A stretch of DNA of 64,000 bases from an uncultured Dehalococcoidia bacterium (GTDB lineage: Bacteria > Chloroflexota > Dehalococcoidia > Dehalococcoidales > UBA1222). A model generated the notes under the pieces. It did no database searches, had not been told where the DNA came from, and saw only the letters and a list, made by a program, of their open reading frames with translations. Where the stretch lies: NCBI GenBank assembly GCA_903844845.1, contig CAIMVG010000008.1:85664-149663 (forward strand), read 5' to 3'. Both the position numbers and the translations under genes were made by a program. Below, piece by piece: positions 1 to 64,000 of the stretch (position 1 is its first letter; every line of letters begins with the position of its first letter).

Positions 1-108
1 GCCGAATAACAATAGGCTGAAATGCGATTTCAGTTCAAAGTTTAAACAACCATTGACTGCGGCTTTTAGGCCGCCTATATTATTTATCGGAACATCTGGG
101 AACGATGC

Positions 109-747
109 ATGGAAACTTTGCTGGGCTTAATATCGATGACCGCGGAGTCGATGGCCGCCCGGGCCGTCGATGACCCCGCCTGCATCCCCGCGATACTTGA
201 CGGGCTGTCTTCACCCACCAGCCTCAAGCTTCGGTGCGCCAAGGCCCTCAACCTGATTTCGGCCAGCCGGCCTGAACTTTTATATCCCCGTTTCGATTTC
301 TTCGCAGGCCTGCTCTCCAGCCCCCATCGCATCCTTAAATGGAATGCCATCTTCATACTGGCCAACCTGGCGGTGACAGACCCCGGGCACAAGTTCACTG
401 CAATTTTCAGAACGTATTACAGCCACCTGGCGGACGGGGACCTCATCACCGCCGCGAACATCGCCGCCGCGTCGGGAAAGATTGCGGCCGCGAGGCCGGA
501 CCTCAGGAAGGCCGTCACCCAGGAACTGCTGAAAGTCGACGCCATCCCCCTGCCGACCGACGAATGCAGGGAGATCGCGCGCGGCAAGGCGCTCGAAGCC
601 TTTATGTGTTATCCGGCTGAACTGCGTAGCAGCCGGCCTCTGCGTGGATTCATCGAACGCTGCCTCGCAAGCAGGCGGCCCGCCACACGTAAGAAAGCCG
701 AAAAGGCGCTGAAGAAACTGGACTCCTCGCGACCGGCGCGGTCTTGA
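109..747 (+). CDS. hypothetical alpha-helical (HEAT/ARM-like) repeat protein
   Basis: 212-aa ORF with Leu/Ala-rich helical repeats. No catalytic motif recognised. No clear SD, so the start is uncertain. Confidence 0.45.
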   Translation: METLLGLISMTAESMAARAVDDPACIPAILDGLSSPTSLKLRCAKALNLISASRPELLYPRFDFFAGLLSSPHRILKWNAIFILANLAVTDPGHKFTAIFRTYYSHLADGDLITAANIAAASGKIAAARPDLRKAVTQELLKVDAIPLPTDECREIARGKALEAFMCYPAELRSSRPLRGFIERCLASRRPATRKKAEKALKKLDSSRPARS

Positions 748-1593
748 CTACCAGAGATTTGCGGCGGCGGGAACGGACCTCCTGTCGAGCAGGCTGATGG
801 CCTGTTTCTCGCACCTGGCCCTGCATATCCCGCACCCATAGCAGCGGGCCGCGTCAACCCGCGTTTTTTTCATCCCCGCGCTGTATTCGAGCGCCCCGAA
901 CTGGCAGGACTGCATACACCGGCGGCAGCCGTTGCAGGCGGCGTTATCCACTACCGCGACATACTCGGAGCGGAACATCAGGGGGAAATTGGAGCCCACC
1001 GTCGCCCGCATGGCCAGGCAGTCCGTGCGGTCGCAGTTGCAGATGGCGCCGATGAAGGGGGTCACGAAGGTCCAGACGGTGTGGATAAGCCCCTCCGATT
1101 CATGTTCCCGGAAACTCGCCATCGCCTGCGAAGGGGTGAGGAGTTCAAGCCCCGAAGTGTCGGGGCCGGTCAGGTAGGAAACGTCCACATCCCTGATTAT
1201 CTGTGCCATCTTGCCGCCGTTCGGCGCGGCGCTCAGGCAGTAGCAGTAACGCTGTTCGGTGGAAGTCGTGCTGTGCCGGCAGTAGCAGGCGATGCGCACG
1301 ATGGAGGGAAGGGATTCGAATATCTCCCCGCATTCCTCGATGGGAACGACCTGCCCGAAATGCGACTTCTGTACCCTGCTCGTCAAAACAGGGTTCAGGA
1401 CTGCCTGGACGAAGGCAGGCAATGCGGCAACCGTCTTCAGCTTTTCAACCGCGGCGGCTTTGTGTTCGGGATAAAGCAGGAAATCGCGCACGTAAGCCTG
1501 CCGCTTGAGGTCGCTCATCAGGTCTTCTGAATAATTCTTGGCGTTCAGGTACCATTTTTTACCTTCGCCGTGCTGGTGGCAAAATTCACACAA
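748..1593 (-). CDS. 4Fe-4S dicluster domain-containing protein
   Basis: C-terminal CNGCRRCMQSC and CYGCGICRARC ferredoxin-type cluster motifs. N-terminal CEFCH and further Cys-rich core. Confidence 0.7.
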   Translation of the reverse strand: MCEFCHQHGEGKKWYLNAKNYSEDLMSDLKRQAYVRDFLLYPEHKAAAVEKLKTVAALPAFVQAVLNPVLTSRVQKSHFGQVVPIEECGEIFESLPSIVRIACYCRHSTTSTEQRYCYCLSAAPNGGKMAQIIRDVDVSYLTGPDTSGLELLTPSQAMASFREHESEGLIHTVWTFVTPFIGAICNCDRTDCLAMRATVGSNFPLMFRSEYVAVVDNAACNGCRRCMQSCQFGALEYSAGMKKTRVDAARCYGCGICRARCEKQAISLLDRRSVPAAANLW

Positions 1594-1635
1594 GGGTCTC
1601 TCCTGTGCCGTGCGATTTCCGGAAAGGCTGCAGGT

Positions 1636-2406
1636 TTATGCCATGCGGTTGTACCTGCGGAACGCGAGGGACATGAACAGGGCTATCAACCCGAAATCCC
1701 ACGCCAGTATCTTCCAGAGCGATGAGGCGACGGAGCCGCCGAGCAGCAATACGCGCGTGACATCCGCCATCGAGGTCACGGGATTGATCTTGGCGAAAGC
1801 CTGGAGCCACCCCGGCATCGTGGCGATGGGCACGTAAAGGGAACTGGCGAAAACCAGCGGGAAAACCCAAACAAACCCCGCCACCTGCGCGGTCTCGACA
1901 TCCTTGACTGAGATCCCGATGAAAACCCCGACCCAGGTCAGAGCCACGCCGAACAGGACTATCAGCGCCAGGCCGGCGATTATGGATAAGAACCCGTTAT
2001 CGAACCTGAACCCCATGACAAGGCCGACGATGACGAGCAAAATAAGCAGGAAAACATAACGCACCGCATCGGAAAGCACCCGGCCCGTGAGAAAAGCCGG
2101 CCTCGCCATCGGCAGGGAGCGGAACCGGTCCACAAAGCCTTTGGTGAGGTCTTCTGCTATGCCGACGCTGGTCTGGGTCGAACCGAAGACCACGATTTGA
2201 GCCAGAAAACCCGGCAGGAAATACTGGATATATGAAACCCCGCCCGTTTTGATGGCCCCGCCGAAAACATAATTGAACAGGAGCAGTAAAACCACGTTCA
2301 GCGTCGCGTTGAATATCAGCAGCTGGGGAAGCCTGAAATATTTGATGAGGTTCCGCCTCGTCAGTACAGCGATATCTGAAATAAGATGGGAGAATGATGT
2401 CATCAT
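1636..2406 (-). CDS. ABC-2 type transporter permease (DrrB-like)
   Basis: 256 aa, about 6 TM segments. Lies 4 nt downstream of the ABC ATPase gene on the same strand. Confidence 0.8.
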   Translation of the reverse strand: MMTSFSHLISDIAVLTRRNLIKYFRLPQLLIFNATLNVVLLLLFNYVFGGAIKTGGVSYIQYFLPGFLAQIVVFGSTQTSVGIAEDLTKGFVDRFRSLPMARPAFLTGRVLSDAVRYVFLLILLVIVGLVMGFRFDNGFLSIIAGLALIVLFGVALTWVGVFIGISVKDVETAQVAGFVWVFPLVFASSLYVPIATMPGWLQAFAKINPVTSMADVTRVLLLGGSVASSLWKILAWDFGLIALFMSLAFRRYNRMA

Positions 2407-2410
2407 GGTT

Positions 2411-3427
2411 TTACCTCACTTCCCCCGCAATTTTCGAACCGGCTGCCGGGCTAACTTCGGCGGTGTGCCCGGTTATGGCCAGAAAGACGTCGTCCAGCGT
2501 CGGCTGCTTGAGGGACAGGTCAGCCAGGACGATGCCCGCGGAATCCATGCGCCGCACCACCTCCGATAAAAGGCCGGAGCCCCCGTCGGCAGGCAGGCTG
2601 ACGGTCCCGGTTTCGCTTGAACTTAAAATCTTGCCGGGAGCGAGGCTATTCAACGCATCTGCCGCCGCCTGCGTGTTAACGCGATCATAAAGAGTCAGGC
2701 TGATGCGGGATTCCCCCCCGCAGCATTTCTTGAGTTCACCGGGGGTCCCTTCCCTGATGATTTTTCCTTCGTCTATGATGGCAATCTTGTGGGCAAGCCT
2801 GTCGGCTTCTTCGAGGTATTGCGTAGTAAGAAATACAGTGTTGCAGTCTTTGGCCTGGCTGGCGATGACTTCCCAAAGGGCGAGGCGGCTGCGCGGGTCG
2901 AGCCCGGTGGTAGGCTCGTCAAGAAAAAGTATGAGCGGCTTCGCGATGAGAGTGGCCGCCAGGTCAAGCCTCCTCCGCATCCCGCCTGAATAGAATTTCG
3001 CCCGGGTAGACGCTGCGTCCACAAGGTCGAATTGTTCTAATAGTTCCGATGCCCTTGCCCGGGATTTTTTACCGCCCAGGTGATAGAGCTGGCCGATTAT
3101 CTCGAGGTTCTCACGGCCGGTAAGGGTGTCGTCCACCGCCGGATACTGGCCGGCCAGGCCGATCACAGAGCGCACCTTCTGGGCCATGCCGACGACGTCG
3201 AACCCGCCGACCTGCGCGGTGCCCGAATCAGCTTTCAGAAGGGTGGTCAAAATGCGGACAAGCGTCGTTTTGCCGGAGCCGTTAGGGCCGAGCAGGGCGA
3301 ACACCGAGTTGGGTTCGACAACCAGGTTGATGCCGTCCAGCGCCTGTACTTTGCCGAAGCGCTTGCTGATGCCTTCTATGCGGACCGAATCTTCTTTGCA
3401 TTTCTCCCGGATATCTTCAGGATTCAA
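2411..3427 (-). CDS. ABC transporter ATP-binding protein (DrrA/daunorubicin-resistance-like)
   Basis: Walker A GPNGSGKTT, signature YSGGMRRRL, Walker B LILFLDEPTTGLD. Confidence 0.9.
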   Translation of the reverse strand: MNPEDIREKCKEDSVRIEGISKRFGKVQALDGINLVVEPNSVFALLGPNGSGKTTLVRILTTLLKADSGTAQVGGFDVVGMAQKVRSVIGLAGQYPAVDDTLTGRENLEIIGQLYHLGGKKSRARASELLEQFDLVDAASTRAKFYSGGMRRRLDLAATLIAKPLILFLDEPTTGLDPRSRLALWEVIASQAKDCNTVFLTTQYLEEADRLAHKIAIIDEGKIIREGTPGELKKCCGGESRISLTLYDRVNTQAAADALNSLAPGKILSSSETGTVSLPADGGSGLLSEVVRRMDSAGIVLADLSLKQPTLDDVFLAITGHTAEVSPAAGSKIAGEVR

Positions 3428-3666
3428 GGCAGCACCTCCCGAAATGTATAAGTTTGATTATATCTGATTACGATATGCGCTTGCCAATACGGCTGCGGAT
3501 GACGGCGGGGTTTGCGATAAATTTGAATTTTGTCAAAATAGCCCGCGTCCCAAGACGCCATCCTTTCCGGCAATAGCCAAAATGCCAGGGCCCCCATGCA
3601 GTTTGGATTTAGTGACAAATGTCACTTTCAGGCAATCAAACAGGAGTATAATTCCATACAGGCGGC

Positions 3667-4176
3667 ATGAAAAAGAACATCCCGAATAGAGGCGACAAAC
3701 AGGTGCTTATAAAACGGATCTTGCCGGTTTTGGCTGCCATGCTTTTCTTATCCCTGCCCGCAGGCTGCGCGGAGGGGCAAAGCAGTGCGGCCTCCCGGGT
3801 TATAGGGCTTACCGCTCCTCCGATGACCAGCGACGGCGGAGGGGTACAACACCAGATAATCATCCAGGGGGCGTCATTCACACCGCTGGTGGTTGATGTT
3901 AAAACCGGGGATACGGTAACCTGGGTCAACCGGGATACAACGCCTCACACCGTAACGTCGATACGCTATTTCCAGGACGAAGACGACATCAGCCATGTCT
4001 ACATCGGGGAAAACTTCGACAGCGGCTATATCGCGCCAGGTGATTCCTACACACGCGCTTTTTCGGATACCGGCAATTTCTGGTACTTCTCGCTGCCGCT
4101 GCACAATGCCTTGCCGATACCGCAATACCTGCAACTTGTCCAGGAAATCGCTGTCGGTTCGGTGGTGGTAAATTGA
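3667..4176 (+). CDS. cupredoxin-fold lipoprotein lacking the type-1 Cu cysteine
   Basis: Lipobox LSLPAGC. GDTVTWVNRDTTPHTVTS resembles the plastocyanin/amicyanin N-terminal His region. The C-terminal ligand loop reads WYFSLPLHNALP, so there is no Cys. Confidence 0.65.
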   Translation: MKKNIPNRGDKQVLIKRILPVLAAMLFLSLPAGCAEGQSSAASRVIGLTAPPMTSDGGGVQHQIIIQGASFTPLVVDVKTGDTVTWVNRDTTPHTVTSIRYFQDEDDISHVYIGENFDSGYIAPGDSYTRAFSDTGNFWYFSLPLHNALPIPQYLQLVQEIAVGSVVVN

Positions 4177-4208
4177 AAGGGCTTTTAACAAACACTGGGT
4201 TGGGAAAA

Positions 4209-4670
4209 ATGAGCCAGCCGACGAAGTGGTTCCCGGGGCTCATCGGACGAAGCTGTTTTTGCATAATGCTAATTGCGGTCATGGGCGCCTGCAGCAATGC
4301 CCGGGAAAGCACCATCACGGCCACGACCGCGGCAACTCAATCCGTATTAAAGCCCTCCGGTCAGATCGTTTCGATAGGACAGTCGAGTTTCTCACCGCAG
4401 CAGGTCCAGGTGAAGATAGGGGAGAGTGTCACCTGGGTTAACGAGGACACCTCCAAGCATACCGTCACGTCCTGGCACGAATATTGGGACCAGGATAATG
4501 TGGCGCGGGTAGACATAGGGGACTTATGGGACAGCGGCACCCTTGTTCCCGGGCAGTCGTATTCCCATATTTTCACCGAGGCGGGCACGTTTGAATATGT
4601 CAGCCTTCCGCTGCTTCTGTATTTCCAGTATCAGCAGAACCCCAAGGGAGTGGTCGTGGTAAGCGGGTGA
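4209..4670 (+). CDS. cupredoxin-fold lipoprotein paralogue lacking Cu ligands
   Basis: Lipobox AVMGAC. GESVTWVNEDTSKHTVTS. Ligand loop FEYVSLPLLLYFQ has no Cys, His or Met. The ORF-track start is 4173 (TTG); ATG 4209 is preferred. Confidence 0.6.
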   Translation: MSQPTKWFPGLIGRSCFCIMLIAVMGACSNARESTITATTAATQSVLKPSGQIVSIGQSSFSPQQVQVKIGESVTWVNEDTSKHTVTSWHEYWDQDNVARVDIGDLWDSGTLVPGQSYSHIFTEAGTFEYVSLPLLLYFQYQQNPKGVVVVSG

Positions 4671-4759
4671 TAAACGCTTCTGAGGCGGCCAGGTTGATCC
4701 CCCGGGGACCCTTTTTAATAAAGTCCCCCTGCAAGTAAACCTGGCGTTCATAAGCTTTC

Positions 4760-4999
4760 TCAAGTCAACCGATAAACCTGCGGCCCCGAATCATCGCCGC
4801 ATTCCGCCAGTCCCACCGCCACAAGGCGGTCCAGAGCATCCTGGACCTTCCGAAAATTTGCACCCCCGAATATATGCACGAAAACCGCTTGATCGAACCG
4901 TGTGTGCGGATGCCGGGACATGAAATCCAGGATTTCGAGACACATATGATCGAGATCGGTTTCTTCGCCCGTCGCTCTGGAAATCTCCGTGCACTGCAT
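4760..4999 (-). CDS. small hypothetical protein (79 aa)
   Basis: ORF preceded by AAAGGGG about 7 nt upstream of the ATG. No recognisable motif. Confidence 0.4.
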   Translation of the reverse strand: MQCTEISRATGEETDLDHMCLEILDFMSRHPHTRFDQAVFVHIFGGANFRKVQDALDRLVAVGLAECGDDSGPQVYRLT

Positions 5000-5298
5000 G
5001 TTCTGCCCCTTTCAACCATAAATCCCCGGATTTTCGGCGGTGATCTGAAGGTTTGTTATCATCATAAATATAAACCGTTTTACGGATGTTTGTGATATCC
5101 CGGGGTACCGAATAAAGGACAATTCCAATCACGTGAAATGAGATGAAAAATGCGGGCATTATCCGCGCGGATAACCACGTGAGCCATTGCGCCAAATACA
5201 GGGCAAGAGACCGCCCCGTTCCCGTAAAAGGGCGAACGTAGTATCATGGATATTGGACAGGGTACCGATTAAAGCCGTGCAACTGCGAGGAAAGCATC

Positions 5299-6495
5299 AT
5301 GAAATACGATTTCGCCAAAGTGTGCGACCGGACTAGGACGGATTGCGTCAAATGGGACGCGGCCCCCGCCATCTTCGGCCGCAAAGATGTAATACCGATG
5401 TGGGTGGCCGATATGGATTTCCCGGTGGCCCCGCCGATAGTCGAGGCGCTTAAAAAACGCATCGGGCATGAGTTTTACGGTTACACCCTGCCAGGGGGTG
5501 CCGTCATCGATTCTGTGGTCGAGCGCATGAAGCGGAAATTCAACTGGAAGATTGAACGGGACTGGGTAGTTCTCACTCCCGGTGTCGTGCCCGCCCTGCA
5601 TGCAGCCGTTAAAGCGCTGACCCACCCGGGAGACGAGATCATCCTGCAGGAGCCGGTATATTTCCCCTTCTTCTCGGCAGTGACCTCTAACGGGTGCCGC
5701 ATATCCAACAATGAACTCAAGTTCATCGACGGGCGTTACGAAATGGACTATGCCGGCCTCGAAAACAAATTCCGTGAACAGCCCGGCCCGCTCCCCGCCC
5801 CCAACAGGGTCAAAGGCATCATTTTCTGCAACCCCCACAACCCGATAGGGCGGGTTTGGAATAAGGAAGAGGTCACGAGGATGGGTGAGATAGTCATCCG
5901 CCACGGCGGGACCGTCATTTCCGACGAGATCCACTGCGAGATACTTTTCAAAGGCAATACCCATACCCCTTTCGGCGCTATCTCCGAAGAATTCGAGCAA
6001 AACTGCATCGTATGCATGGCGCCGAGCAAGACGTTCAACCTGGCGGGGCTGGAAGCGTCTTCTATCATCATCCCGAATAAAAAACTGCGCGACGGATTCG
6101 CCGCGGCCAGGATGGGCATCCTTCCGGAACCGAACCTGTTCGGCCTGACTGCCATGGAGGCGGCTTACCGGCTGGGCGACGAGTGGCTGGAACAACTGCT
6201 GGATTATCTCCAGGTCAACCTGGACTTCGCCATCGCATATTTCGAAACCAGGATACCCAAAATAAAGCCCGTCAGGCCGGAGGGCACCTATCTCGTTTGG
6301 CTCGACTGCCGGGCGCTGGGCATGGACGATACAGGACTGAGGAGTTTCATGCGCGAAAAAGCGAGCGTGGGGTTGGACGACGGTTTCCTGTTCGGCGCAG
6401 CGGGCGCCGGCTTCCAACGGATGAACATAGCCTGCCCCGGGAGCATCCTCAAAGATGCCCTGGGCAGGATTGAAAAAGCGGTGAATTCGCTGTAG
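5299..6495 (+). CDS. patB: PLP-dependent C-S lyase / cystathionine beta-lyase (MalY/PatB family aminotransferase class I/II)
   Basis: N-terminus MKYDFAKVCDRTRTDCVKWD is typical of PatB/MalY. PLP-Lys motif APSKTFNLAG. SD GAGGAAAG. Confidence 0.85.
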   Translation: MKYDFAKVCDRTRTDCVKWDAAPAIFGRKDVIPMWVADMDFPVAPPIVEALKKRIGHEFYGYTLPGGAVIDSVVERMKRKFNWKIERDWVVLTPGVVPALHAAVKALTHPGDEIILQEPVYFPFFSAVTSNGCRISNNELKFIDGRYEMDYAGLENKFREQPGPLPAPNRVKGIIFCNPHNPIGRVWNKEEVTRMGEIVIRHGGTVISDEIHCEILFKGNTHTPFGAISEEFEQNCIVCMAPSKTFNLAGLEASSIIIPNKKLRDGFAAARMGILPEPNLFGLTAMEAAYRLGDEWLEQLLDYLQVNLDFAIAYFETRIPKIKPVRPEGTYLVWLDCRALGMDDTGLRSFMREKASVGLDDGFLFGAAGAGFQRMNIACPGSILKDALGRIEKAVNSL

Positions 6496-6534
6496 TTTTC
6501 GGTGAAATAAGCGCCGGACGATGGAGGAAGAAAT

Positions 6535-7152
6535 ATGGCGGCAATCGTAATAACCGTATACTCGGATTTTGTCTGACCGTTCTGCTATATCGCCGAGCGA
6601 TCCAGCCTGGTCAGGCTGGCAAACGATTTTGACGTCAAGATTGAATGGAAGGGCTTCGAACTGCACCCCGAAACGCCTGTCGGCGGCGTGCTCATCGAGG
6701 ACATCTTCCCCGGGTACCGGGATGGGGGCAGGCTGGAATACATGCGTGATTTTGCCGCCAGCTTCGGCATCCAGGGCATGGCTTCGCCCGAGAGGCTGCC
6801 GAATACGCGCCGCATACTCGCTATGGCCGAGTATGCCCGCGAGACGGGCAAGCTGGACACTTTCCGCATACTTGCGATGAACGCACGCTGGGAAAACGGC
6901 AGCGACCTCGAAGATAAAAAGGTCCTCGAAACACTGGCCGCCGCTTCCGGACTCGACCAGCAGAAAGCTTTGGCAGCCAGCGGGTCGCCTGATTACCTGT
7001 CGCGCATAGATGCCATACGGGCTGAAGCCGGGAGGCTGGGGATAGACGGCATACCGACCTTCATCATCGGAAAACAGATGGTGGTGGGGTGCCAATCTTA
7101 TGAAATCCTGGCTGATGCCGTGATCAAGGCCGGGGGGTTGCGGCGGAGTTAA
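6535..7152 (+). CDS. DsbA/FrnE-like thiol:disulfide oxidoreductase with in-frame TGA (candidate selenocysteine) in the redox motif
   Basis: ATG 6535 with GGAGGA SD at 6523-6528. Translation is MAAIVITVYSDFV-TGA(6574-6576)-PFCYIAERS... and stays open and in frame into ORF 6688..7152. C-terminal GIPTFIIG is typical of the DsbA fold. Confidence 0.65.
6602..6619 (+). promoter_or_regulatory. SECIS-like hairpin downstream of the in-frame TGA
   Basis: CCAGCC-UGGUCA-GGCUGG: 6-bp GC-rich stem, loop contains GGUC. The stem starts 25 nt after the UGA. Confidence 0.4.
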
Positions 7153-7182
7153 CCCCAAAGCAGAGTATCTTGGGAGGCCGTT

Positions 7183-7824
7183 ATGAGAATTCAATGGTTC
7201 GGGCAATCTGCTTTCCTGCTGGTTTCGGATTCGGGCCTGCGGGTCATCACGGACCCGTATGACCCAATAATCGGCTACGGAGATATAGCCGAGGCCGCCG
7301 ACGCCGTCACCGTCAGCCACGAGCACCGGGACCACAATTACGTCAAGGGAGTTAAAGGCAACCCGGTTGTAATGAAAGGGGCGGGTACCCATAAAACGAA
7401 TGGCATCGAATTCCGGGGGATAGCCACCGCACATGACCAAAACCATGGGAAAGAAAGAGGGAACAACACGGTCTTCTGTTTCGCCGTCGACGGCATCAGG
7501 ATCTGCCACCTGGGGGACCTGGGGCATACCCTGGACAAAGCGGAGGTCGGAGCGATTGGGCGGGTCGACCTGCTGCTGGCGCCTGTGGGCGGGTTTTATA
7601 CCATCGACCATTCCGAAGCAACCGAAATAACGGCGGCATTGGCACCGCGCATCGTTATCCCTATGCATTACAGAACGGAAAAGAGCGGGCAAAACCTCGC
7701 CCCGGTGGACGATTTCCTGACAGGGAAGAAGAACATTATCAGAACCCGCGAGCCATGGTTTGAGATAACGCCGGATGTTTTACAGCGAACCGTTCAAATC
7801 GTTGTATTGCCGCATACGAAATAG
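7183..7824 (+). CDS. MBL-fold metal-dependent hydrolase (UPF0173-like)
   Basis: MRIQWFGQSAF N-terminus. HEHRDH (HxHxDH) motif. Confidence 0.8.
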   Translation: MRIQWFGQSAFLLVSDSGLRVITDPYDPIIGYGDIAEAADAVTVSHEHRDHNYVKGVKGNPVVMKGAGTHKTNGIEFRGIATAHDQNHGKERGNNTVFCFAVDGIRICHLGDLGHTLDKAEVGAIGRVDLLLAPVGGFYTIDHSEATEITAALAPRIVIPMHYRTEKSGQNLAPVDDFLTGKKNIIRTREPWFEITPDVLQRTVQIVVLPHTK

Positions 7825-7831
7825 CCGGAAG

Positions 7832-8440
7832 CTATTTAGTCGGCCGCTTGTCGGCTTGCGGCTTTTTAGCCCGCTTTGGAAGATAATCGGGTATCTTGGC
7901 TTTAGTGTCTGTGATTTTCAGATATGAGAAATGCCCGAAAGCCAATCTAGATGTGATTTTGATATCGATGGCACCCAGCCCCGTCAGGCCGGATATGGCG
8001 ACATGGGGGACCTCCCCGGTAGCCAGAGTGAAATGTATCGGGATGGTTTCATCCGAGAGGGGCTTAAGCCACGCAGCTTTGGTGTGGACGATGTTTTCAC
8101 AGGCCTTGCCGCCGATGCTCACCTCGTGATCGATATCGGGAAGATAAAGCGGAAAGAGGCTCCGGTTGCGGCAGATAATCTCGCCGTCCAGGCGCACGCC
8201 GTTTACGAAACCCCCGGCGGCCGAAACAAGATTGCCCCGGATGGCGTTCCATATAGACCCCAGGATAGAGGTCGGGGTCGCTTTGAAATCGGGCGCGACG
8301 CTGACGGACCTAAAGGTTATGACGAGCCTGGAATAAGCGTAGACAGCCAGGGCGCATATCACAATGGCAAGCAGGGTGAGGCCCCCCAGGCCAGCCAGAA
8401 ACCAGACAATAACCTCTTGAAGGACCACCATAATGTCCAA
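7832..8440 (-). CDS. membrane-anchored LEA_2/NDR1-like protein (tentative)
   Basis: N-terminal TM helix followed by a beta-rich domain. The family call rests on recalled resemblance only. Confidence 0.45.
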   Translation of the reverse strand: MDIMVVLQEVIVWFLAGLGGLTLLAIVICALAVYAYSRLVITFRSVSVAPDFKATPTSILGSIWNAIRGNLVSAAGGFVNGVRLDGEIICRNRSLFPLYLPDIDHEVSIGGKACENIVHTKAAWLKPLSDETIPIHFTLATGEVPHVAISGLTGLGAIDIKITSRLAFGHFSYLKITDTKAKIPDYLPKRAKKPQADKRPTK

Positions 8441-8459
8441 ATGATAACATACTAGTCTG

Positions 8460-8490
8460 TTGACAACCTGGAAACGTCAGGTGTATATTA
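8460..8490 (+). promoter_or_regulatory. sigma70-type promoter of higBA
   Basis: TTGACA (8460-8465), 18-nt spacer, TATATT (8484-8489). Located 20 nt upstream of the GTG start. Confidence 0.5.
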
Positions 8491-8508
8491 CAGCCTTAGG
8501 GTGTATAG

Positions 8509-8805
8509 GTGGAATTAGAGTTCTCTTCGAATCGCCTGGATAAAGCAAGCACCAGCTTCTCAGAAGCTAACCGGCTTTTTGGCGTCGCCATTGGCCGGAA
8601 GTATATCCAACGACTTGGCTTGTTGAGGGCAACCGAAAAGTTTAGCCAACTGTACGGGTTTCAGGCCCTAAAATTGCATCATTTGAAAGGGAACCGCGAA
8701 GGACAATTCGCGATATCCCTGACCGGAAACTATCGGCTTATTATTGAGAAAATTCAAGAAGACAAAGTCCTGATTTTGGATTTGGAGGATTATCATGGTG
8801 ACTAA
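8509..8805 (+). CDS. higB: type II toxin HigB (plasmid maintenance system killer family)
   Basis: LKGNREGQFAISLTGNYRLIIE...LDLEDYH matches the HigB-like signature. GTG start. Overlaps the downstream HTH antitoxin gene. Confidence 0.75.
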   Translation: MELEFSSNRLDKASTSFSEANRLFGVAIGRKYIQRLGLLRATEKFSQLYGFQALKLHHLKGNREGQFAISLTGNYRLIIEKIQEDKVLILDLEDYHGD

Positions 8806-9082
8806 AACTGCAGCCTATCCCGACATAGCAATCCCCCCGGGTGAGTACCTTGCAGAGGAGATCAAGGCCCGAAGCCTATCTCAGAAGGAATTGGCCAAAC
8901 GCATGGGAAGGCCCACAAACGCCATAAATGAAATCATCAACGGGAAGAAATCCATCACTGCTGAGACCGCCTTGCAGCTTGAAGAAGCAATGCCGGAGAT
9001 ACCTGCCCGCTTCTGGTTAAACCTGGAAACTGATTACCAGCTTACTAAAATGCTGATAAGCAGGCATTCTAACCGGGGATAA
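8795..9082 (+). CDS. higA: type II antitoxin HigA (XRE-family HTH)
   Basis: PGEYLAEEIKARSLSQKELAKRMGRPTNAINEIINGKKSITAETA, a HigA-type HTH. Confidence 0.85.
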   Translation: MVTKTAAYPDIAIPPGEYLAEEIKARSLSQKELAKRMGRPTNAINEIINGKKSITAETALQLEEAMPEIPARFWLNLETDYQLTKMLISRHSNRG

Positions 9083-9088
9083 GAATCG

Positions 9089-9271
9089 ATGGACTGGACA
9101 GAACACAAACAGCAACTGCTTAAGGACCCTGAATTCAAAAAGGAATACGAGGCGCTCACGCCAGAGTACAAGTCTGCCTTCGCCAGGATTCGTAGGCGCC
9201 AGGCTAAGGGATTAACTCAGGGTCAATTGAAAAAAGGATATCCCAAGCAAGGGCAGGAACTACGTCAGTAA
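9089..9271 (+). pseudogene. truncated XRE-type antitoxin remnant
   Basis: LLKDPEFKKEYEALTPEY...KGLTQGQL matches antitoxin N-termini. The HTH is cut off after helix 1 and the ORF runs into the 3' end of mazF. Confidence 0.35.
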
Positions 9272-9604
9272 TGTCCCGAGTTTTTCAAACACCTCTGACA
9301 TCGTGTCGCTTGGCGATGTGCATATCCACTCTGTATCCCTGGCTCGCCAATCGAGGCTCTTGACCTGGTCGGAGAGAATTGCTCCAGACACCGGTAATCC
9401 CGGTGGAAGTAGCACTTCAAAAGGATAGCCCTTTACCTGGCTGGTAACCGGACACAGGATAATCAGTCCAGTCTTGCTGTTATAGCTTCGCGGCGAAATC
9501 ACCACAGCAGGACGGCGGCCGGATTGCTCGTGCCCTGTCTGCGGATTCAAAGTAATCCAGACCATGTCTCCGCGTTGAGGGATATAGCCGCCCGGATTCA
9601 CCAT
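9260..9604 (-). CDS. mazF: type II toxin MazF/PemK endoribonuclease
   Basis: PQRGDMVWITLNPQTGHEQSGRRPAVVISP...ILCPVTSQVKGYPFEV. Confidence 0.85.
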   Translation of the reverse strand: MVNPGGYIPQRGDMVWITLNPQTGHEQSGRRPAVVISPRSYNSKTGLIILCPVTSQVKGYPFEVLLPPGLPVSGAILSDQVKSLDWRARDTEWICTSPSDTMSEVFEKLGTLLT

Positions 9605-9840
9605 GCTTCATGCCCCACTGCCGCGCCAGTATCAATCTCATCATGCAAATTGTCTTCGGTTACGTTAGCCAGAAGTTGTTTGAGTGTCAGCTTTGGTTTA
9701 AACACCGGGGTAATAATGAGTTTCCCGTCGGCCAGTGAAACCTCGACAGCCGTTTCCTTTTGTAGATTCACTTCCTCCGCGAAGGATTTGGGGATACGTA
9801 GAGCCAGACTGTTCCCCCATTTCTGTATTTTTGTTTTCAT
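9598..9840 (-). CDS. mazE: type II antitoxin MazE (AbrB/SpoVT family)
   Basis: MKTKIQKWGNSLALRIPKSFAEE looped-hinge motif. Overlaps the mazF start by 7 nt. Confidence 0.85.
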   Translation of the reverse strand: MKTKIQKWGNSLALRIPKSFAEEVNLQKETAVEVSLADGKLIITPVFKPKLTLKQLLANVTEDNLHDEIDTGAAVGHEAW

Positions 9841-9856
9841 GTTGTACCTCTATAAA

Positions 9857-9875
9857 GTATCTACAATGAAGATAC
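9857..9875 (-). promoter_or_regulatory. candidate MazE operator (inverted repeat)
   Basis: GTATCT-N7-AGATAC lies 17-35 nt upstream of the mazE start. A third GTATCT copy is at 9887-9892. Confidence 0.3.
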
Positions 9876-10087
9876 AATTTTCAAGAGTATCTGTCAATCC
9901 GGAGACCAGTCTAAAGCGTTATCGATTGGTTATCGGTATTAGTTATGTCAATATTGTTACGGCATATGGCGAGTGTGAGAATTATTCAGGAATGTCATAT
10001 TTCTTTAACTTCCCCGAACGCTTTGTTATAGCTTTGTAACTCCTGCGGTGCTACAGTATTATCAATCCCGCTGGAAGGAGGAACTAT

Positions 10088-10327
10088 ATGGTATTCATGG
10101 GTGAAGAGGACAACAAACCGGCCGATGAGAAAACCGTCAAAGAAAGCAAAGATATACTTCACCGCCTCCTCCGGGAGCAAGCTATCGACAGCCGCGAAGA
10201 TTACCTGGCGGCCGTATTCGCGATGAACCGGGTAGCGCCTTACAGGGATACCGACCCGGAAGTCGATACTATCCTCAAGGCCATGGAACGGACGTTCACT
10301 ACACTCCCTCCTTTCGGTGAGCTATAA
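10088..10327 (+). CDS. small acidic hypothetical protein upstream of coxB
   Basis: 79 aa. Strong SD GGAAGGAGG. Ends 9 nt before the coxB ORF. Confidence 0.45.
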   Translation: MVFMGEEDNKPADEKTVKESKDILHRLLREQAIDSREDYLAAVFAMNRVAPYRDTDPEVDTILKAMERTFTTLPPFGEL

Positions 10328-10335
10328 TGTGACGC

Positions 10336-11418
10336 ATGGCATCCAGACCCGGGATTTACAGAAATACGGCGCGCATGAACAAACGCGTCATCCCTTTTAT
10401 ACTGCTAGCAGCCGTACTTTCTGCGGGGGCCGTATATTTTCTTTTACACATTTACAACATCCCTAACGCCGCCAGTGTTGAACGCGCCAGTATAGACCGG
10501 GCCCTCAAGGTTCTTATCTCCATCGCCGCCGTGGTTTTTATCTGGGTGGTTACCGCCCTGGCATACGTGGTAATTTTCAACAGGCAGAAACGGGGCGACA
10601 CGGGATTCGGAGCGCATATCACCGGCAATCGGAAGCTGGAGACCGTCTGGACCGTCATACCGCTCCTGATAGTCATCGGCGTTTCGTTCTACGGCGGGTT
10701 CGTCCTTCGGGACATCACACCCGAGCCACCTCCCGGCGTACTTAACGTGGATGTAACCGCCTTCCGCTGGGGCTGGAAATTCTATTACCCCGATTATAAC
10801 GTGAATTCTCTTTATCTCGAACTCGAGGTCAACCGCCAGGTTGAATTCCACATGGCGACCCTCGACGTCGTACACGGCTTCTGGATACAGGAGTTCGGGC
10901 CCAAGATGGACATCGTGCCCGGGATGATGATGCACCTTGACGTCACGCCCGACAAGACAGGGCAGTACCTCCTGGTATGCGACCAGCTGTGCGGGGCAGG
11001 CCATACCGGCATGACCGCGCCGGTTTATGTGGTTTCCTCCGGCGATTTCCAGACATGGGTGACCCAGCACAAAGCCCCGCCCGCAACCACGCCCGCGTCA
11101 ACCGCTCTTTCCACCGCCGGGGAAGCGGCGCAACTGGGCTCCGCGGTGTACGGCAGCTACTGCGCCTCATGCCACGGGGCGACAGGGCAGGGCGGCGCAG
11201 GCCCCAGGCTGGTTGGTGCAGGCAACACGCTGGCTAAATACAATACCGCGCAGGGACTCCAGGGGTTCATCTCGGCCGCCATGCCGCTCAACGCCCCGGG
11301 CAGCCTTAGCGCCGCGGAGTACGGCGAACTCACGGCGTTCATACTGGTGCAGAACAACTGGATCGGGAGCGGGACAACGTTCGACCCGGCCGGCCTGTCC
11401 TCCGTGCCGATAAAATAG
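10336..11418 (+). CDS. coxB: cytochrome c oxidase subunit II with fused C-terminal cytochrome c domain (caa3-type)
   Basis: CuA site CDQLCGAGHTGM. Heme c motif CASCHG. Two N-terminal TM helices. The start may be the internal MNKRV. Confidence 0.9.
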   Translation: MASRPGIYRNTARMNKRVIPFILLAAVLSAGAVYFLLHIYNIPNAASVERASIDRALKVLISIAAVVFIWVVTALAYVVIFNRQKRGDTGFGAHITGNRKLETVWTVIPLLIVIGVSFYGGFVLRDITPEPPPGVLNVDVTAFRWGWKFYYPDYNVNSLYLELEVNRQVEFHMATLDVVHGFWIQEFGPKMDIVPGMMMHLDVTPDKTGQYLLVCDQLCGAGHTGMTAPVYVVSSGDFQTWVTQHKAPPATTPASTALSTAGEAAQLGSAVYGSYCASCHGATGQGGAGPRLVGAGNTLAKYNTAQGLQGFISAAMPLNAPGSLSAAEYGELTAFILVQNNWIGSGTTFDPAGLSSVPIK

Positions 11419-11431
11419 GGATTCCGAAATA

Positions 11432-13282
11432 ATGAAAAGATTCTTCTCGATTGGGCTAGTGCGCGGGATCCTGGGCGGGACCGCGGGTACGGGCACAGGC
11501 GCAGGCGCGGTGATGCTGATACGCATGGCGATGGGATTACCCGCGTGGGACGAGGGGCAGGTCTGGGCCGCTGGCATCGTCGCCGGCGTTGCCGGCTACC
11601 TTATCGCGCTCGGCCTTTTCAACTACTGGGCAAGGTGGTTCGTCGGCGCACGCGACAGGTTCGAACCGAATATGCCGTCGCGTTCCTGGACTCGTTTCCT
11701 GAGTGTCAGCACCGACCATAAAACCATCGGCATCCAATACCTGGCGACCGCCCTGATATTCCTGCCCGTAGCGGTGGCCCTCCAGCTGATCGCCAGGGCG
11801 GACCTTTCCAAAATCGGGTTCAGTCTGAACCCCGAGACCTATACCGCGCTCATCAGCGACCACGGCATCGTGATGCTTTTCATCGTAGCCATACCCGCTT
11901 TCGCCGGGCTCATGAATTACTTCGTGCCGCTCCAGATAGGTGCGAAGGACATGGCGTTCCCGCGGCTGAACGCGCTCTCTTTCTGGCTCGTGCCGGCAGC
12001 GGGCATACTCATGGTGACCGCCCTCGGGGCGGGGGGATTCGATACGGGCTGGACCATATACCCGCCGCTTTCCGTCTCCTACCAGCCCCTCGGGATGAAC
12101 CTCGTGCTGATCGGCGCCTACCTCGCAGGCTTTTCTTCGATACTCAGCGCCGTCAACATCCTGACGACCGTGATAAAGCTGCGCGCCCCTGGCATGGGCA
12201 TCTTCCGCATGCCGATATTCGTATGGACTGCCGTCTCCACCACCATACTGTCGCTCCTCTTCACCCAGTTCGTGTCCATGGCCCTGCTGTTCGTCCTGCT
12301 TGAACGGACTTTGAACATGCCTTTCTTCGGCACCGCAGGCGGGGGCCAGCCCCTGCTTTACCAGTACATGTTCTGGTTTTACTCGCACCCGGCAACCTAT
12401 ATCTTCGCCCTGCCGGGCCTCGGCATCATAAGCGAGATAATACCAGTGTTCGCCCGCAAACCCCTCTTTGGATACAAGGCAGTCGCCCTTTCCAGCGTAG
12501 GGATCGCTATCGGCGGCACGATGGTATTCGGTCATCATATGTTCGCCGCAGGCATCCCGGCGCTTCTGCGCATCCCGTTCATGATAACCACGATGCTGGT
12601 GGCCGTGCCGACGGGCGTGAAGGTTTTCGCCTGGGTGGCGACCGCGTGGGGCGGCAAGCTCAGGATGGGCTCGCCCCTGCTTTTCGTCCTCTCGGCCATC
12701 GTCATCTTCCTCATCGGAGGGCTGACAGGCGTGATACAGGCTGTCGTCCCGGTGAATCTCTACGTGCACGATACCTACTGGATAGTCGCCCATTTCCACA
12801 GCGTTTTGTTCGGCGGCTTCCTTTTCCCGCTGATGGCAGGAATATATTACTGGTTCCCCAAGATGACCGGGCGCCGCATGAGCGAGGGGCTGGGACGGGC
12901 GCAATGGTGGCTCATGACCCTGGGCTCGGCGCTGCTGATATTGCCGATGTTCGTCCTGGGGCTCGACGGCCTGCGCCGCCGTACCGCCGATTATTCCAAC
13001 ATGGATTTCCGCCCGCTGGTGATCGCCACCGCCGTCGGCGGCTTCCTGATATTCCTGGGACTGGTGGTGCTGTTCTATAACATCCTGCGGAGCCGCCGTA
13101 AAGGCGCTCCCGCCTGGGACAACCCCTGGGAAGGCCGCACCCTGGAATGGATGACTTCTTCTCCGCCGCCTTACGACAATTTCCCCGCCACGCCTGTGGT
13201 GACCGGCGAGCCTTATGATTACGGCATATCAAGCAGGCCCTACGCCGATGTCACCCGCAGCAACCCTTCAAAGAACCGTTAG
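11432..13282 (+). CDS. ctaD: cytochrome c oxidase subunit I
   Basis: WFYSHPATYIFALPG, HHMFAAG and VAHFHSVLFGG heme-copper oxidase motifs. About 12 or more TM segments. Confidence 0.95.
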   Translation: MKRFFSIGLVRGILGGTAGTGTGAGAVMLIRMAMGLPAWDEGQVWAAGIVAGVAGYLIALGLFNYWARWFVGARDRFEPNMPSRSWTRFLSVSTDHKTIGIQYLATALIFLPVAVALQLIARADLSKIGFSLNPETYTALISDHGIVMLFIVAIPAFAGLMNYFVPLQIGAKDMAFPRLNALSFWLVPAAGILMVTALGAGGFDTGWTIYPPLSVSYQPLGMNLVLIGAYLAGFSSILSAVNILTTVIKLRAPGMGIFRMPIFVWTAVSTTILSLLFTQFVSMALLFVLLERTLNMPFFGTAGGGQPLLYQYMFWFYSHPATYIFALPGLGIISEIIPVFARKPLFGYKAVALSSVGIAIGGTMVFGHHMFAAGIPALLRIPFMITTMLVAVPTGVKVFAWVATAWGGKLRMGSPLLFVLSAIVIFLIGGLTGVIQAVVPVNLYVHDTYWIVAHFHSVLFGGFLFPLMAGIYYWFPKMTGRRMSEGLGRAQWWLMTLGSALLILPMFVLGLDGLRRRTADYSNMDFRPLVIATAVGGFLIFLGLVVLFYNILRSRRKGAPAWDNPWEGRTLEWMTSSPPPYDNFPATPVVTGEPYDYGISSRPYADVTRSNPSKNR

Positions 13283-13291
13283 GAGCAACGA

Positions 13292-13861
13292 TTGGACGCA
13301 TACGTATCACGCGATAAAACCGAACGAGGCGCTTCCCGGATGGGGATGATCGTCTTCCTGGCGTCCGAGGTTTTCCTTTTCGGTTCGCTTTTCTTCACCT
13401 ATTTCTACTTGAAGATAAACACGAAACCCTGGCCGCCTGAGGGCGTTGCCCTGGACCCGAAATTCGCAGCCATAAATACCGGGATACTGCTTTTCGGAAG
13501 CCTGCTCGTATGGGCTGCTTCCAGGCTCGTCAGGCGGGGCAGGATGGCTGCCGTCCAGGCTGCCCTCTTCACCGCATCCGTGCTCGGATTTGTTTTCCTG
13601 GGCATCACAGGCTGGGAGTGGCGGCATGAATCGTTCAGGGCGTGGACGAACGCCTACGGCTCGATATTCTTCACGCTGACCGGATTCCATGCCCTGCATG
13701 TCTTCGGGGGGGCGATGCTGATGCTCGCCCTGGCGATACGAACGCGCCGCGGCAAATACACCTTCGCCACCCACACGGGCATCGAAGTGGGAGCGCTTTA
13801 CTGGCATTACGTGGACTTCATATGGATACTGGTCTTTACGACCCTGTTCTTTATCCGCTGA
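13292..13861 (+). CDS. ctaE: cytochrome c oxidase subunit III
   Basis: 189 aa, 5 TM segments, FHALHVFGG motif. TTG start with AGGAG SD. Confidence 0.85.
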   Translation: MDAYVSRDKTERGASRMGMIVFLASEVFLFGSLFFTYFYLKINTKPWPPEGVALDPKFAAINTGILLFGSLLVWAASRLVRRGRMAAVQAALFTASVLGFVFLGITGWEWRHESFRAWTNAYGSIFFTLTGFHALHVFGGAMLMLALAIRTRRGKYTFATHTGIEVGALYWHYVDFIWILVFTTLFFIR

Positions 13862-14736
13862 CGGCCCGGGCGCGGGCAGTGTCCGCCTTTCACGTTGCCG
13901 CCGATTACATCTCGCTGCTCAAGCCGCGGGTGACCGCGCTGCACCTGTTCACGGCGGCTGCCGCCATGCTGCTTGCGTCTCACGGGCCACCGTCCGTCAA
14001 AGCGTTCGCCCTGGTCCTTATCGGCGGCGGGCTGACTGCCGGCGCATCTAACGCCCTCAACTGCTATTTCGACCGTGACCTGGACGCGCTCATGGAACGC
14101 ACGAAGACCAGGCCCCTCCCCGCTGGCAGGCTCTCCCCCCGAAATGCCCTGGTATTCGGGCTCATATGCGGGGCTGCAGGGCTTTTCCTGCTTGCATGGC
14201 TATCGATGTATGCCGCAGCCCTGGCGCTCGCCGCATTTGCATCCTACGCGCTGGTATATACACTCTGGCTAAAGAGCAAGGGCGGGGCAGGAACGGTGCT
14301 CTCCAGCGGGATCGGCGCGGTGCCGCCGCTTATCGGCTGGCTGGCCGTTACGGGACATTTATCGATAACTCCATTCCTTCTTTTCGGGATAATCGCGCTG
14401 TGGAGCCCGCCGCATTTTTGGTCCCTGGCGCTATCACGCGGGGAAGATTACCGGGGGGCGGGACTTGCCGTCCTGCCTGGGAAAAAACCGGAGGTGTGGA
14501 TAGCGGCCTTCGCCGTGCTCCTGATTTCAATGAGCCTGGCGTTGATACCCGTTGCGCATCCGGGGCTGATCTACTCGATAACTGCAGGGCTGACGGGCCT
14601 CGCCTATTTTGCGCTTTGCCTTAGCTCGGTCGCTCAGCCCCGCATGTCGATATCTCGTTTACTTTATGTCTACTCGATAGTCTACCTCGTCCTGCTGTTT
14701 ACAGCCATGCTGGCCGGTGCCCTGCAAGCCCGGTGA
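13822..14736 (+). CDS. ctaB: protoheme IX farnesyltransferase (heme O synthase)
   Basis: UbiA-family motif NALNCYFDRDLDALMERTKTRPLP. The ORF-track 5' extension (13642) overlaps ctaE and is rejected. The start is either 13822 (ATG) or 13879 (GTG). Confidence 0.85.
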   Translation: MDTGLYDPVLYPLTARARAVSAFHVAADYISLLKPRVTALHLFTAAAAMLLASHGPPSVKAFALVLIGGGLTAGASNALNCYFDRDLDALMERTKTRPLPAGRLSPRNALVFGLICGAAGLFLLAWLSMYAAALALAAFASYALVYTLWLKSKGGAGTVLSSGIGAVPPLIGWLAVTGHLSITPFLLFGIIALWSPPHFWSLALSRGEDYRGAGLAVLPGKKPEVWIAAFAVLLISMSLALIPVAHPGLIYSITAGLTGLAYFALCLSSVAQPRMSISRLLYVYSIVYLVLLFTAMLAGALQAR

Positions 14737-14846
14737 AACTTGTCAGAAAAAAGCATATCGGGTAATATATAAATATAAACAAATATCCGCCAGCAAGATT
14801 GTTTTAGCCAGTTATTATTCATGTCCGGACTATACCAGCAAACCGT

Positions 14847-14880
14847 GGAGCACGGCTTTGGCCGCGGCTCCTTTTTTATT
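14847..14880 (+). terminator. intrinsic terminator after the cox-ctaB operon
   Basis: GGAGCACGGC-TTTG-GCCGCGGCTCC hairpin followed by TTTTTTATTT. Confidence 0.5.
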
Positions 14881-14927
14881 TGCCCGGGGTCTAACCGGAA
14901 ACGAACTTGAAGGAGTTTCACAGACAC

Positions 14928-16520
14928 ATGAACGAACAAGACAAATGGTACAAACTGAGATGGATCAGCCTCGTCTTCGTGGCGCTTTCCCTGCTGGTCA
15001 TCTCGCTCGACAACACGGTGCTCAACCTCGCTCTGCCGTCCATCGCCCGCGACCTGCATGCCAGCGCCAGCCAGCTGCAGTGGATAGTTGACGCCTACAC
15101 GCTGGTCTTCGCCGGGACACTGCTCACCATGGGCACTATCGGCGACCGCCTCGGCAGGAAGCGCGTGCTCCAGGCCGGGTTGGTGGTATTCGGTATCTTT
15201 TCCCTGTGGGCGGCGTTCTCGGCCAGCACGGGGACTCTGGTTGTCATGCGCGCCATCATGGGGCTGGGCGGGGCCGCCATCATGCCTTCGACGCTTTCCA
15301 TCCTTACCTCCACATTCAGGGACGCTAAAGAGCGTGCCCAGGCTATCGCCATCTGGGCAGCCGTTTTTGCGCTCGGAACAGGCATCGGCCCCCTGGTCGG
15401 GGGATACCTGCTCGAGCACTACAGTTGGAGTTCGGTATTCTTTATCAATATCCCGATAATTATCATCGCGCTCATCGGCGGCGCATTCGCCATCCAGGAC
15501 TCGCGCGGGGCCAACCCGCACAAAGTGGACTTCTTCGGTTTCGTCCTGTCCATCGCCGGTTTATTCGCGCTGGTCTATGCCATCATCCAGGCCGGGGTGA
15601 ACGGCTGGGGCTCGGCCAAGGTGCTCTGGGCCTTCCTGATCGCCGCAGTCCTGCTGACCCTCTTCATCGTCGGCGAATTACGCTCGAAGAACCCCATCCT
15701 TCCCCTCCAGTTCTTCCGCAACAAATCTTTCAGCGGCGCCAACCTGGCCCTCACGCTGGTGGCCTTCGGGCTTTTCGGTTCTTTCTTTTTCCTGGGGCAG
15801 TATCTCCAGTCGGTCAAGGGGTATACGCCGCTTGAGTCCGGCGTGCGCCTCCTGCCGATGGCCTTCATCATATTCATAGCCGCCCTTATCTCGGCGCGCG
15901 TCGCACGGGCCCTGGGCACCAAGATAACCGTAGGAGTCGGCATCCTGCTTTCGAGCATAGGCTTCTTCTATTTCGCCCGTATGATGAGCATCGACGCCAG
16001 CTACCTTACCATCGTCATCGGCATGTGCATCGTGGCCCTCGGCATCGGCATGACCATGAGCCCCGCCACCAATTCGGTGATGGGCTCTATCCCGCACGGC
16101 AAGGCCGGGGTAGGCTCCGCCATGAACGACACGACCCGCCAGATAGGCGGAGCCCTGGGTGTGGCGGTGCTGGGCACTGTACTCAACTCGGGCTACACCA
16201 GCCAGATCAACCAGGTGCAGTGGCCGGCAGCCCTCCCAGCCCAGGCGCTGGCAGCGATACACAGCAGCATCCAGGCGGCGCTGGTCACAGCGCAAAATTT
16301 ACAGTCGCAAAGCCCCGACCTGGCGGCATTTATAGTCACGAATTCCAAGGACGCTTTTATCACAGGAGCGCAAAGGGCTTCTTTTATAGCATCCATCGTG
16401 CTGGCGGCTGCTTCGATAGTCACCTTCGTCATCCTGCCCAAGCGCGTGATAACGCCCGACGAGGTGAAAGGGGAAACCACGCCTGATATGCTTGTAGAAG
16501 AAGATATCGTCAAACAATAA
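14928..16520 (+). CDS. MFS transporter, DHA2 (EmrB/QacA) drug:H+ antiporter family
   Basis: About 14 TM segments. Motif A GDRLGRKRV. AAGGAG SD upstream of ATG 14928 (the ORF track begins at TTG 14907). Confidence 0.85.
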   Translation: MNEQDKWYKLRWISLVFVALSLLVISLDNTVLNLALPSIARDLHASASQLQWIVDAYTLVFAGTLLTMGTIGDRLGRKRVLQAGLVVFGIFSLWAAFSASTGTLVVMRAIMGLGGAAIMPSTLSILTSTFRDAKERAQAIAIWAAVFALGTGIGPLVGGYLLEHYSWSSVFFINIPIIIIALIGGAFAIQDSRGANPHKVDFFGFVLSIAGLFALVYAIIQAGVNGWGSAKVLWAFLIAAVLLTLFIVGELRSKNPILPLQFFRNKSFSGANLALTLVAFGLFGSFFFLGQYLQSVKGYTPLESGVRLLPMAFIIFIAALISARVARALGTKITVGVGILLSSIGFFYFARMMSIDASYLTIVIGMCIVALGIGMTMSPATNSVMGSIPHGKAGVGSAMNDTTRQIGGALGVAVLGTVLNSGYTSQINQVQWPAALPAQALAAIHSSIQAALVTAQNLQSQSPDLAAFIVTNSKDAFITGAQRASFIASIVLAAASIVTFVILPKRVITPDEVKGETTPDMLVEEDIVKQ

Positions 16521-16542
16521 AACCGGGTTAATCACCGTACTG

Positions 16543-16576
16543 AAGGGGAAGGCAAGGGTGCCTTCCCCTTTTTTGT
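16543..16576 (+). terminator. rho-independent terminator
   Basis: Perfect 12-bp stem AAGGGGAAGGCA / TGCCTTCCCCTT, 4-nt loop, T-tract. Confidence 0.8.
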
Positions 16577-16585
16577 TTAAAAGAC

Positions 16586-16769
16586 GTGACAATTATCGCC
16601 TGTCACCGAGCGCGCCAATGGGCACGACAACACCAACGGGCACGATACATCAACGGGCACGGCACGCCGTGCCCCTACAGATTGCTTGCGGCCCGACCCG
16701 GATCGAACCCCGATGGTTCATCAGGCAGAGCCACTGTGCTCCAACGGGCACGGCGTGCCGTGCCCCTAC
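16586..16769. repeat. intergenic repeat array (CAAYGGGCACGR units plus two 20-nt GC hairpins)
   Basis: GGGCACG at 16620, 16638, 16655 and 16746, with inverted copies at 16668 and 16759. A 28-nt repeat at 16651-16678 and 16742-16769 differs at 2 positions. GTGACA-N9-TGTCAC at 16586-16606. Confidence 0.6.
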
Positions 16770-16817
16770 TTCCCTGCCGAAGAATAAAGGTGGTATGTTA
16801 TCGGTAAGGAGCGAAGG

Positions 16818-17594
16818 ATGGCTGAAGCATCTGATATGTTCCATGTCTCGGTCGCCCCGTTAAGCGGCTTCGATGCCGAACTTGTTCAGAAAGCGGCCGG
16901 TGTGATCGGCAAAGACATCTACACCGCGCGCCTTCTATTATCGGGAAAAATCCCGAAAATAATCGCAACGTTCCATTCTGCTGAAGAAGCAGAAACAGCT
17001 GTAAGGGCGCTTGGCGCCCTGGGGCTCCTGGGGTTTTCCTGCAGCGATGCGGAGCTCCGTAAGCCTTTCACTCCAGACCCCGGGCCCCGCACCATAAAGC
17101 TCGGAAAAACAGATATCAGCTTCGTAACAGGCCTCGCAGAGACTAAAACCCTGGGACCGGATGACGTTTTTCTCATCCTCAAAGGGACGCGCCGATTTAG
17201 TTCAGGGAAGGAAACCACGACCACAACCAGGAAACTCAACATCACGGCAACACTCCTTACCGGGATGCCGATGTTTCGAAAGGTCAAGGAGAAAACAGGT
17301 GAAGAGTCAGTCGCCGAGGATTTCGTGAGGCTGTACGGCCGTCTTTCGCCGGATCCTCTGCTGGAGATCCCGCAGAATCATTTCGATTATTCGTTTTTAG
17401 GAGACCGGCTTGCCCCGACTTCTAATCAAAACCTCGCCAAAACGACGGAAGCCCTAAGGGGAATATTTCCGGGTGCGGTTTTTGACGGGTCCCCGGCGGG
17501 CAATGCCGACCTCGGCGAAAGGGATTACCGCCTGATCTACTTTTATCAGAAGACCATTGCAAATTACGGAAAATCAGGGCAGAGAAGCCCGTGA
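16818..17594 (+). CDS. hypothetical protein
   Basis: 258-aa ORF with AAGGAG-like SD (GGTAAGGAGCGAAGG). No recognisable domain. Confidence 0.5.
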   Translation: MAEASDMFHVSVAPLSGFDAELVQKAAGVIGKDIYTARLLLSGKIPKIIATFHSAEEAETAVRALGALGLLGFSCSDAELRKPFTPDPGPRTIKLGKTDISFVTGLAETKTLGPDDVFLILKGTRRFSSGKETTTTTRKLNITATLLTGMPMFRKVKEKTGEESVAEDFVRLYGRLSPDPLLEIPQNHFDYSFLGDRLAPTSNQNLAKTTEALRGIFPGAVFDGSPAGNADLGERDYRLIYFYQKTIANYGKSGQRSP

Positions 17595-17605
17595 AAAGGC
17601 CAAAT

Positions 17606-18307
17606 TCAATCTTCCCTTGATCCCTGTTTCTCTTTAACAGGGCCCTTGTTCACATCTATCCATATAAAAAACGCCAGGAATGTCCCTCCCCACAGGTAGC
17701 CGCCCAGTACATCGCTCGGCCAGTGCGCTCCCAGGTAGATACGCGAGGCCCCGACCAGGATGATAAAAAGAACGATAAAGGCGAACAATACCTCCCTGAA
17801 TATCTTCCTTTTCATGTAGGTCCATACAAAATACGCCATAAGCCCGAGGACCAGCATGGAATAGAAAGCGTGACCGCTCGGGAACCCGTTATTAGTCAGG
17901 GAAACCCAAACTTTCACCAGTGCTGACGTCGGCCGCGAAGCCCCGACCGCCATCTTCAGCAAGGGGTCGAGGAATGTCGCCATGCCGGCCGCCAGCGTCA
18001 TGATCGCAGGGGGCGTTCCCAGGCTCCGCCCCACGATGAGTGCACAAACAATGATAAAAACGATCGCCTCCCATCCCTGGGGCAGGAGCGTTACTTTTTC
18101 CATGAGCCAGAGAAAAGGGCTGCTGTTGAAGGATTGAAACCAGCGTGTCAGGCTCAAATCGCCCGGAAAGGGTGACAGCCAATGCGCAGCGACCGACAGG
18201 CAAACAGAAAGAAAACCCAGTAACCCGGAAACCAGAAGCCTCTCGCGGCCCTTTAGCCCTCCGCCGGCTTCCCGGTCATTTTCGCGCGCTGTTAATATTT
18301 TATCCAT
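17606..18307 (-). CDS. PAP2-family phosphatase (phosphatidic acid / undecaprenyl-PP phosphatase-like)
   Basis: SGHAFYS and [16 protein letters not shown] acid-phosphatase motifs. Multi-TM protein. Confidence 0.8.
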
Positions 18308-18390
18308 GATAGAGGCACGTTGGCGCTCACTTTCCCCGGCAATTCCGCAGCCGAAGCATAAAGCACGATGCTTGCTTGCGCAACTTTTCG

Positions 18391-18900
18391 TTAAAGAGAG
18401 CGCAAAGCTATTTTGGCCTGGAGCGGCGCTTCGAGTTCAGGCACCCCTTCTTGAAGCGCCTTAACGACGGGAGCGAGGACCGACTTCGCGGGTTCTTCGT
18501 CGATCTCGCTGAATACATGGTGTGCCCCTTCCCTCATGAACTGCGAATTATTGTTCTCGATAAGGGCCGTCAGCAAAGGTTTAACAGCTTCGTGTTCCCG
18601 GGCTATAAGCGCCTCTGCGGCGGCCCAGCGAACGCCGGAATCATCGTTGTCGAGCGCCCCGACGAGGGCTCGGACCGCCGCCGGTCCGCCGATTTTACCC
18701 AGGGCTTTGGCAGCGTGCATCGGAGCCATTTCTTTGCCGTGCTGAAGCGCCTCGATAAGCGGCAGGACGGCATCCTGCCCCCTGGTTTCAAGCGCCCTGC
18801 GGGCATTGAGGCATTTTATCCGGCTGTCGCAGTTGAGGTCCTCGATCAGGGAACCGATATCGCGTCCTTCGTAAGCAGTGCTCCCGGAAATTTCTGCCAT
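18391..18900 (-). CDS. HEAT-repeat protein (paralogue A)
   Basis: Repeats such as [36 protein letters not shown]. Start reset to MAEISGS (ATG 18900, SD GAAAGGAAAG), because the track start overlaps the upstream gene. Confidence 0.7.
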
Positions 18901-18917
18901 ATTTTCTTTCCTTTCTT

Positions 18918-19700
18918 TCACTGTACTGTAACGCTTATATTTACCACGACGGGGGGACTCAGCGGCGTCTCGTCGTTGTTCACCAGTTCGATGGAAAACG
19001 TATGGACCCCCGCGGTAACTGCCTTCCACGTATAGCTTGTTTGCGATGAGGATACCAAAGCAGTGTCGGGCCCGGTAACCGGCTGCCCCGGGGTTATCGG
19101 AGCTTGAAGGTCCATAAAATAATCCAGATGGCCTTCGCGCGAGGCGTTCGGCTGCCCCGACGGCGCAACCAGGTTGAAATTAGACACCTGCGCTGTGATG
19201 GTGACATTTCCGGCACTGACTACGCCGCCGTTGCGGGGAGCCAGGATGACCGCCTGGGGAATCCCTATCTCCGGTATCACCAGTACCATCTCAATCGACA
19301 CGACGGGCGGATTGAGCGGCGTATCGTCGTTGTTGACCAGTTCAACAGAAAAAGTGTGGCTGCCGCCCCCGACGTTATGCCAGGTGCAAGAGAGGGCTGT
19401 GGAAGTCACCCAGGTCCCGGCCGCGGTAACCGCCGGCTTGCCAGATTCAGTGGGGGCGGTTACATCCATGAAATAATGCACGTGCCCTTCACCTTTGACA
19501 GCGGCCCGGCCCTGCTTGTCCACGACATTGAAGTTGGTAACGCCCACGTTTATAGTGAAATCCCCTATGGCGAACGCATTCGTTTGGGGCGACAGGATCT
19601 CAAGGTTCGGGGACGCGCGGTTGCAGCCTGAGGGCAAAGCCGTGAGCAAAATGAGTGCCGCAGAGAAAATGAAAAACGCCGTTTTGGAAAATTTAATCAT
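18918..19700 (-). CDS. lipoprotein with two tandem beta-rich domains (DUF4399-like GH-x-H/D-YFMD motif)
   Basis: Lipobox LTALPSGC. Internal duplication: EGHVHYFMDV...HTFSVELVNNDDTPL versus EGHLDYFMDL...HTFSIELVNNDETPL. Confidence 0.65.
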   Translation of the reverse strand: MIKFSKTAFFIFSAALILLTALPSGCNRASPNLEILSPQTNAFAIGDFTINVGVTNFNVVDKQGRAAVKGEGHVHYFMDVTAPTESGKPAVTAAGTWVTSTALSCTWHNVGGGSHTFSVELVNNDDTPLNPPVVSIEMVLVIPEIGIPQAVILAPRNGGVVSAGNVTITAQVSNFNLVAPSGQPNASREGHLDYFMDLQAPITPGQPVTGPDTALVSSSQTSYTWKAVTAGVHTFSIELVNNDETPLSPPVVVNISVTVQ

Positions 19701-19769
19701 TTCTTTCCTTTTTCAATCCGGCCTTCACCGGTGCCCGGCGCAGCATGTATTCGGTCCGGGCTTTTTCGG

Positions 19770-20015
19770 TCAGTCGGCCTTGCATTCTTTCATGAAAATA
19801 TCCGACGTGCTGATGTCGAAAACCAGCTTCTCTATCTCAACATCGTCGTGCGAACGGTCCACGTCTCGGTAAGAAAGCTGCAGCCTGCCGTTGGAGCAAC
19901 CCAGGACTTCGGCGCGTTCGATAGTCAGCAGGACGGCCTTTCCGCCGGCGTCTACGCCGTTTGTGAAGGTCACCGTCAGGATATCGCCTTTTTTGAAGGT
20001 CATCGGTTTAGACAT
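19770..20015 (-). CDS. small hypothetical protein (81 aa)
   Basis: ORF lying between the lipoprotein and HEAT genes on the same strand. No motif recognised. Confidence 0.45.
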   Translation of the reverse strand: MSKPMTFKKGDILTVTFTNGVDAGGKAVLLTIERAEVLGCSNGRLQLSYRDVDRSHDDVEIEKLVFDISTSDIFMKECKAD

Positions 20016-20042
20016 GTTTTTCTCCTTCTATGCTTGAGCAGT

Positions 20043-20573
20043 CTACACCCTCGCCATCTGGTTCTGTACTTCACGAGCGGCGGCGGGGATTTCAACATTG
20101 GGGATGGGCCCTTCGAGGGCCATCATCAGCGGTTTCAATAGTTCATAATACCCAAGCGAAGCCACGTGATGCAATACGTGGTGGGCGCCCCCGCGCAGTT
20201 TCAAGGACCCCGGGTTGAGCATGATAGCGGCGACCAGAGGCGCCAGACCGTCGTACCCGATAGACGAGAGAGCCTCTATGGCTTCAAAGCGCACGTCGAA
20301 ATCTTCGTCTGAGAGCAACTCGACAAGCGCGCCCGCGGTCGCGGGGCCTGCCATCTGCCTGAGCAGTTTTGCCATTTCGAGGCGGGCTGCCCCTTTTTCA
20401 ATCCGCACCGCCTCAAGGATCGCCGGTACTGCCGGGGACCCGATGGCGAGCAGTTGGGTCCTGGCTTCGTCCGCGCATGTCCCGGCGTCCGCGCAACTCA
20501 CCTGGGATATCAAACCGCTGATCCTCGCCTGCATGTCTTTCTCCTCACCTGGCTTATTTTTCTCAGCCGACAT
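20043..20573 (-). CDS. HEAT-repeat protein (paralogue B)
   Basis: LVELLSDEDFDVRFEAIEAL and RGGAHHVLHHV are colinear with paralogue A. Start set at MSAEKNK with GGGAGG SD. Confidence 0.7.
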   Translation of the reverse strand: MSAEKNKPGEEKDMQARISGLISQVSCADAGTCADEARTQLLAIGSPAVPAILEAVRIEKGAARLEMAKLLRQMAGPATAGALVELLSDEDFDVRFEAIEALSSIGYDGLAPLVAAIMLNPGSLKLRGGAHHVLHHVASLGYYELLKPLMMALEGPIPNVEIPAAAREVQNQMARV

Positions 20574-20942
20574 TTTACCTCCCGCTCTTCCACAGAGATA
20601 ATAGTTATACCTATCCGGCTCCAATCATAATTCAGGCATGTTAAGTAATCATAAAATACCCGCCGTATTTGTTAAATATATATATCAAACGAAGGATAAT
20701 CCGTTTTCAAACGCTCCCCCGCGTTATATTATATATCCCGGATCCCGCGTTGATAACACCGGAGCCGGGATGATACTTTTGGGTCATCCGGATGACCCTC
20801 GAACACTTGTGGGTGCCGGGGCGCCAATGATAGCGTCATCATAGCATCATCCCGGACGGTGACTCCGGACTTCCGTTTTACAGGCTGGTGAAACCGGGAT
20901 AAAGAATCGCATTCAAGGATTTGTTAAGCGCAGGAGAGATCG

Positions 20943-23405
20943 ATGAACCCGGGACAAATGAATCTTCCATTCAAGGATGATGCTTCTTCGCGTTCGGCGA
21001 ATCTGCTTTGCAAGCTGATCCTGGTGGAACTGGCGCTCTTTTTGACAGTCGGGGTACTGAGTATTTTCTGGAAAGACTGGAAAACAGTATCCCTGCTTAC
21101 TTTCGCTACTTTAATACAGATCGTCCCGTTCTTGCTTCTCAAGCACGGCCGTCTCCGTACGAGCGCACTGGTCTTTATGCTCATCAATGTCGCAGTTACG
21201 ACGAGCATCGCGATGATAGGACAGGGCATCTACGACCTGGGTATCATGGCCCTCCCGGTTATTTTTGTATTTACAGGCCTGACTTTAAACCGCAGGTTCC
21301 TCTGGTTATGCGTCGGGTTAGCCCTGACCGCGGCCTGCTGGCTCGTCCTCGGCCAAAACCTCGATTGGCTGCCGCTTCGACCGTTGCCCGATGACCCGTC
21401 GCACATCCTTTACCTGGCCGGGGTCATATCCATGCTCCTTGTGGCGGCGTTCGCCGTCGACATGCTGACTGCGAATGCACGCCGGAACCTCGAACAGGCG
21501 CAGGTTGAGATATCCCAGCGAAACAAAATTGAAGCGGAACTCCGTTTGAGCGAAGAGAAATTCCGTAACCTTTTCAATAACGCGGAAGTGGGCATGATTC
21601 GGACCAGGATGAGTGATTCCAGGATATTGGATATCAATCAGCGTGCGGCCGAGATTTTTGGAATAAACCCGGAGGACGCACTGAAAACAGGCGGGATGGA
21701 CTTTTGGGCTGATCCCGATAAAAGGAAGGAAGCGGTCGACACGCTTAAATCTCAAGGCTTTATAAAAGATTTCGAAAACCAGGTCCTATCCAAACAGGGG
21801 CAGAAAAAAGATTGCCTGACTTCCTGGAAGGTTTATCCTGAACTTGGAATCATCGAAGGGTCGATAGTAGATATAACCGATCGAAAACGGGCTGAAGAAA
21901 TATTGCGGAAATCCGAGGATAAATTTAGCAAAACTTTCCAGAGCAGTCCGATCATGATGACGATAGCAACCTCAGATGGTAAGTATATCGATGTTAATAA
22001 AGCTTTTCTCTGTGAAATCGGGCTCCGGCGCGAAGAAGTTATTGGAAGAACCTCAATGGACCTCGGTTTCTGGCCACCGGAAATAAGACACCGTGAAATG
22101 TCCAGGTTATTTTCCGACGGACACATTAGTAACGCCCAGGTGCGGGTGAAACTGCCCTCAGGAGAAACCCGCGACGTGCTTTTCTCAAGCGAACCGATTG
22201 AGCTCGACAACCAAACATGCAGTTTAAATCAAATAATAGACGTCACTGAACAAAAAAAGATAGAGCAAGAAAACGCCAGGCTGAGGGACAAGGAGGAAAT
22301 GGTCAACCGCCTGGCAACCATGGGCGAGATGGCCGCTGGGATAGCCCACGAAATAAATAACCCGCTTACTGCTGTTCTGGGTTTCGCTGAATTGCTGTCC
22401 CTCAGGGACGACCTTCCGGATGAAGTTCATCAGGATGTTATGTTGATAGCCCAGAACAGCCAGCGTACCGGTGAGATCGTGAGGCGCATGCTGGCTTTTG
22501 CCGGGCAAAGCATACCGAAAAGGATATCCTGTGACATCAATGAAATCATCCTTTCAACGCTGGAATTACGCAAGTACGTCCACAAAACGGCCAACATACA
22601 TACGTTTAACTTTCTGGCTCCCGGCCTGCCCCGTATCGTCTGCGATCCAGGCCAGTTGCAGCAGGTCTTTTTAAACATCGTCATCAATGCGGAGTACAGT
22701 GTGAAAAAAGCCCATGACGGGGGCACTATCACGATCACTACAGCGATAACGGACAACTCGATAAGGATCACCTTCGAAGATGACGGACTCGGCATGAATG
22801 CCGAGACACGGGAGAAGATCTTCAATCCTTTCTTCACGACCAAGGGGGTCGGGCAGGGCACGGGGCTCGGACTGAGCTTATCGCACACGATTGTCCTGGC
22901 GCACGGGGGGAATATCGAAGTTGCCAGCGAGCCCGGAAAGGGAGCGGCGTTTACCGTCATCCTTCCGATCACGTCAAACCCCGAGGTGAAAGCAGCAGGG
23001 CCTCAAAATGGTGCGCCGAAACAAAAAATCGGCAGCGCCGGCCGGATCCTGGTCGTCGACGATGAAGAAGATATTAGGACAGTCCTCAAACGCATACTTT
23101 CCGATCAGGGCCTGGAAACAGACGTCGCATCTACCGGGCAAGAAGCCCTGGGTATGATTGCGAAGAACAAATATTCGCTTGTGCTGGTAGATATCCGCAT
23201 GCCCGGCATGAGCGGGATAGAGTTGTTCTCCAAACTGACGGAACGGGGATTGCCCGCCGAAAAGCTGCTGTATATCACGGGCGATGTCCTGGACGCCAAC
23301 GCCCTCGAATTCCTGGATAGCAATAACCTTCCGTATCTGAAGAAACCCTTTCAAACGGACGAGTTGTTAAAACAGATTGAAACGGTTTTATCGATACATC
23401 GATAA
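20943..23405 (+). CDS. membrane-bound PAS-domain hybrid sensor histidine kinase / response regulator
   Basis: N-terminal TM block, two PAS regions, H-box HEINNPLTAV, G-boxes DDGLGM and GTGLGLS. C-terminal receiver domain (VVDDEEDI ... LVLVDIRMPGMSG). Confidence 0.9.
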   Translation: MNPGQMNLPFKDDASSRSANLLCKLILVELALFLTVGVLSIFWKDWKTVSLLTFATLIQIVPFLLLKHGRLRTSALVFMLINVAVTTSIAMIGQGIYDLGIMALPVIFVFTGLTLNRRFLWLCVGLALTAACWLVLGQNLDWLPLRPLPDDPSHILYLAGVISMLLVAAFAVDMLTANARRNLEQAQVEISQRNKIEAELRLSEEKFRNLFNNAEVGMIRTRMSDSRILDINQRAAEIFGINPEDALKTGGMDFWADPDKRKEAVDTLKSQGFIKDFENQVLSKQGQKKDCLTSWKVYPELGIIEGSIVDITDRKRAEEILRKSEDKFSKTFQSSPIMMTIATSDGKYIDVNKAFLCEIGLRREEVIGRTSMDLGFWPPEIRHREMSRLFSDGHISNAQVRVKLPSGETRDVLFSSEPIELDNQTCSLNQIIDVTEQKKIEQENARLRDKEEMVNRLATMGEMAAGIAHEINNPLTAVLGFAELLSLRDDLPDEVHQDVMLIAQNSQRTGEIVRRMLAFAGQSIPKRISCDINEIILSTLELRKYVHKTANIHTFNFLAPGLPRIVCDPGQLQQVFLNIVINAEYSVKKAHDGGTITITTAITDNSIRITFEDDGLGMNAETREKIFNPFFTTKGVGQGTGLGLSLSHTIVLAHGGNIEVASEPGKGAAFTVILPITSNPEVKAAGPQNGAPKQKIGSAGRILVVDDEEDIRTVLKRILSDQGLETDVASTGQEALGMIAKNKYSLVLVDIRMPGMSGIELFSKLTERGLPAEKLLYITGDVLDANALEFLDSNNLPYLKKPFQTDELLKQIETVLSIHR

Positions 23406-23431
23406 ACGCTGCCAGGTGGATCCCCGGCCTG

Positions 23432-25963
23432 TTAAAGCGTCCTGTCCTTCGATTTCTTGCTCAATTCCTTGAACAGTGAAGAAGGCCACCAGCCCCAGCG
23501 CCCTAACATAGTCGCCAGCGCCGGGACCAGCAGGGCGCGGACCAGGAATGTATCGATGATGATTCCGATGGCAATGGCGGAGCCTATCTGAAAGACCACG
23601 CCCAGCGAAGATGTCATCAGGGTGGCGAAAGTGCCCGCCAGGATTATGCCGCACGCGGTTATCACCCCGCCGGTTCCCCCCACCGCTATCTCGACTGCTT
23701 CTTTCATCGGCCTTCTGTGAGCTTCTTCACGTATGCGTGACATGAGGAATATGTTGTAGTCTGCACCCAGGGCTATCAGGATAACGAACACGAATAACGG
23801 GATCATGTAGATTATGCTGTCTTTCTTCATGACGTCGATAAAAAGCCAGGTGGCTATGCCTAAAGTACACCCGTAATTGAACAGCACGGTAAGCACCATA
23901 TACAGCGGAGCCAATAAACTTCGCATCAGCAACATGATAACCAGGAAGACCCCGATCACAGCGAGCACGGTCACCTTGCCGAAGTCGGCATTGTTGATAT
24001 TCAGGATGTCGGCCCGAATGGCCGCCTCGCCGCCCAGGTAAGGCACCGCCCGGCTGATGGCGGATGACTCGAGGCTGCCCGCCGCGGCCTGCCTCAGCAG
24101 CGCAACCGTCCCGGTGGCTGACGAGGCATACGGGTTGCCGGAAAGCACCACGTTGAGCTTCGTTACGTCATTTCCTGTGGAAAAGTAAGTCGAAAGAAGG
24201 GAGGCGGTGAAAGCGCCGCTGCCGGTCAGGTTGAATTCCCCGGCCAGGCCCGTCAGGCTTCCGGACAGCGCCGCCAGTTCGGTCTGAAGCTGGGCCATGA
24301 CCGCAGGAACGTTCGCGGCCGGCGTGGCCGGCAAAGCAGACAAGGCCGCCTGGAACTGCTGTAAAACCCCGGCTGCCGCCAGGAAATTCTGGCTCTGCAC
24401 GATACCCTGATACTGCAGCGGCAGGGACTGCAAAGTGCCTCCCAGGGACTGTAATACCGCCTGGGCAGTCGAGTCCGGCAATGTCCCCTGCGCCATCTTC
24501 GCAGAGATCCCGTCGAGCTGCAGGGCCAGCGTATTCAAACCGCCGGCGGGCGCACCGTAATAGTCCACCCTCGACACGCCCGGCACCGCCGCCAGGGCGG
24601 AGGCCAGGTCTTTGACCGCCGCCAGGTTGGACTGGCTGTAAACCGAGCCCGAAGGCAACTGCACCATCATGTACAGGGGCGAAAACTCTCCCCCGGGGAA
24701 ATGTTCGGTAAATATATTGAATCCGGCCACCGATTCTGCCTTGTCCGGCATCTGGCTGGCTATGCCGGCTGAAAGTTTCATCTGGTGTATCGCCAGGTAC
24801 GGCACCGCCAGCAACACGAGGATGGGTGCGGCCACAAATACGGGATGAGCGGATATCCACCTGCCCAGGACGTGCCATCCGAAGCGACCCGGGGGCCGGG
24901 CAGCCTTATTCGAGATCGGCCAGAAAGTATACTTCCCGAAGATGGAGATGAGCGCCGGAGTGAGGGTCAGTCCTGCCACGAGGGTCACGGCCACCCCTAC
25001 GGCCATGGCGTAACCCGTGGTCTGGTTCATGCCGAAGCTCGAGGTGCCCAAAGCGAGGAAAGCGACCACCACCGTCACCGCGCTGGCGGCGATGACCGGA
25101 CCGATATGCCGGAGGGTAACCTGCTGCGCCCGCGCGCGCTCGGTTTTAAGCAGTTCCTCCCGGTAACGGGACACGATGAAGAGGCAATAATCCGTACCCA
25201 CGCCGAAGATGATGACCACGAGGTATGCTTCTGCCAGGGTGAAGACCTTCATCCCGGCCTGGGCCATGTAGCCCAGGATGCCGATAGAAACCAGGTAGCT
25301 GCACCCGATAGTTATCAGGGGCAGCAGAACGGCAACCGGGGAGCGATAGATGATAAGAAGCAGAATGGTAACGAGGATGAGTGTAACCAGCGTGGTGCGG
25401 TTTATAGTGTCCTGCACCGAGCCGAACATGTCGTTTAAAAGGCCGGCGTCACCTGAAAAATAGATCTTCGACCCGTCGAAATTGTCATGGATATACGCCC
25501 TTATGTCGGTTATGGCCTGTTTAGACGCCGGGTCGAGGGCCGTTACCGAGAAATCCAGTGACATTATCATGGTGGTGCCGTCGGAACTGACGAGGGTGGA
25601 ACGCAGGGCATCGGATTTGAAAATGGAGACCACGGAAGTGATTATGGGAGGGGCCGAATCCGACGTCAGCCAGCCGTTCAACTGCTGTGCCTGCAGCATA
25701 TCGGCGTCCGAAAGGCCGTCGCTGTTGTAGAACACGATGAGCCCGCTGGAAGGGGAGGTTTCCGCGGAGGACGCAAACTTTTCTTTCAGGATGGCGGTGG
25801 CGGCCGCCGATTCGGTATCCTGGGGCAGGAACTGGGTCTGGTCGGTTACTCCCACTTTCGACAATTTCGGGGCCGCCAGGAGAAGTGTGACGGTCAGCAC
25901 CGTCCAGAAAAGCGCCACCCACCATTTATACCTGTTGGTGAACCGGGATAAAAAATCGAACAT
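23432..25963 (-). CDS. MMPL-family (RND superfamily) transporter
   Basis: 843 aa with two 6-TM blocks, each followed by a large extracytoplasmic domain. GTDYCLF and GADYNIF motifs. Confidence 0.9.
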   Translation of the reverse strand: MFDFLSRFTNRYKWWVALFWTVLTVTLLLAAPKLSKVGVTDQTQFLPQDTESAAATAILKEKFASSAETSPSSGLIVFYNSDGLSDADMLQAQQLNGWLTSDSAPPIITSVVSIFKSDALRSTLVSSDGTTMIMSLDFSVTALDPASKQAITDIRAYIHDNFDGSKIYFSGDAGLLNDMFGSVQDTINRTTLVTLILVTILLLIIYRSPVAVLLPLITIGCSYLVSIGILGYMAQAGMKVFTLAEAYLVVIIFGVGTDYCLFIVSRYREELLKTERARAQQVTLRHIGPVIAASAVTVVVAFLALGTSSFGMNQTTGYAMAVGVAVTLVAGLTLTPALISIFGKYTFWPISNKAARPPGRFGWHVLGRWISAHPVFVAAPILVLLAVPYLAIHQMKLSAGIASQMPDKAESVAGFNIFTEHFPGGEFSPLYMMVQLPSGSVYSQSNLAAVKDLASALAAVPGVSRVDYYGAPAGGLNTLALQLDGISAKMAQGTLPDSTAQAVLQSLGGTLQSLPLQYQGIVQSQNFLAAAGVLQQFQAALSALPATPAANVPAVMAQLQTELAALSGSLTGLAGEFNLTGSGAFTASLLSTYFSTGNDVTKLNVVLSGNPYASSATGTVALLRQAAAGSLESSAISRAVPYLGGEAAIRADILNINNADFGKVTVLAVIGVFLVIMLLMRSLLAPLYMVLTVLFNYGCTLGIATWLFIDVMKKDSIIYMIPLFVFVILIALGADYNIFLMSRIREEAHRRPMKEAVEIAVGGTGGVITACGIILAGTFATLMTSSLGVVFQIGSAIAIGIIIDTFLVRALLVPALATMLGRWGWWPSSLFKELSKKSKDRTL

Positions 25964-25969
25964 GCTGCC

Positions 25970-26461
25970 CTATCTTTCTGCGTCAATCCGGTTGTTGGAA
26001 GCGAGGTTGGCATATAAAAACTCAACCACATGAACCGCCTGGCGCAATTGCTCTTCGGTCAAACCGGTTAAAAGCCTCTCGACCTGGGCCCGCCCGAAAT
26101 CCCAGAGGTCGCTGCTCAGTTTGTTCCCTTTGTCGGAAAGCCTGCAGATAACCAGGCGCCTGTCTTCGGGGTCGTCCTCGCGCATGACCATGGTTTTGGC
26201 GACCAGCTTGTCAACGAGGCCCGTGGCCGTGGAGATGGCGATGCCAAGGTGTGTGGCGACGGCACTCATGCGCATGGGGCCTTCGGTGTGTAAAAGCAGG
26301 AGTACCCTGAGCTGGGCGACGGTCAGGTCGGACGACAGCCACATGGAAAGCCGTTCATGCGGGATACCGGGCTCCAGCGACCTGTATATCTTGTCTGAGA
26401 GTCCAAGAAGGCGCAGGGTCAATTCCTGCGATGCGGGACCGGGATTCTCGTGCTTTTTCAT
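25970..26461 (-). CDS. MarR-family transcriptional regulator
   Basis: Winged-HTH LTVAQLRVLLLLHTEGPMRMSAVATHLGIAISTATGLVDKLV. Lies immediately upstream of the MMPL gene. Confidence 0.85.
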   Translation of the reverse strand: MKKHENPGPASQELTLRLLGLSDKIYRSLEPGIPHERLSMWLSSDLTVAQLRVLLLLHTEGPMRMSAVATHLGIAISTATGLVDKLVAKTMVMREDDPEDRRLVICRLSDKGNKLSSDLWDFGRAQVERLLTGLTEEQLRQAVHVVEFLYANLASNNRIDAER

Positions 26462-26707
26462 TTTACTTCGCCTATTTAATATAGTTCGGTATCACCTAAC
26501 TAATTTAGGCGGTTTTACAGGCATTGTCAATGTCGCAACGACTGCTGCCCGGTCAGCGATTCGAGGCGGCATATACCTTGGGGTGGGACTGAAGACTTAA
26601 AAAGAGGACATAAAAAAGGAGTTATCCAAGGCTATTATGTATGCTGAAGTAGTTCGCCGGTTTTACGTGCCGGAAATACAAGGATAGATACGCCCCCTGT
26701 TGCTCGG

Positions 26708-27343
26708 CTAATGCACCAGGTTTGAAAGCAATTTGAACCGTTCCTGGCTCGGCGTAACAAGTTTTTCCTTTGCCGGAAAGGACTTGTCGAACGCCTCCAC
26801 TGCCTCGGGGTCCGCCTCGAAGACAGCGCTTTCAATGAAACGGCCGCCGATACCCTGCAGGGCCCCGTCCGTCAACTCCAAAGCCAGCAATGCCGCCGCA
26901 TACTTGCCCGCGGATGTTTTGAAATGGTATTTTTCCGCAGCCTGAAATCCAAAACGGCTGTAATACCGTGGGTTGCCGTAGATGCAAACGGCCGTGCAGC
27001 TTTTCCTTTTTGCGGCTACAAGCGAATGCCTGATAAGGGCACTCCCGACGCCTTGCTTCTGCATGGCCGGAAGAACGCCGACCGGGCCGAAGGTTATGAC
27101 AGGGTGCTTTACTCCCAGCTCATCACTTATGTGAGAGGTGCTGTAAACGATGTTCCCGACCAAATGCCCGTCGGAGACAGCTACAAAATCGAGTCCCGGG
27201 ATGAAATCGGCGCTTTCTCTGAGTTGATGCAGGATATAGTGCTCGCAGCAGCCGGGAACATGCACGTTCCAGAAGGCTTCTCGCGTCAATTCCTCGACAG
27301 CGCGGTGATCTTTTGGATCCTCAAGCCTGATATCCAGGTTCAT
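26708..27343 (-). CDS. GNAT-family N-acetyltransferase (YhbS-like)
   Basis: PAMQKQGVGSALI acetyl-CoA binding motif. 211 aa. Confidence 0.75.
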   Translation of the reverse strand: MNLDIRLEDPKDHRAVEELTREAFWNVHVPGCCEHYILHQLRESADFIPGLDFVAVSDGHLVGNIVYSTSHISDELGVKHPVITFGPVGVLPAMQKQGVGSALIRHSLVAAKRKSCTAVCIYGNPRYYSRFGFQAAEKYHFKTSAGKYAAALLALELTDGALQGIGGRFIESAVFEADPEAVEAFDKSFPAKEKLVTPSQERFKLLSNLVH

Positions 27344-27377
27344 ACTTCGCCCCCCGGTCTGCGCGACAAAGCCCGCG

Positions 27378-27893
27378 TCAGTCCTTCGCGAACCTTTTCA
27401 CATGTTCCGCCAGGAATTCTGCCACTTCGACAGTCTCGTAAGGCCAGGCGTAAACGAATCTTACTTTGGGGTGTTTTCTGCGTGCTTTTTCAACCGCTTG
27501 AAGGATGTCTTTTTCGGAGTGCTCCCCTCCCCTGGTCATCATGGGAGTAACGACCACCACCCTCTCCGCCCCGGACTCAGCAGCCTGTTGGAACGCCTGA
27601 TCGAGCGTGGGGGCGCAGAATTCGTTGAAACCGACCATCACTTTTTGCCCCGAGGCTTTCTCAAGGGCTTCCGCGATTTCCTGCGACGAGGCGTGGAAGG
27701 GGTCGTTGGCGGGTGTGCGCGGCCATTCCCTCACCTGCTTCTCGAGTTCCTCATAACGGCTTTCAAGGGCAGGGCTGTGCGAGACGGCCGAATGCTCCAT
27801 CCTGGAGTGCAGGGACATGAATTCCCCCAACTCCGCCCGCGGGAAATCGCGGGGCGGCGCACCGTGCATGGCCAGAACGATCACGTTTTTCAT
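27378..27893 (-). CDS. cbiX: CbiX/SirB-type sirohydrochlorin chelatase (small form)
   Basis: VLAMHGAPPRDFP N-terminus and VVVVTPMMTRGGEHSEKDI resemble short CbiX. Metal specificity cannot be told from sequence. Confidence 0.65.
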   Translation of the reverse strand: MKNVIVLAMHGAPPRDFPRAELGEFMSLHSRMEHSAVSHSPALESRYEELEKQVREWPRTPANDPFHASSQEIAEALEKASGQKVMVGFNEFCAPTLDQAFQQAAESGAERVVVVTPMMTRGGEHSEKDILQAVEKARRKHPKVRFVYAWPYETVEVAEFLAEHVKRFAKD

Positions 27894-29155
27894 CTGTTTC
27901 CCTCCGTGGCATTAACGATTTCACCCCAAACGCCTTCCCTGAAAGGCTTTCCCAGCCGGGCAGCCGTGATAGTGTTTGTAAGGTCATGTTCCGAGCGCGT
28001 ATAAACCCGGATGTAGTCGGGGGTGTAGCCTGTATATTCACCCGCCCGCGAGGTATGCTCCCACAATACATTGGAGACCATACTCGCCTTCTTGGCCCGG
28101 AAATCGAGGGCCGCTTTTGTACCGATGACGCCTAACTGCGCGCCGCGTTCTTTTTTTACCTTGGCGCTTACCTGTCCTGGCATGGATGCGGCGGTAGTCC
28201 CCGGCCTCGCCGAAAAAGGGAATACGTGGATGCGGGCAAACCCGGCGTTCCCGCAAAAATCGAGCGTCTCGCCAAACTCCGATTCGCTCTCACCCGGGAA
28301 ACCCACGATCACGTCAGTGGTGACGGCGGCACCCGGCAGGACTTTACGGATAGCGGCGAGGGCCGCTGAATATCCCGATACGGAATAGCCCCTTTTCATA
28401 CGGAACAGCACTGCATCGGAACCGCTCTGCAGGGATATATGGAAATGCGGGCACAGACGCGGGTCACGCCATAGCGATAGGAGGCTTTGGGTCAATTCAT
28501 GGGGTTGAAGGGACGAGATGCGCACCCGCGGGATAGTTGTCTCCGCCAACACCCCCGCCAGCAGGGCTTCAAAGTCCATCCCGCTCTCGCGGTATGAACC
28601 TATCTCCGTGCCCGTGAGGACGACTTCGTTACATCCGAGGGCCGTCAAGGACCGGATTTCGCCGATCACGGTGTTTGCTGGCACGCTTTTTTCCGGACCC
28701 CGCACCAGCGGGACGATGCAATAGGCGCAGCGGCGGTTGCAGCCGTCCTGGACCTTGATAAAAGACCTCGTGCGATGATTTTCGTCGAAGCCCTCCGAAG
28801 CAATTTCGAGCGGCATTCGGCTTCTTATAATTTCTACGAGGCGCGGTTTTTCCGCATTGGAGACGAAGAGGTCAACGCCTTCCACTTTCCCGGGCCCCGC
28901 CCCGGAAGGGACCTCGTAACAGCCTGTTGCCACCACCAGGGCATGGGGATTTGAACGGCGGGCGGTACGGAGGAGCTGGCGGCTTTTACTGTCGGCGATA
29001 TGCGTGACGGTGCAGGTGTTCAGGATGTAAATGTCGGCAGTTTCACCCGGTTTCACGACCCTGCATCCCGCGGCGACGAACCGGCCTGCCAGCTTTTCAG
29101 ATTCCGCCTGGTTCAGCTTGCACCCCAGTGTTTCGATGGCGACGCGGATAGGCAT
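27890..29155 (-). CDS. mtaB: radical-SAM methylthiotransferase, MtaB/MiaB family
   Basis: N-terminal UPF0004 domain (ETLGCKLNQAESE). Radical SAM CNRRCAYC. C-terminal TRAM-like region. Confidence 0.85.
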   Translation of the reverse strand: MPIRVAIETLGCKLNQAESEKLAGRFVAAGCRVVKPGETADIYILNTCTVTHIADSKSRQLLRTARRSNPHALVVATGCYEVPSGAGPGKVEGVDLFVSNAEKPRLVEIIRSRMPLEIASEGFDENHRTRSFIKVQDGCNRRCAYCIVPLVRGPEKSVPANTVIGEIRSLTALGCNEVVLTGTEIGSYRESGMDFEALLAGVLAETTIPRVRISSLQPHELTQSLLSLWRDPRLCPHFHISLQSGSDAVLFRMKRGYSVSGYSAALAAIRKVLPGAAVTTDVIVGFPGESESEFGETLDFCGNAGFARIHVFPFSARPGTTAASMPGQVSAKVKKERGAQLGVIGTKAALDFRAKKASMVSNVLWEHTSRAGEYTGYTPDYIRVYTRSEHDLTNTITAARLGKPFREGVWGEIVNATEGNR

Positions 29156-29337
29156 TCACAAAATTATAGCAGAGGGCGGAGCACCTACCAACTCGGTTCG
29201 GCCTTGAGTTGCGTTATGTAAGCTGAAATGATGCCGATATTTGAGGATGATTTTTATAGAGTTCATAACATTTGATAACATTTTATATCCGCCCTTTTTA
29301 TAGTGTCGGAATGATATTAACCAATGTCGCCCGGGGA

Positions 29338-29346
29338 TGTTATAAT
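29338..29346 (+). promoter_or_regulatory. extended -10 promoter element (TGtTATAAT)
   Basis: TG at 29338-29339 and TATAAT at 29341-29346, ending 11 nt before ATG 29358. No SD in between. Confidence 0.4.
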
Positions 29347-29357
29347 GTTACGAAATC

Positions 29358-30569
29358 ATGAATAAAACGGTCCTGATTTTCAAACACGAATTCAGTAAAA
29401 CGATAAAAAGGGGCGGGTTCATCGTCCTGACCCTTTCGCTGCCCGTGCTGGCATTGCTCGGCATCGGGATTTCCCATATCGTATCGGGCATCTCGAAACC
29501 GCCTTCTGAAACCTACAAGATAGGTTACGTGGACAACACAGGGAACTTCAACCAGTTCACCACCGAAGGCAATACCGAATTTATCCCGTTCGACACCAAT
29601 CAATCTGCGCTAGAGGCCCTTGTAAACAAAGACGTCAAGGAATATTTCGTCATCCCGCAGGATTACGTCGCGAGCGGGCTGGTAACCCGCTATACCACCC
29701 AGAAAGAACTTTCGCCGCCCGCTTCGTCGTATTCCGCTATCGCGGCTTTCATGTCGGACAACCTCATGGCGGGAAAACTGCCTCCGGAAACCATGACAAG
29801 GGTCCAATCGGGCCCCGCCCTTATGAGCGTGACGCTTACATCGACGGGAGAGCCGGCCCCTCAATCCGGCTATGCCAATTTCATCGTTCCGGCAGTTTTC
29901 AGCTTTCTGCTCGGGCTTTCGCTGGTATTCTCATCCACCTACGTGATCCAGAGTCTCAGCGAGGAAAAGGAAAACAGGGTCATGGAAGTTTTGATGTCCT
30001 CTGTTTCCCCGCGGCAACTGCTGACAGGAAAGGTCCTGGGGCTCGGAGCGGCCGGCCTGATACAGGTCCTCGTCTGGATAATCTCCATCCCGCTCCTGCT
30101 GACCGTCGCGTCGTCGTCCCTGGGGGGGATTCTGAGCACGATCCACGTGCCTTTATACTTCTGGGGGTTCGCGGTGACCTACTTCATACTCGGGTACCTG
30201 ATGTTCGCAGGGCTTTCAGCCAGCATCGCGGCCGTCAGCTCGACCGTCCAGGAAGCGCAGGGACTTGCCGGTATATACGGGATTTTCAATTTCGTGCCGT
30301 TCTGGCTCCTGTCCGTGATACTCCTGTACCCGAACAACCCGGCCTGGGTGGTATTGAGCATCTTCCCTCTCACGTCGCCCGTCCTGGTGATGATGAGGAT
30401 GGGATTGATAGGAGTTCCCGCATGGCAGCTGGCCGCCAGCATAACCGTGCTGGCCCTGACCGTGCTCGGAGAATTGTGGCTATCGGCCAGGCTGCTGCGT
30501 GTTTACATGCTGATGTACGGGAAACGGCATAAACTCGGGGAGATCATCCGAAACCTGCGCAGCCAGTAG
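29358..30569 (+). CDS. ABC-2 family transporter permease (NatB-like), no adjacent ATPase
   Basis: 403 aa: N-terminal TM, large extracytoplasmic loop, then 5 C-terminal TM segments. Confidence 0.7.
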   Translation: MNKTVLIFKHEFSKTIKRGGFIVLTLSLPVLALLGIGISHIVSGISKPPSETYKIGYVDNTGNFNQFTTEGNTEFIPFDTNQSALEALVNKDVKEYFVIPQDYVASGLVTRYTTQKELSPPASSYSAIAAFMSDNLMAGKLPPETMTRVQSGPALMSVTLTSTGEPAPQSGYANFIVPAVFSFLLGLSLVFSSTYVIQSLSEEKENRVMEVLMSSVSPRQLLTGKVLGLGAAGLIQVLVWIISIPLLLTVASSSLGGILSTIHVPLYFWGFAVTYFILGYLMFAGLSASIAAVSSTVQEAQGLAGIYGIFNFVPFWLLSVILLYPNNPAWVVLSIFPLTSPVLVMMRMGLIGVPAWQLAASITVLALTVLGELWLSARLLRVYMLMYGKRHKLGEIIRNLRSQ

Positions 30570-30574
30570 CCCCG

Positions 30575-31726
30575 TTAAACGATCAACCCCTTCAATTCGG
30601 CGGCTTCATCGGTCTTCTCCCAGGTAAATCCGGGCAACTCCCTCCCGAAATGCCCGAAGGACGCCGTCTTTCTGTAGATCGGGCGCCGCAGGTCCAGCGT
30701 TTCGATGATGCCCCCGGGGGTCAGATCGAACAGGCTGCGCACGGCATTCTCCAGTTTCGCCTCGTCGATCTTCCCTGTCCCCATGGTGTCGAGCATCACA
30801 GAAACGGGGTCGGGGCGGCCGATGGCATAAGCCAGCTGGACCGTGCACCTGTCCGCCAGCCCCGAGGCAACTATATTTTTTGCGATGTACCTTGCCATAT
30901 AAGCGGCGGAGCGGTCGACCTTGGTCGGGTCTTTGCCTGAAAAAGCTCCCCCGCCGTGCGGGCAGCTGCCGCCGTAAGTGTCCACTATTATCTTTCGCCC
31001 CGTGAGGCCGGTGTCGGCTTCGGGCCCTCCCTTGGTGAATTCGCCGCTGGGGTTGATGATGTACTGGATATCCGCGGCGTAGTTCGCAGGTATCACCCTG
31101 TCGATTATCAGTTCCCTGACCGTTTCTGCGATCTCCCTGTTGGAAACGCCTTCGGCGTGCTGTGTCGAGAGCACCACTTTCTCGACCGAAACAGCTTTCA
31201 GCCCCGCGTACCTCACGGTGACCTGGGTTTTTGCGTCCGGGCGGAGCCACGGCACGGTCCCTGCCCTGCGCAGTTCGCTGTGGCGCTGCATGATTTTATG
31301 CGCGATGGAAATCGGAAGGGGCATGAGTTCAGGCGTCTCGTTCACGGCATACCCGAACATCATGCCCTGGTCCCCTGCACCTATGCCGCCGCCTTCGCGC
31401 GAGACCGCGTTGCTTATATTCGGCGACTGCCGGCTTATGGAGGTCTGGTAAACGCAGGCGTCGCAATCGAACCCCGAGGAGATGTCCCCGTAACCTGCGT
31501 CTCTGATGACACCCCGCGCGATTTCCGCGAAATTGACCGTGGCATGCGATGACATCTCGCCTGCGACGATGACCAGGTCCTTGGCCAGCATAGTTTCACA
31601 GGCGACGCGAGCCATTGGGTCCTGTTCCAGGTATGCGTCCAAAACTGCATCGGAAATCTGGTCCGCCAGCTTGTCAGGGTGGCCTTCGGATACGGACTCC
31701 GAACTGAACGAAAAATCCTTTGCCAT
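30575..31726 (-). CDS. metK: S-adenosylmethionine synthetase
   Basis: SEGHPDKLADQ, GAGDQGMMFGYA, GGGAFSGKDPTKVDRS. Confidence 0.97.
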   Translation of the reverse strand: MAKDFSFSSESVSEGHPDKLADQISDAVLDAYLEQDPMARVACETMLAKDLVIVAGEMSSHATVNFAEIARGVIRDAGYGDISSGFDCDACVYQTSISRQSPNISNAVSREGGGIGAGDQGMMFGYAVNETPELMPLPISIAHKIMQRHSELRRAGTVPWLRPDAKTQVTVRYAGLKAVSVEKVVLSTQHAEGVSNREIAETVRELIIDRVIPANYAADIQYIINPSGEFTKGGPEADTGLTGRKIIVDTYGGSCPHGGGAFSGKDPTKVDRSAAYMARYIAKNIVASGLADRCTVQLAYAIGRPDPVSVMLDTMGTGKIDEAKLENAVRSLFDLTPGGIIETLDLRRPIYRKTASFGHFGRELPGFTWEKTDEAAELKGLIV

Positions 31727-31785
31727 GCGTTTCTCCTTTGAACAAATCTATCGCCGGTCACCCGGACCGGGCTTGAAAGTGCGGT

Positions 31786-31833
31786 AAAAAAAAAGCCGCC
31801 CCCTGTGACATCATATCTATCAAGGGAGGCGGC
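31786..31833 (-). terminator. second intrinsic terminator in the metK leader
   Basis: RNA GCCGCCUCCC...GGGGGCGGC followed by U9. The loop contains CUUGAUAGA. Confidence 0.55.
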
Positions 31834-31845
31834 TCCGAAAGCAAT

Positions 31846-31869
31846 AAAAAAACCTCCGTTGTAAGGAGG
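31846..31869 (-). terminator. first intrinsic terminator in the metK leader
   Basis: RNA CCUCC-UUACAAC-GGAGG followed by U7. An alternative hairpin AAGGAGG...CCUCCUU competes for the same CCUCC. Confidence 0.55.
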
Positions 31870-31900
31870 CTGAAGCCCTCCTTTTTCGCTTTGTAAGCGA

Positions 31901-32003
31901 CCTATCGTTTCCCCTTGCGGGCTGGCATTGGCACCTTTAAGAAAGACTAAAGGATGCCGGGTGGGTCATCGGGCCAGGGCCCTCGCCACCACTCTTGATA
32001 GAA
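31901..32003 (-). promoter_or_regulatory. SAM-I (S-box) riboswitch aptamer
   Basis: The minus strand reads UCUAUCAAGAGUGGUGGCGAGGGCCCUGGCCCGAUGACCCACCCGGCAUCC...AAAGGUGCCAAUGCCAGC...AAACGAUAGG. This matches the S-box core (P1 CUAUC/GAUAG, GAUGA kink-turn, AAGGUGCCAA). Located upstream of metK. Confidence 0.85.
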
Positions 32004-32101
32004 AGATTATTCAGTTGTTAAGCGATTAAATTATAGGGTGCGCCTTGCTTTGTGTCAATCTTGACGCAAGGAACCAATACGGGACGGGGTTGCGCATAAC
32101 C

Positions 32102-32431
32102 TCATGATTTTTCCGCCCGCAAGTAAATCTTCAGAGGAAGCTTCTCGAAGTATTTCAGTAGAGAGGGCGGTATAAAGCCTTCGGCGTTGGTCTTGCTGTC
32201 GCGGTACCAGTACCCGCCGTTTTCAGGTTTGACCTGTGAAAGGATACGCTGAAAACCCGGAAATGGAGAGGGGGAAAACAACAGGCGAAACCCGTTCTTG
32301 GCCCCGGGGATGCCCGCGACGAGGTCTTCTACCAGCCGGGGGATCTGCTGTATAAACTGTTCCCTGTCCACTCCGCGCTCATTATCATCGAAAACCCAGT
32401 TCCCCAGGTGCCAGTAGGGCTTTATAGTCAT
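32102..32431 (-). CDS. conserved hypothetical protein
   Basis: Start reset to MTIKPYWHLGNWVFDD. Trp/Phe-rich small protein resembling an uncharacterised family. Function unknown. Confidence 0.5.
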   Translation of the reverse strand: MTIKPYWHLGNWVFDDNERGVDREQFIQQIPRLVEDLVAGIPGAKNGFRLLFSPSPFPGFQRILSQVKPENGGYWYRDSKTNAEGFIPPSLLKYFEKLPLKIYLRAEKS

Positions 32432-32656
32432 TATCGAATTTACCGTCGCTTGCCTCCTCCGCACCCTGGGTGCCGCCAGGCCGTATTGTACCATTTATCG
32501 ATCCGGTAATATGCAAGGCGTCACCGAAAAAACGCACTTCCAAATACGGTAACGAAAACAAAGGGAATGATGCTTTGTTCTTTGCAGGATTTCGGGTTAT
32601 TGTGTTAGAGTATGCCCGGATAAGATTAATATCGATCTCCTTCGGAGTGTTCTTTT

Positions 32657-33916
32657 ATGTCTGATACCAATCACAGAGTCGTAATCACAGGCATGGGCAT
32701 GCTCGACCCGCTCGGCCTCGACACCGCCAGCACCTGGAAAGGCCTTATCAGCGGTAAATCGGGCATAACCCGTATAACCCAATTCGACACGGCCGGTTAT
32801 GACACTCAGATAGCCGGGGAGGTCAAGGGTTTCGAACCGACCGATTTCATGAGCGTTAAGGAAGCCAAGCGCATGGACCGTTTCGCGCAGCTGGCAGTGG
32901 CGGCAGCCAAACAGGCGCTTGCCCAATCCGGCCTCGTGGTAGACTCCTCCAACTGCGATTGCATCGGAACAGTGCTCGGTTCGGGGATAGGGGGCATCAA
33001 CACCCTTTTCGAACAGGCTAAAATCCTTATCGAAAAAGGGCCTGACAGGCTCAGTCCTTTCACCGTTCCGATGATGATCGCCGACATGGCAGCAGCACAG
33101 GTTTCGATCACACTCGGGCTCAAGGGACCAAATTTCTGCACGACCTCGGCCTGCGCGTCAGGAGCCGACGCCATCGGAGTGGCTTTTGAATCCATCCGCC
33201 GGGGAGATTCCCCCGTGATGTTTGCGGGAGGGACCGAATCCGCCATCAACCCCATCGGCATCGCCGGCTTCAGCGCCCTGAAGGCGCTTTCCACCCGAAA
33301 CGACAGCCCGGAAACCGCATCGCGCCCCTTCGATGCAACCCGCAACGGCTTCATCATCAGCGAGGGCGCGGCCGTACTGGTGCTCGAAAGCCTGGAGCAT
33401 GCCACCGCGCGCGGGGCGCGCATACTCGGAGAGATACTGTCTTACGGCGCGAGCGCCGACGCTTTCCACATGACCCAGCCCACCGAAACCGGTGAAGGAG
33501 GCGTGCGTTCAATGAACCGCGCGCTCGAACGTGCCGGACTTAAACCCAAAGATATCGATTATATCAATGCTCACGGCACGTCCACCCAGCTCAACGACAA
33601 GATGGAAACAGCCGCCATCAAGACGGTTTTTGGCGAATACGCCGGAAAGATCCCTGTCAGCTCCACCAAATCCATGACAGGGCACCTCATCGGGGCCGCG
33701 GGGTCTCTTGAAGCCGCCATATGCGCACTCGTTATAACCGAGGGCATCATCCCCCCCACCACCAACTATAAAAATCCCGACCCCAACTGCGACCTCGACT
33801 ACGTGCCCAACAAGGCACGCAAGGCAAAAGTCGACATCGCTCTGTCCAACTCTTTCGGCTTCGGCGGGCACAACACCACGCTTATCCTGGGCCGTTACAC
33901 GGGGGCAGGGATTTGA
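32657..33916 (+). CDS. fabF: beta-ketoacyl-ACP synthase II
   Basis: Active-site TSACASG, HGTSTQLND, GHLIGAAG, NSFGFGGHN. Confidence 0.95.
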   Translation: MSDTNHRVVITGMGMLDPLGLDTASTWKGLISGKSGITRITQFDTAGYDTQIAGEVKGFEPTDFMSVKEAKRMDRFAQLAVAAAKQALAQSGLVVDSSNCDCIGTVLGSGIGGINTLFEQAKILIEKGPDRLSPFTVPMMIADMAAAQVSITLGLKGPNFCTTSACASGADAIGVAFESIRRGDSPVMFAGGTESAINPIGIAGFSALKALSTRNDSPETASRPFDATRNGFIISEGAAVLVLESLEHATARGARILGEILSYGASADAFHMTQPTETGEGGVRSMNRALERAGLKPKDIDYINAHGTSTQLNDKMETAAIKTVFGEYAGKIPVSSTKSMTGHLIGAAGSLEAAICALVITEGIIPPTTNYKNPDPNCDLDYVPNKARKAKVDIALSNSFGFGGHNTTLILGRYTGAGI

Positions 33917-35613
33917 ACCGTTGCCGCTGGCGCGTTTTGCCTGCGGTCCCTGCCGGGCACCCACTGAATGCATCCTATTACCCGCCGCTCCTCAAGCAGT
34001 TGCTATATAACCGCGGGCTTTCCGACACGACTATGGCAGAAGCCTTTTTCAACGCAGACGAGCGCCTTGCCGGCGACCCCTGGCTCATGCCGGATATCGA
34101 GAAAGCCGTCCAGCGCATCCAGAAAGCCCTCCTCGGCGGCGAAAAGATCGCCGTGTACGGCGACTTCGACGTTGACGGCATCAGCGCCACCGCACTGCTC
34201 GTAAAAGGCCTGGAACGCCTCGGCGGGCATGTCGTCCCTTACATCCCTCACAGGCTGCAGGAGGGGCACGGCCTCAACAGCTACGCCCTTGCCGAGCTAC
34301 GGGAGCACGGCGTCAACCTTGTCATCACCGCAGACTGCGGCATCACCGGCACCGCCCAGATGCAGGAAACTCATAAATCCCGCCTTCCCGCGCTCGACCT
34401 TATCATCACCGACCACCACCTTCCGGCAGACGAGATCCCCCCGGCTATCGCCGTGGTTGACCCCAAATTGCCCGGTTCACGCTACCCGTTCACCGACCTG
34501 GCCGGCGTAGGCGTGGCATACAAGGTATTGCAGGCCCTTTACCAGGGGTTCGGCAAAGGTGCGGAAGCCGAGCAGTTCCTGGACCTTGTGGCGCTCGGGA
34601 CCGTGGCCGATATGATGCCGCTGATTGGTGAAAACCGGCACCTCGTGAAAGAAGGATTGCTGAAAATCAGGAATACGACCCGTCCAGGCCTGCTTGAACT
34701 GGCTCTCCAGGCAGGTCTTAAGATCGAAAAGATAGACGCCCAGGACATCTCTTTCGGCCTGGCCCCCCGCCTGAACGCCGCAGGCCGTCTTGAACATGCC
34801 ATCTCGGCATACGACCTGCTGATGACAGAATCGCCCGATAAAGCCCGCTCTTTAGCCGCGGCACTGGGGGAACAGAACAGTGAACGGCAGCGTCTCACTG
34901 CCGCCGCCATGCTGCATGCCCGCGAACAGGTCTCTGCGAAGGGCATCACCCCGGTAATCATCGCGCGGGACCCCGGTTACGCCGGAGGGATCATAGGGCT
35001 GGTGGCGGGCAGGCTTTGCGACGAATACTACCATCCTGCCGTTGTCGTGCAAACCGGCGCCGAAGTCTGTCACGGCAGCTGCCGCAGCATCGCAGAATTC
35101 AATATCACGGCAGCCCTAGCTAAATGCACGGACTTGCTCACACGTTTCGGCGGGCACGCCCAGGCGGCCGGCTTCACCCTTCCTACCGCCAACCTGGCTG
35201 CACTGGAAGAACGCCTCAACTCGCTGGCTTCGGCCGAACTGGCCTCGCTCGATCTGCGGCCGCAGATAGATATCGATGCCGAGGTGAAATTCCAGGAACT
35301 GCAGGGATCGGTTTTCCTTGACCTTGAAAGGCTTGCTCCGTTCGGCCAGCGCAATGCCGCGCCGGTTTTCATCAGCCGGGGGGCCCGGATAGCAGATGTC
35401 CGTACGATGGGCTCAACCGGCTCGCACCTCAAGTTCAAACTCAAACAGGGAACCAGCCTGTGGGACGCGGTAGCATTCGGTGCCGGCGAGCGCCCGGTAG
35501 ATATGCAGGTACCGCTGGATATCGTCTATAATCTGGAGCAGGACGAATGGAACGGAGACTCCCGCCTTCGTCTTAATATCATCGATTTCGCCGCGTCCGG
35601 CGTCAATATTTAA
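33913..35613 (+). CDS. recJ: single-stranded-DNA-specific exonuclease RecJ
   Basis: DHH motifs: YGDFDVDGISA, ITADCG, ITDHH. DHHA1 region GGHAQAAGF. The exact start is uncertain. Confidence 0.9.
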   Translation: MNRCRWRVLPAVPAGHPLNASYYPPLLKQLLYNRGLSDTTMAEAFFNADERLAGDPWLMPDIEKAVQRIQKALLGGEKIAVYGDFDVDGISATALLVKGLERLGGHVVPYIPHRLQEGHGLNSYALAELREHGVNLVITADCGITGTAQMQETHKSRLPALDLIITDHHLPADEIPPAIAVVDPKLPGSRYPFTDLAGVGVAYKVLQALYQGFGKGAEAEQFLDLVALGTVADMMPLIGENRHLVKEGLLKIRNTTRPGLLELALQAGLKIEKIDAQDISFGLAPRLNAAGRLEHAISAYDLLMTESPDKARSLAAALGEQNSERQRLTAAAMLHAREQVSAKGITPVIIARDPGYAGGIIGLVAGRLCDEYYHPAVVVQTGAEVCHGSCRSIAEFNITAALAKCTDLLTRFGGHAQAAGFTLPTANLAALEERLNSLASAELASLDLRPQIDIDAEVKFQELQGSVFLDLERLAPFGQRNAAPVFISRGARIADVRTMGSTGSHLKFKLKQGTSLWDAVAFGAGERPVDMQVPLDIVYNLEQDEWNGDSRLRLNIIDFAASGVNI

Positions 35614-35629
35614 TCGAGGAGAAGGTATT

Positions 35630-36274
35630 ATGAACCAACCTCTGGCTATCGTCATCACCCTTGCAGCGGCCTACCTTTTCGGTTCTTTCCCCAGCGCCTA
35701 TATCATGGGCCGCTTGCGTAAAGGCATCGATATCCGTACGGTCGGAAGCCGCAACATGGGGGCCATGAACAGCATCTACAACATCGGTTTCATCTGGGGC
35801 GCCATCGTCCTGGCTTGCGACCTGGGCAAAGGCCTCGGCGCCGTCGCGGTGGCCCATTGGCTGGGAGGACAGGCGGGGTTAACATGGCTGCTCTATTTTG
35901 AAATGCTGGCCGGCGCGGTCTCGGTACTCGGGCACAGGTTCCCGCTGTGGCTCAAGTTCAAGGGCGGCAAGGGCGGCGCAACCGTCATCGGAGTTATCCT
36001 GTATTTTATCCCCTGGGGTTGGCCCATCGGCTTCGGCATCTTCCTGGTACTGCTGGCGATAACCCGCGTGCCCACGATCAGCTATGGTTTAGCCATGCTC
36101 AGTTTCCCCCTGATATCCTGGCTCATCTACCACAACGGGCGTTATGTCGCCTTTTCAGCGCTGTTGATGCTCATACCCTTCGTCGGATACATCCCGCGCC
36201 TGGTTGAGATGCGGCAAAAAGGCGGCAGCTGGAAACGCGTATTCTCCCGCAAGAGCGTAAAAGACCGTTTTTAA
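35630..36274 (+). CDS. plsY: glycerol-3-phosphate acyltransferase PlsY
   Basis: GSRNMGAMN and FKGGKGGAT motifs. 5-6 TM segments. Confidence 0.9.
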   Translation: MNQPLAIVITLAAAYLFGSFPSAYIMGRLRKGIDIRTVGSRNMGAMNSIYNIGFIWGAIVLACDLGKGLGAVAVAHWLGGQAGLTWLLYFEMLAGAVSVLGHRFPLWLKFKGGKGGATVIGVILYFIPWGWPIGFGIFLVLLAITRVPTISYGLAMLSFPLISWLIYHNGRYVAFSALLMLIPFVGYIPRLVEMRQKGGSWKRVFSRKSVKDRF

Positions 36275-36292
36275 ATATTTTATATCCGAAAC

Positions 36293-36323
36293 AAAAAGGA
36301 CTGAGTTTTCTCAGTCCTTTTTT
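36293..36323. terminator. bidirectional intrinsic terminator between plsY and ppa
   Basis: GGACTGAG-TTTT-CTCAGTCC flanked by an A5 run and a T6 run. Confidence 0.8.
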
Positions 36324-36344
36324 ATCAATTATCAAGTAACTTCC

Positions 36345-36851
36345 TCAAACAGGCTGTGCCTTGAAACGCTCTTGTGCTTCCTTGATGTCTTTCAGAGCTG
36401 AGTCCAGCCCCTCCCAACCTTCGATACCTGTCTTCTTTTCTTCGAGGTCTTTGTAAACCTTGAAAAAATGTTCTATCTCCTTGAGAAGATGAGGCGGCAC
36501 ATCGTCCAGCGTCTTGATATAGTTCCACATCGGGTCGCCCAGGGGTATGCAGAGTATCTTGGCGTCCGGCCCTTTTTCGTCACGCATGCGGAAAAGACCG
36601 ACCGGCCGGGCTTCTATCATGCAACCGGGAAATGTGGGCTCCCACACCAGGACAAGTGCATCCATCGGGTCGCCGTCCTCGGCAAGGGTGTCGGTGATAA
36701 ACCCATAATCGCTGGGATAATGCATGGCTGAAAACAGCATGCGGTCGAACTTGATGACCTTGCGCTTACTGTCGTATTCATACTTGTTACGGCTGCCCTT
36801 GGGGATCTCCACCATGACATTGACGGAGGGTACGGTTTCGGAATTAGACAT
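36345..36851 (-). CDS. ppa: inorganic pyrophosphatase (family I)
   Basis: EIPKGSRNKYEYD, DGDPMDALVL. Confidence 0.95.
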   Translation of the reverse strand: MSNSETVPSVNVMVEIPKGSRNKYEYDSKRKVIKFDRMLFSAMHYPSDYGFITDTLAEDGDPMDALVLVWEPTFPGCMIEARPVGLFRMRDEKGPDAKILCIPLGDPMWNYIKTLDDVPPHLLKEIEHFFKVYKDLEEKKTGIEGWEGLDSALKDIKEAQERFKAQPV

Positions 36852-37701
36852 TCTGGGGTTTGCTCTCTATCTCCGCTTTTGCGGTTTCAACGATTTCCTG
36901 CGCAGAACTTGCTTTGCGCACCCTGTAGATGATAAGGGAGAAACATATCACAGCGGCGATGATGCCGATGAACTGCGCCTGTTCCAGCGCGATATGGATG
37001 CCGAAAACATGCCAGTCGATGAAACTGGTGAGCCCTGCCCTCAGTACGCCGATACCGATACGCCAGAGCGAATACATCCCCAGGTAGAAAAAGAACTGCA
37101 CGCCGGACGGCTTGAACTTGCTGCGAAAAGCAAGGATAACCCCGAGCAACAAACCTAAAAAGACAATCTCATAAACCGTGGTGGGTTGAGAGGGTATGCC
37201 GAGAGGCCCGAAAGATGTGGGATTATCGTATATGATAGCGACAGGATTGTTGTACGACACTGTACCGTAGCAGCACCCGTTGATGGTACAGCCCACGCGC
37301 CCCAGCATCTGGCCCATGATTATCCCGGGGGTAATCACGTCCGCGATATAACCGAAATTCAGCTTGTTGATGCGGCTGTATATCCAGACCCCCAGAGCAG
37401 CGCCAAGAATGGCGCCGTAGATGGTGAGCCCTTCACCGCCGATTATCTTACCCGGATTCTGGCTGTAATAGGACCACAGGTCGATAACATGCAGCAGCCT
37501 GGAAAAGACGATCCCGGACGGGATGCCTACCATGGCTGCGCCCATCAGGTGGTCGTATGTGATATCGGCGCCGCGCTTGACCTGCTGGAATGCCCAGGTG
37601 ATCAGCACCGCGACTCCGATAGCCATCATCACCCCATACCAGCGGACTTCGAGCCCGCCGAGGGTGAACAACACTGGATTGATAGTTATGTGTATTCCCA
37701 T
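36844..37701 (-). CDS. lgt: prolipoprotein diacylglyceryl transferase
   Basis: VRWYGVMMAIG and GRVGCTINGCCYG motifs. Start reset to MGIHIT (GGAG SD); the ORF-track start is 37752. Confidence 0.85.
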   Translation of the reverse strand: MGIHITINPVLFTLGGLEVRWYGVMMAIGVAVLITWAFQQVKRGADITYDHLMGAAMVGIPSGIVFSRLLHVIDLWSYYSQNPGKIIGGEGLTIYGAILGAALGVWIYSRINKLNFGYIADVITPGIIMGQMLGRVGCTINGCCYGTVSYNNPVAIIYDNPTSFGPLGIPSQPTTVYEIVFLGLLLGVILAFRSKFKPSGVQFFFYLGMYSLWRIGIGVLRAGLTSFIDWHVFGIHIALEQAQFIGIIAAVICFSLIIYRVRKASSAQEIVETAKAEIESKPQNV

Positions 37702-37789
37702 CTCGTTAACTCCATGAATGGATACCGCGCATAAACCTTTAATGCTAACCAATTATACAGGACAGGGTACCAACTTGCTGTGACGCCCG

Positions 37790-40093
37790 TCACTTAGCCG
37801 GGGCGCAGGCAAGTAATCCTTCGAGAAGCACCCGCGCGGCCTTTTTATCGAGAGGCTTGTTGTTGTTGCCGCATTTTGGTGACTGGATGCAACTCGGGCA
37901 GCCGTCCTGGCAGGGGCATTCGGTGATGGCCGCAAGCGTTGCCTGCCATAGTTCACGCACCAGTTCGAAGCCTTTTTCAGCTATCCCGACGCCGCCCGGG
38001 TAAGCGTCGTATATAAATATCTGTGCTTTGCCGGTATCAGGGTGAAGCGGTGTCGAGAGGCCGCCTATGTCATTCCTGTCGCACATAGCGAAAAGGGGCA
38101 GCATACCGATTGCAGCATGTTCGGCCCCGTGTATGCCTCCCGCAAAATCCAGCCCTTCGGCTGCGATGCGGTTCATCCCATCCTGCGGAAGGTTGAACCA
38201 CAATGCTACGGTCCGGAAACGCTGGGTGGGCAGTTCCAGCGGCACCTCGCCCAGCACCTCTTCGGTAAACTGAACTTTCTTTTTGTAGCTGATGATATCG
38301 ACGCTCACTTCGACCTCTCCAAGGCATACCCGGAGCGGGCCGAAGAATTTCTCCTTCCCAGTGCTCAGTATACGTACGTCAGTGAGGTCACGGGCGACTG
38401 TGTAATACGCGGCGGCGGTCGATTCCGCCTTTATGGTCTTTGAAACCAGGTCGAATTCCGTGACAAGAAAGCCTTCGCCCTGGTGAAGGAAGATAGCGCC
38501 GAGGTGCGCCTGTGAAAAAGCGTGGGATATATCGAGCGTTTCGAGCAGTTTGCCCGTCCTGGCGTCCACCAGCGAAAAATTATCCCCGGAGGCTGAACGG
38601 ATATTCACATCCCCGGAGGGATAGGCCAGTGCCGGCGAAAGGTAGAACCGACCCCTGCGTTCCCGTATCAATCCCTCTTCGATCAACCCCGCGACTTCCT
38701 GGCGCATGGTTTCTCCGAAAAAATTCTGGTCGCCCGGCGTGAGCGCCAGTTCCCATGCGGCACACAGCAGATGGCTGCGCAGTATATGGTGATTCTGCGG
38801 ATTGACAAGCGCATTTTCGAACCCCCTGCCGAAAAAGAAATCCGGCTGACGCATCAGGTACTGGTCGAGCGGATTGTCCAAACCAACAAGAAACGACAGG
38901 GAACGTGTTTCACGCCTGCCGCTGCGTCCCGCCTGTTGCCAGGTGCTGGAAATAGTTCCCGGGTACCCCGTGAGGACCGTAGCGTCAAGGTCACCGATGT
39001 CCACGCCTAATTCGAGGGCATTGGTGGCAACTACCCCGGTTAGCGCCCCGCATGAAAGTTCTCGCTCCAACTGGCGTCGCTCTTCAGGCAGATAGCCGGC
39101 CCGGTAAGTCTTTACGCGCGAAACGTAAGAGGGCGCTATTTCACTCAACCTGTCCCTGGCATAGTTGGCCAGAAGTTCGGATAATCGACGAGTACGAGCG
39201 AAGCAAATCGAACGGATACCTTCACTGACAAGCTGGCTGAAGAGATTGGCGGATTCGCTGTTGGCGCTTCGCCGCGTTCCTTTAACTTCATCTATGATGG
39301 GCGGATTCCAGAAAATAAAATCCTTGCCGCCCTTGGGGGAGCCGTCATCATCCACAACCTTGAACGGCAAACCCGTCAGGTTAAGGGCGTGTTCCTGAGG
39401 GTTATCAATCGTGGCAGAACTCAAGATGAACTGGGGATTGGCCCCGTACGATTGTGCCAGGCGCCGGAGGCGCCGCAGAACCAGTGAAACGTGAGAGCCG
39501 AAAACGCCTCGGTAGGCGTGGGCTTCATCCACCACGATATAGCGCAGATTACGCCATACCCTGTCCCATGAAGCGTGGTTGGGCATCATGCTCAGGTGCA
39601 GCATGTCCGGGTTGGTGATGATGAGGCGGGCCCGCCGCCTTATCGCTGGCCGCTCCGGCCCCGGCGTGTCGCCGTCGAAAGTGTCGAATTCGTCGGCCTT
39701 GAGGATGGACGGGGAGAAAAGATGCTTGATCTTGGAGAACTGGTCCTGGGCCAGAGCTTTGGTCGGGAAAAGGTAAATAGCACAGGCACGGGGGTTTTCC
39801 AGCGCGGACTGCATGACAGGGATGTTATAACACATGCTTTTACCGCTCGCGCTTGATGTAGAAACAATCACGTTCTCGCCGCGCCGGATAAGGTCGACCG
39901 CATGTACTTGATGAGAATAAAACCTGCCCAATTTATGCAGGTCCAATTCGGCCTGGAGGCGCGGATCGAGGGGATTTTCGAGCTTGCCGAAACGCGCGAC
40001 TCGAGGAGGGATAGCCTGGCTACGGCATATCTGGCCGTCATAGAAGGTCTGCCGTTTGAGCCGCGCCATAAAGTCTGCGGTATCGAACATCAA
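37790..40093 (-). CDS. DEXH-box helicase with C-terminal DUF1998 zinc domain (MrfA/YprA-like)
   Basis: Motif I SSASGKS, motif II VVDEAH, SAT, QQAGRSGRR. C-terminal CPCQDGCPSCIQSPKCGNNNKPLDK. Confidence 0.9.
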   Translation of the reverse strand: MMFDTADFMARLKRQTFYDGQICRSQAIPPRVARFGKLENPLDPRLQAELDLHKLGRFYSHQVHAVDLIRRGENVIVSTSSASGKSMCYNIPVMQSALENPRACAIYLFPTKALAQDQFSKIKHLFSPSILKADEFDTFDGDTPGPERPAIRRRARLIITNPDMLHLSMMPNHASWDRVWRNLRYIVVDEAHAYRGVFGSHVSLVLRRLRRLAQSYGANPQFILSSATIDNPQEHALNLTGLPFKVVDDDGSPKGGKDFIFWNPPIIDEVKGTRRSANSESANLFSQLVSEGIRSICFARTRRLSELLANYARDRLSEIAPSYVSRVKTYRAGYLPEERRQLERELSCGALTGVVATNALELGVDIGDLDATVLTGYPGTISSTWQQAGRSGRRETRSLSFLVGLDNPLDQYLMRQPDFFFGRGFENALVNPQNHHILRSHLLCAAWELALTPGDQNFFGETMRQEVAGLIEEGLIRERRGRFYLSPALAYPSGDVNIRSASGDNFSLVDARTGKLLETLDISHAFSQAHLGAIFLHQGEGFLVTEFDLVSKTIKAESTAAAYYTVARDLTDVRILSTGKEKFFGPLRVCLGEVEVSVDIISYKKKVQFTEEVLGEVPLELPTQRFRTVALWFNLPQDGMNRIAAEGLDFAGGIHGAEHAAIGMLPLFAMCDRNDIGGLSTPLHPDTGKAQIFIYDAYPGGVGIAEKGFELVRELWQATLAAITECPCQDGCPSCIQSPKCGNNNKPLDKKAARVLLEGLLACAPAK

Positions 40094-40099
40094 TTAAGT

Positions 40100-40390
40100 C
40101 TAAAGAGGGATTATCTCTATCTCGTAGTCAAGGAATTCGATCTCGAATCGCCCGCCCTCCACCACGTTCACAACCTTTGAAAGCACTTCATTTGTGAAGC
40201 GCTGGTCATTGCTGACTGCACAGACCGCGATTGTAGCCAGTTGCCAGAGGTCGTTCTCGGCTACTTCGGCCACGGACACGTTAAACCGGTTGTGAAGCTG
40301 GGCAATTATCGATTTTAACACCTGCCGTTTGCCCTTAAGCGAAAGGTTCTCGGGAAGGCGAAGGTGGATCTTGAGAATTCCTACATTCAT
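40100..40390 (-). CDS. DUF503 (YlxP-like) protein
   Basis: MNVGILKIHLRLPENLSLKGKRQVLKSI is the typical DUF503 N-terminus. Confidence 0.8.
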   Translation of the reverse strand: MNVGILKIHLRLPENLSLKGKRQVLKSIIAQLHNRFNVSVAEVAENDLWQLATIAVCAVSNDQRFTNEVLSKVVNVVEGGRFEIEFLDYEIEIIPL

Positions 40391-40544
40391 GGAACAGGCA
40401 CCTGCGATGGGGATATATATAATATTATAGCAGATGAGGCGCCAGGGCAGTCAAAAGACCAGGCCGCAAAGGCGCGGAGGGGGCGAGGGGAGAGAAACAC
40501 CGTAACATCCCGTTGAGATCAGGAGCAACCGCCATGACCCGGAA

Positions 40545-40769
40545 TTACTTCGTAGGGGTACCGGCTTTGATCAGGAAGTTAGACTCGTTCATCTTCTTCA
40601 CGAACTCCTGCACGTCCGCCAGAAGGTAACGACGGTCTCCCCTTGACGAGATTCGATATGAAGTGATCTGCCCCGCGTCGCTCCAACGCCTGAGAGTACT
40701 GGGGTGGACGTGAAGCATTTCCGCAACCTCCACTACCGAGAGCATCGAATTGAGTTTATCTACTGCCAT
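40545..40769 (-). CDS. MerR/excisionase-family HTH DNA-binding protein
   Basis: LSVVEVAEMLHVHPSTLRRWSDAGQI helix-turn-helix. Confidence 0.7.
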   Translation of the reverse strand: MAVDKLNSMLSVVEVAEMLHVHPSTLRRWSDAGQITSYRISSRGDRRYLLADVQEFVKKMNESNFLIKAGTPTK

Positions 40770-41047
40770 TTCTCACTTAGCTTTACCAGGGTGTTATTCA
40801 TTTCAAGCATACATCCCCGCGCAATCATTCGAAAGTACGCCCGGGCCAGATAAATCTAAACTAAAGTACCAAAAGTTGATAAGTTAACTGAAGTAAAGTG
40901 AATTGGATGGTCTTTCCAATATAGTACTTGGGTCATATACTATGAACGCAATGAATCAATTATTGGACCAGATATATCAGGAGCATGACCGTTATCGTTC
41001 ATTGCTGCAAGATTTTCTGAATGCCAGGGTAGGGGAGGGAGAAACCA

Positions 41048-41353
41048 ATGAAGATGATTATAGGTTTCATAGCGGGGCTGCTGGTTTGTGTTTTGACGAT
41101 TTTTATTATATCCACTCACGCAAAAGCCGCAACCGATCCGGGCGTCTCGTCCGATTCAACAGATTCGATAAGTTCGACCGCTTCAACGGATACCGGTCTT
41201 GAGGCCCTGCTTCCAGATATCGGAACGATTTATCGCAAGGCCTTTGCCGCCCCTTACCAGCAGGTCGAGACAGAAATAACCGACCCGTCCATCGCCGCGT
41301 TTTTCAGCAAACTGATGGCCGATACCGGCCTTGATAAAGTCCCTGCGCCGTAA
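41048..41353 (+). CDS. small membrane-anchored or secreted Ser/Thr/Asp-rich protein
   Basis: SD GGGGAGGGAG. N-terminal hydrophobic helix IIGFIAGLLVCVLTIFIIS. Confidence 0.45.
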   Translation: MKMIIGFIAGLLVCVLTIFIISTHAKAATDPGVSSDSTDSISSTASTDTGLEALLPDIGTIYRKAFAAPYQQVETEITDPSIAAFFSKLMADTGLDKVPAP

Positions 41354-41495
41354 ATAGTCCAAGCACATCGTGAACAGATCGAAATTTGAGTTTCCAGGCC
41401 TTGACCCAAGCGGCTTCCTCAGGTAACATGGCCTATCCCCGGGGCGGTTGAATCGAATCCTTTAAATCTTTTTCCCTGAGGTAAGGCGGGTATAT

Positions 41496-42092
41496 TTGAG
41501 CGCCAGAGTATTTCGTAAGTGGTGCGTTTTCATCTTGATAACCACAGGGATATTGTGGGCTGCAGGCGCAGCCCTTGGATATCTTGCCATTCGTTTTGAT
41601 GTGATCGCACCGGTTACAGGGCAAACCATGCTTCTCGCAAAGGCGGTGCTGTTGGTCTTCGCACTGCTCGCGGTTTATCACTTCGACATCGAACAAGCGG
41701 GGAAAACAGGATTCTTCGCATTCGTTCTGGCGATGATAGGGACAATCCTCGCCGTTATCCCCGAATACCTGCTACTTTCAGTTGCCCGCGGGTCAGGCAA
41801 CGCCGCTACCGAGCTAGGAAATATCACCGCACTGCGAAACGCCGGGGCGTTAATCTACATCTTTGGATACCTGTGGTTCGGCATCACTATATCTTTCAGC
41901 GGTTCACTTTCCAGGTGGGGTGCACTGGCCTTCACCCTCGGGATAATACTGGGAACGATCCCGGCACTTTTACATGGCCTCCCCGATTTTACCGCCTTAG
42001 GGGGCGCAATTTTCGGAGGGACGGGGCTTGTCTGGCTTGCCGTTTCACTGTCGCGAGTTACGGAGAAGGGAACGGCTGATGAAACGGGATGA
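41496..42092 (+). CDS. hypothetical integral membrane protein
   Basis: 198 aa, about 6 hydrophobic segments. No family recognised. Confidence 0.5.
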   Translation: MSARVFRKWCVFILITTGILWAAGAALGYLAIRFDVIAPVTGQTMLLAKAVLLVFALLAVYHFDIEQAGKTGFFAFVLAMIGTILAVIPEYLLLSVARGSGNAATELGNITALRNAGALIYIFGYLWFGITISFSGSLSRWGALAFTLGIILGTIPALLHGLPDFTALGGAIFGGTGLVWLAVSLSRVTEKGTADETG

Positions 42093-42657
42093 TGCCCGGG
42101 AGAAACATCTGGAATTTAACGGCGCGGTTCTTTCGCTGGTAATGGGAGACATCATCGCCCAGTCAGCCGACGTGATCGTTAACGCAGCCAACCCGGGGCT
42201 GATGGGCGGGGGCGGCGTCGACGGGGCCATTCACCAGGCGGGTGGGCCTGCCATCCTCGATGAATGCAAACGGATAATCGCAAAGCATGGCCCACTGCAA
42301 ACCGGGGAGGCAGTGATCACCACAGCGGGTGATCTTAAAGCCAAATTCGTGATTCACACCGTGGGCCCAATATGGCTCGGCGGACGCGACGGAGAATCCG
42401 ACCTCCTCGCGAGTGCTTACCGGAACAGTCTGAGTCTGGCGACCGACCGTAAATTAGAGAGCATCGCTTTCCCATCTATAAGCACCGGCGCATATAGGTA
42501 TCCCGCCACCAAAGCGGCACCAATAGCGGTTAGCGAAGTAGTTAAATTCCTAAGACTAGAAACCACGACAATTCGCAGGGTTGTCTTCGTTTTGTTCAAT
42601 CAAGAAATCTTCGATGTATATACAAAAGTGCTTGAGGCAATACCTTTCCAAGGATAG
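42079..42657 (+). CDS. macro-domain protein (O-acetyl-ADP-ribose deacetylase, YmdB-like)
   Basis: NAANPGLMGGGGVDGAIH, FPSISTGAYRYP. Start reset to MKRDD with GGAGAAGGG SD. Confidence 0.85.
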   Translation: MKRDDAREKHLEFNGAVLSLVMGDIIAQSADVIVNAANPGLMGGGGVDGAIHQAGGPAILDECKRIIAKHGPLQTGEAVITTAGDLKAKFVIHTVGPIWLGGRDGESDLLASAYRNSLSLATDRKLESIAFPSISTGAYRYPATKAAPIAVSEVVKFLRLETTTIRRVVFVLFNQEIFDVYTKVLEAIPFQG

Positions 42658-42917
42658 TTAAAGCATGCAAATCGCTTATCCAGTATCCCTTCCGTTTTGC
42701 ATCACAATATCCCAAAATAACCAGCGTCCGGGCATATTATTACTCAAGTAAAATATTGTCTCGGTTCAAAATCAGCCCCACTGCATCACGGTAATCACCT
42801 AATACAAGATAATCCCTATGCCATATGGATAATTATATCTATTTGTAATCTATATCCCTACAAAACCATCAGACAAATACGGACATACAAGACACTGCTG
42901 ACACTGTACAATAGTCA

Positions 42918-43048
42918 AATTAGCCGGATCCTGCCGGGGGAAACCAGGGTGCTGTAAGCTGCGCCGCTTAACAGCTTAAATGATTAACAACCCCCTCCCG
43001 TGACCGGAGCCCCGGGGGTAATCGGCTGGCGGCAGGGTTCGGCTAATT
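42918..43048 (+). other. 131-nt GC-rich element bounded by 19-nt inverted repeats (candidate structured RNA or MITE)
   Basis: AATTAGCCGGATCCTGCCG (42918-42936) pairs with CGGCAGGGTTCGGCTAATT (43030-43048), with two G-U wobbles on the + strand only. Internal hairpins are present. Confidence 0.35.
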
Positions 43049-43189
43049 AGCTTGATTTAACTTGCATTGGTCCACTTTACCCGCTCAAAACGCTTCGCGG
43101 ACCTCAAAATATTCCCAAGTCCGGCACGTATAAGACCGACTCTGCGATGAATGAAAGGCTCTATTTGCCTTATCTCCCCCATCCTATCC

Positions 43190-43790
43190 TCATTTCACGA
43201 TCACAGTACCAGTCATATACGGGTGTATCGAACAGATATAATCATACCTCCCAGGCGTTGCAAATGTAATGCTCGTGGTACCTAATGAGGGCAGGGGATT
43301 ATCGAAAATACCCGGGCTCGTAGAGGTGACTGTGGTCGGCTGCATCGAGATTTATCCATACGACCTTCTTGCCTACTGGAACCTGAATAGTGTCCGGGCT
43401 AAAAGTATAGCCGCTGACAATGACGGTATTTGCATCTATTCCGGTAACGGTTGGGGTGCCGGTGGACGGCGGTTTGGTGGTTGTTGTCGGCATGGCTGTC
43501 ATCGAAGTTGAAGGCGGGCTACTGGCGGTTGTAAATGAAATTGTCGTCGAAGAATGAATTGAAATGGTACCAGGGGATGTAATGGTTGGCGGAGCACTTG
43601 TTGAGACTACAGTGGTAGTGGTACCCGGCGTCGTCTGGCCGTTCGATGTGGTCGTGGCAGATGCCTTAGAACAACCAAATCCTCCCGCCAACAGAAGCAT
43701 AAGAGTTATTATCCCTGTAATGACCCTGAGCGATTTTGACATTCGGAACTCCTTTCCGTAAGTCTTTGAGGGCAGTATACATTTCACCAT
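43190..43790 (-). pseudogene. frameshifted plastocyanin/amicyanin-like blue copper lipoprotein
   Basis: ORF 43299..43790 ends ...VVWINLDAADHSHLYEPGYFR*. The adjacent frame continues VTSTSPGIFDNPLPSLGTTSITFATPGRYDYICSIHPYMTGTVIVK* (stop 43190-43192). Lipobox LLAGGFGC and a Thr/Pro linker. Confidence 0.7.
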
Positions 43791-44022
43791 CTTAAATAGT
43801 TATAAAATACAGGCTTCAGTCGTTGAAATCTTGTGACATTTTAATTAAACCAAATTAACCGATGTCTCCCCAGGGCGAACATCGTCTACAGGAGATACAG
43901 AAAATTAGGATTGGGTATAATATATGCGTAGAGGGGATGATAATGGGGAATCTGCGAATTATCGCTTTTTTACGCCTGTCTCCCCAGCGCGGGATCAGTT
44001 TAGATATTATGTGAGGAGAAAA

Positions 44023-44205
44023 ATGGAAAGCACTGAAGGTGGCGCAAAGGCAATCGATGTTTACATTTATGCAGGCATTGCTGTAGGCCTGGCGATAGGC
44101 CTGCTGTTTGCACCACAATCCGGGGTTGAGACCCGAACGATGCTCAGGGAGAAAGCGCTCCAACTCCAGGCGAAAGCGGCTGAGGTGGCTGAAAAACTTA
44201 AATAG
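44023..44205 (+). CDS. YtxH-domain protein
   Basis: GLLFAPQSGVETRTMLREKA motif after one TM helix. SD GAGGAG. The ORF-track start is 43924. Confidence 0.6.
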   Translation: MESTEGGAKAIDVYIYAGIAVGLAIGLLFAPQSGVETRTMLREKALQLQAKAAEVAEKLK

Positions 44206-44219
44206 AAGGGGTTTGATAC

Positions 44220-44543
44220 ATGCCTGTTTACGAGTACGAATGTGATAAATGCGCCGTCAAGTTCGAAGTTAAGCGAGGTTTCCACGAAACCGGCGGGAAT
44301 GTTTGCCCTGAATGCGGAGGCGAAGGCCGTCAGGTCTTTTTTGCCGCACCGCTGCACTTCAAAGGTTCGGGTTTTTACTGCACAGAAAACCGAAAAGGAA
44401 AAGACACTGAAGCTGAAGCCGTGAAAACGGCAAGCGAAGCGAAAGTCAACCCTCCCTCGGGAGATGCGGCGAAACCACCTGTTAAACCGGCAACTGCATC
44501 AACAGAAACCAAAATAAACCCAGTTAAAAAAGAGCCTGCCTGA
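44220..44543 (+). CDS. FmdB-family zinc-ribbon protein
   Basis: MPVYEYECDKC...CPECGG. Confidence 0.8.
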   Translation: MPVYEYECDKCAVKFEVKRGFHETGGNVCPECGGEGRQVFFAAPLHFKGSGFYCTENRKGKDTEAEAVKTASEAKVNPPSGDAAKPPVKPATASTETKINPVKKEPA

Positions 44544-45100
44544 TGCGAAGAGACATTGAACTCATTGGAAAGACGCTCAGGCTGCGCCCTTACCGAACAG
44601 ATGATTCAACCGAGATCTTCGAAGCGTCGGTGGAGTCATTCAGAGAAGTCGGGAAATTCCTGCCATGGTGCCATCCAGGTTATACCATCGAAGAGAGCGC
44701 TGCCTGGATAAAATCTTGCGGAGAATCATGGGATAACGGCACCGCCTGCGAATTCGCGATATTCGATTCCGGAAACGGCCGCTACCTGGGCGGCTGCGGT
44801 TTAAATCATATCAACGACACCGACAAAATCGCCAACTTGGGGTATTGGGTCCGAACGAGCGCCACGGGGCGGGGCAAGGCAACCGAATCCGCCTTACTGC
44901 TTGCCCGTTTCGCTTTTAACGACCTGAAACTTAATCGTGTAGAGATCGTAGCTGCTGTAGAAAATCTGAAGAGCCAGCGGGTGGCCGAAAAAACAGGCGC
45001 GAAACGTGAAGGCGTCCTCAGGAATAGAATATCGATAAACGGGACACCCCATGATGCAGTGGTGTTTTCGCTGATCCCGGCTGATCTGACGATCGTTTAA
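44543..45100 (+). CDS. GNAT-family N-acetyltransferase (RimJ/RimL-like)
   Basis: LRPYRTDD ... GYWVRTSATGRGKATE ... NRVEIVAAVENLKSQRVAEKTG. Confidence 0.8.
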   Translation: MRRDIELIGKTLRLRPYRTDDSTEIFEASVESFREVGKFLPWCHPGYTIEESAAWIKSCGESWDNGTACEFAIFDSGNGRYLGGCGLNHINDTDKIANLGYWVRTSATGRGKATESALLLARFAFNDLKLNRVEIVAAVENLKSQRVAEKTGAKREGVLRNRISINGTPHDAVVFSLIPADLTIV

Positions 45101-45107
45101 GATTTTA

Positions 45108-45515
45108 TCATGCGGAACGAACGGTCCCGCAGTGGACGCAATACCTTTTGTGAACGCAGAGCTTTACTCCGCACGTTTTACAAATCCATCGCACGGTTTC
45201 GTCGGCGGCGAATGCCTTTAGCCCTCTGGTTTTAATATTCTGAAGATTTTCCATCATGCTCATCCCATATTTGGTCCGATAACGCTTGTCAAGCGCTTTC
45301 AAGCGCCTGCACGGATAGCCTGCGCATTCAAAACAGAAACGCGATCTGCCCGCCGCGAGAGAAGTGCAATTCTTGATGGTGCAGTGCGTGCACGAAACCA
45401 TCTTTAAAGCGTCGTCTCCCCGGCACCCAGGGCACGCGTCGTTTTCCCGGAGGTAGCGGTGACACACACCACAATTCATTCCGCAGGGTGCGATAAGGTC
45501 AATTTCAACTTTCAT
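45108..45515 (-). CDS. DUF3795-like Cys-rich protein
   Basis: APCGMNCGVCHRYL..CPGCRG ... CTIKNC. Confidence 0.65.
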   Translation of the reverse strand: MKVEIDLIAPCGMNCGVCHRYLRENDACPGCRGDDALKMVSCTHCTIKNCTSLAAGRSRFCFECAGYPCRRLKALDKRYRTKYGMSMMENLQNIKTRGLKAFAADETVRWICKTCGVKLCVHKRYCVHCGTVRSA

Positions 45516-45660
45516 TAATCAAATCCTCCGGCCCCAAACCTAAAATATGATACCCTCCGGCAGCCGAGGCTTCAATGTATGGACTCTCCTTTCGCGCGGA
45601 ATATTTTAATATTTTATGCTAAACTCGGATTTTATTGGGAGGACGATGGGATAAATAGAT

Positions 45661-45969
45661 ATGAGCAAACTGGAATATTATATCGGTCTGGCGAAAAACG
45701 GAACTCCAAAAGACGTTGACCTGTTGATGGCTGGCCTGAAGCGGGGCATGAGTTTCGCCGATTCCAGGTTTTTGGATTATGCGCTTGGTCTGGTGACGTC
45801 GACAGAGGGCGTTGAAAGGATCAAGCAATACCTGTTCAAGGGCACCCAAATACAGAGAAATTATTCCACACTCTTCTTCAATCGAAGGTCTGAACCGGGA
45901 GATTGGGAAATCGTTAAAAAAGCTTATCAGGCAGGTTTGATAGATGAAACCCAGGCGTTTTCAAAATGA
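45661..45969 (+). CDS. hypothetical protein
   Basis: 102-aa ORF with plausible composition. No motif recognised. Confidence 0.4.
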   Translation: MSKLEYYIGLAKNGTPKDVDLLMAGLKRGMSFADSRFLDYALGLVTSTEGVERIKQYLFKGTQIQRNYSTLFFNRRSEPGDWEIVKKAYQAGLIDETQAFSK

Positions 45970-46099
45970 GACACCGCCTGCCTTCTCCCGGGTGTAAGGT
46001 GTCGGATAATGGTATCGTTCATCTGACGAATTCACGATAAAGTACTATAATACGAAATCACATCATTTGAAATCTTAAAGCTATGCTGTTGAAAATACT

Positions 46100-48526
46100 A
46101 TGAAGAAATTTACTAAAGAGATATTCTCTTATTTCGGTATACCGCTGATCATCGCTCTGGTATCATATATGTTTTTCCAGTTGCACGACATACTGCTCGG
46201 CATCGTGACCCTGGTGGTCCTCAGCGCTGTTTATGCGACTATACAGCTTTATTTTACGCACCGGAAATGGTGGCTTGGCCTCGTATTGGCGGGATTGGCC
46301 CTGGGTTACCTCGCTTTCTTCCTGCTGAGGGCACCAACGATCACTCTTTCAATCAACGGACAGGAAGTAAGGGCTAACAGTGTCACCCTCTCGTCTGGTT
46401 CGATACTGGTGAGCCCTTCCCCTCAATCAAACGGGGAATATTCCAAAAACACAGTAATCACCCTCACAGCGAGCCCATCTGAAGGGTATGACTGGAAGGG
46501 ATGGACAGGCACCGCCGACAATACAGCCAATCCTACCACGGTGACGATGAACAAAGACAAACACGTAACTGCCATTTTTGAACGGCGTTACTCGTTAATC
46601 ATCAATAATCAGCAGGTAATAGGTTCGCTCGTAAGCTTCAATGAGGGCTCGGTGCTGGTTAACCCCGCTCCCGAAGGCGACGGAAAATATACAAGCGGGA
46701 CTGTTGTCACGCTGAAAGCTGCACCAACTTCAGGTTATGACTGGAAAAGCTGGATCGGCACCGATAACGATACTTCTAACCCTGCCACTTTAACTGTCAA
46801 TAACGACAAAACCCTGACGGTGAATTTCTTACAACGCTTCACTTTGACCATCGGCAACCAACTAGTTATAGGCACAAGCGTCACTCTCGATACAGGATCG
46901 GTTCTGATAGACCCCGCACCGGGAGGGGACAGCAAATATTCCAGCGGGACCGTCGTCACTATGACCGCCCTTCCGAACACTGGATACGATTGGAAAAGCT
47001 GGTCAGGGACAGCAAACGACAGTGCCAATCCTACCAAAGTGATTATCGTAAGCGATAAACACGTCACCGTGACATTTAACCCGAGGCACTCTCTGAGCAT
47101 CAACAACCAGGCCGTAACTTCAACCAATGTAAGCGTCACCGGAGGCCTCGTATCCGTAGCTCCCGCTCCGGGAACAGACAACCTTTTTACAAAGGACACC
47201 GTCATAACCCTCATGGCGGCACCCTCTTCAGGATACCGGTTTGACCACTGGAGCGGAGATGCTTCCGGGGCTCTGGCGTCCGTTACCGTTACGATGAACA
47301 GCAACAAGAGTGTGACCGCCACATTCATCAAGACCTGGACGTTCGTGACATCGACAAGCCCTGTTGCGGGAGGCACGGTTTCGCCGCCAAACGCAACTTA
47401 CGACGACGGCGCCGCCATAACCCTTACCGCCTCCCCGGCGGCAGGTTACCGTTTCGACCACTGGAGCGGCGACGCAACAGGCAACCTGCCCTCAATCAAC
47501 GTCACGATGAGTGCTTCTAAAAATATATCCGCCAACTTCGTGAAAATCTGGAATCTCGCAACCTCGGCTGTCCCGACGACAGGAGGAACGATTTCTCCCT
47601 CCGGAGGCACCTTTGACGAGGGGATCGTCCTTTCACTCACAGCGATGCCTGCTTCTGGATACCGATTCGACCACTGGAATGGAGATGCCACCGGCACCGT
47701 ACCTACCATAAGCTTGACTATGAGCGCTGCAAGAAACGTCACAGCAATCTTTGTAAAAATTTGGGCACTTACTACGGCTGTTGATCCGGCTGCGGGCGGC
47801 ACGATCACCCCCGCTCCAGGGACTTTCGATGACGAAACTGTCGTTTCCCTCAAGGCGATACCGGCGACCGGATACAGGTTCGATCATTGGAGCGGCGACG
47901 CCTCGGGTACGACTGCTACGGTAAGCGTTACCATGACCGGAAACAAGAGTGTCATTGCCGCATTCATCAAAACCTACCTCCTTACGGAGAGTGTCAATCC
48001 TACCGCGGGCGGGACTATTACGCCGAATGGAAACACCTATGATTCCGGAGTAGTTGTCACGCTAACCGCCACCGCATCCGCTGGGTATCGCTTCGACCAT
48101 TGGAGCGGAGATGTCTCCGGGACATTGCCCAATGTCGACGTCGCAATGTCTGCGAACAGGAGTGTAACCGCCACTTTCGTCAAGGTTTGGACACTCACCA
48201 CTTTGAATGTTCCTGTTTCAGCCGGTTCAGTTTTTCCTGCAAACGGCACATTCGACGATGGAACTGTGGTCACGCTCACAGCCACCGCCGTTACCGGGTT
48301 CAAGTTTGAACACTGGAGCGGAGATGTAAGCGGTACTCTGACCCTTCCCACAATAGATGTGACGATGAATTCAAATAAAAACATCATCGCCAACTTCATC
48401 GTGACCGTTTCTTCTCCTGCCGGCAGTCCCGTGAATATCAAATTGGGGCTGTTCGGGAATCTTGACCCCGGGTCTTTTTCAGCTCAATACGTAGCCCTGC
48501 CTTCACAGAAAAAGGAATTCAGCTGA
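46100..48526 (+). CDS. membrane-anchored InlB B-repeat (Flg_new-type) repeat protein
   Basis: Three N-terminal TM helices, then nine tandem modules. Four are about 83 aa with GYDWK[GS]W. Five are about 71 aa with GY[RK]F[DE]HW[SN]GD...VTMxxNKxVTAxF. Confidence 0.8.
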   Translation: MKKFTKEIFSYFGIPLIIALVSYMFFQLHDILLGIVTLVVLSAVYATIQLYFTHRKWWLGLVLAGLALGYLAFFLLRAPTITLSINGQEVRANSVTLSSGSILVSPSPQSNGEYSKNTVITLTASPSEGYDWKGWTGTADNTANPTTVTMNKDKHVTAIFERRYSLIINNQQVIGSLVSFNEGSVLVNPAPEGDGKYTSGTVVTLKAAPTSGYDWKSWIGTDNDTSNPATLTVNNDKTLTVNFLQRFTLTIGNQLVIGTSVTLDTGSVLIDPAPGGDSKYSSGTVVTMTALPNTGYDWKSWSGTANDSANPTKVIIVSDKHVTVTFNPRHSLSINNQAVTSTNVSVTGGLVSVAPAPGTDNLFTKDTVITLMAAPSSGYRFDHWSGDASGALASVTVTMNSNKSVTATFIKTWTFVTSTSPVAGGTVSPPNATYDDGAAITLTASPAAGYRFDHWSGDATGNLPSINVTMSASKNISANFVKIWNLATSAVPTTGGTISPSGGTFDEGIVLSLTAMPASGYRFDHWNGDATGTVPTISLTMSAARNVTAIFVKIWALTTAVDPAAGGTITPAPGTFDDETVVSLKAIPATGYRFDHWSGDASGTTATVSVTMTGNKSVIAAFIKTYLLTESVNPTAGGTITPNGNTYDSGVVVTLTATASAGYRFDHWSGDVSGTLPNVDVAMSANRSVTATFVKVWTLTTLNVPVSAGSVFPANGTFDDGTVVTLTATAVTGFKFEHWSGDVSGTLTLPTIDVTMNSNKNIIANFIVTVSSPAGSPVNIKLGLFGNLDPGSFSAQYVALPSQKKEFS

Positions 48527-48559
48527 TTTTATCGTCAACATCTTTTCTCCCAAATCAAT

Positions 48560-48589
48560 AACGAGCCCTGATTCCGTTCAGGGCTCGTT
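48560..48589 (+). terminator. hairpin downstream of the repeat-protein gene (no U-tract)
   Basis: AACGAGCCCTGA-TTCCGT-TCAGGGCTCGTT, a perfect 12-bp stem. No T-run follows it. Confidence 0.4.
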
Positions 48590-48832
48590 AGAATATCAAG
48601 CCTCTCCGGCTCTAAGCCGTATCTTGAGTTTCCCGGACTGTAAACAATGCCGACCTAGACGAACGGGATGTGCAAACCTGCCATAGTTAAATTACCCACC
48701 GTGTTTAATGCGTATCACATCATTTTGCCTGGATTTTTCGATCGAAGAGCTACAATTCACGGTATAATACGAAGAAGTTCACAATAATAACATTGGCCTC
48801 ATCGTCCAAAGTTTATTCGGGAGAAAATCACA

Positions 48833-49201
48833 ATGGATGCTGTTGAGTACAAGACTATAGACGAATATATCGCGGGTTTTCCCCAAAACATCCAGGCTAT
48901 TTTGACAAAAATGAGACAGTCCATTAAAGAAACAGCCCCGGATGCCAAGGAAACAATCGCCTACAGGATGCCGACGTTCCGATTGAACGGCAACCTTGTG
49001 CATTTTGCAGCATTCGCAAATCACATCGGATTTTATCCGACGCCATCGGGTATTTTGGCGTTTGAAAAAGATCTGGCGGGTTACGAAACATCTAAAGGCG
49101 CCATCAGGTTCCCCCTCGACAAACCGATCCCTTATGAACTTGTGAAAAAGATAACGAAATTCAGGGTGAACGAAACATCGGAGAAAAAAGCTGCCATCTA
49201 A
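48833..49201 (+). CDS. DUF1801 (YdhG-like) domain protein
   Basis: IDEYIAGFPQNIQAILTKMRQSIKETAPDAKETIAYRMPTF. Confidence 0.75.
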   Translation: MDAVEYKTIDEYIAGFPQNIQAILTKMRQSIKETAPDAKETIAYRMPTFRLNGNLVHFAAFANHIGFYPTPSGILAFEKDLAGYETSKGAIRFPLDKPIPYELVKKITKFRVNETSEKKAAI

Positions 49202-49231
49202 CTGTAGAAAAACTGGCACCTTATTCGTAAT

Positions 49232-49260
49232 TTACACACAACTAGCGGTTATGTTATAAT
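49232..49260 (+). promoter_or_regulatory. sigma70-type promoter of rpsO-pnp
   Basis: TTACAC, 17-nt spacer, TATAAT (49255-49260). Confidence 0.5.
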
Positions 49261-49296
49261 TTGACGAATAAAAAAGATGATAATGGGGGAAATAAC

Positions 49297-49563
49297 TTGA
49301 TAGACCTACAGAAGAAAACGGAAATCATCAAGGCCCACGGTCGCCACGAGGGTGACTCGGGTTCGACCGAAGTGCAGGTGGCGTTGCTCACCGAACGCAT
49401 CACAGAGCTGACCCGCCACATGACCGCAAACGGCCATGATTTCCATTCCAAACGCAGCTTGCTTCGACTTGTCGGCCAGCGCAGGCGGTTGCTCGCTTAC
49501 CTGATCAAGGAAGACATCAACCGCTACAAGAACCTTATCAAGGCTCTCGGACTGCGCAAGTAA
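49297..49563 (+). CDS. rpsO: 30S ribosomal protein S15
   Basis: GDSGSTEVQVALLTERI ... HDFHSKRSLLRLVGQRRRLLAYL. TTG 49297 is preferred, since the track start 49261 lies inside the promoter. Confidence 0.9.
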   Translation: MIDLQKKTEIIKAHGRHEGDSGSTEVQVALLTERITELTRHMTANGHDFHSKRSLLRLVGQRRRLLAYLIKEDINRYKNLIKALGLRK

Positions 49564-49595
49564 TTTAGATAAAATTTCCGACAAGGAGAACGCAA

Positions 49596-51758
49596 GTGGC
49601 ACAACCTTTTACAGTTGAGACCACTATCGGCGGGCGTAAGCTCAGTATCGAAACCGGCAAATTAGCCGGCCAGGCTGAAGCCGCTGTTAGTTTACGGTAT
49701 GGTGACACGGTAGTCCTGGTAACTGCATGCGTCAACCCCCAACCACGTGAGGGGGTTGATTTTTTACCGCTGACCGTCGATTTCGAGGAAAGGCTCTACG
49801 CTGTGGGCAAGATACCAGGCGGATTCATTCGCCGTGAAGGACGCCCCAGCGAAGAAGCGACACTTACTTCCCGCCTGACAGACCGGCCCCTGCGCCCCCT
49901 CCTACCCAAGTCATGGCGGCGCGAGATTCAGGTAATCATTACCGTACTGTCGGCCGACCACGAGAACGATCCAGACACGCTCGCCATCCTAGGCGGCTCC
50001 TGTGCACTCGGCATGTCATCGGTGCCTTTCGAAGGCCCCGTGGGTGCCTGCCATGTCGGGTATATCGACGGGCAATATGTGGTCAACCCCACCCTTCCTG
50101 AAATGGAAAAAAGCCTTATAGACCTGGTCGTGGCCAGCACTAAAAAGGCTGTCGTCATGATCGAGGCCGGCGCCAAAGAAGTATCAGAGGAAATTGCGGC
50201 GGGGGCTATCCGGTTCGCCCACCAGGCAAATCAGGAACTCATCACGCTCCAGGAAAAAATGATTGAGGCTGTTGGCAGGGTCAAAGAAGCCTATCCCAAG
50301 TCAGAGCCCAATACCGAACTTATCGCAGCCGAACAAGCCATCATCGGCGACAGGCTTCCCGGCGCCCTAAACCACCCGTTCAAGGCACAGAGGGATCCTG
50401 GGCTTGAAAAGCTCAAGAAGGAACTTATCGCGGGGCTTGGTGAGAAATACACGCCCGCAGAGATACTTTCGGTTTATGACAATCTGATAAGGAATGAACT
50501 TCGGCAGAATATCCTTAAAAACGGGCGCCGCACCAGCGGCCGCTCTCTGACCCAGCTACGCCAGCTCGCCTGCGAAGTAGGGGTATTGCCGCGTGTCCAC
50601 GGAACCGGCCTTTTTACCCGCGGTGAAACCCAGGCGCTGACCATCACGACCCTCGGGAGTATGCGGGACGAACAACAGTTGGACGGGCTGGGAATAATAG
50701 ATACCAAGCGTTTCATGCATCACTATAACTTCCCCCCCTTCTCCACCGGCGAAACCAAAAGAGTGGGAACCCCCGGAAGGCGAGAGATTGGGCACGGAGC
50801 ATTGGCCGAGCGGGCGCTTCTGCCGGTCATCCCTCCTGAAGCGGACTTCCCGTACACAATCCGTCTTGTTTCCGAGATAATGAGTTCCAGCGGATCTACC
50901 TCCATGGCCTCGGTTTGCGCTTCTACCCTGTCCATGATGGATGCAGGCATCCCGATCAAAGCTCCCGTAGCCGGCATTTCGATGGGCTTGGTCACCGGCG
51001 AGAACGGCGAACACGCCGTACTTACCGACATCGAGGGCATCGAAGACAACTACGGCGACATGGACTACAAAGTAGCCGGAACGGCCGCCGGCATCACGGC
51101 GCTCCAGCTCGACATCAAACTCAAAGGAGTAAGCCTCGAGATACTGGAAGAAGCCATGCTCCAGAGCCGCGAAACGCGCCTTTTCATCCTGGAATCCATG
51201 CATAAAGCCATCTCCTCACCACGTGCCGAACTTTCAAAGTACGCGCCACGCATGTACAAGATGGTAATCGACCAGGAGAAGATAGGCACCGTCATCGGCC
51301 CGGGCGGAAAAACCATCCGAGCCATCACAGAAGGCTCCAAGGCCACCGTGGACATCGCGCCCGACGGAACCGTCATCATCGGCGCCGTCGATGAAACCTC
51401 TGCCAAAGCGGCGATGAAAATGATCGAAGACCTGACCCGCGAGATAAAAGTCGGGGAAATATTCAACGGCAAGGTCGTTCGCATAATGAATTTCGGCGCT
51501 TTTGTAGAGCTTTTACCCGGTAAAGACGGCATGGTACACGTTTCGGAACTCGCCAACCAACGCGTTGAAAAAGTTGAAGACGTCGTCAAAGTAGGCGACA
51601 TGATACAAGTTAAAGTAATCGAAATAGATAATCAGGGCCGAATCAACCTTTCCCGCCGCGCTTTGCTTGCGCCTCCCGAAGGCGGGATGCCCGAGAACGG
51701 AGGCCCATCGCCACAACGGCCCGGTAGCGGCGGACGCCCTTTTAACCGGCCTCGGTAA
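49596..51758 (+). CDS. pnp: polyribonucleotide nucleotidyltransferase (PNPase)
   Basis: Two RNase PH domains, KH (GPGGKTIR) and S1 (GKVVRIMNFGAFVEL). GTG start. Confidence 0.97.
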   Translation: MAQPFTVETTIGGRKLSIETGKLAGQAEAAVSLRYGDTVVLVTACVNPQPREGVDFLPLTVDFEERLYAVGKIPGGFIRREGRPSEEATLTSRLTDRPLRPLLPKSWRREIQVIITVLSADHENDPDTLAILGGSCALGMSSVPFEGPVGACHVGYIDGQYVVNPTLPEMEKSLIDLVVASTKKAVVMIEAGAKEVSEEIAAGAIRFAHQANQELITLQEKMIEAVGRVKEAYPKSEPNTELIAAEQAIIGDRLPGALNHPFKAQRDPGLEKLKKELIAGLGEKYTPAEILSVYDNLIRNELRQNILKNGRRTSGRSLTQLRQLACEVGVLPRVHGTGLFTRGETQALTITTLGSMRDEQQLDGLGIIDTKRFMHHYNFPPFSTGETKRVGTPGRREIGHGALAERALLPVIPPEADFPYTIRLVSEIMSSSGSTSMASVCASTLSMMDAGIPIKAPVAGISMGLVTGENGEHAVLTDIEGIEDNYGDMDYKVAGTAAGITALQLDIKLKGVSLEILEEAMLQSRETRLFILESMHKAISSPRAELSKYAPRMYKMVIDQEKIGTVIGPGGKTIRAITEGSKATVDIAPDGTVIIGAVDETSAKAAMKMIEDLTREIKVGEIFNGKVVRIMNFGAFVELLPGKDGMVHVSELANQRVEKVEDVVKVGDMIQVKVIEIDNQGRINLSRRALLAPPEGGMPENGGPSPQRPGSGGRPFNRPR

Positions 51759-51780
51759 AAAAATACTGGGGGTAGGCAAA

Positions 51781-52572
51781 ATGTCTAAAATAAGAGTCGC
51801 GATACACGGCGCTTCAGGGAAAATGGGGCAGACGGTTATCGCGGCTCTTTCTTGCGAGCCGGACATAGACATCGTGGGTGCGGTGGACATCAAATCTCCA
51901 TCAGGGACTTGTTGCCTGCCTGACGGCCGAACAGTGCCGATGGCACCCGATGCCAGCATTATCTTTGCTTCCTGTAAACCTGAAGTAATTGTCGATTTTT
52001 CTACCGCCAACGCTATCTTGCCCCTGGCCCGTTCCGCATTCGAACACGGGGTAAGGCTGGTCAGCGGAACCACGGGCATCTCACCGGATTCACTCTCCGA
52101 AATAGACATGATGGCAAAAGAACACCATAGTTCGGCCATCATCGCATCCAATTTCGCGATCGGCGCACTCGTGATGATTCACCTGGCGCGCATAGCGGCA
52201 AGGTATTTCGACTATGCGGACATCACCGAACAACACCACCAGTTCAAGCTTGACGCCCCTTCCGGAACGGCACTTTCGACCGCAAAAGCTATGGCCGCAG
52301 AACGGGGGCGGCCTTTTCTCAATCCCGAACAAAAGGGAGGCCTGCAAGAAAGCCGCGGCCTCAAGTTTGAGGGTATCAATATTCACAGCGCCAGGATGCC
52401 AGGCATCGTGGCCAGGCAGGAAGTGCTGTTCGGCGCTGACGGCCAAACTCTCAGCATAAAACATGATGCTATCAGCCGCGAATGCTACATGCCTGGCATT
52501 AAACTCGCTGTCAGGGAAGTTTCAAAACAAACCGGCCTTGTTTTCGGCCTGGAAACCCTACTCGGTCTATAG
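51781..52572 (+). CDS. dapB: 4-hydroxy-tetrahydrodipicolinate reductase
   Basis: GASGKMG NAD(P) site, EQHHQFKLDAPSGTA. Start reset to MSKIRVAIHG. Confidence 0.9.
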   Translation: MSKIRVAIHGASGKMGQTVIAALSCEPDIDIVGAVDIKSPSGTCCLPDGRTVPMAPDASIIFASCKPEVIVDFSTANAILPLARSAFEHGVRLVSGTTGISPDSLSEIDMMAKEHHSSAIIASNFAIGALVMIHLARIAARYFDYADITEQHHQFKLDAPSGTALSTAKAMAAERGRPFLNPEQKGGLQESRGLKFEGINIHSARMPGIVARQEVLFGADGQTLSIKHDAISRECYMPGIKLAVREVSKQTGLVFGLETLLGL

Positions 52573-52580
52573 GAGGTCAG

Positions 52581-53606
52581 ATGAACGGATACAGGGTGGC
52601 CATCGTGGGCGCTACCGGGCTTGTCGGTGGAGAGTTTATCAAGGTACTTGAAGAGCGTGACTTCCCGGTAAGCACGATGCAGCTTTTCGCATCCGATCGC
52701 TCCGCCGGTAAAAAACTATTCTATAACCACAGGGAGTACGAAGTTAAAGAAACATCGCCAGAGTCATTCCGCGACGTGGACATCGCCCTGTTTTCAGCCG
52801 GAGCCGACATCAGCCGGTATTTCGCGCCGATAGCTGCACGTTCCGGAGCGGTGGTTATCGACAACAGCGCAGCCTTCCGCATGGAGGAAGACGTGCCCCT
52901 CGTGGTTCCTGAGATAAATGCCGGGGATATCAAAAAGCATAAAGGCATTATTGCCAATCCGAATTGCTCCACCATCCAGATGGTGGTTGCCCTCAACCCG
53001 CTTCATAAAATCAATCCCATCAAGCGGATCGTCGTCACCACCTTTCAGTCGGTTTCTGGGACGGGGTCGGCAGCAATCGACGAATTGACCATACAGTCCA
53101 AACAGATACTGGGCGCCCAGAACGTCGTACCCCACGTTTATCCCCACCAGATAGCTTTTAACGTACTCCCCCAGATCGATGTCTTCCTCGATAATGCCTA
53201 CACCAAAGAGGAATGGAAGATGGTGGAAGAGACACGCAAGATAATGCATGACGACGATATCCTCGTATCGGCTACCTGTGTCCGTGTACCTGTATTTATC
53301 AGCCATAGCGAAGCTGTTAACGTGGAATTCACAAACTCGATATCTCCGGATGATGCGAGGCGTATCCTCGCCCAGGCACCGGGGGTGCGCGTCCTGGATG
53401 ACCCGGCCATCAGCCTTTACCCCCACCCCTGGATGGCGGCTGGCACTGATGACACCTATGTGGGGCGCATACGCCGCGACGTTTCGGCCAGCAATAGCCT
53501 GGTGATGTGGATAGTTGCTGACAACGTGCGTAAGGGGGCGGCCCTTAACGCAGTACAGATAGCCGAAGAGTTGGTGCGCCATGAGTGGCTGCATCCGGGA
53601 GCATAA
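52581..53606 (+). CDS. asd: aspartate-semialdehyde dehydrogenase
   Basis: VGATGLVG, active site NPNCSTIQM. Confidence 0.95.
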   Translation: MNGYRVAIVGATGLVGGEFIKVLEERDFPVSTMQLFASDRSAGKKLFYNHREYEVKETSPESFRDVDIALFSAGADISRYFAPIAARSGAVVIDNSAAFRMEEDVPLVVPEINAGDIKKHKGIIANPNCSTIQMVVALNPLHKINPIKRIVVTTFQSVSGTGSAAIDELTIQSKQILGAQNVVPHVYPHQIAFNVLPQIDVFLDNAYTKEEWKMVEETRKIMHDDDILVSATCVRVPVFISHSEAVNVEFTNSISPDDARRILAQAPGVRVLDDPAISLYPHPWMAAGTDDTYVGRIRRDVSASNSLVMWIVADNVRKGAALNAVQIAEELVRHEWLHPGA

Positions 53607-53607
53607 A

Positions 53608-54516
53608 ATGAAAAGCGGTAAAGAGCTCGGCCGGCTTATCACGGCCATGGTTACGCCTTTCGACCCAAACGGGGCCGTGGACTATCCTCAGGCGCGCAAA
53701 CTGGCAAAGGCCCTCATTGATTCGGGCAGTGACGGCATCGTTGTCGTGGGCACCACCGGAGAATCGCCTACAGTAACATGGGAAGAGGAACATCGTCTCT
53801 TCCGCGAGATAGAATCGGTCGTTGGAAAGAGCGGGGCAGTCATTGCCGGTACAGGCTCCAACAGCACAGAAGAGGCCAGGGAAAACACCATCCGGGCGGA
53901 AGAATGGGGCGTGGACGCCTGCCTGCTGGTGGTTCCCTATTACAACAAACCCACACAGGAAGGACTCTACCAACATTTCAAGACCATTGCTGAAAGCACA
54001 GCTCTGCCGTGCATTCTGTATAACGTCCCTTCGCGAACGGTCACCAACCTGTCTTCCGACACGGTTATCCGCCTAGCCAGGATCAAAAATATAGTCGGTC
54101 TTAAAGAAGCTTCAGGCGATATGGAACAGGTCGCCAGGGTAATCCGGGGAACACGCGAAATCCGGGACGATTTTGTAGTATGGAGCGGCAATGACGCCGA
54201 CACCCTACCCATGATGGCCATAGGGGCCTACGGAGTCATAAGCGTAGCCTCTCACCTGGTGGGCAACCAGATTAAGGACATGATAAACAACTTCGCTTCC
54301 GGGAATACCGCGGAGGCCGCCGAGATTCACCGCGATCTCGTGCCTCTTTTCAAAGACCTTTTCATTATTTCAAATCCTATCCCGGTGAAGTTCGCTCTTA
54401 ACCACGTTGGTTTCCCGGTCGGCGGGGTCCGCCTCCCGCTCACGGAGGCTGACGAAAAAACAGCCACAGTTGTGCGCGAAACTCTCAAACGCTACAAGAT
54501 TGACCTGCCGAGGTAG
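53608..54516 (+). CDS. dapA: 4-hydroxy-tetrahydrodipicolinate synthase
   Basis: VTPF, GTTGESPT, PYYNKP, LYNVPSRT. Start reset to MKSGKEL. Confidence 0.95.
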   Translation: MKSGKELGRLITAMVTPFDPNGAVDYPQARKLAKALIDSGSDGIVVVGTTGESPTVTWEEEHRLFREIESVVGKSGAVIAGTGSNSTEEARENTIRAEEWGVDACLLVVPYYNKPTQEGLYQHFKTIAESTALPCILYNVPSRTVTNLSSDTVIRLARIKNIVGLKEASGDMEQVARVIRGTREIRDDFVVWSGNDADTLPMMAIGAYGVISVASHLVGNQIKDMINNFASGNTAEAAEIHRDLVPLFKDLFIISNPIPVKFALNHVGFPVGGVRLPLTEADEKTATVVRETLKRYKIDLPR

Positions 54517-54817
54517 CTGGAATGGCGCATATCCGCATTTGGCTGACGTCCAGCGTCTCCTGGGCATTTGCGAAGAACCGCTGCGTATCGCAACCCGCGC
54601 AAAGCAAGGGCAACCGCCGGCACACAAGGTTTGTAAAAGAGCCCGGTTGTATTTACAACCAACCTCCAGTTGTAGGTTCCCGATCATCGAAGAAAACCGG
54701 GGAAACCGACGACTGTTACAAGCCCGTTATCGATAACAACAAGAAACGGCCCGACATTCACGGTTTTCGCCGTTCGTACTGGTTCGTCGAAAATTTCCTC
54801 GATTTCGGGGGCCAGCA

Positions 54818-55483
54818 TTGACGCACGAAGCGGAGACAAAATTCGGATCCCTTTTCCGCATCAACGAATCCATGGTCGAGAAAGCCTCGATAACGTGTGC
54901 CCGCGCTTTTGAGGGCGACCCTTTGACCTTATGGATGATTCCTGACACCTCAAAACGTTCCAACCTGCGTTATGCGTTCGAGACCATCCTCCGTGTAGCT
55001 GTGCTCGGCGGCTCCGACGCATACGCTACATCCTCTGAATGCGAGGGCGTGGCGATCTGGATGCCCGCCCGGGCAAAGCAGTCCATCGGTATACTCTTAC
55101 AGGCTGGATACCCCCAATTGCCGCTACGATGCGGCTGGCGATACCTCCTGCGCGATAGCAGGATGATGTCACTCTGCGAAAAGCTCAGGAAGAAGCTAGC
55201 GCCAGCCAAACACTACTACCTTAATACACTGGCTGTGGATCCCGGCTTCCAGGGTAAGGGTTTCGCGAGAGCCCTGTTAGCACCGATGCTCGAAAAGCTC
55301 GACCTGGACGATACATCCTGCTACGTCGAAACCCAGAACATGAAAAACGTTGACATGTACAAACACTTCGGTTTTAGACTGGTCCACGAAACGCTCATCC
55401 CGGGAACCGTACAGCACCTCTACCTGATGCTAAGAGACAAATCTCCGCACCCCGAGATTATATCTTCTGCGAACGGCTTTTAG
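54818..55483 (+). CDS. GNAT-family N-acetyltransferase
   Basis: LAVDPGFQGKGFARALL acetyl-CoA motif. Non-ATG start. Confidence 0.7.
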   Translation: MTHEAETKFGSLFRINESMVEKASITCARAFEGDPLTLWMIPDTSKRSNLRYAFETILRVAVLGGSDAYATSSECEGVAIWMPARAKQSIGILLQAGYPQLPLRCGWRYLLRDSRMMSLCEKLRKKLAPAKHYYLNTLAVDPGFQGKGFARALLAPMLEKLDLDDTSCYVETQNMKNVDMYKHFGFRLVHETLIPGTVQHLYLMLRDKSPHPEIISSANGF

Positions 55484-55752
55484 GCGGTTTGATTACGGTT
55501 CGATTTCGGTTGATTTTCGTACATCCTATCTGAATATTAATTAGTGACCGGTTTACAACTCTCCGGCTTCCGGTATATGATACTTTGCCATGACGATTGC
55601 TCAAAATGGGTACGCTAAGACTCATTAGGCCTTTACGCAAGATGCTGAACATCCGATTGTGTCTTCAATCATGGTTAACCCATGAACAAGAGCAAACCCC
55701 TGTGGTGACCTGTTTTTCAATAACCTGAATTTTCAATAACGAGGCGAATAAC

Positions 55753-55977
55753 ATGGATATCATGGAAACGGAACGAACGGCCCGTGAAGCGTTGGCCGAA
55801 GGAGATCTGAGGAAATCCAGGGATCTCTACACCAAACTGATAGAATTTATTCCTCAAAATCCCCTGTATTTCACTTATCTCGGTGAAATTTACCAACGCT
55901 TGGGCAACGTTGCAGAAGCACAAAAATGCAGAGCCGCGGCTGCGGCACTACTCGCGCCGCAACCGCCGTCCACCTGA
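55753..55977 (+). CDS. small TPR-like protein
   Basis: A single TPR-like unit, PLYFTYLGEIYQRLGNVAEAQKC. 74 aa. Confidence 0.4.
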   Translation: MDIMETERTAREALAEGDLRKSRDLYTKLIEFIPQNPLYFTYLGEIYQRLGNVAEAQKCRAAAAALLAPQPPST

Positions 55978-56194
55978 AAATTCGAGCGAATCCACCCTCA
56001 AGGTCAGGCTCTGTGTTTACCTGCTCCTTGCAATAGGTAGGGGCACTTCTTATATCCACAGCTGGAATACAGCCATCGTTATTGAGGCTGTTTATTCTAA
56101 CGTCAGAGACCGCCGATATGCTCACGAAAGGACGCGCGTTTTCCAGTCCTTCCAAGTCCCACCTTCCACCAATAGTGTAATGTTTATGAAAACC

Positions 56195-56224
56195 AAAAAG
56201 GGGGGAGTTCACTCCCCCCTTTTT
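56195..56224. terminator. bidirectional intrinsic terminator at the purA 3' end
   Basis: GGGGGGAG-TTCA-CTCCCCCC flanked by an A5 run and a T5 run. Confidence 0.8.
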
Positions 56225-56242
56225 GATAGTATCAAAACTGTA

Positions 56243-57526
56243 TCAAATCACCGTCTTTAATTGTATGACCTGTTCGCGGGAAGGGCCACAGCAAGCCATG
56301 TTCACAGAACACTGCATTACTTCCTCGATCCGCTTAAGGTATTTCTGCGCTTGTTTGGGAAGGTCTTTGAACCGCCTTACTTCAGTGATTGGGACGCCCC
56401 ATCCTGGCATCTCTTCGTAAACCGGCTGGCACTTCTCAAGTTCGGCCACACTGGCAGGGAAATAGTCTATCTTTTTACCTTCAAGCATATAATGGGTACA
56501 AATCTTGAGGGTCCCCATCGTATCAAACACGTCCAAACGAGTAAGAGCCACGCTTGTAAGCCCATTGACACGGCAACTGAACCGCGCGGCTACGGCGTCG
56601 AACCATCCTATGCGTCGCGGCCGCCCTGTGGTCGTCCCGTACTCGTGCGCTATCTCGCGAATCATCTGACCCGTTTCATCCATCAACTCGGTAGGCATAG
56701 GCCCGTTTCCGACCCGTGTGCAATAGACCTTGAAAATACCGAGCACACTATCGATGCGGTTGGGCGCGATACCGGCCCCCAGACAACCCCCCGCAGAAAG
56801 AGGTGAAGATGAAGTACCGTACGGGTAGGTGCCGAAATCCGGATCTAGCAGGGCTCCCTGCGCCCCTTCCAAAATAACCAGTTGCTTCTGCCGAATAGCT
56901 TCGTCCAGCAACATCTCTGTATCCTTGATGAAAGGCGCCAGAAAATCAGCATATTCGCAGTATTTTGTGTAAATCTCTTCGAGCGCCATCGGCGGGGCCC
57001 CATAGACCTTGGTGAATAATGTATTTTTGCCTTCAAGGACCATACTCAGGCGTTCTTTGAGCCCGACCTTGTCCAGCAGGTCGCATGTGCGGATGCCAAG
57101 GCGATTGGTTTTGTCAGCGAAAGCCGGGCCGATACCGCGTTTGGTGGTGCCGAGGGCTTTCCCTGCTTTGGATTTTTCTTCGAGTTCATCCAGCATAATA
57201 TGATAGGGCATAACCAAATGCGCGCGGTTGCTTATAGCGAGTCGCGTCGTATCCACGCCCGATTTGTTGAGCATGGCGATTTCGCTCATCAGCACAGCGG
57301 GATTGATTACAACACCGTTTCCGATAACGCAAAGCACCCGGCTGGAGAATATTCCGGCAGGGACTAGGTGAAGTTTAAATTCTCCTAGAGGATTAATGAC
57401 GGTATGACCCGCGTTATCGCCTCCAGAAAAACGAACTACGACATCTGCGTTCTCTGCAAGCTGGTCAACCACCTTACCCTTGCCTTCATCCCCCCATTGG
57501 CCGCCAACAATAACTAGAACAGGCAT
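56243..57526 (-). CDS. purA: adenylosuccinate synthase
   Basis: GGQWGDEGKGK, GGDNAGHT, GTTKRGIGPAF. Confidence 0.97.
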   Translation of the reverse strand: MPVLVIVGGQWGDEGKGKVVDQLAENADVVVRFSGGDNAGHTVINPLGEFKLHLVPAGIFSSRVLCVIGNGVVINPAVLMSEIAMLNKSGVDTTRLAISNRAHLVMPYHIMLDELEEKSKAGKALGTTKRGIGPAFADKTNRLGIRTCDLLDKVGLKERLSMVLEGKNTLFTKVYGAPPMALEEIYTKYCEYADFLAPFIKDTEMLLDEAIRQKQLVILEGAQGALLDPDFGTYPYGTSSSPLSAGGCLGAGIAPNRIDSVLGIFKVYCTRVGNGPMPTELMDETGQMIREIAHEYGTTTGRPRRIGWFDAVAARFSCRVNGLTSVALTRLDVFDTMGTLKICTHYMLEGKKIDYFPASVAELEKCQPVYEEMPGWGVPITEVRRFKDLPKQAQKYLKRIEEVMQCSVNMACCGPSREQVIQLKTVI

Positions 57527-57555
57527 AATCCCCCCTTCCTAACTGAGCCCTCGCA

Positions 57556-58152
57556 TCATTTTCCGGTGTCCACCGGCCTCAGTTTGCGCCGGGCTGTCAA
57601 CAATCGTTGTGAAGCTGTAACCAAGCTAAGCACAGAAATGATATACAGGGCTACTACTATCTGGTTCAATATCAAGCCGAGCGCGATGACAATAACACGC
57701 TCCATGCGGGTGAACCACCCTTCCGAGCATTGCACTCCCATGCCCTCGGAGCGGGCACGGATATAGCTGACGATGAAAGAAAGCATCAGAGTTACCCCGG
57801 CCAGCACGGCGCCGGGTGCGGACCCATTCCTGGCCAGCACATATATGATTCCAAGAAGAACTACACCCTCAGAGAGCCGGTCGAGTGTCGAATCGAGCAC
57901 AGCCCCGAATTTGCTTACCCGCCCGGATTGGCGCGCCAATGCGCCGTCGAGAGTATCCATCAAGGCAGCGATCAACACCCCTAAGCCGCCCCAAAGCAGA
58001 TGATGACCTGCTATCAAACCAGCGGCTCCGCAGGTCATAAAGAACCCCAGCCACGTGATAAAATCGGGAGTCACAGGGGTATGTGCGATCAACTTCGCCG
58101 CGGGTATGGTAAAATGCACCCCTATTTTTCTGCGCCAGTCTGTTTCGGTCAT
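57556..58152 (-). CDS. CDP-alcohol phosphatidyltransferase (phosphatidylinositol-phosphate synthase-like)
   Basis: DTLDGALARQSGRVSKFGAVLDSTLDR fits D-x2-DG-x2-AR-x8-G-x3-D-x3-D. 198 aa, multi-TM. Context with ino1. Confidence 0.8.
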   Translation of the reverse strand: MTETDWRRKIGVHFTIPAAKLIAHTPVTPDFITWLGFFMTCGAAGLIAGHHLLWGGLGVLIAALMDTLDGALARQSGRVSKFGAVLDSTLDRLSEGVVLLGIIYVLARNGSAPGAVLAGVTLMLSFIVSYIRARSEGMGVQCSEGWFTRMERVIVIALGLILNQIVVALYIISVLSLVTASQRLLTARRKLRPVDTGK

Positions 58153-58153
58153 T

Positions 58154-59341
58154 TTAAAAACCTACCTTGCGGTGTGCGCTGGCATCTAAATGCCCACTGA
58201 AGGCGGAGGCAGTGTGAATCTCACTGGAAACCTGAATATAATAATTTAGAACGCGCCTGGCTACCAGGGACCAGTCGTATTGGCCTACCGACGCCAACCC
58301 TCTTGCGCCAAATCTGGATCTAAGCGATGGATCGTCAATAAAACGTTTTAATGCCTGAGCCAGAGCCTTACTGCTGTGTGGAGGCACAAGCAGACCCTGC
58401 TCGCCATCTGTTATCACCGAGGCATAGCCCTCATTGCAAGTGGCTACAATCGGCTTCCCGAGCGCCATGGCCTCCAACAACACGATGCCGAAACTTTCCT
58501 TGCCCGTAGCGGGAGCGCAGAAGATATCAGCTGCCTGGTAATAACGGGGAAGTTCTTCATAAGGAACACCGCCGGTAAATACCACGTCCTTGATCCTCTG
58601 CACCCTGACCTTGATCTCGTAGCGTTTACGGAGGTTCAAACCCGGTCCAACGATGATAAGGCGTATCTCAGGATAATCCCTTTTAAGTTTCCTGAAAGCA
58701 TCCAGCAGATAATTGACTCCCTTGCGCTTTTCAAGCCTCCCGACGAAAAGGATATTCAGTTTTCCGTCGTCGAAACCGGAAATAGGTTTGACAGTCTCAT
58801 TGAAACGTTTAAGGTCTACCCCGTTGGGGATAACTGTGAATTCGCCGGCGACGTATTTGCTCGCGTAGGCTTTTGCGGGAGCAGAAACAGCGATGCGACC
58901 CGACAACTTGCGATTGCGACGTTTAAGAAGGACCGGAGTAATGGGCCAGCCCAGCGCATACCCGGGGCTTCCTGAATAGGCATGGAAGGTACCGACATTG
59001 ATACCGTCAGAAAAACGCAGAACGGCACTGCAAAGCATAGGCATAAAAGGTTCGTGGAGGTGAACGATATCGAATTGTTCACGAAGGAGGACTTCCTTGA
59101 TATCCGGCGCAAGGTGAAGTGAAAGGCTGATGCGGCTTATGGAACCGCTGGCGGGCACCGGGCGGGGCTTGCCAATCTGGATGAAACGTGCACCGAGCCC
59201 TGCGATGTTTTTACGCGAGGCCGGGGCGATTATGCGCACATCGTGCCCCAGCCTGGTAAATTCTTCGTCAAGCGCACGGATGTGGTTGATTACCCCTCCG
59301 GGGTGGGCAAAATCATAGGGTGAGACCAGCGCTATCTTCAT
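58154..59341 (-). CDS. GT4-family glycosyltransferase (PimA-like)
   Basis: MKIALVSPYDFAHPGGVINHI N-terminus resembles PimA. C-terminal EAMALGKPIVAT. Confidence 0.8.
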   Translation of the reverse strand: MKIALVSPYDFAHPGGVINHIRALDEEFTRLGHDVRIIAPASRKNIAGLGARFIQIGKPRPVPASGSISRISLSLHLAPDIKEVLLREQFDIVHLHEPFMPMLCSAVLRFSDGINVGTFHAYSGSPGYALGWPITPVLLKRRNRKLSGRIAVSAPAKAYASKYVAGEFTVIPNGVDLKRFNETVKPISGFDDGKLNILFVGRLEKRKGVNYLLDAFRKLKRDYPEIRLIIVGPGLNLRKRYEIKVRVQRIKDVVFTGGVPYEELPRYYQAADIFCAPATGKESFGIVLLEAMALGKPIVATCNEGYASVITDGEQGLLVPPHSSKALAQALKRFIDDPSLRSRFGARGLASVGQYDWSLVARRVLNYYIQVSSEIHTASAFSGHLDASAHRKVGF

Positions 59342-59384
59342 CCGTGCCGCCCCTCGGTTTCAGGTAGAAGTGTTCCTGAAGACG

Positions 59385-60494
59385 TCAGGATTTAGCCGTA
59401 ATATCGCCCGGTTTGCCTGGCTTCGAGGGTTCAGCGATAAATGCCTGCACGTTAGTATGCGCTTCATCGTCGGTGAACTGTACCGGCGGAGACTTCATAA
59501 AGTAGGATGACGGGGCGATCAATGCTCCCTTAAGGCCCCTGTCCATGGCGAGTTTGGCGCATCGGATGGCATCGATAACCACTCCGGCGGAATTCGGACT
59601 GTCCCACACTTCCAGTTTTGCTTCCAGCAGCAATGGTACGTCGCCGAAAGTGCGCCCTTCCATTCGGATATTGCAGAATTTGCGGTCCAGAAGCCACGGC
59701 ACATAATCGCTGGGCCCTACATGGACGTCATCGGGATCCATCTTGTAATTAAGCTGCGAGGTGACGGCGTTTGTTTTTGAAATCTTCTTGGATTCAAGGC
59801 GCTCCCGTTCAAGCATATTAAGAAAATCGGTATTTCCGCCAAAATTCAGTTGGTAGGTGCGTTCGAGTTTCACACCGCGGTCCATGAAAAGGCGGGTCAG
59901 CACGCGGTGAACTATGGTCGCGCCGACCTGGCTCTTGATATCATCGCCGATGATGGGCAGGCCCTTGGCCTCGAAACGCTGCTGCCAGTATTTCTCACGG
60001 GCAATGAAAACGGGGATGCAGTTGATCATGGCGCAGCCTGCTTCAAGGATCTGCTCCACGTACCACTTGGTTGCTTCTTCACTGCCGACGGGCAGGTAAT
60101 TGATGACTACATCGGTCTTGGTGTCCTTGAGTATCTTAACGATGTCGGCGGTAGGGCCGGGGGCTTTTTCAATTATCTGGGAAAGGTATTTTCCAAGGCC
60201 GTCGTGGGTCATGCCGCGCTCTACCTTGACCCCGAGATTTGCTACGTCCGAAAACTTGATGGTATTGTTTGGTTTGGTGAAGATGGCCTGAGACAGGTCT
60301 TTGCCGACTTTGTTCTTGTCTATATCGATAGCCGCCACGAAATTGATATCGCTTATGTGATAACCGCCCAGATTGACGTGCATCAACCCGGGGACAAAAT
60401 CGACATCCTTGGCTTTCTTATAAAAAGTGACGCCCTGCACTAGCGAAGAGCAACAATTCCCAATGCCTATTATAGCTACGTTAATTTTTCCCAT
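59385..60494 (-). CDS. ino1: myo-inositol-1-phosphate (inositol-3-phosphate) synthase
   Basis: [19 protein letters not shown] site and overall colinearity with short bacterial/archaeal MIPS. Confidence 0.9.
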
Positions 60495-60599
60495 GATTAG
60501 TTTTCCTCCCGAGCGTTATAATTTCAGGCTTCGCCCTGAAAAGAGAAGACATTACTGGAACGACAACCAAAGAAATATAGCCCTTTAGAACGCCTGTTG

Positions 60600-61514
60600 T
60601 CAAGGGATTGGTCGTTTTTCAGGCACGGTTATAGCTGGATGGAATACTTTTTGCGGATGCCATAGCCGGCTTTCGCCGTCGAATTTTAATAGCGCCAGGA
60701 ACATGCCCGTTTTTTCATAAGCCCGCAGACGCAGTGAACCGGGTTTGGCTTCCAGAGACAGTCCGACCCCACAACGCACGGTCTCCACCTGATCTTCAGT
60801 CAGAATGATTTGTTCCCATAATGCCAGTACCGAATCCATCGGCTGAAGGAAGACAGACCACGATCCATCCGAAACGCCGGTTTCAATTTTTTCGAGAGTA
60901 ACAGCTTCTTTCAAATTGAAGGGCCCGTACGACGTGCGGATCAACCCGGAGAGGTGTGCCCCGCACCCCAACCCGGCCCCTATGTCGTGTGCGAGCGAGC
61001 GGATATAAGTACCTTTACTGCATTCCACGTCCAGTGTCAGAAAAGGAGGGTTGTAAGCCGTCAGTTCTAGCCGGTAGATCGAGGTCGGGCGGCTTTCAAC
61101 CTCGACCGCCTGGCCCTGGCGGGCCAATTTATAAAGAGGCTGGCCATGTTGTTTAAGCGCGGAATAGACCGGAGGGGTCTGCGTGATATCTCCCCTGAAA
61201 CGTTTCAGGCAATCCTCCAAGGAATCACGTCCGATACCCGATGCGTCGTTTCGCCCGGTGACTGCCCCCTCGGCGTCATAGCTGTCGGTGGAAACTCCGA
61301 GTTCGATTTCTGCCCGGTAGCTTTTAGGGTGTTCCATGAGGTATTCGGCAAGCCTGGTGGCTTGTCCCAGGAACACAGGCAGGACCCCGCTGGCGAGAGG
61401 ATCAAGCGTACCGCCATGCCCGGCCTTTGGTTCTCCTAACAACGCCCTCAGGCGGGCAACGGTTGTAAAAGAGGTGGGCCCCGAGGGCTTGTGGATGTTG
61501 AGGATGCCATCCAT
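60600..61514 (-). CDS. truB: tRNA pseudouridine(55) synthase
   Basis: KPSGPTSF, GHGGTLDPLASGVL. Confidence 0.95.
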   Translation of the reverse strand: MDGILNIHKPSGPTSFTTVARLRALLGEPKAGHGGTLDPLASGVLPVFLGQATRLAEYLMEHPKSYRAEIELGVSTDSYDAEGAVTGRNDASGIGRDSLEDCLKRFRGDITQTPPVYSALKQHGQPLYKLARQGQAVEVESRPTSIYRLELTAYNPPFLTLDVECSKGTYIRSLAHDIGAGLGCGAHLSGLIRTSYGPFNLKEAVTLEKIETGVSDGSWSVFLQPMDSVLALWEQIILTEDQVETVRCGVGLSLEAKPGSLRLRAYEKTGMFLALLKFDGESRLWHPQKVFHPAITVPEKRPIP

Positions 61515-61516
61515 GG

Positions 61517-61876
61517 CTAGGTCTTGTCGGGAGGGGTTTTAACTTTTTCGAGAAGTTCGAGGATGTGGGCACCGTGTTCTATCGATTCGTCCCATTGAAA
61601 GTCCAACTCGGGAACGATGCGCAACCGAAGGTTCCTGGCCAATTCGCCGCGCAAGAAACCCCCGGCACTGCGGAGCGATGCAAGTACAGAGTCTTTCTCT
61701 TCGACGCCGCCCAGGCTGCTGACGAACACTTTGGCATATTTCAAGTCAGCCGCGATCTCAACTTCCGTGATAGAAATAAAACCCGAGGCTAGCCTCGGGT
61801 TTTTTACTTCGCGCAATAAGAGGTCGCTGAGTTCCTGTCTGATGAGGCTGTTGAGCTTTTCCAGACGGTGCGCCAT
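61517..61876 (-). CDS. rbfA: ribosome-binding factor A
   Basis: LEKLNSLIRQELSDLL...ITEVEIAADLKYAKVFVS. Confidence 0.9.
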   Translation of the reverse strand: MAHRLEKLNSLIRQELSDLLLREVKNPRLASGFISITEVEIAADLKYAKVFVSSLGGVEEKDSVLASLRSAGGFLRGELARNLRLRIVPELDFQWDESIEHGAHILELLEKVKTPPDKT

Positions 61877-61877
61877 A

Positions 61878-63671
61878 TTAGATCAACACCTTTTCTTTGC
61901 GGTAAAACTCGAGTATATCGGCGACCTGGAAGCTGTTGAAGCTATTCAAACCAATACCGCATTCATAGCCGGTGGCCACGTCGCGTACATTTTCCTTAAA
62001 CCGCCTGAGGCTTAGGACTGTCGTGTCGGCAACCACCTTGTCGCCGCGCCTGACCCTGACCTGGGAATCGCGCCGGATCTTGCCTTCGGTTACGTAAAGG
62101 CCGGCAATCTGTGTCTTTTTAGCTCCCGGGAACACCTCTTTAACCTGGGCCCGGCCGTCGATAACCTCTTTGAACTCGGGCTCACGCAGTCCTTTAAGGG
62201 CTTTCCCGACATCGTCTACCAGCTCATATATGATGCGATACGGACGGATGTCGATACTCTCGGTATCAGCCAATTTTTGAGCGTTGGACTCAATCCCGGT
62301 ATTAAAAGCGAGTACGATGCCTTTTGACGCAATCGCCAGGTTGACGTCATTTTCGTTGACGTTGCCGCTGGCTGCATGAACAATGTTGACCTTAATCTCG
62401 GAGGTGCTGAGACGTTCAAGCGAAGTCTTGATAGGTTCCATGCTTCCCTGTACATCCACTTTCAAAACTATGGGCAGTTCCTTGACCTGGCCAGTGGTTA
62501 TCTGGTCGAACAGGTTGGAAAGGTTGACCGGTTTCGCTACCATGGCGGATTCCCTGAGATTTTCTTCTTCGAGCAACCTGGCCTGCCGTTCGGTGGTCGC
62601 AACGGTCACCGAATCCCCTACCTGCGGGACACTGCGAAGCCCCAGGACCGCCACAGGGGTGGCTGGGGGAGCTTTTCTGACCTGTTTACCGGCATCGTTG
62701 AACATGGCTTTGACCTTGCCAGACGTAGTGCCTACTACGACCATGTCACCGGTGCGCAAGGTGCCGTCATGTACCAGGATGGTGGCCAGAGGCCCCTTGG
62801 TCTTGTCCATACGGGCTTCGATTACTACGCCTTTAGCAGGGAGTGTGGGATCAGCCCGGAGATTTTCCATCTCGGCCACCAGGAGAATGTTAGCTAATAA
62901 TTCTTCGATGCCCTGGCGCGTTTTGGCGGAAGTGGGAACCGAGATGGTTTCCCCGCCCCACTCTTCTACAACCAGCCCGGCTTCTGCCAGCTGTTTTTTC
63001 ACGTTGTCGGGATTTGCGCCGGGTTTATCGATTTTGTTGATCGCAACGATAATGGGAACTCCGGCGGCCTTTGCGTGCGCGATGGCCTCCAAAGTCTGGG
63101 GCATGACGCCGTCGTCTGCGGCGACCACCAGAACAGTGATATCGGTTACTTGTGCCCCGCGGGCACGCATGGCTGTAAAGGCCTCATGTCCCGGGGTATC
63201 CAGAAAAGTGATCTTCTGGCCATTAATTTCAACCTGGTAGGCGCCGATGTGCTGGGTGATGCCGCCCGCTTCCCCTTCCATGACATTCGATTGGCGGATA
63301 GCATCGAGGACGCGCGTCTTGCCGTGGTCGACATGTCCCATGATAGTCACTACGGGCGGGCGGGGTTTCAGACTGCCGGACTCCTCGCTCAATTGCTGTT
63401 GTTTCTTGATCTCGGAGATAACACTGGCTTTTCTGGCTTCCTGAGCCTGTGGATGGGCATCGAATCCCATGCCCACAGCAACCTTGGCCGCCATTTCGTA
63501 ATCTATGACCTGGTTAATATTTGCCATCAACCCCTGGCGCATCAACTGCTTGATGATATCTACAGGCGAGGATTTCAGCGTTTCGGCAAGTGCGCGAACG
63601 CTTATGTTATGCGGTAATTCCAGTCTGGGCAATTCAGCCCCGGCGGCAACCTGTTTTTCAGCCTCAGCCAC
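61878..63671 (-). CDS. infB: translation initiation factor IF-2
   Basis: [20 protein letters not shown]. Short N-terminal region. Confidence 0.97.
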
Positions 63672-63964
63672 TAGCCACCCCCTATCAGGCTCCGGCCTTC
63701 GGCCAGCAGCCTTTTTCGCTCTTCAGGAGCAATCTTGGTTTTCAGTACGTAATCCAGTTTGTTGCTTTCCAGCCCGGCTTGCCAGCAAACGAGACTTGGG
63801 CATAAATAAGCGCCCCGCCCGGCAATCCGGCCCCGTGTATCGATGATGATTGTCCCTTCAGGGGTTTTTACGATACGCGTCAATTCGCGCTTGTCTTTAA
63901 CTGCCCGGCAAGCCACGCACGTCCTTTGCGGGACCCGTATACTAGGCGTCTTCGTCTGTTTCAT
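63671..63964 (-). CDS. ylxR: YlxR/RnpM-family (DUF448) RNA-binding protein
   Basis: PQRTCVACR ... GRGAYLC. The start is either ATG 63964 or GTG 63979. Confidence 0.85.
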
Positions 63965-64000
63965 AGATATCCGTTCCACGGCGGGCCTTCTTCAGGCGTA

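What the first reader, a model, noticed from the sequence alone, without database searches (positions are those of the whole stretch)
6535..7152. Candidate selenoprotein: DsbA/FrnE-like oxidoreductase with UGA at the first Cys of the CxxC motif and a SECIS-like hairpin
The ORF track only reports 6688..7152. The same frame is open back to ATG 6535, which has a GGAGGA SD at 6523-6528, with one exception: a TGA at 6574-6576. Translation gives MAAIVITVYSDFV-[TGA]-PFCYIAERSSLVRLANDF... The DsbA/FrnE family has D-x-x-C-P-x-C-Y at exactly this N-terminal position, so the TGA replaces the nucleophilic redox cysteine. That is the classic Cys/Sec-interchangeable site. A hairpin CCAGCC-UGGUCA-GGCUGG (6602-6619) begins 25 nt downstream. 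Its loop carries GGUC, as the apical loop of the E. coli fdhF SECIS does. The UGA-to-loop spacing of 31 nt is within the range used in bacterial SECIS models. TGA acts as an ordinary stop elsewhere in this window (for example 745-747 and 33914-33916), so a reassigned genetic code is unlikely. The gene lies between a PatB-type C-S lyase and an MBL hydrolase on the same strand.
Basis: partly seen in the sequence, partly recalled or inferred. Interest (0 to 1): 0.8.

Follow-up and report, generated by a model that had tools for sequence, protein, structure and literature searches.

The report
Selenocysteine-containing FrnE/DsbA-like oxidoreductase gene
This is a real but ordinary case: a cytoplasmic DsbA/FrnE-type redox protein whose first active-site cysteine is replaced by selenocysteine (UGA plus a recoding hairpin), belonging to a selenoprotein family known since 2005 that gene callers routinely truncate.

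Summary
Frame 6535-7152 (+) is open apart from TGA 6574-6576 and encodes a 205-residue DsbA-domain protein (Pfam PF01323, E 1e-28). The TGA sits at the first Cys of the CPFC motif. In 79 homologous genomic loci the same codon is TGA in 33, from at least 7 phyla, and TGT or TGC in the other 46.

The Sec forms of the window's clade share a hairpin 28-46 nt from the UGA (window 6602-6619: 7 bp, loop GGUC). It meets every criterion of the published bacterial SECIS model and is largely absent from the Cys forms.

The TGA is identical in six independent metagenome assemblies and in four 82-87% relatives. The 51 codons upstream of the annotated start evolve as coding sequence. TGA ends 17 of 45 other genes, so the code is not reassigned.

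The family, "DsbA-like protein, UxxC", has been a published selenoprotein family since 2005, and Dehalococcoidia are known Sec users. This is therefore a new member of a known kind.

Not shown: selA, selB, selC and selD in this genome. None lies in the window or within 10 kb either side of it.

The parts
6523..6528 (+). Shine-Dalgarno GGAGGA, 6 nt before the start codon
   Evidence: Read directly. A GGAGG motif sits at the same place in relatives L001 and L086-L088.
6535..7152 (+). Full selenoprotein coding sequence: 205 codons including UGA-Sec at codon 14, with stop TAA at 7150-7152. FrnE/DsbA-like thiol-disulfide oxidoreductase.
   Evidence: Translation. Pfam DSBA PF01323 E 1.1e-28 over residues 6-195. 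FrnE 5CNW E 6e-20 over residues 4-196. Codons 1-51 differ between relatives mainly at third positions, 30:18:109.
6574..6576 (+). In-frame UGA, the predicted selenocysteine codon (residue 14)
   Evidence: Aligns with TGT/TGC in 46 genomic homologues and with TGA in 33. Identical in six independent assemblies.
6574..6585 (+). Redox motif U-P-F-C (Sec14 ... Cys17)
   Evidence: Aligned with CPFC of full-length homologues and with 22-CPWC-25 of FrnE.
6602..6619 (+). SECIS apical hairpin: 7-bp stem CCAGCCU/AGGCUGG, loop GGUC at 6609-6612
   Evidence: Energy -11.0 kcal/mol, 32 nt from the UGA to the loop. 91.7% of cells paired in 24 Sec homologues against 60.4% in 13 Cys homologues; compensatory G-C to C-G and C-G to U-A changes.
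6577..6600 (+). Lower helix between the UGA and the SECIS hairpin (PFCYIAER codons). Probably a by-product of the conserved peptide.
   Evidence: Paired in 81.9% of cells in Sec forms and 72.6% in Cys forms, so it is not specific to the Sec forms.
7054..7056 (+). Codon of Pro174 in the conserved GIPTF motif, taken to be the thioredoxin-fold cis-proline
   Evidence: Invariant column P174. The cis-proline role is inferred from knowledge of the fold.
7090..7092 (+). Codon of Cys186 (VVGCQ), a third cysteine invariant in this clade
   Evidence: Invariant in alignment A1. GCQ in the window's clade against GAQ in more distant FrnE-like groups and in FrnE itself.
6688..7152 (+). The truncated 154-aa ORF that gene callers report. 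It is an annotation artefact of the UGA.
   Evidence: ORF list. The database protein P0001 and its closest relatives are 136-189 aa.
5299..6495 (+). Upstream neighbour: PatB-family C-S lyase, 39 nt before the start codon
   Evidence: TIGR04350 E 1e-137.
7183..7824 (+). Downstream neighbour: MBL-fold metal-dependent hydrolase, 30 nt after the stop codon
   Evidence: PF13483 E 3.7e-54.

Best explanation
Positions 6535-7152 encode a 205-residue cytoplasmic FrnE-type DsbA-like thiol-disulfide oxidoreductase. Its nucleophilic active-site residue is selenocysteine, in the motif U14-P-F-C17.

Proposed translation steps:
1. Translation starts at AUG 6535.
2. When UGA 6574 reaches the A site, SelB carrying Sec-tRNA(Sec) is recruited by the hairpin at 6602-6619. 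This hairpin has a 7-bp stem and a GGUC loop, 32 nt downstream of the UGA.
3. Sec is inserted instead of termination, and translation runs on to UAA 7150.

Proposed enzyme action: the protein cycles between selenol/thiol and selenenylsulfide (U14-C17) states, and reduces or isomerises disulfides in cytoplasmic partners, as D. radiodurans FrnE does with its CPWC motif.

Shown here: the gene structure, Sec/Cys pairing across homologues, a conserved Sec-specific hairpin, coding-type selection through the UGA, family membership, and the reality of the TGA.

Inferred: actual Sec insertion, SelB binding, cytoplasmic location (the active site at residue 14 leaves no room for a signal peptide), and reductase or isomerase activity.
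For: (1) The TGA aligns with the first Cys of CPFC in full-length homologues and of CPWC in FrnE 5CNW (E 6e-20).

(2) Of 79 homologous loci in GTDB genomes, 33 have TGA at that codon and 46 have TGT or TGC. The TGA forms occur in Chloroflexota, Gemmatimonadota, Marinimicrobia, Calditrichaceae, Myxococcota, Binatia and Nitrospirota, each with an intact N-terminal extension and start codon.

(3) The hairpin meets all four rules of the published bSECIS model (PMC13188914): loop of 3-9 nt, stem of 4-16 bp, G in the first two loop positions, 16-37 nt spacing, and MFE <= -7.5. Here the values are 4 nt, 7 bp, GG, 32 nt and -11.0 kcal/mol. The chance rate is about 0.8% per position.

(4) The hairpin is 91.7% paired in 24 Sec forms, with two pairs changed on both sides. 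It is 60.4% paired in 13 Cys forms, where the four loop-proximal pairs are mostly broken. The Sec forms keep SSLVRL with the Arg codon AGG, whereas most Cys forms have S-T-V/L-P-R-L with other Arg codons.

(5) The TGA and the whole gene are identical in six independent assemblies that differ elsewhere. Relatives of 82-87% identity keep the TGA and the hairpin.

(6) Differences in codons 1-51 fall 30:18:109 by codon position, with 92 synonymous and 45 nonsynonymous codons. The rest of the gene gives 102:110:395.

(7) TGA is an ordinary stop in 17 of 45 genes.

(8) Dehalococcoidia are documented Sec users (PMC4918011, PMC13326102), and DsbA-like UxxC is a documented selenoprotein family (PMC1088965, PMC1794560, PMC5029168).
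Against: No selA, selB, selD or tRNA-Sec was found in the 64-kb window or in about 10 kb beyond each end. The rest of the genome could not be read.

No other selenoprotein gene was found in the window.

Covariation in the hairpin is thin: most pairs are simply invariant, and the hairpin lies in conserved coding sequence.

No Rfam family matches the element.

The spacing of 32 nt is near the upper end of the model's range.

There is no protein-level evidence.
Confidence: 0.9

Rival explanations
1. The gene is a decayed or N-terminally truncated DsbA-domain gene. The UGA terminates translation, and at most a 154-aa product from GTG 6688 is made, lacking the redox motif.
For: This is what gene callers report for this gene and its closest relatives. 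Sec machinery was not seen near the window.
Against: The 51 upstream codons are under coding-type selection in this frame.

The ATG, the Shine-Dalgarno site and the whole N-terminal peptide, including PFC, are conserved across phyla.

The same TGA recurs in 33 genomes with an associated hairpin.

A product starting at residue 52 would lack the N-terminal 51 residues carrying the redox motif, which the Pfam DSBA match covers from residue 6.
Confidence: 0.04
2. The UGA is read through, but not as Sec. Examples would be near-cognate Cys or Trp insertion, or a lineage that has lost Sec decoding and tolerates leaky read-through.
For: Sec machinery is unverified for this genome. The product would still be a functional CxxC or similar protein if Cys were inserted.
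Against: TGA is an efficient ordinary stop in 17 of 45 genes.

A hairpin specific to the Sec forms is maintained, including a Ser codon-family switch (AGC to TCC) matched by a compensating change on the 3' arm in this lineage. That makes sense only if a SECIS-binding factor is in use.

Related Dehalococcoidia do have the Sec trait (PMC4918011, PMC13326102).
Confidence: 0.04
3. The TGA is a sequencing or assembly error for TGC or TGT.
For: A single-base difference would be enough.
Against: The region 6500-7152 is identical, TGA included, in five JGI assemblies and one ENA assembly from different samples. These assemblies differ from the window elsewhere by 1-46 SNPs. Relatives of 82-87% identity also carry TGA.
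Confidence: 0.01

Closest known systems
"DsbA-like protein" selenoprotein family (COG2761 / PF01323, UxxC; "form 1" in the 2026 review). First described from the Sargasso Sea metagenome (PMC1088965). Later found in Anaeromyxobacter, Desulfovibrio and Desulfotomaculum (PMC1794560) and in 41 organisms in a 2016 survey (PMC5029168).
   Same: The Pfam domain is the same. Sec sits at the first position of the UxxC motif, near the N-terminus. A bSECIS hairpin with G in the apical loop follows the UGA. Cys-containing homologues are widespread. An Anaeromyxobacteraceae homologue (L020) belongs to the same clade as the window's gene.
   Different: Nothing essential differs. This copy comes from a Dehalococcoidales-like metagenomic population. 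I did not find this family reported for that group in the papers read, but I did not check BSepDB entries. The invariant third Cys (GCQ) of this clade is not mentioned in the passages read.
FrnE of Deinococcus radiodurans (DR_0659; PDB 5CNW and others), a cytoplasmic DsbA-family disulfide reductase/isomerase (PMC8945050)
   Same: It is the best solved-structure match: E 6e-20 over residues 4-196, with CPWC aligned to UPFC. Both have the N-terminal active site without a signal peptide and the cis-Pro motif G(I/V)P(T/F)F.
   Different: FrnE uses Cys, not Sec. FrnE has a C-terminal tail with a CXXXXC motif that helps regenerate the active site. The window protein ends at residue 205 with no such tail, and no tail motif was detected in the homologues examined. 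It has Cys186 where FrnE has Ala (GAQ).
E. coli fdhF SECIS / the general bacterial SECIS model (PMC13188914)
   Same: It is a stem-loop in the coding sequence downstream of the UGA, with a small apical loop starting with GG-U. From my own knowledge, the fdhF loop is GGUC, with G23 and U24 contacting SelB.
   Different: The loop lies 32 nt from the UGA, at the far end of the 16-37 nt range. No bulged U is evident. A separate lower helix fills the gap. No Rfam model matches.

Membership tests
Bacterial selenoprotein gene (Sec-UGA recoding) | In-frame UGA aligned with Cys in homologues (Sec/Cys pair) at a catalytic position | tested here: met
   the TGA aligns with the first Cys of CPFC/CPWC.
Bacterial selenoprotein gene (Sec-UGA recoding) | UGA-containing orthologues in other organisms with conserved flanks on both sides | tested here: met
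   33 of 79 genomic loci from at least 7 phyla. Three more close relatives from metagenomes.
Bacterial selenoprotein gene (Sec-UGA recoding) | bSECIS downstream of the UGA: loop 3-9 nt, upper stem 4-16 bp, G in the first two loop positions, 16-37 nt spacing, MFE <= -7.5 kcal/mol (PMC13188914) | tested here: met
   Loop GGUC (4 nt), 7 bp, 32 nt, -11.0 kcal/mol. Conserved in Sec forms and not in Cys forms.
Bacterial selenoprotein gene (Sec-UGA recoding) | selA, selB, selC (tRNA-Sec) and selD present in the same genome | not testable with these tools
   None in the window or within about 10 kb either side. The trait is documented in the class Dehalococcoidia (PMC4918011, PMC13326102).
Bacterial selenoprotein gene (Sec-UGA recoding) | Selenium actually incorporated (75Se labelling or mass spectrometry) | not testable with these tools
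   This needs an experiment.
DsbA-like selenoprotein, form 1 (PF01323, UxxC) | DSBA Pfam domain above the gathering score | tested here: met
   PF01323: 100.8 bits against a cut-off of 25.6, residues 6-195 (Sec replaced by Cys for the search).
DsbA-like selenoprotein, form 1 (PF01323, UxxC) | Sec at the first position of a UxxC motif | tested here: met
   U14-P-F-C17.
FrnE subfamily of DsbA (cytoplasmic) | [quoted passage not shown] | tested here: met
   The active site is at residues 14-17, directly after the first predicted strand. The best PDB match is FrnE. No signal-peptide predictor was run; the call is from the sequence.
FrnE subfamily of DsbA (cytoplasmic) | C-terminal CXXXXC tail (present in many members but not all; PMC8945050) | tested here: not met
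   The protein ends at residue 205 with no tail and no CX4C. No CX4C tail was detected in any of the homologues printed. The motif is not obligatory for the subfamily.

The most novel reading that the evidence does not exclude
The window's clade could be a distinct three-residue variant of FrnE. In this reading the invariant Cys186 (VVGCQ) takes over the role of FrnE's missing C-terminal CXXXXC tail, either resolving or regenerating the U14-C17 selenenylsulfide or binding a metal. By thioredoxin-fold homology, Cys186 lies next to the cis-Pro loop and the active site.

A further point in the same reading: the SECIS is nearly identical at the nucleotide level across 6 or more phyla, which would reflect horizontal spread of the gene together with its SECIS as one cassette.
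Probability: 0.25. Interest if true: 0.4.

Novelty: new member of a known kind. Interest (0 to 1): 0.3.

Why it matters
The main value is for annotation. This gene and dozens of orthologues are stored in public protein sets as 136-189-residue fragments without their active site. As a result, selenoproteome counts and the redox-enzyme inventories of these uncultured lineages are understated.

It adds a Dehalococcoidales-like freshwater population to the hosts of the DsbA-like selenoprotein family.

It also offers a clean comparative set for studying how a SECIS is gained and lost inside a coding sequence: Sec forms, Cys forms, and one Cys form with a fossil hairpin.

It does not change what is known about Sec decoding.

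Tried and rejected
- **Rfam:** gathering thresholds over the whole window, and E <= 10 over 6500-6720, gave no SECIS family; the only hits in 6500-6720 were noise.
- **tRNA scans:** the window and 34 related loci have no tRNA-Sec.
- **Other in-frame TGA genes:** 106 mechanical candidates and 17 UGA-plus-hairpin sites were checked. Apart from 6574, they are genuine stops followed by terminators (for example 56245 after purA, and 36347) or out-of-frame positions.
- **Sec machinery among large window ORFs:** these turned out to be IF-2, RecJ, FabF, PurA, MtaB, Asd, MetK, PNPase, a helicase, an MMPL transporter and a histidine kinase, with no selA, selB or selD.
- **Walking beyond the window ends:** about 10 kb each way shows topoisomerase IB, response regulators, EF-Tu, ribosomal proteins and NusA, but no Sec genes.
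- **NCBIfam:** there is no dedicated model for this selenoprotein, only a sub-threshold C-terminal match to the Rcas_1661 (seleno)lipoprotein family.
- **Operon conservation:** PatB-DsbA-MBL gene order was found only in the 85% relative L001, so it is not family-wide.
- **Promoter and terminator scan of 4600-8600:** uninformative.
- **Lower helix 6577-6600 as part of the SECIS:** it is equally present in Cys forms, so it is not Sec-specific.
- **Metagenome scan:** it was biased toward Cys forms because one search pattern contained DFVCPFCY.
- **Structure prediction:** not run, because the tool returns no coordinates and the FrnE sequence match already fixes the fold.

Full report
**Observation**

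- ATG 6535 follows GGAGGA (6523-6528) by 6 nt.
- The frame runs to TAA 7150-7152, with a single interruption at TGA 6574-6576.
- The translation is MAAIVITVYSDFV-[UGA]-PFCYIAERSSLVRLANDF...
- The mechanical ORF list reports only GTG 6688..7152, 154 aa.
- With Sec written as Cys, the 205-residue product matches Pfam DSBA (PF01323) at E 1.1e-28 over residues 6-195. The Pfam match therefore extends through the 51 residues that the annotated ORF omits.
- The flanking genes are on the same strand. They are a PatB-family C-S lyase (TIGR04350, E 1e-137) and a Lactamase_B_3 MBL-fold hydrolase.

**The hairpin**

ViennaRNA folds 6602-6619 as a 7-bp stem (CCAGCCU/AGGCUGG) closed by a GGUC tetraloop. Its energy alone is -11.0 kcal/mol. 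The 67-nt stretch from the UGA folds to -22 kcal/mol, with z = -2.3 against shuffles.

The 2026 review of prokaryotic selenoproteomes (PMC13188914) states the bacterial SECIS model: apical loop of 3-9 nt, upper stem of 4-16 bp, a G in the first two loop positions, 16-37 nt between the UGA and the loop, and MFE <= -7.5 kcal/mol. The window element has a 4-nt loop, 7 bp, GG, 32 nt and -11.0 kcal/mol, so all criteria are met.

A strict version of this test (at least 7 Watson-Crick pairs) is satisfied at only about 0.8% of positions in the window, on either strand.

**Homologues: Sec/Cys pairing**

A protein search showed a telling pattern. The closest database proteins are all N-terminally short (136-189 aa), including ones named as Chloroflexi or Dehalococcoidia. 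Relatives at about 50% identity are full length (about 205 aa). In the alignment these full-length proteins carry YSDFVCPFC(Y/F)IAE(R/Q)S... exactly where the window has YSDFV-UGA-PFCYIAERS.

I then fetched 80 homologous loci from GTDB species genomes and read the DNA.
- Of the 79 loci that include the motif, 33 have an in-frame stop at that codon, always TGA. The other 46 have TGT or TGC.
- The TGA forms come from Dehalococcoidales and other Chloroflexota, Gemmatimonadota, Marinimicrobia, Calditrichaceae, many Myxococcota including an Anaeromyxobacteraceae MAG, Binatia and Nitrospirota.
- Each has an intact start codon 10-13 codons upstream of the TGA.

This is the standard Sec/Cys-pair criterion, met many times over.

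**The hairpin is tied to the UGA**

In the 24 Sec forms of the window's clade, the segment 28-46 nt from the UGA is nearly invariant: GCAGCCUGGUCAGGCUGC. Pairing over the 7 pairs is 91.7%. It falls to 19-47% when the 3' arm is slid by 1-3 columns.

Two pairs show changes on both sides:
- The closing G-C is C-G in the window and L001. This requires a Ser codon-family switch from AGC to TCC, together with Gln to Ala on the 3' side.
- C-G is U-A in the Binatia copy.

Two further positions show G-C to G-U wobble.

In 13 Cys forms of the same clade, pairing is 60.4%, and the four loop-proximal pairs are intact in only 1-2 of 13 sequences. The peptide there is mostly S-T-V/L-P-R-L instead of SSLVRL, and the Arg codon is not AGG.

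The caveats are real. Covariation is thin, the sequences are related, and the element lies in conserved coding sequence. The contrast between Sec and Cys forms is the informative part.

A lower helix (6577-6600) is about equally paired in both sets (81.9% against 72.6%). It is probably a by-product of the conserved PFC(F/Y)(I/V)AE codons.

**Not an error, not a pseudogene, not a reassigned code**

- Positions 6500-7152, TGA included, are identical in five JGI assemblies and one ENA assembly from different samples. These assemblies differ from the window elsewhere by 1-46 SNPs.
- Four relatives at 82-87% protein identity (L001, L086-L088) keep the TGA, the ATG, the GGAGG site and the same CCAGCC...GGCUGG hairpin.
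- Among these five sequences, differences in codons 1-51 fall 30:18:109 over codon positions 1:2:3, with 92 synonymous and 45 nonsynonymous codon differences. The rest of the gene gives 102:110:395 and 333:201. So the stretch upstream of the "annotated" start is translated in this frame, through the UGA.
- TGA terminates 17 of 45 likely genes in the window. One is FabF, whose match to TIGR03150 runs to the last model position.

**What it is and how it probably works**

The best solved relative is FrnE of Deinococcus radiodurans (5CNW, E 6e-20, residues 4-196), with its 22-CPWC-25 aligned to U14-P-F-C17.

FrnE is described as a cytoplasmic DsbA-family disulfide reductase/isomerase that contributes to cadmium, diamide and oxidative-stress tolerance. 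Its C-terminal CXXXXC tail helps regenerate the active site (PMC8945050).

The window protein has its active site at residue 14, which leaves no room for a signal peptide. I therefore infer that it is cytoplasmic and cycles between selenol/thiol and selenenylsulfide states.

It differs from FrnE in two ways. It lacks the CXXXXC tail, and no such tail was detected in the homologues examined. It also carries an invariant Cys186 in VVGCQ, where FrnE and the more distant groups (Nitrospirota, Asgard and others) have GAQ. By thioredoxin-fold homology this position lies beside the cis-Pro loop, near the active site. That is my inference and was not tested.

Sec insertion itself is inferred. SelB with Sec-tRNA(Sec) would bind the GGUC hairpin when the UGA is in the A site.

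**What could not be shown**

- No tRNA-Sec, selA, selB or selD is present in the window or within about 10 kb beyond either end.
- No second selenoprotein gene is present in the window.
- At class level the trait is documented. Dehalogenimonas alkenigignens has selC, selA, selB and selD and Sec-containing SelD and FdhA (PMC4918011). Two Dehalococcoidia MAGs are listed with 46 and 49 selenoproteins (PMC13326102).

**Comparison with what is known, and novelty**

"DsbA-like protein" (COG2761 / PF01323, UxxC) was reported as a new selenoprotein family from the Sargasso Sea in 2005, with nine sequences and a predicted SECIS figure (PMC1088965). It was then found in Anaeromyxobacter dehalogenans, Desulfovibrio desulfuricans and Desulfotomaculum reducens (PMC1794560), and in 41 organisms in a 2016 survey (PMC5029168). 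The 2026 review lists it as "form 1" (PMC13188914).

The window gene meets the domain and motif definition of that family. It is a new member of a known kind.

The gene order PatB-DsbA-MBL is shared only with the 85%-identical relative L001, so it is not a family-wide operon. In one assembly patB carries a nonsense mutation while the selenoprotein gene is intact.

**Verdict**

Interest is modest. The finding corrects a systematic annotation truncation and gives a neat comparative set for SECIS evolution, but a specialist would not be surprised.

Noticed in passing
L023:655-714 (Leptospiraceae MAG CAZPFB010000168.1): This is a Cys form (TGC) that still encodes SSLVRL and keeps a pairable hairpin, GCAGCUUGGUCAGGUUGC. 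It looks like a recent Sec-to-Cys conversion with a fossil SECIS.
   Followed up: partly
L042, L051, L054-L056, L058, L059, L061, L065, L072 (Nitrospirota), about 17-35 nt after their TGA: A second, more distant Sec-containing subgroup (UPFCYIGEG..., GAQ instead of GCQ) uses a different hairpin, UCGGCGA-GGGCA-UCGUCGA, placed closer to the UGA. The family therefore has at least two SECIS types.
   Followed up: partly
window 7090-7092 (Cys186, VVGCQ): This third cysteine is invariant in the window's clade, in both Sec and Cys forms, with one exception (L027). More distant FrnE-like groups and FrnE itself have Ala here. No homologue examined showed FrnE's C-terminal CX4C tail.
   Followed up: partly
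window 6688-7152; proteins P0001-P0020 and others: Public protein sets hold this gene and its Sec-containing orthologues as N-terminally truncated fragments (136-189 aa), some starting right after the CxxC motif. This is a systematic annotation artefact.
   Followed up: yes
window 6211 (patB codon 305); L166: One ENA assembly of the same population is identical over 10.7 kb except C to T at 6211. That change turns patB Gln305 into TAG, so the neighbouring C-S lyase is truncated there while the selenoprotein gene is intact.
   Followed up: yes
window 31899-32004 (-) and 30575-31726 (-): A SAM riboswitch (RF00162, 53.5 bits) lies upstream of the S-adenosylmethionine synthetase gene (metK).
   Followed up: partly
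window 10336-13861 (+), 3667-4670 (+): There is an aa3-type cytochrome c oxidase operon: COX2 with a cytochrome c domain, COX1 and COX3, followed by a UbiA-family gene. There are also two tandem cupredoxin-like genes. This sits in a genome whose closest relative is labelled Dehalococcoidales, which suggests an oxygen-respiring member of a group better known for anaerobes.
   Followed up: no
window 8509-9082 (+) and 9260-9840 (-): Two toxin-antitoxin pairs lie just downstream of the locus: HigB-like toxin with an HTH antitoxin, and PemK/MazF toxin with a MazE antitoxin.
   Followed up: no
window 44220-44543 (+): This is a small zinc-ribbon protein whose sequence (MPVYEYECDKCAVKFE...CPECGG) looks, from my own knowledge, like the FmdB family; no family search was run. 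The 2026 review lists FmdB as having Sec forms (UxxU). Here it is the all-Cys form.
   Followed up: no
window 46100-48526 (+): An 808-residue protein made of nine divergent InlB B-repeat (Flg_new_2) domains after an N-terminal hydrophobic stretch that looks like a membrane segment. It is probably a surface protein.
   Followed up: no
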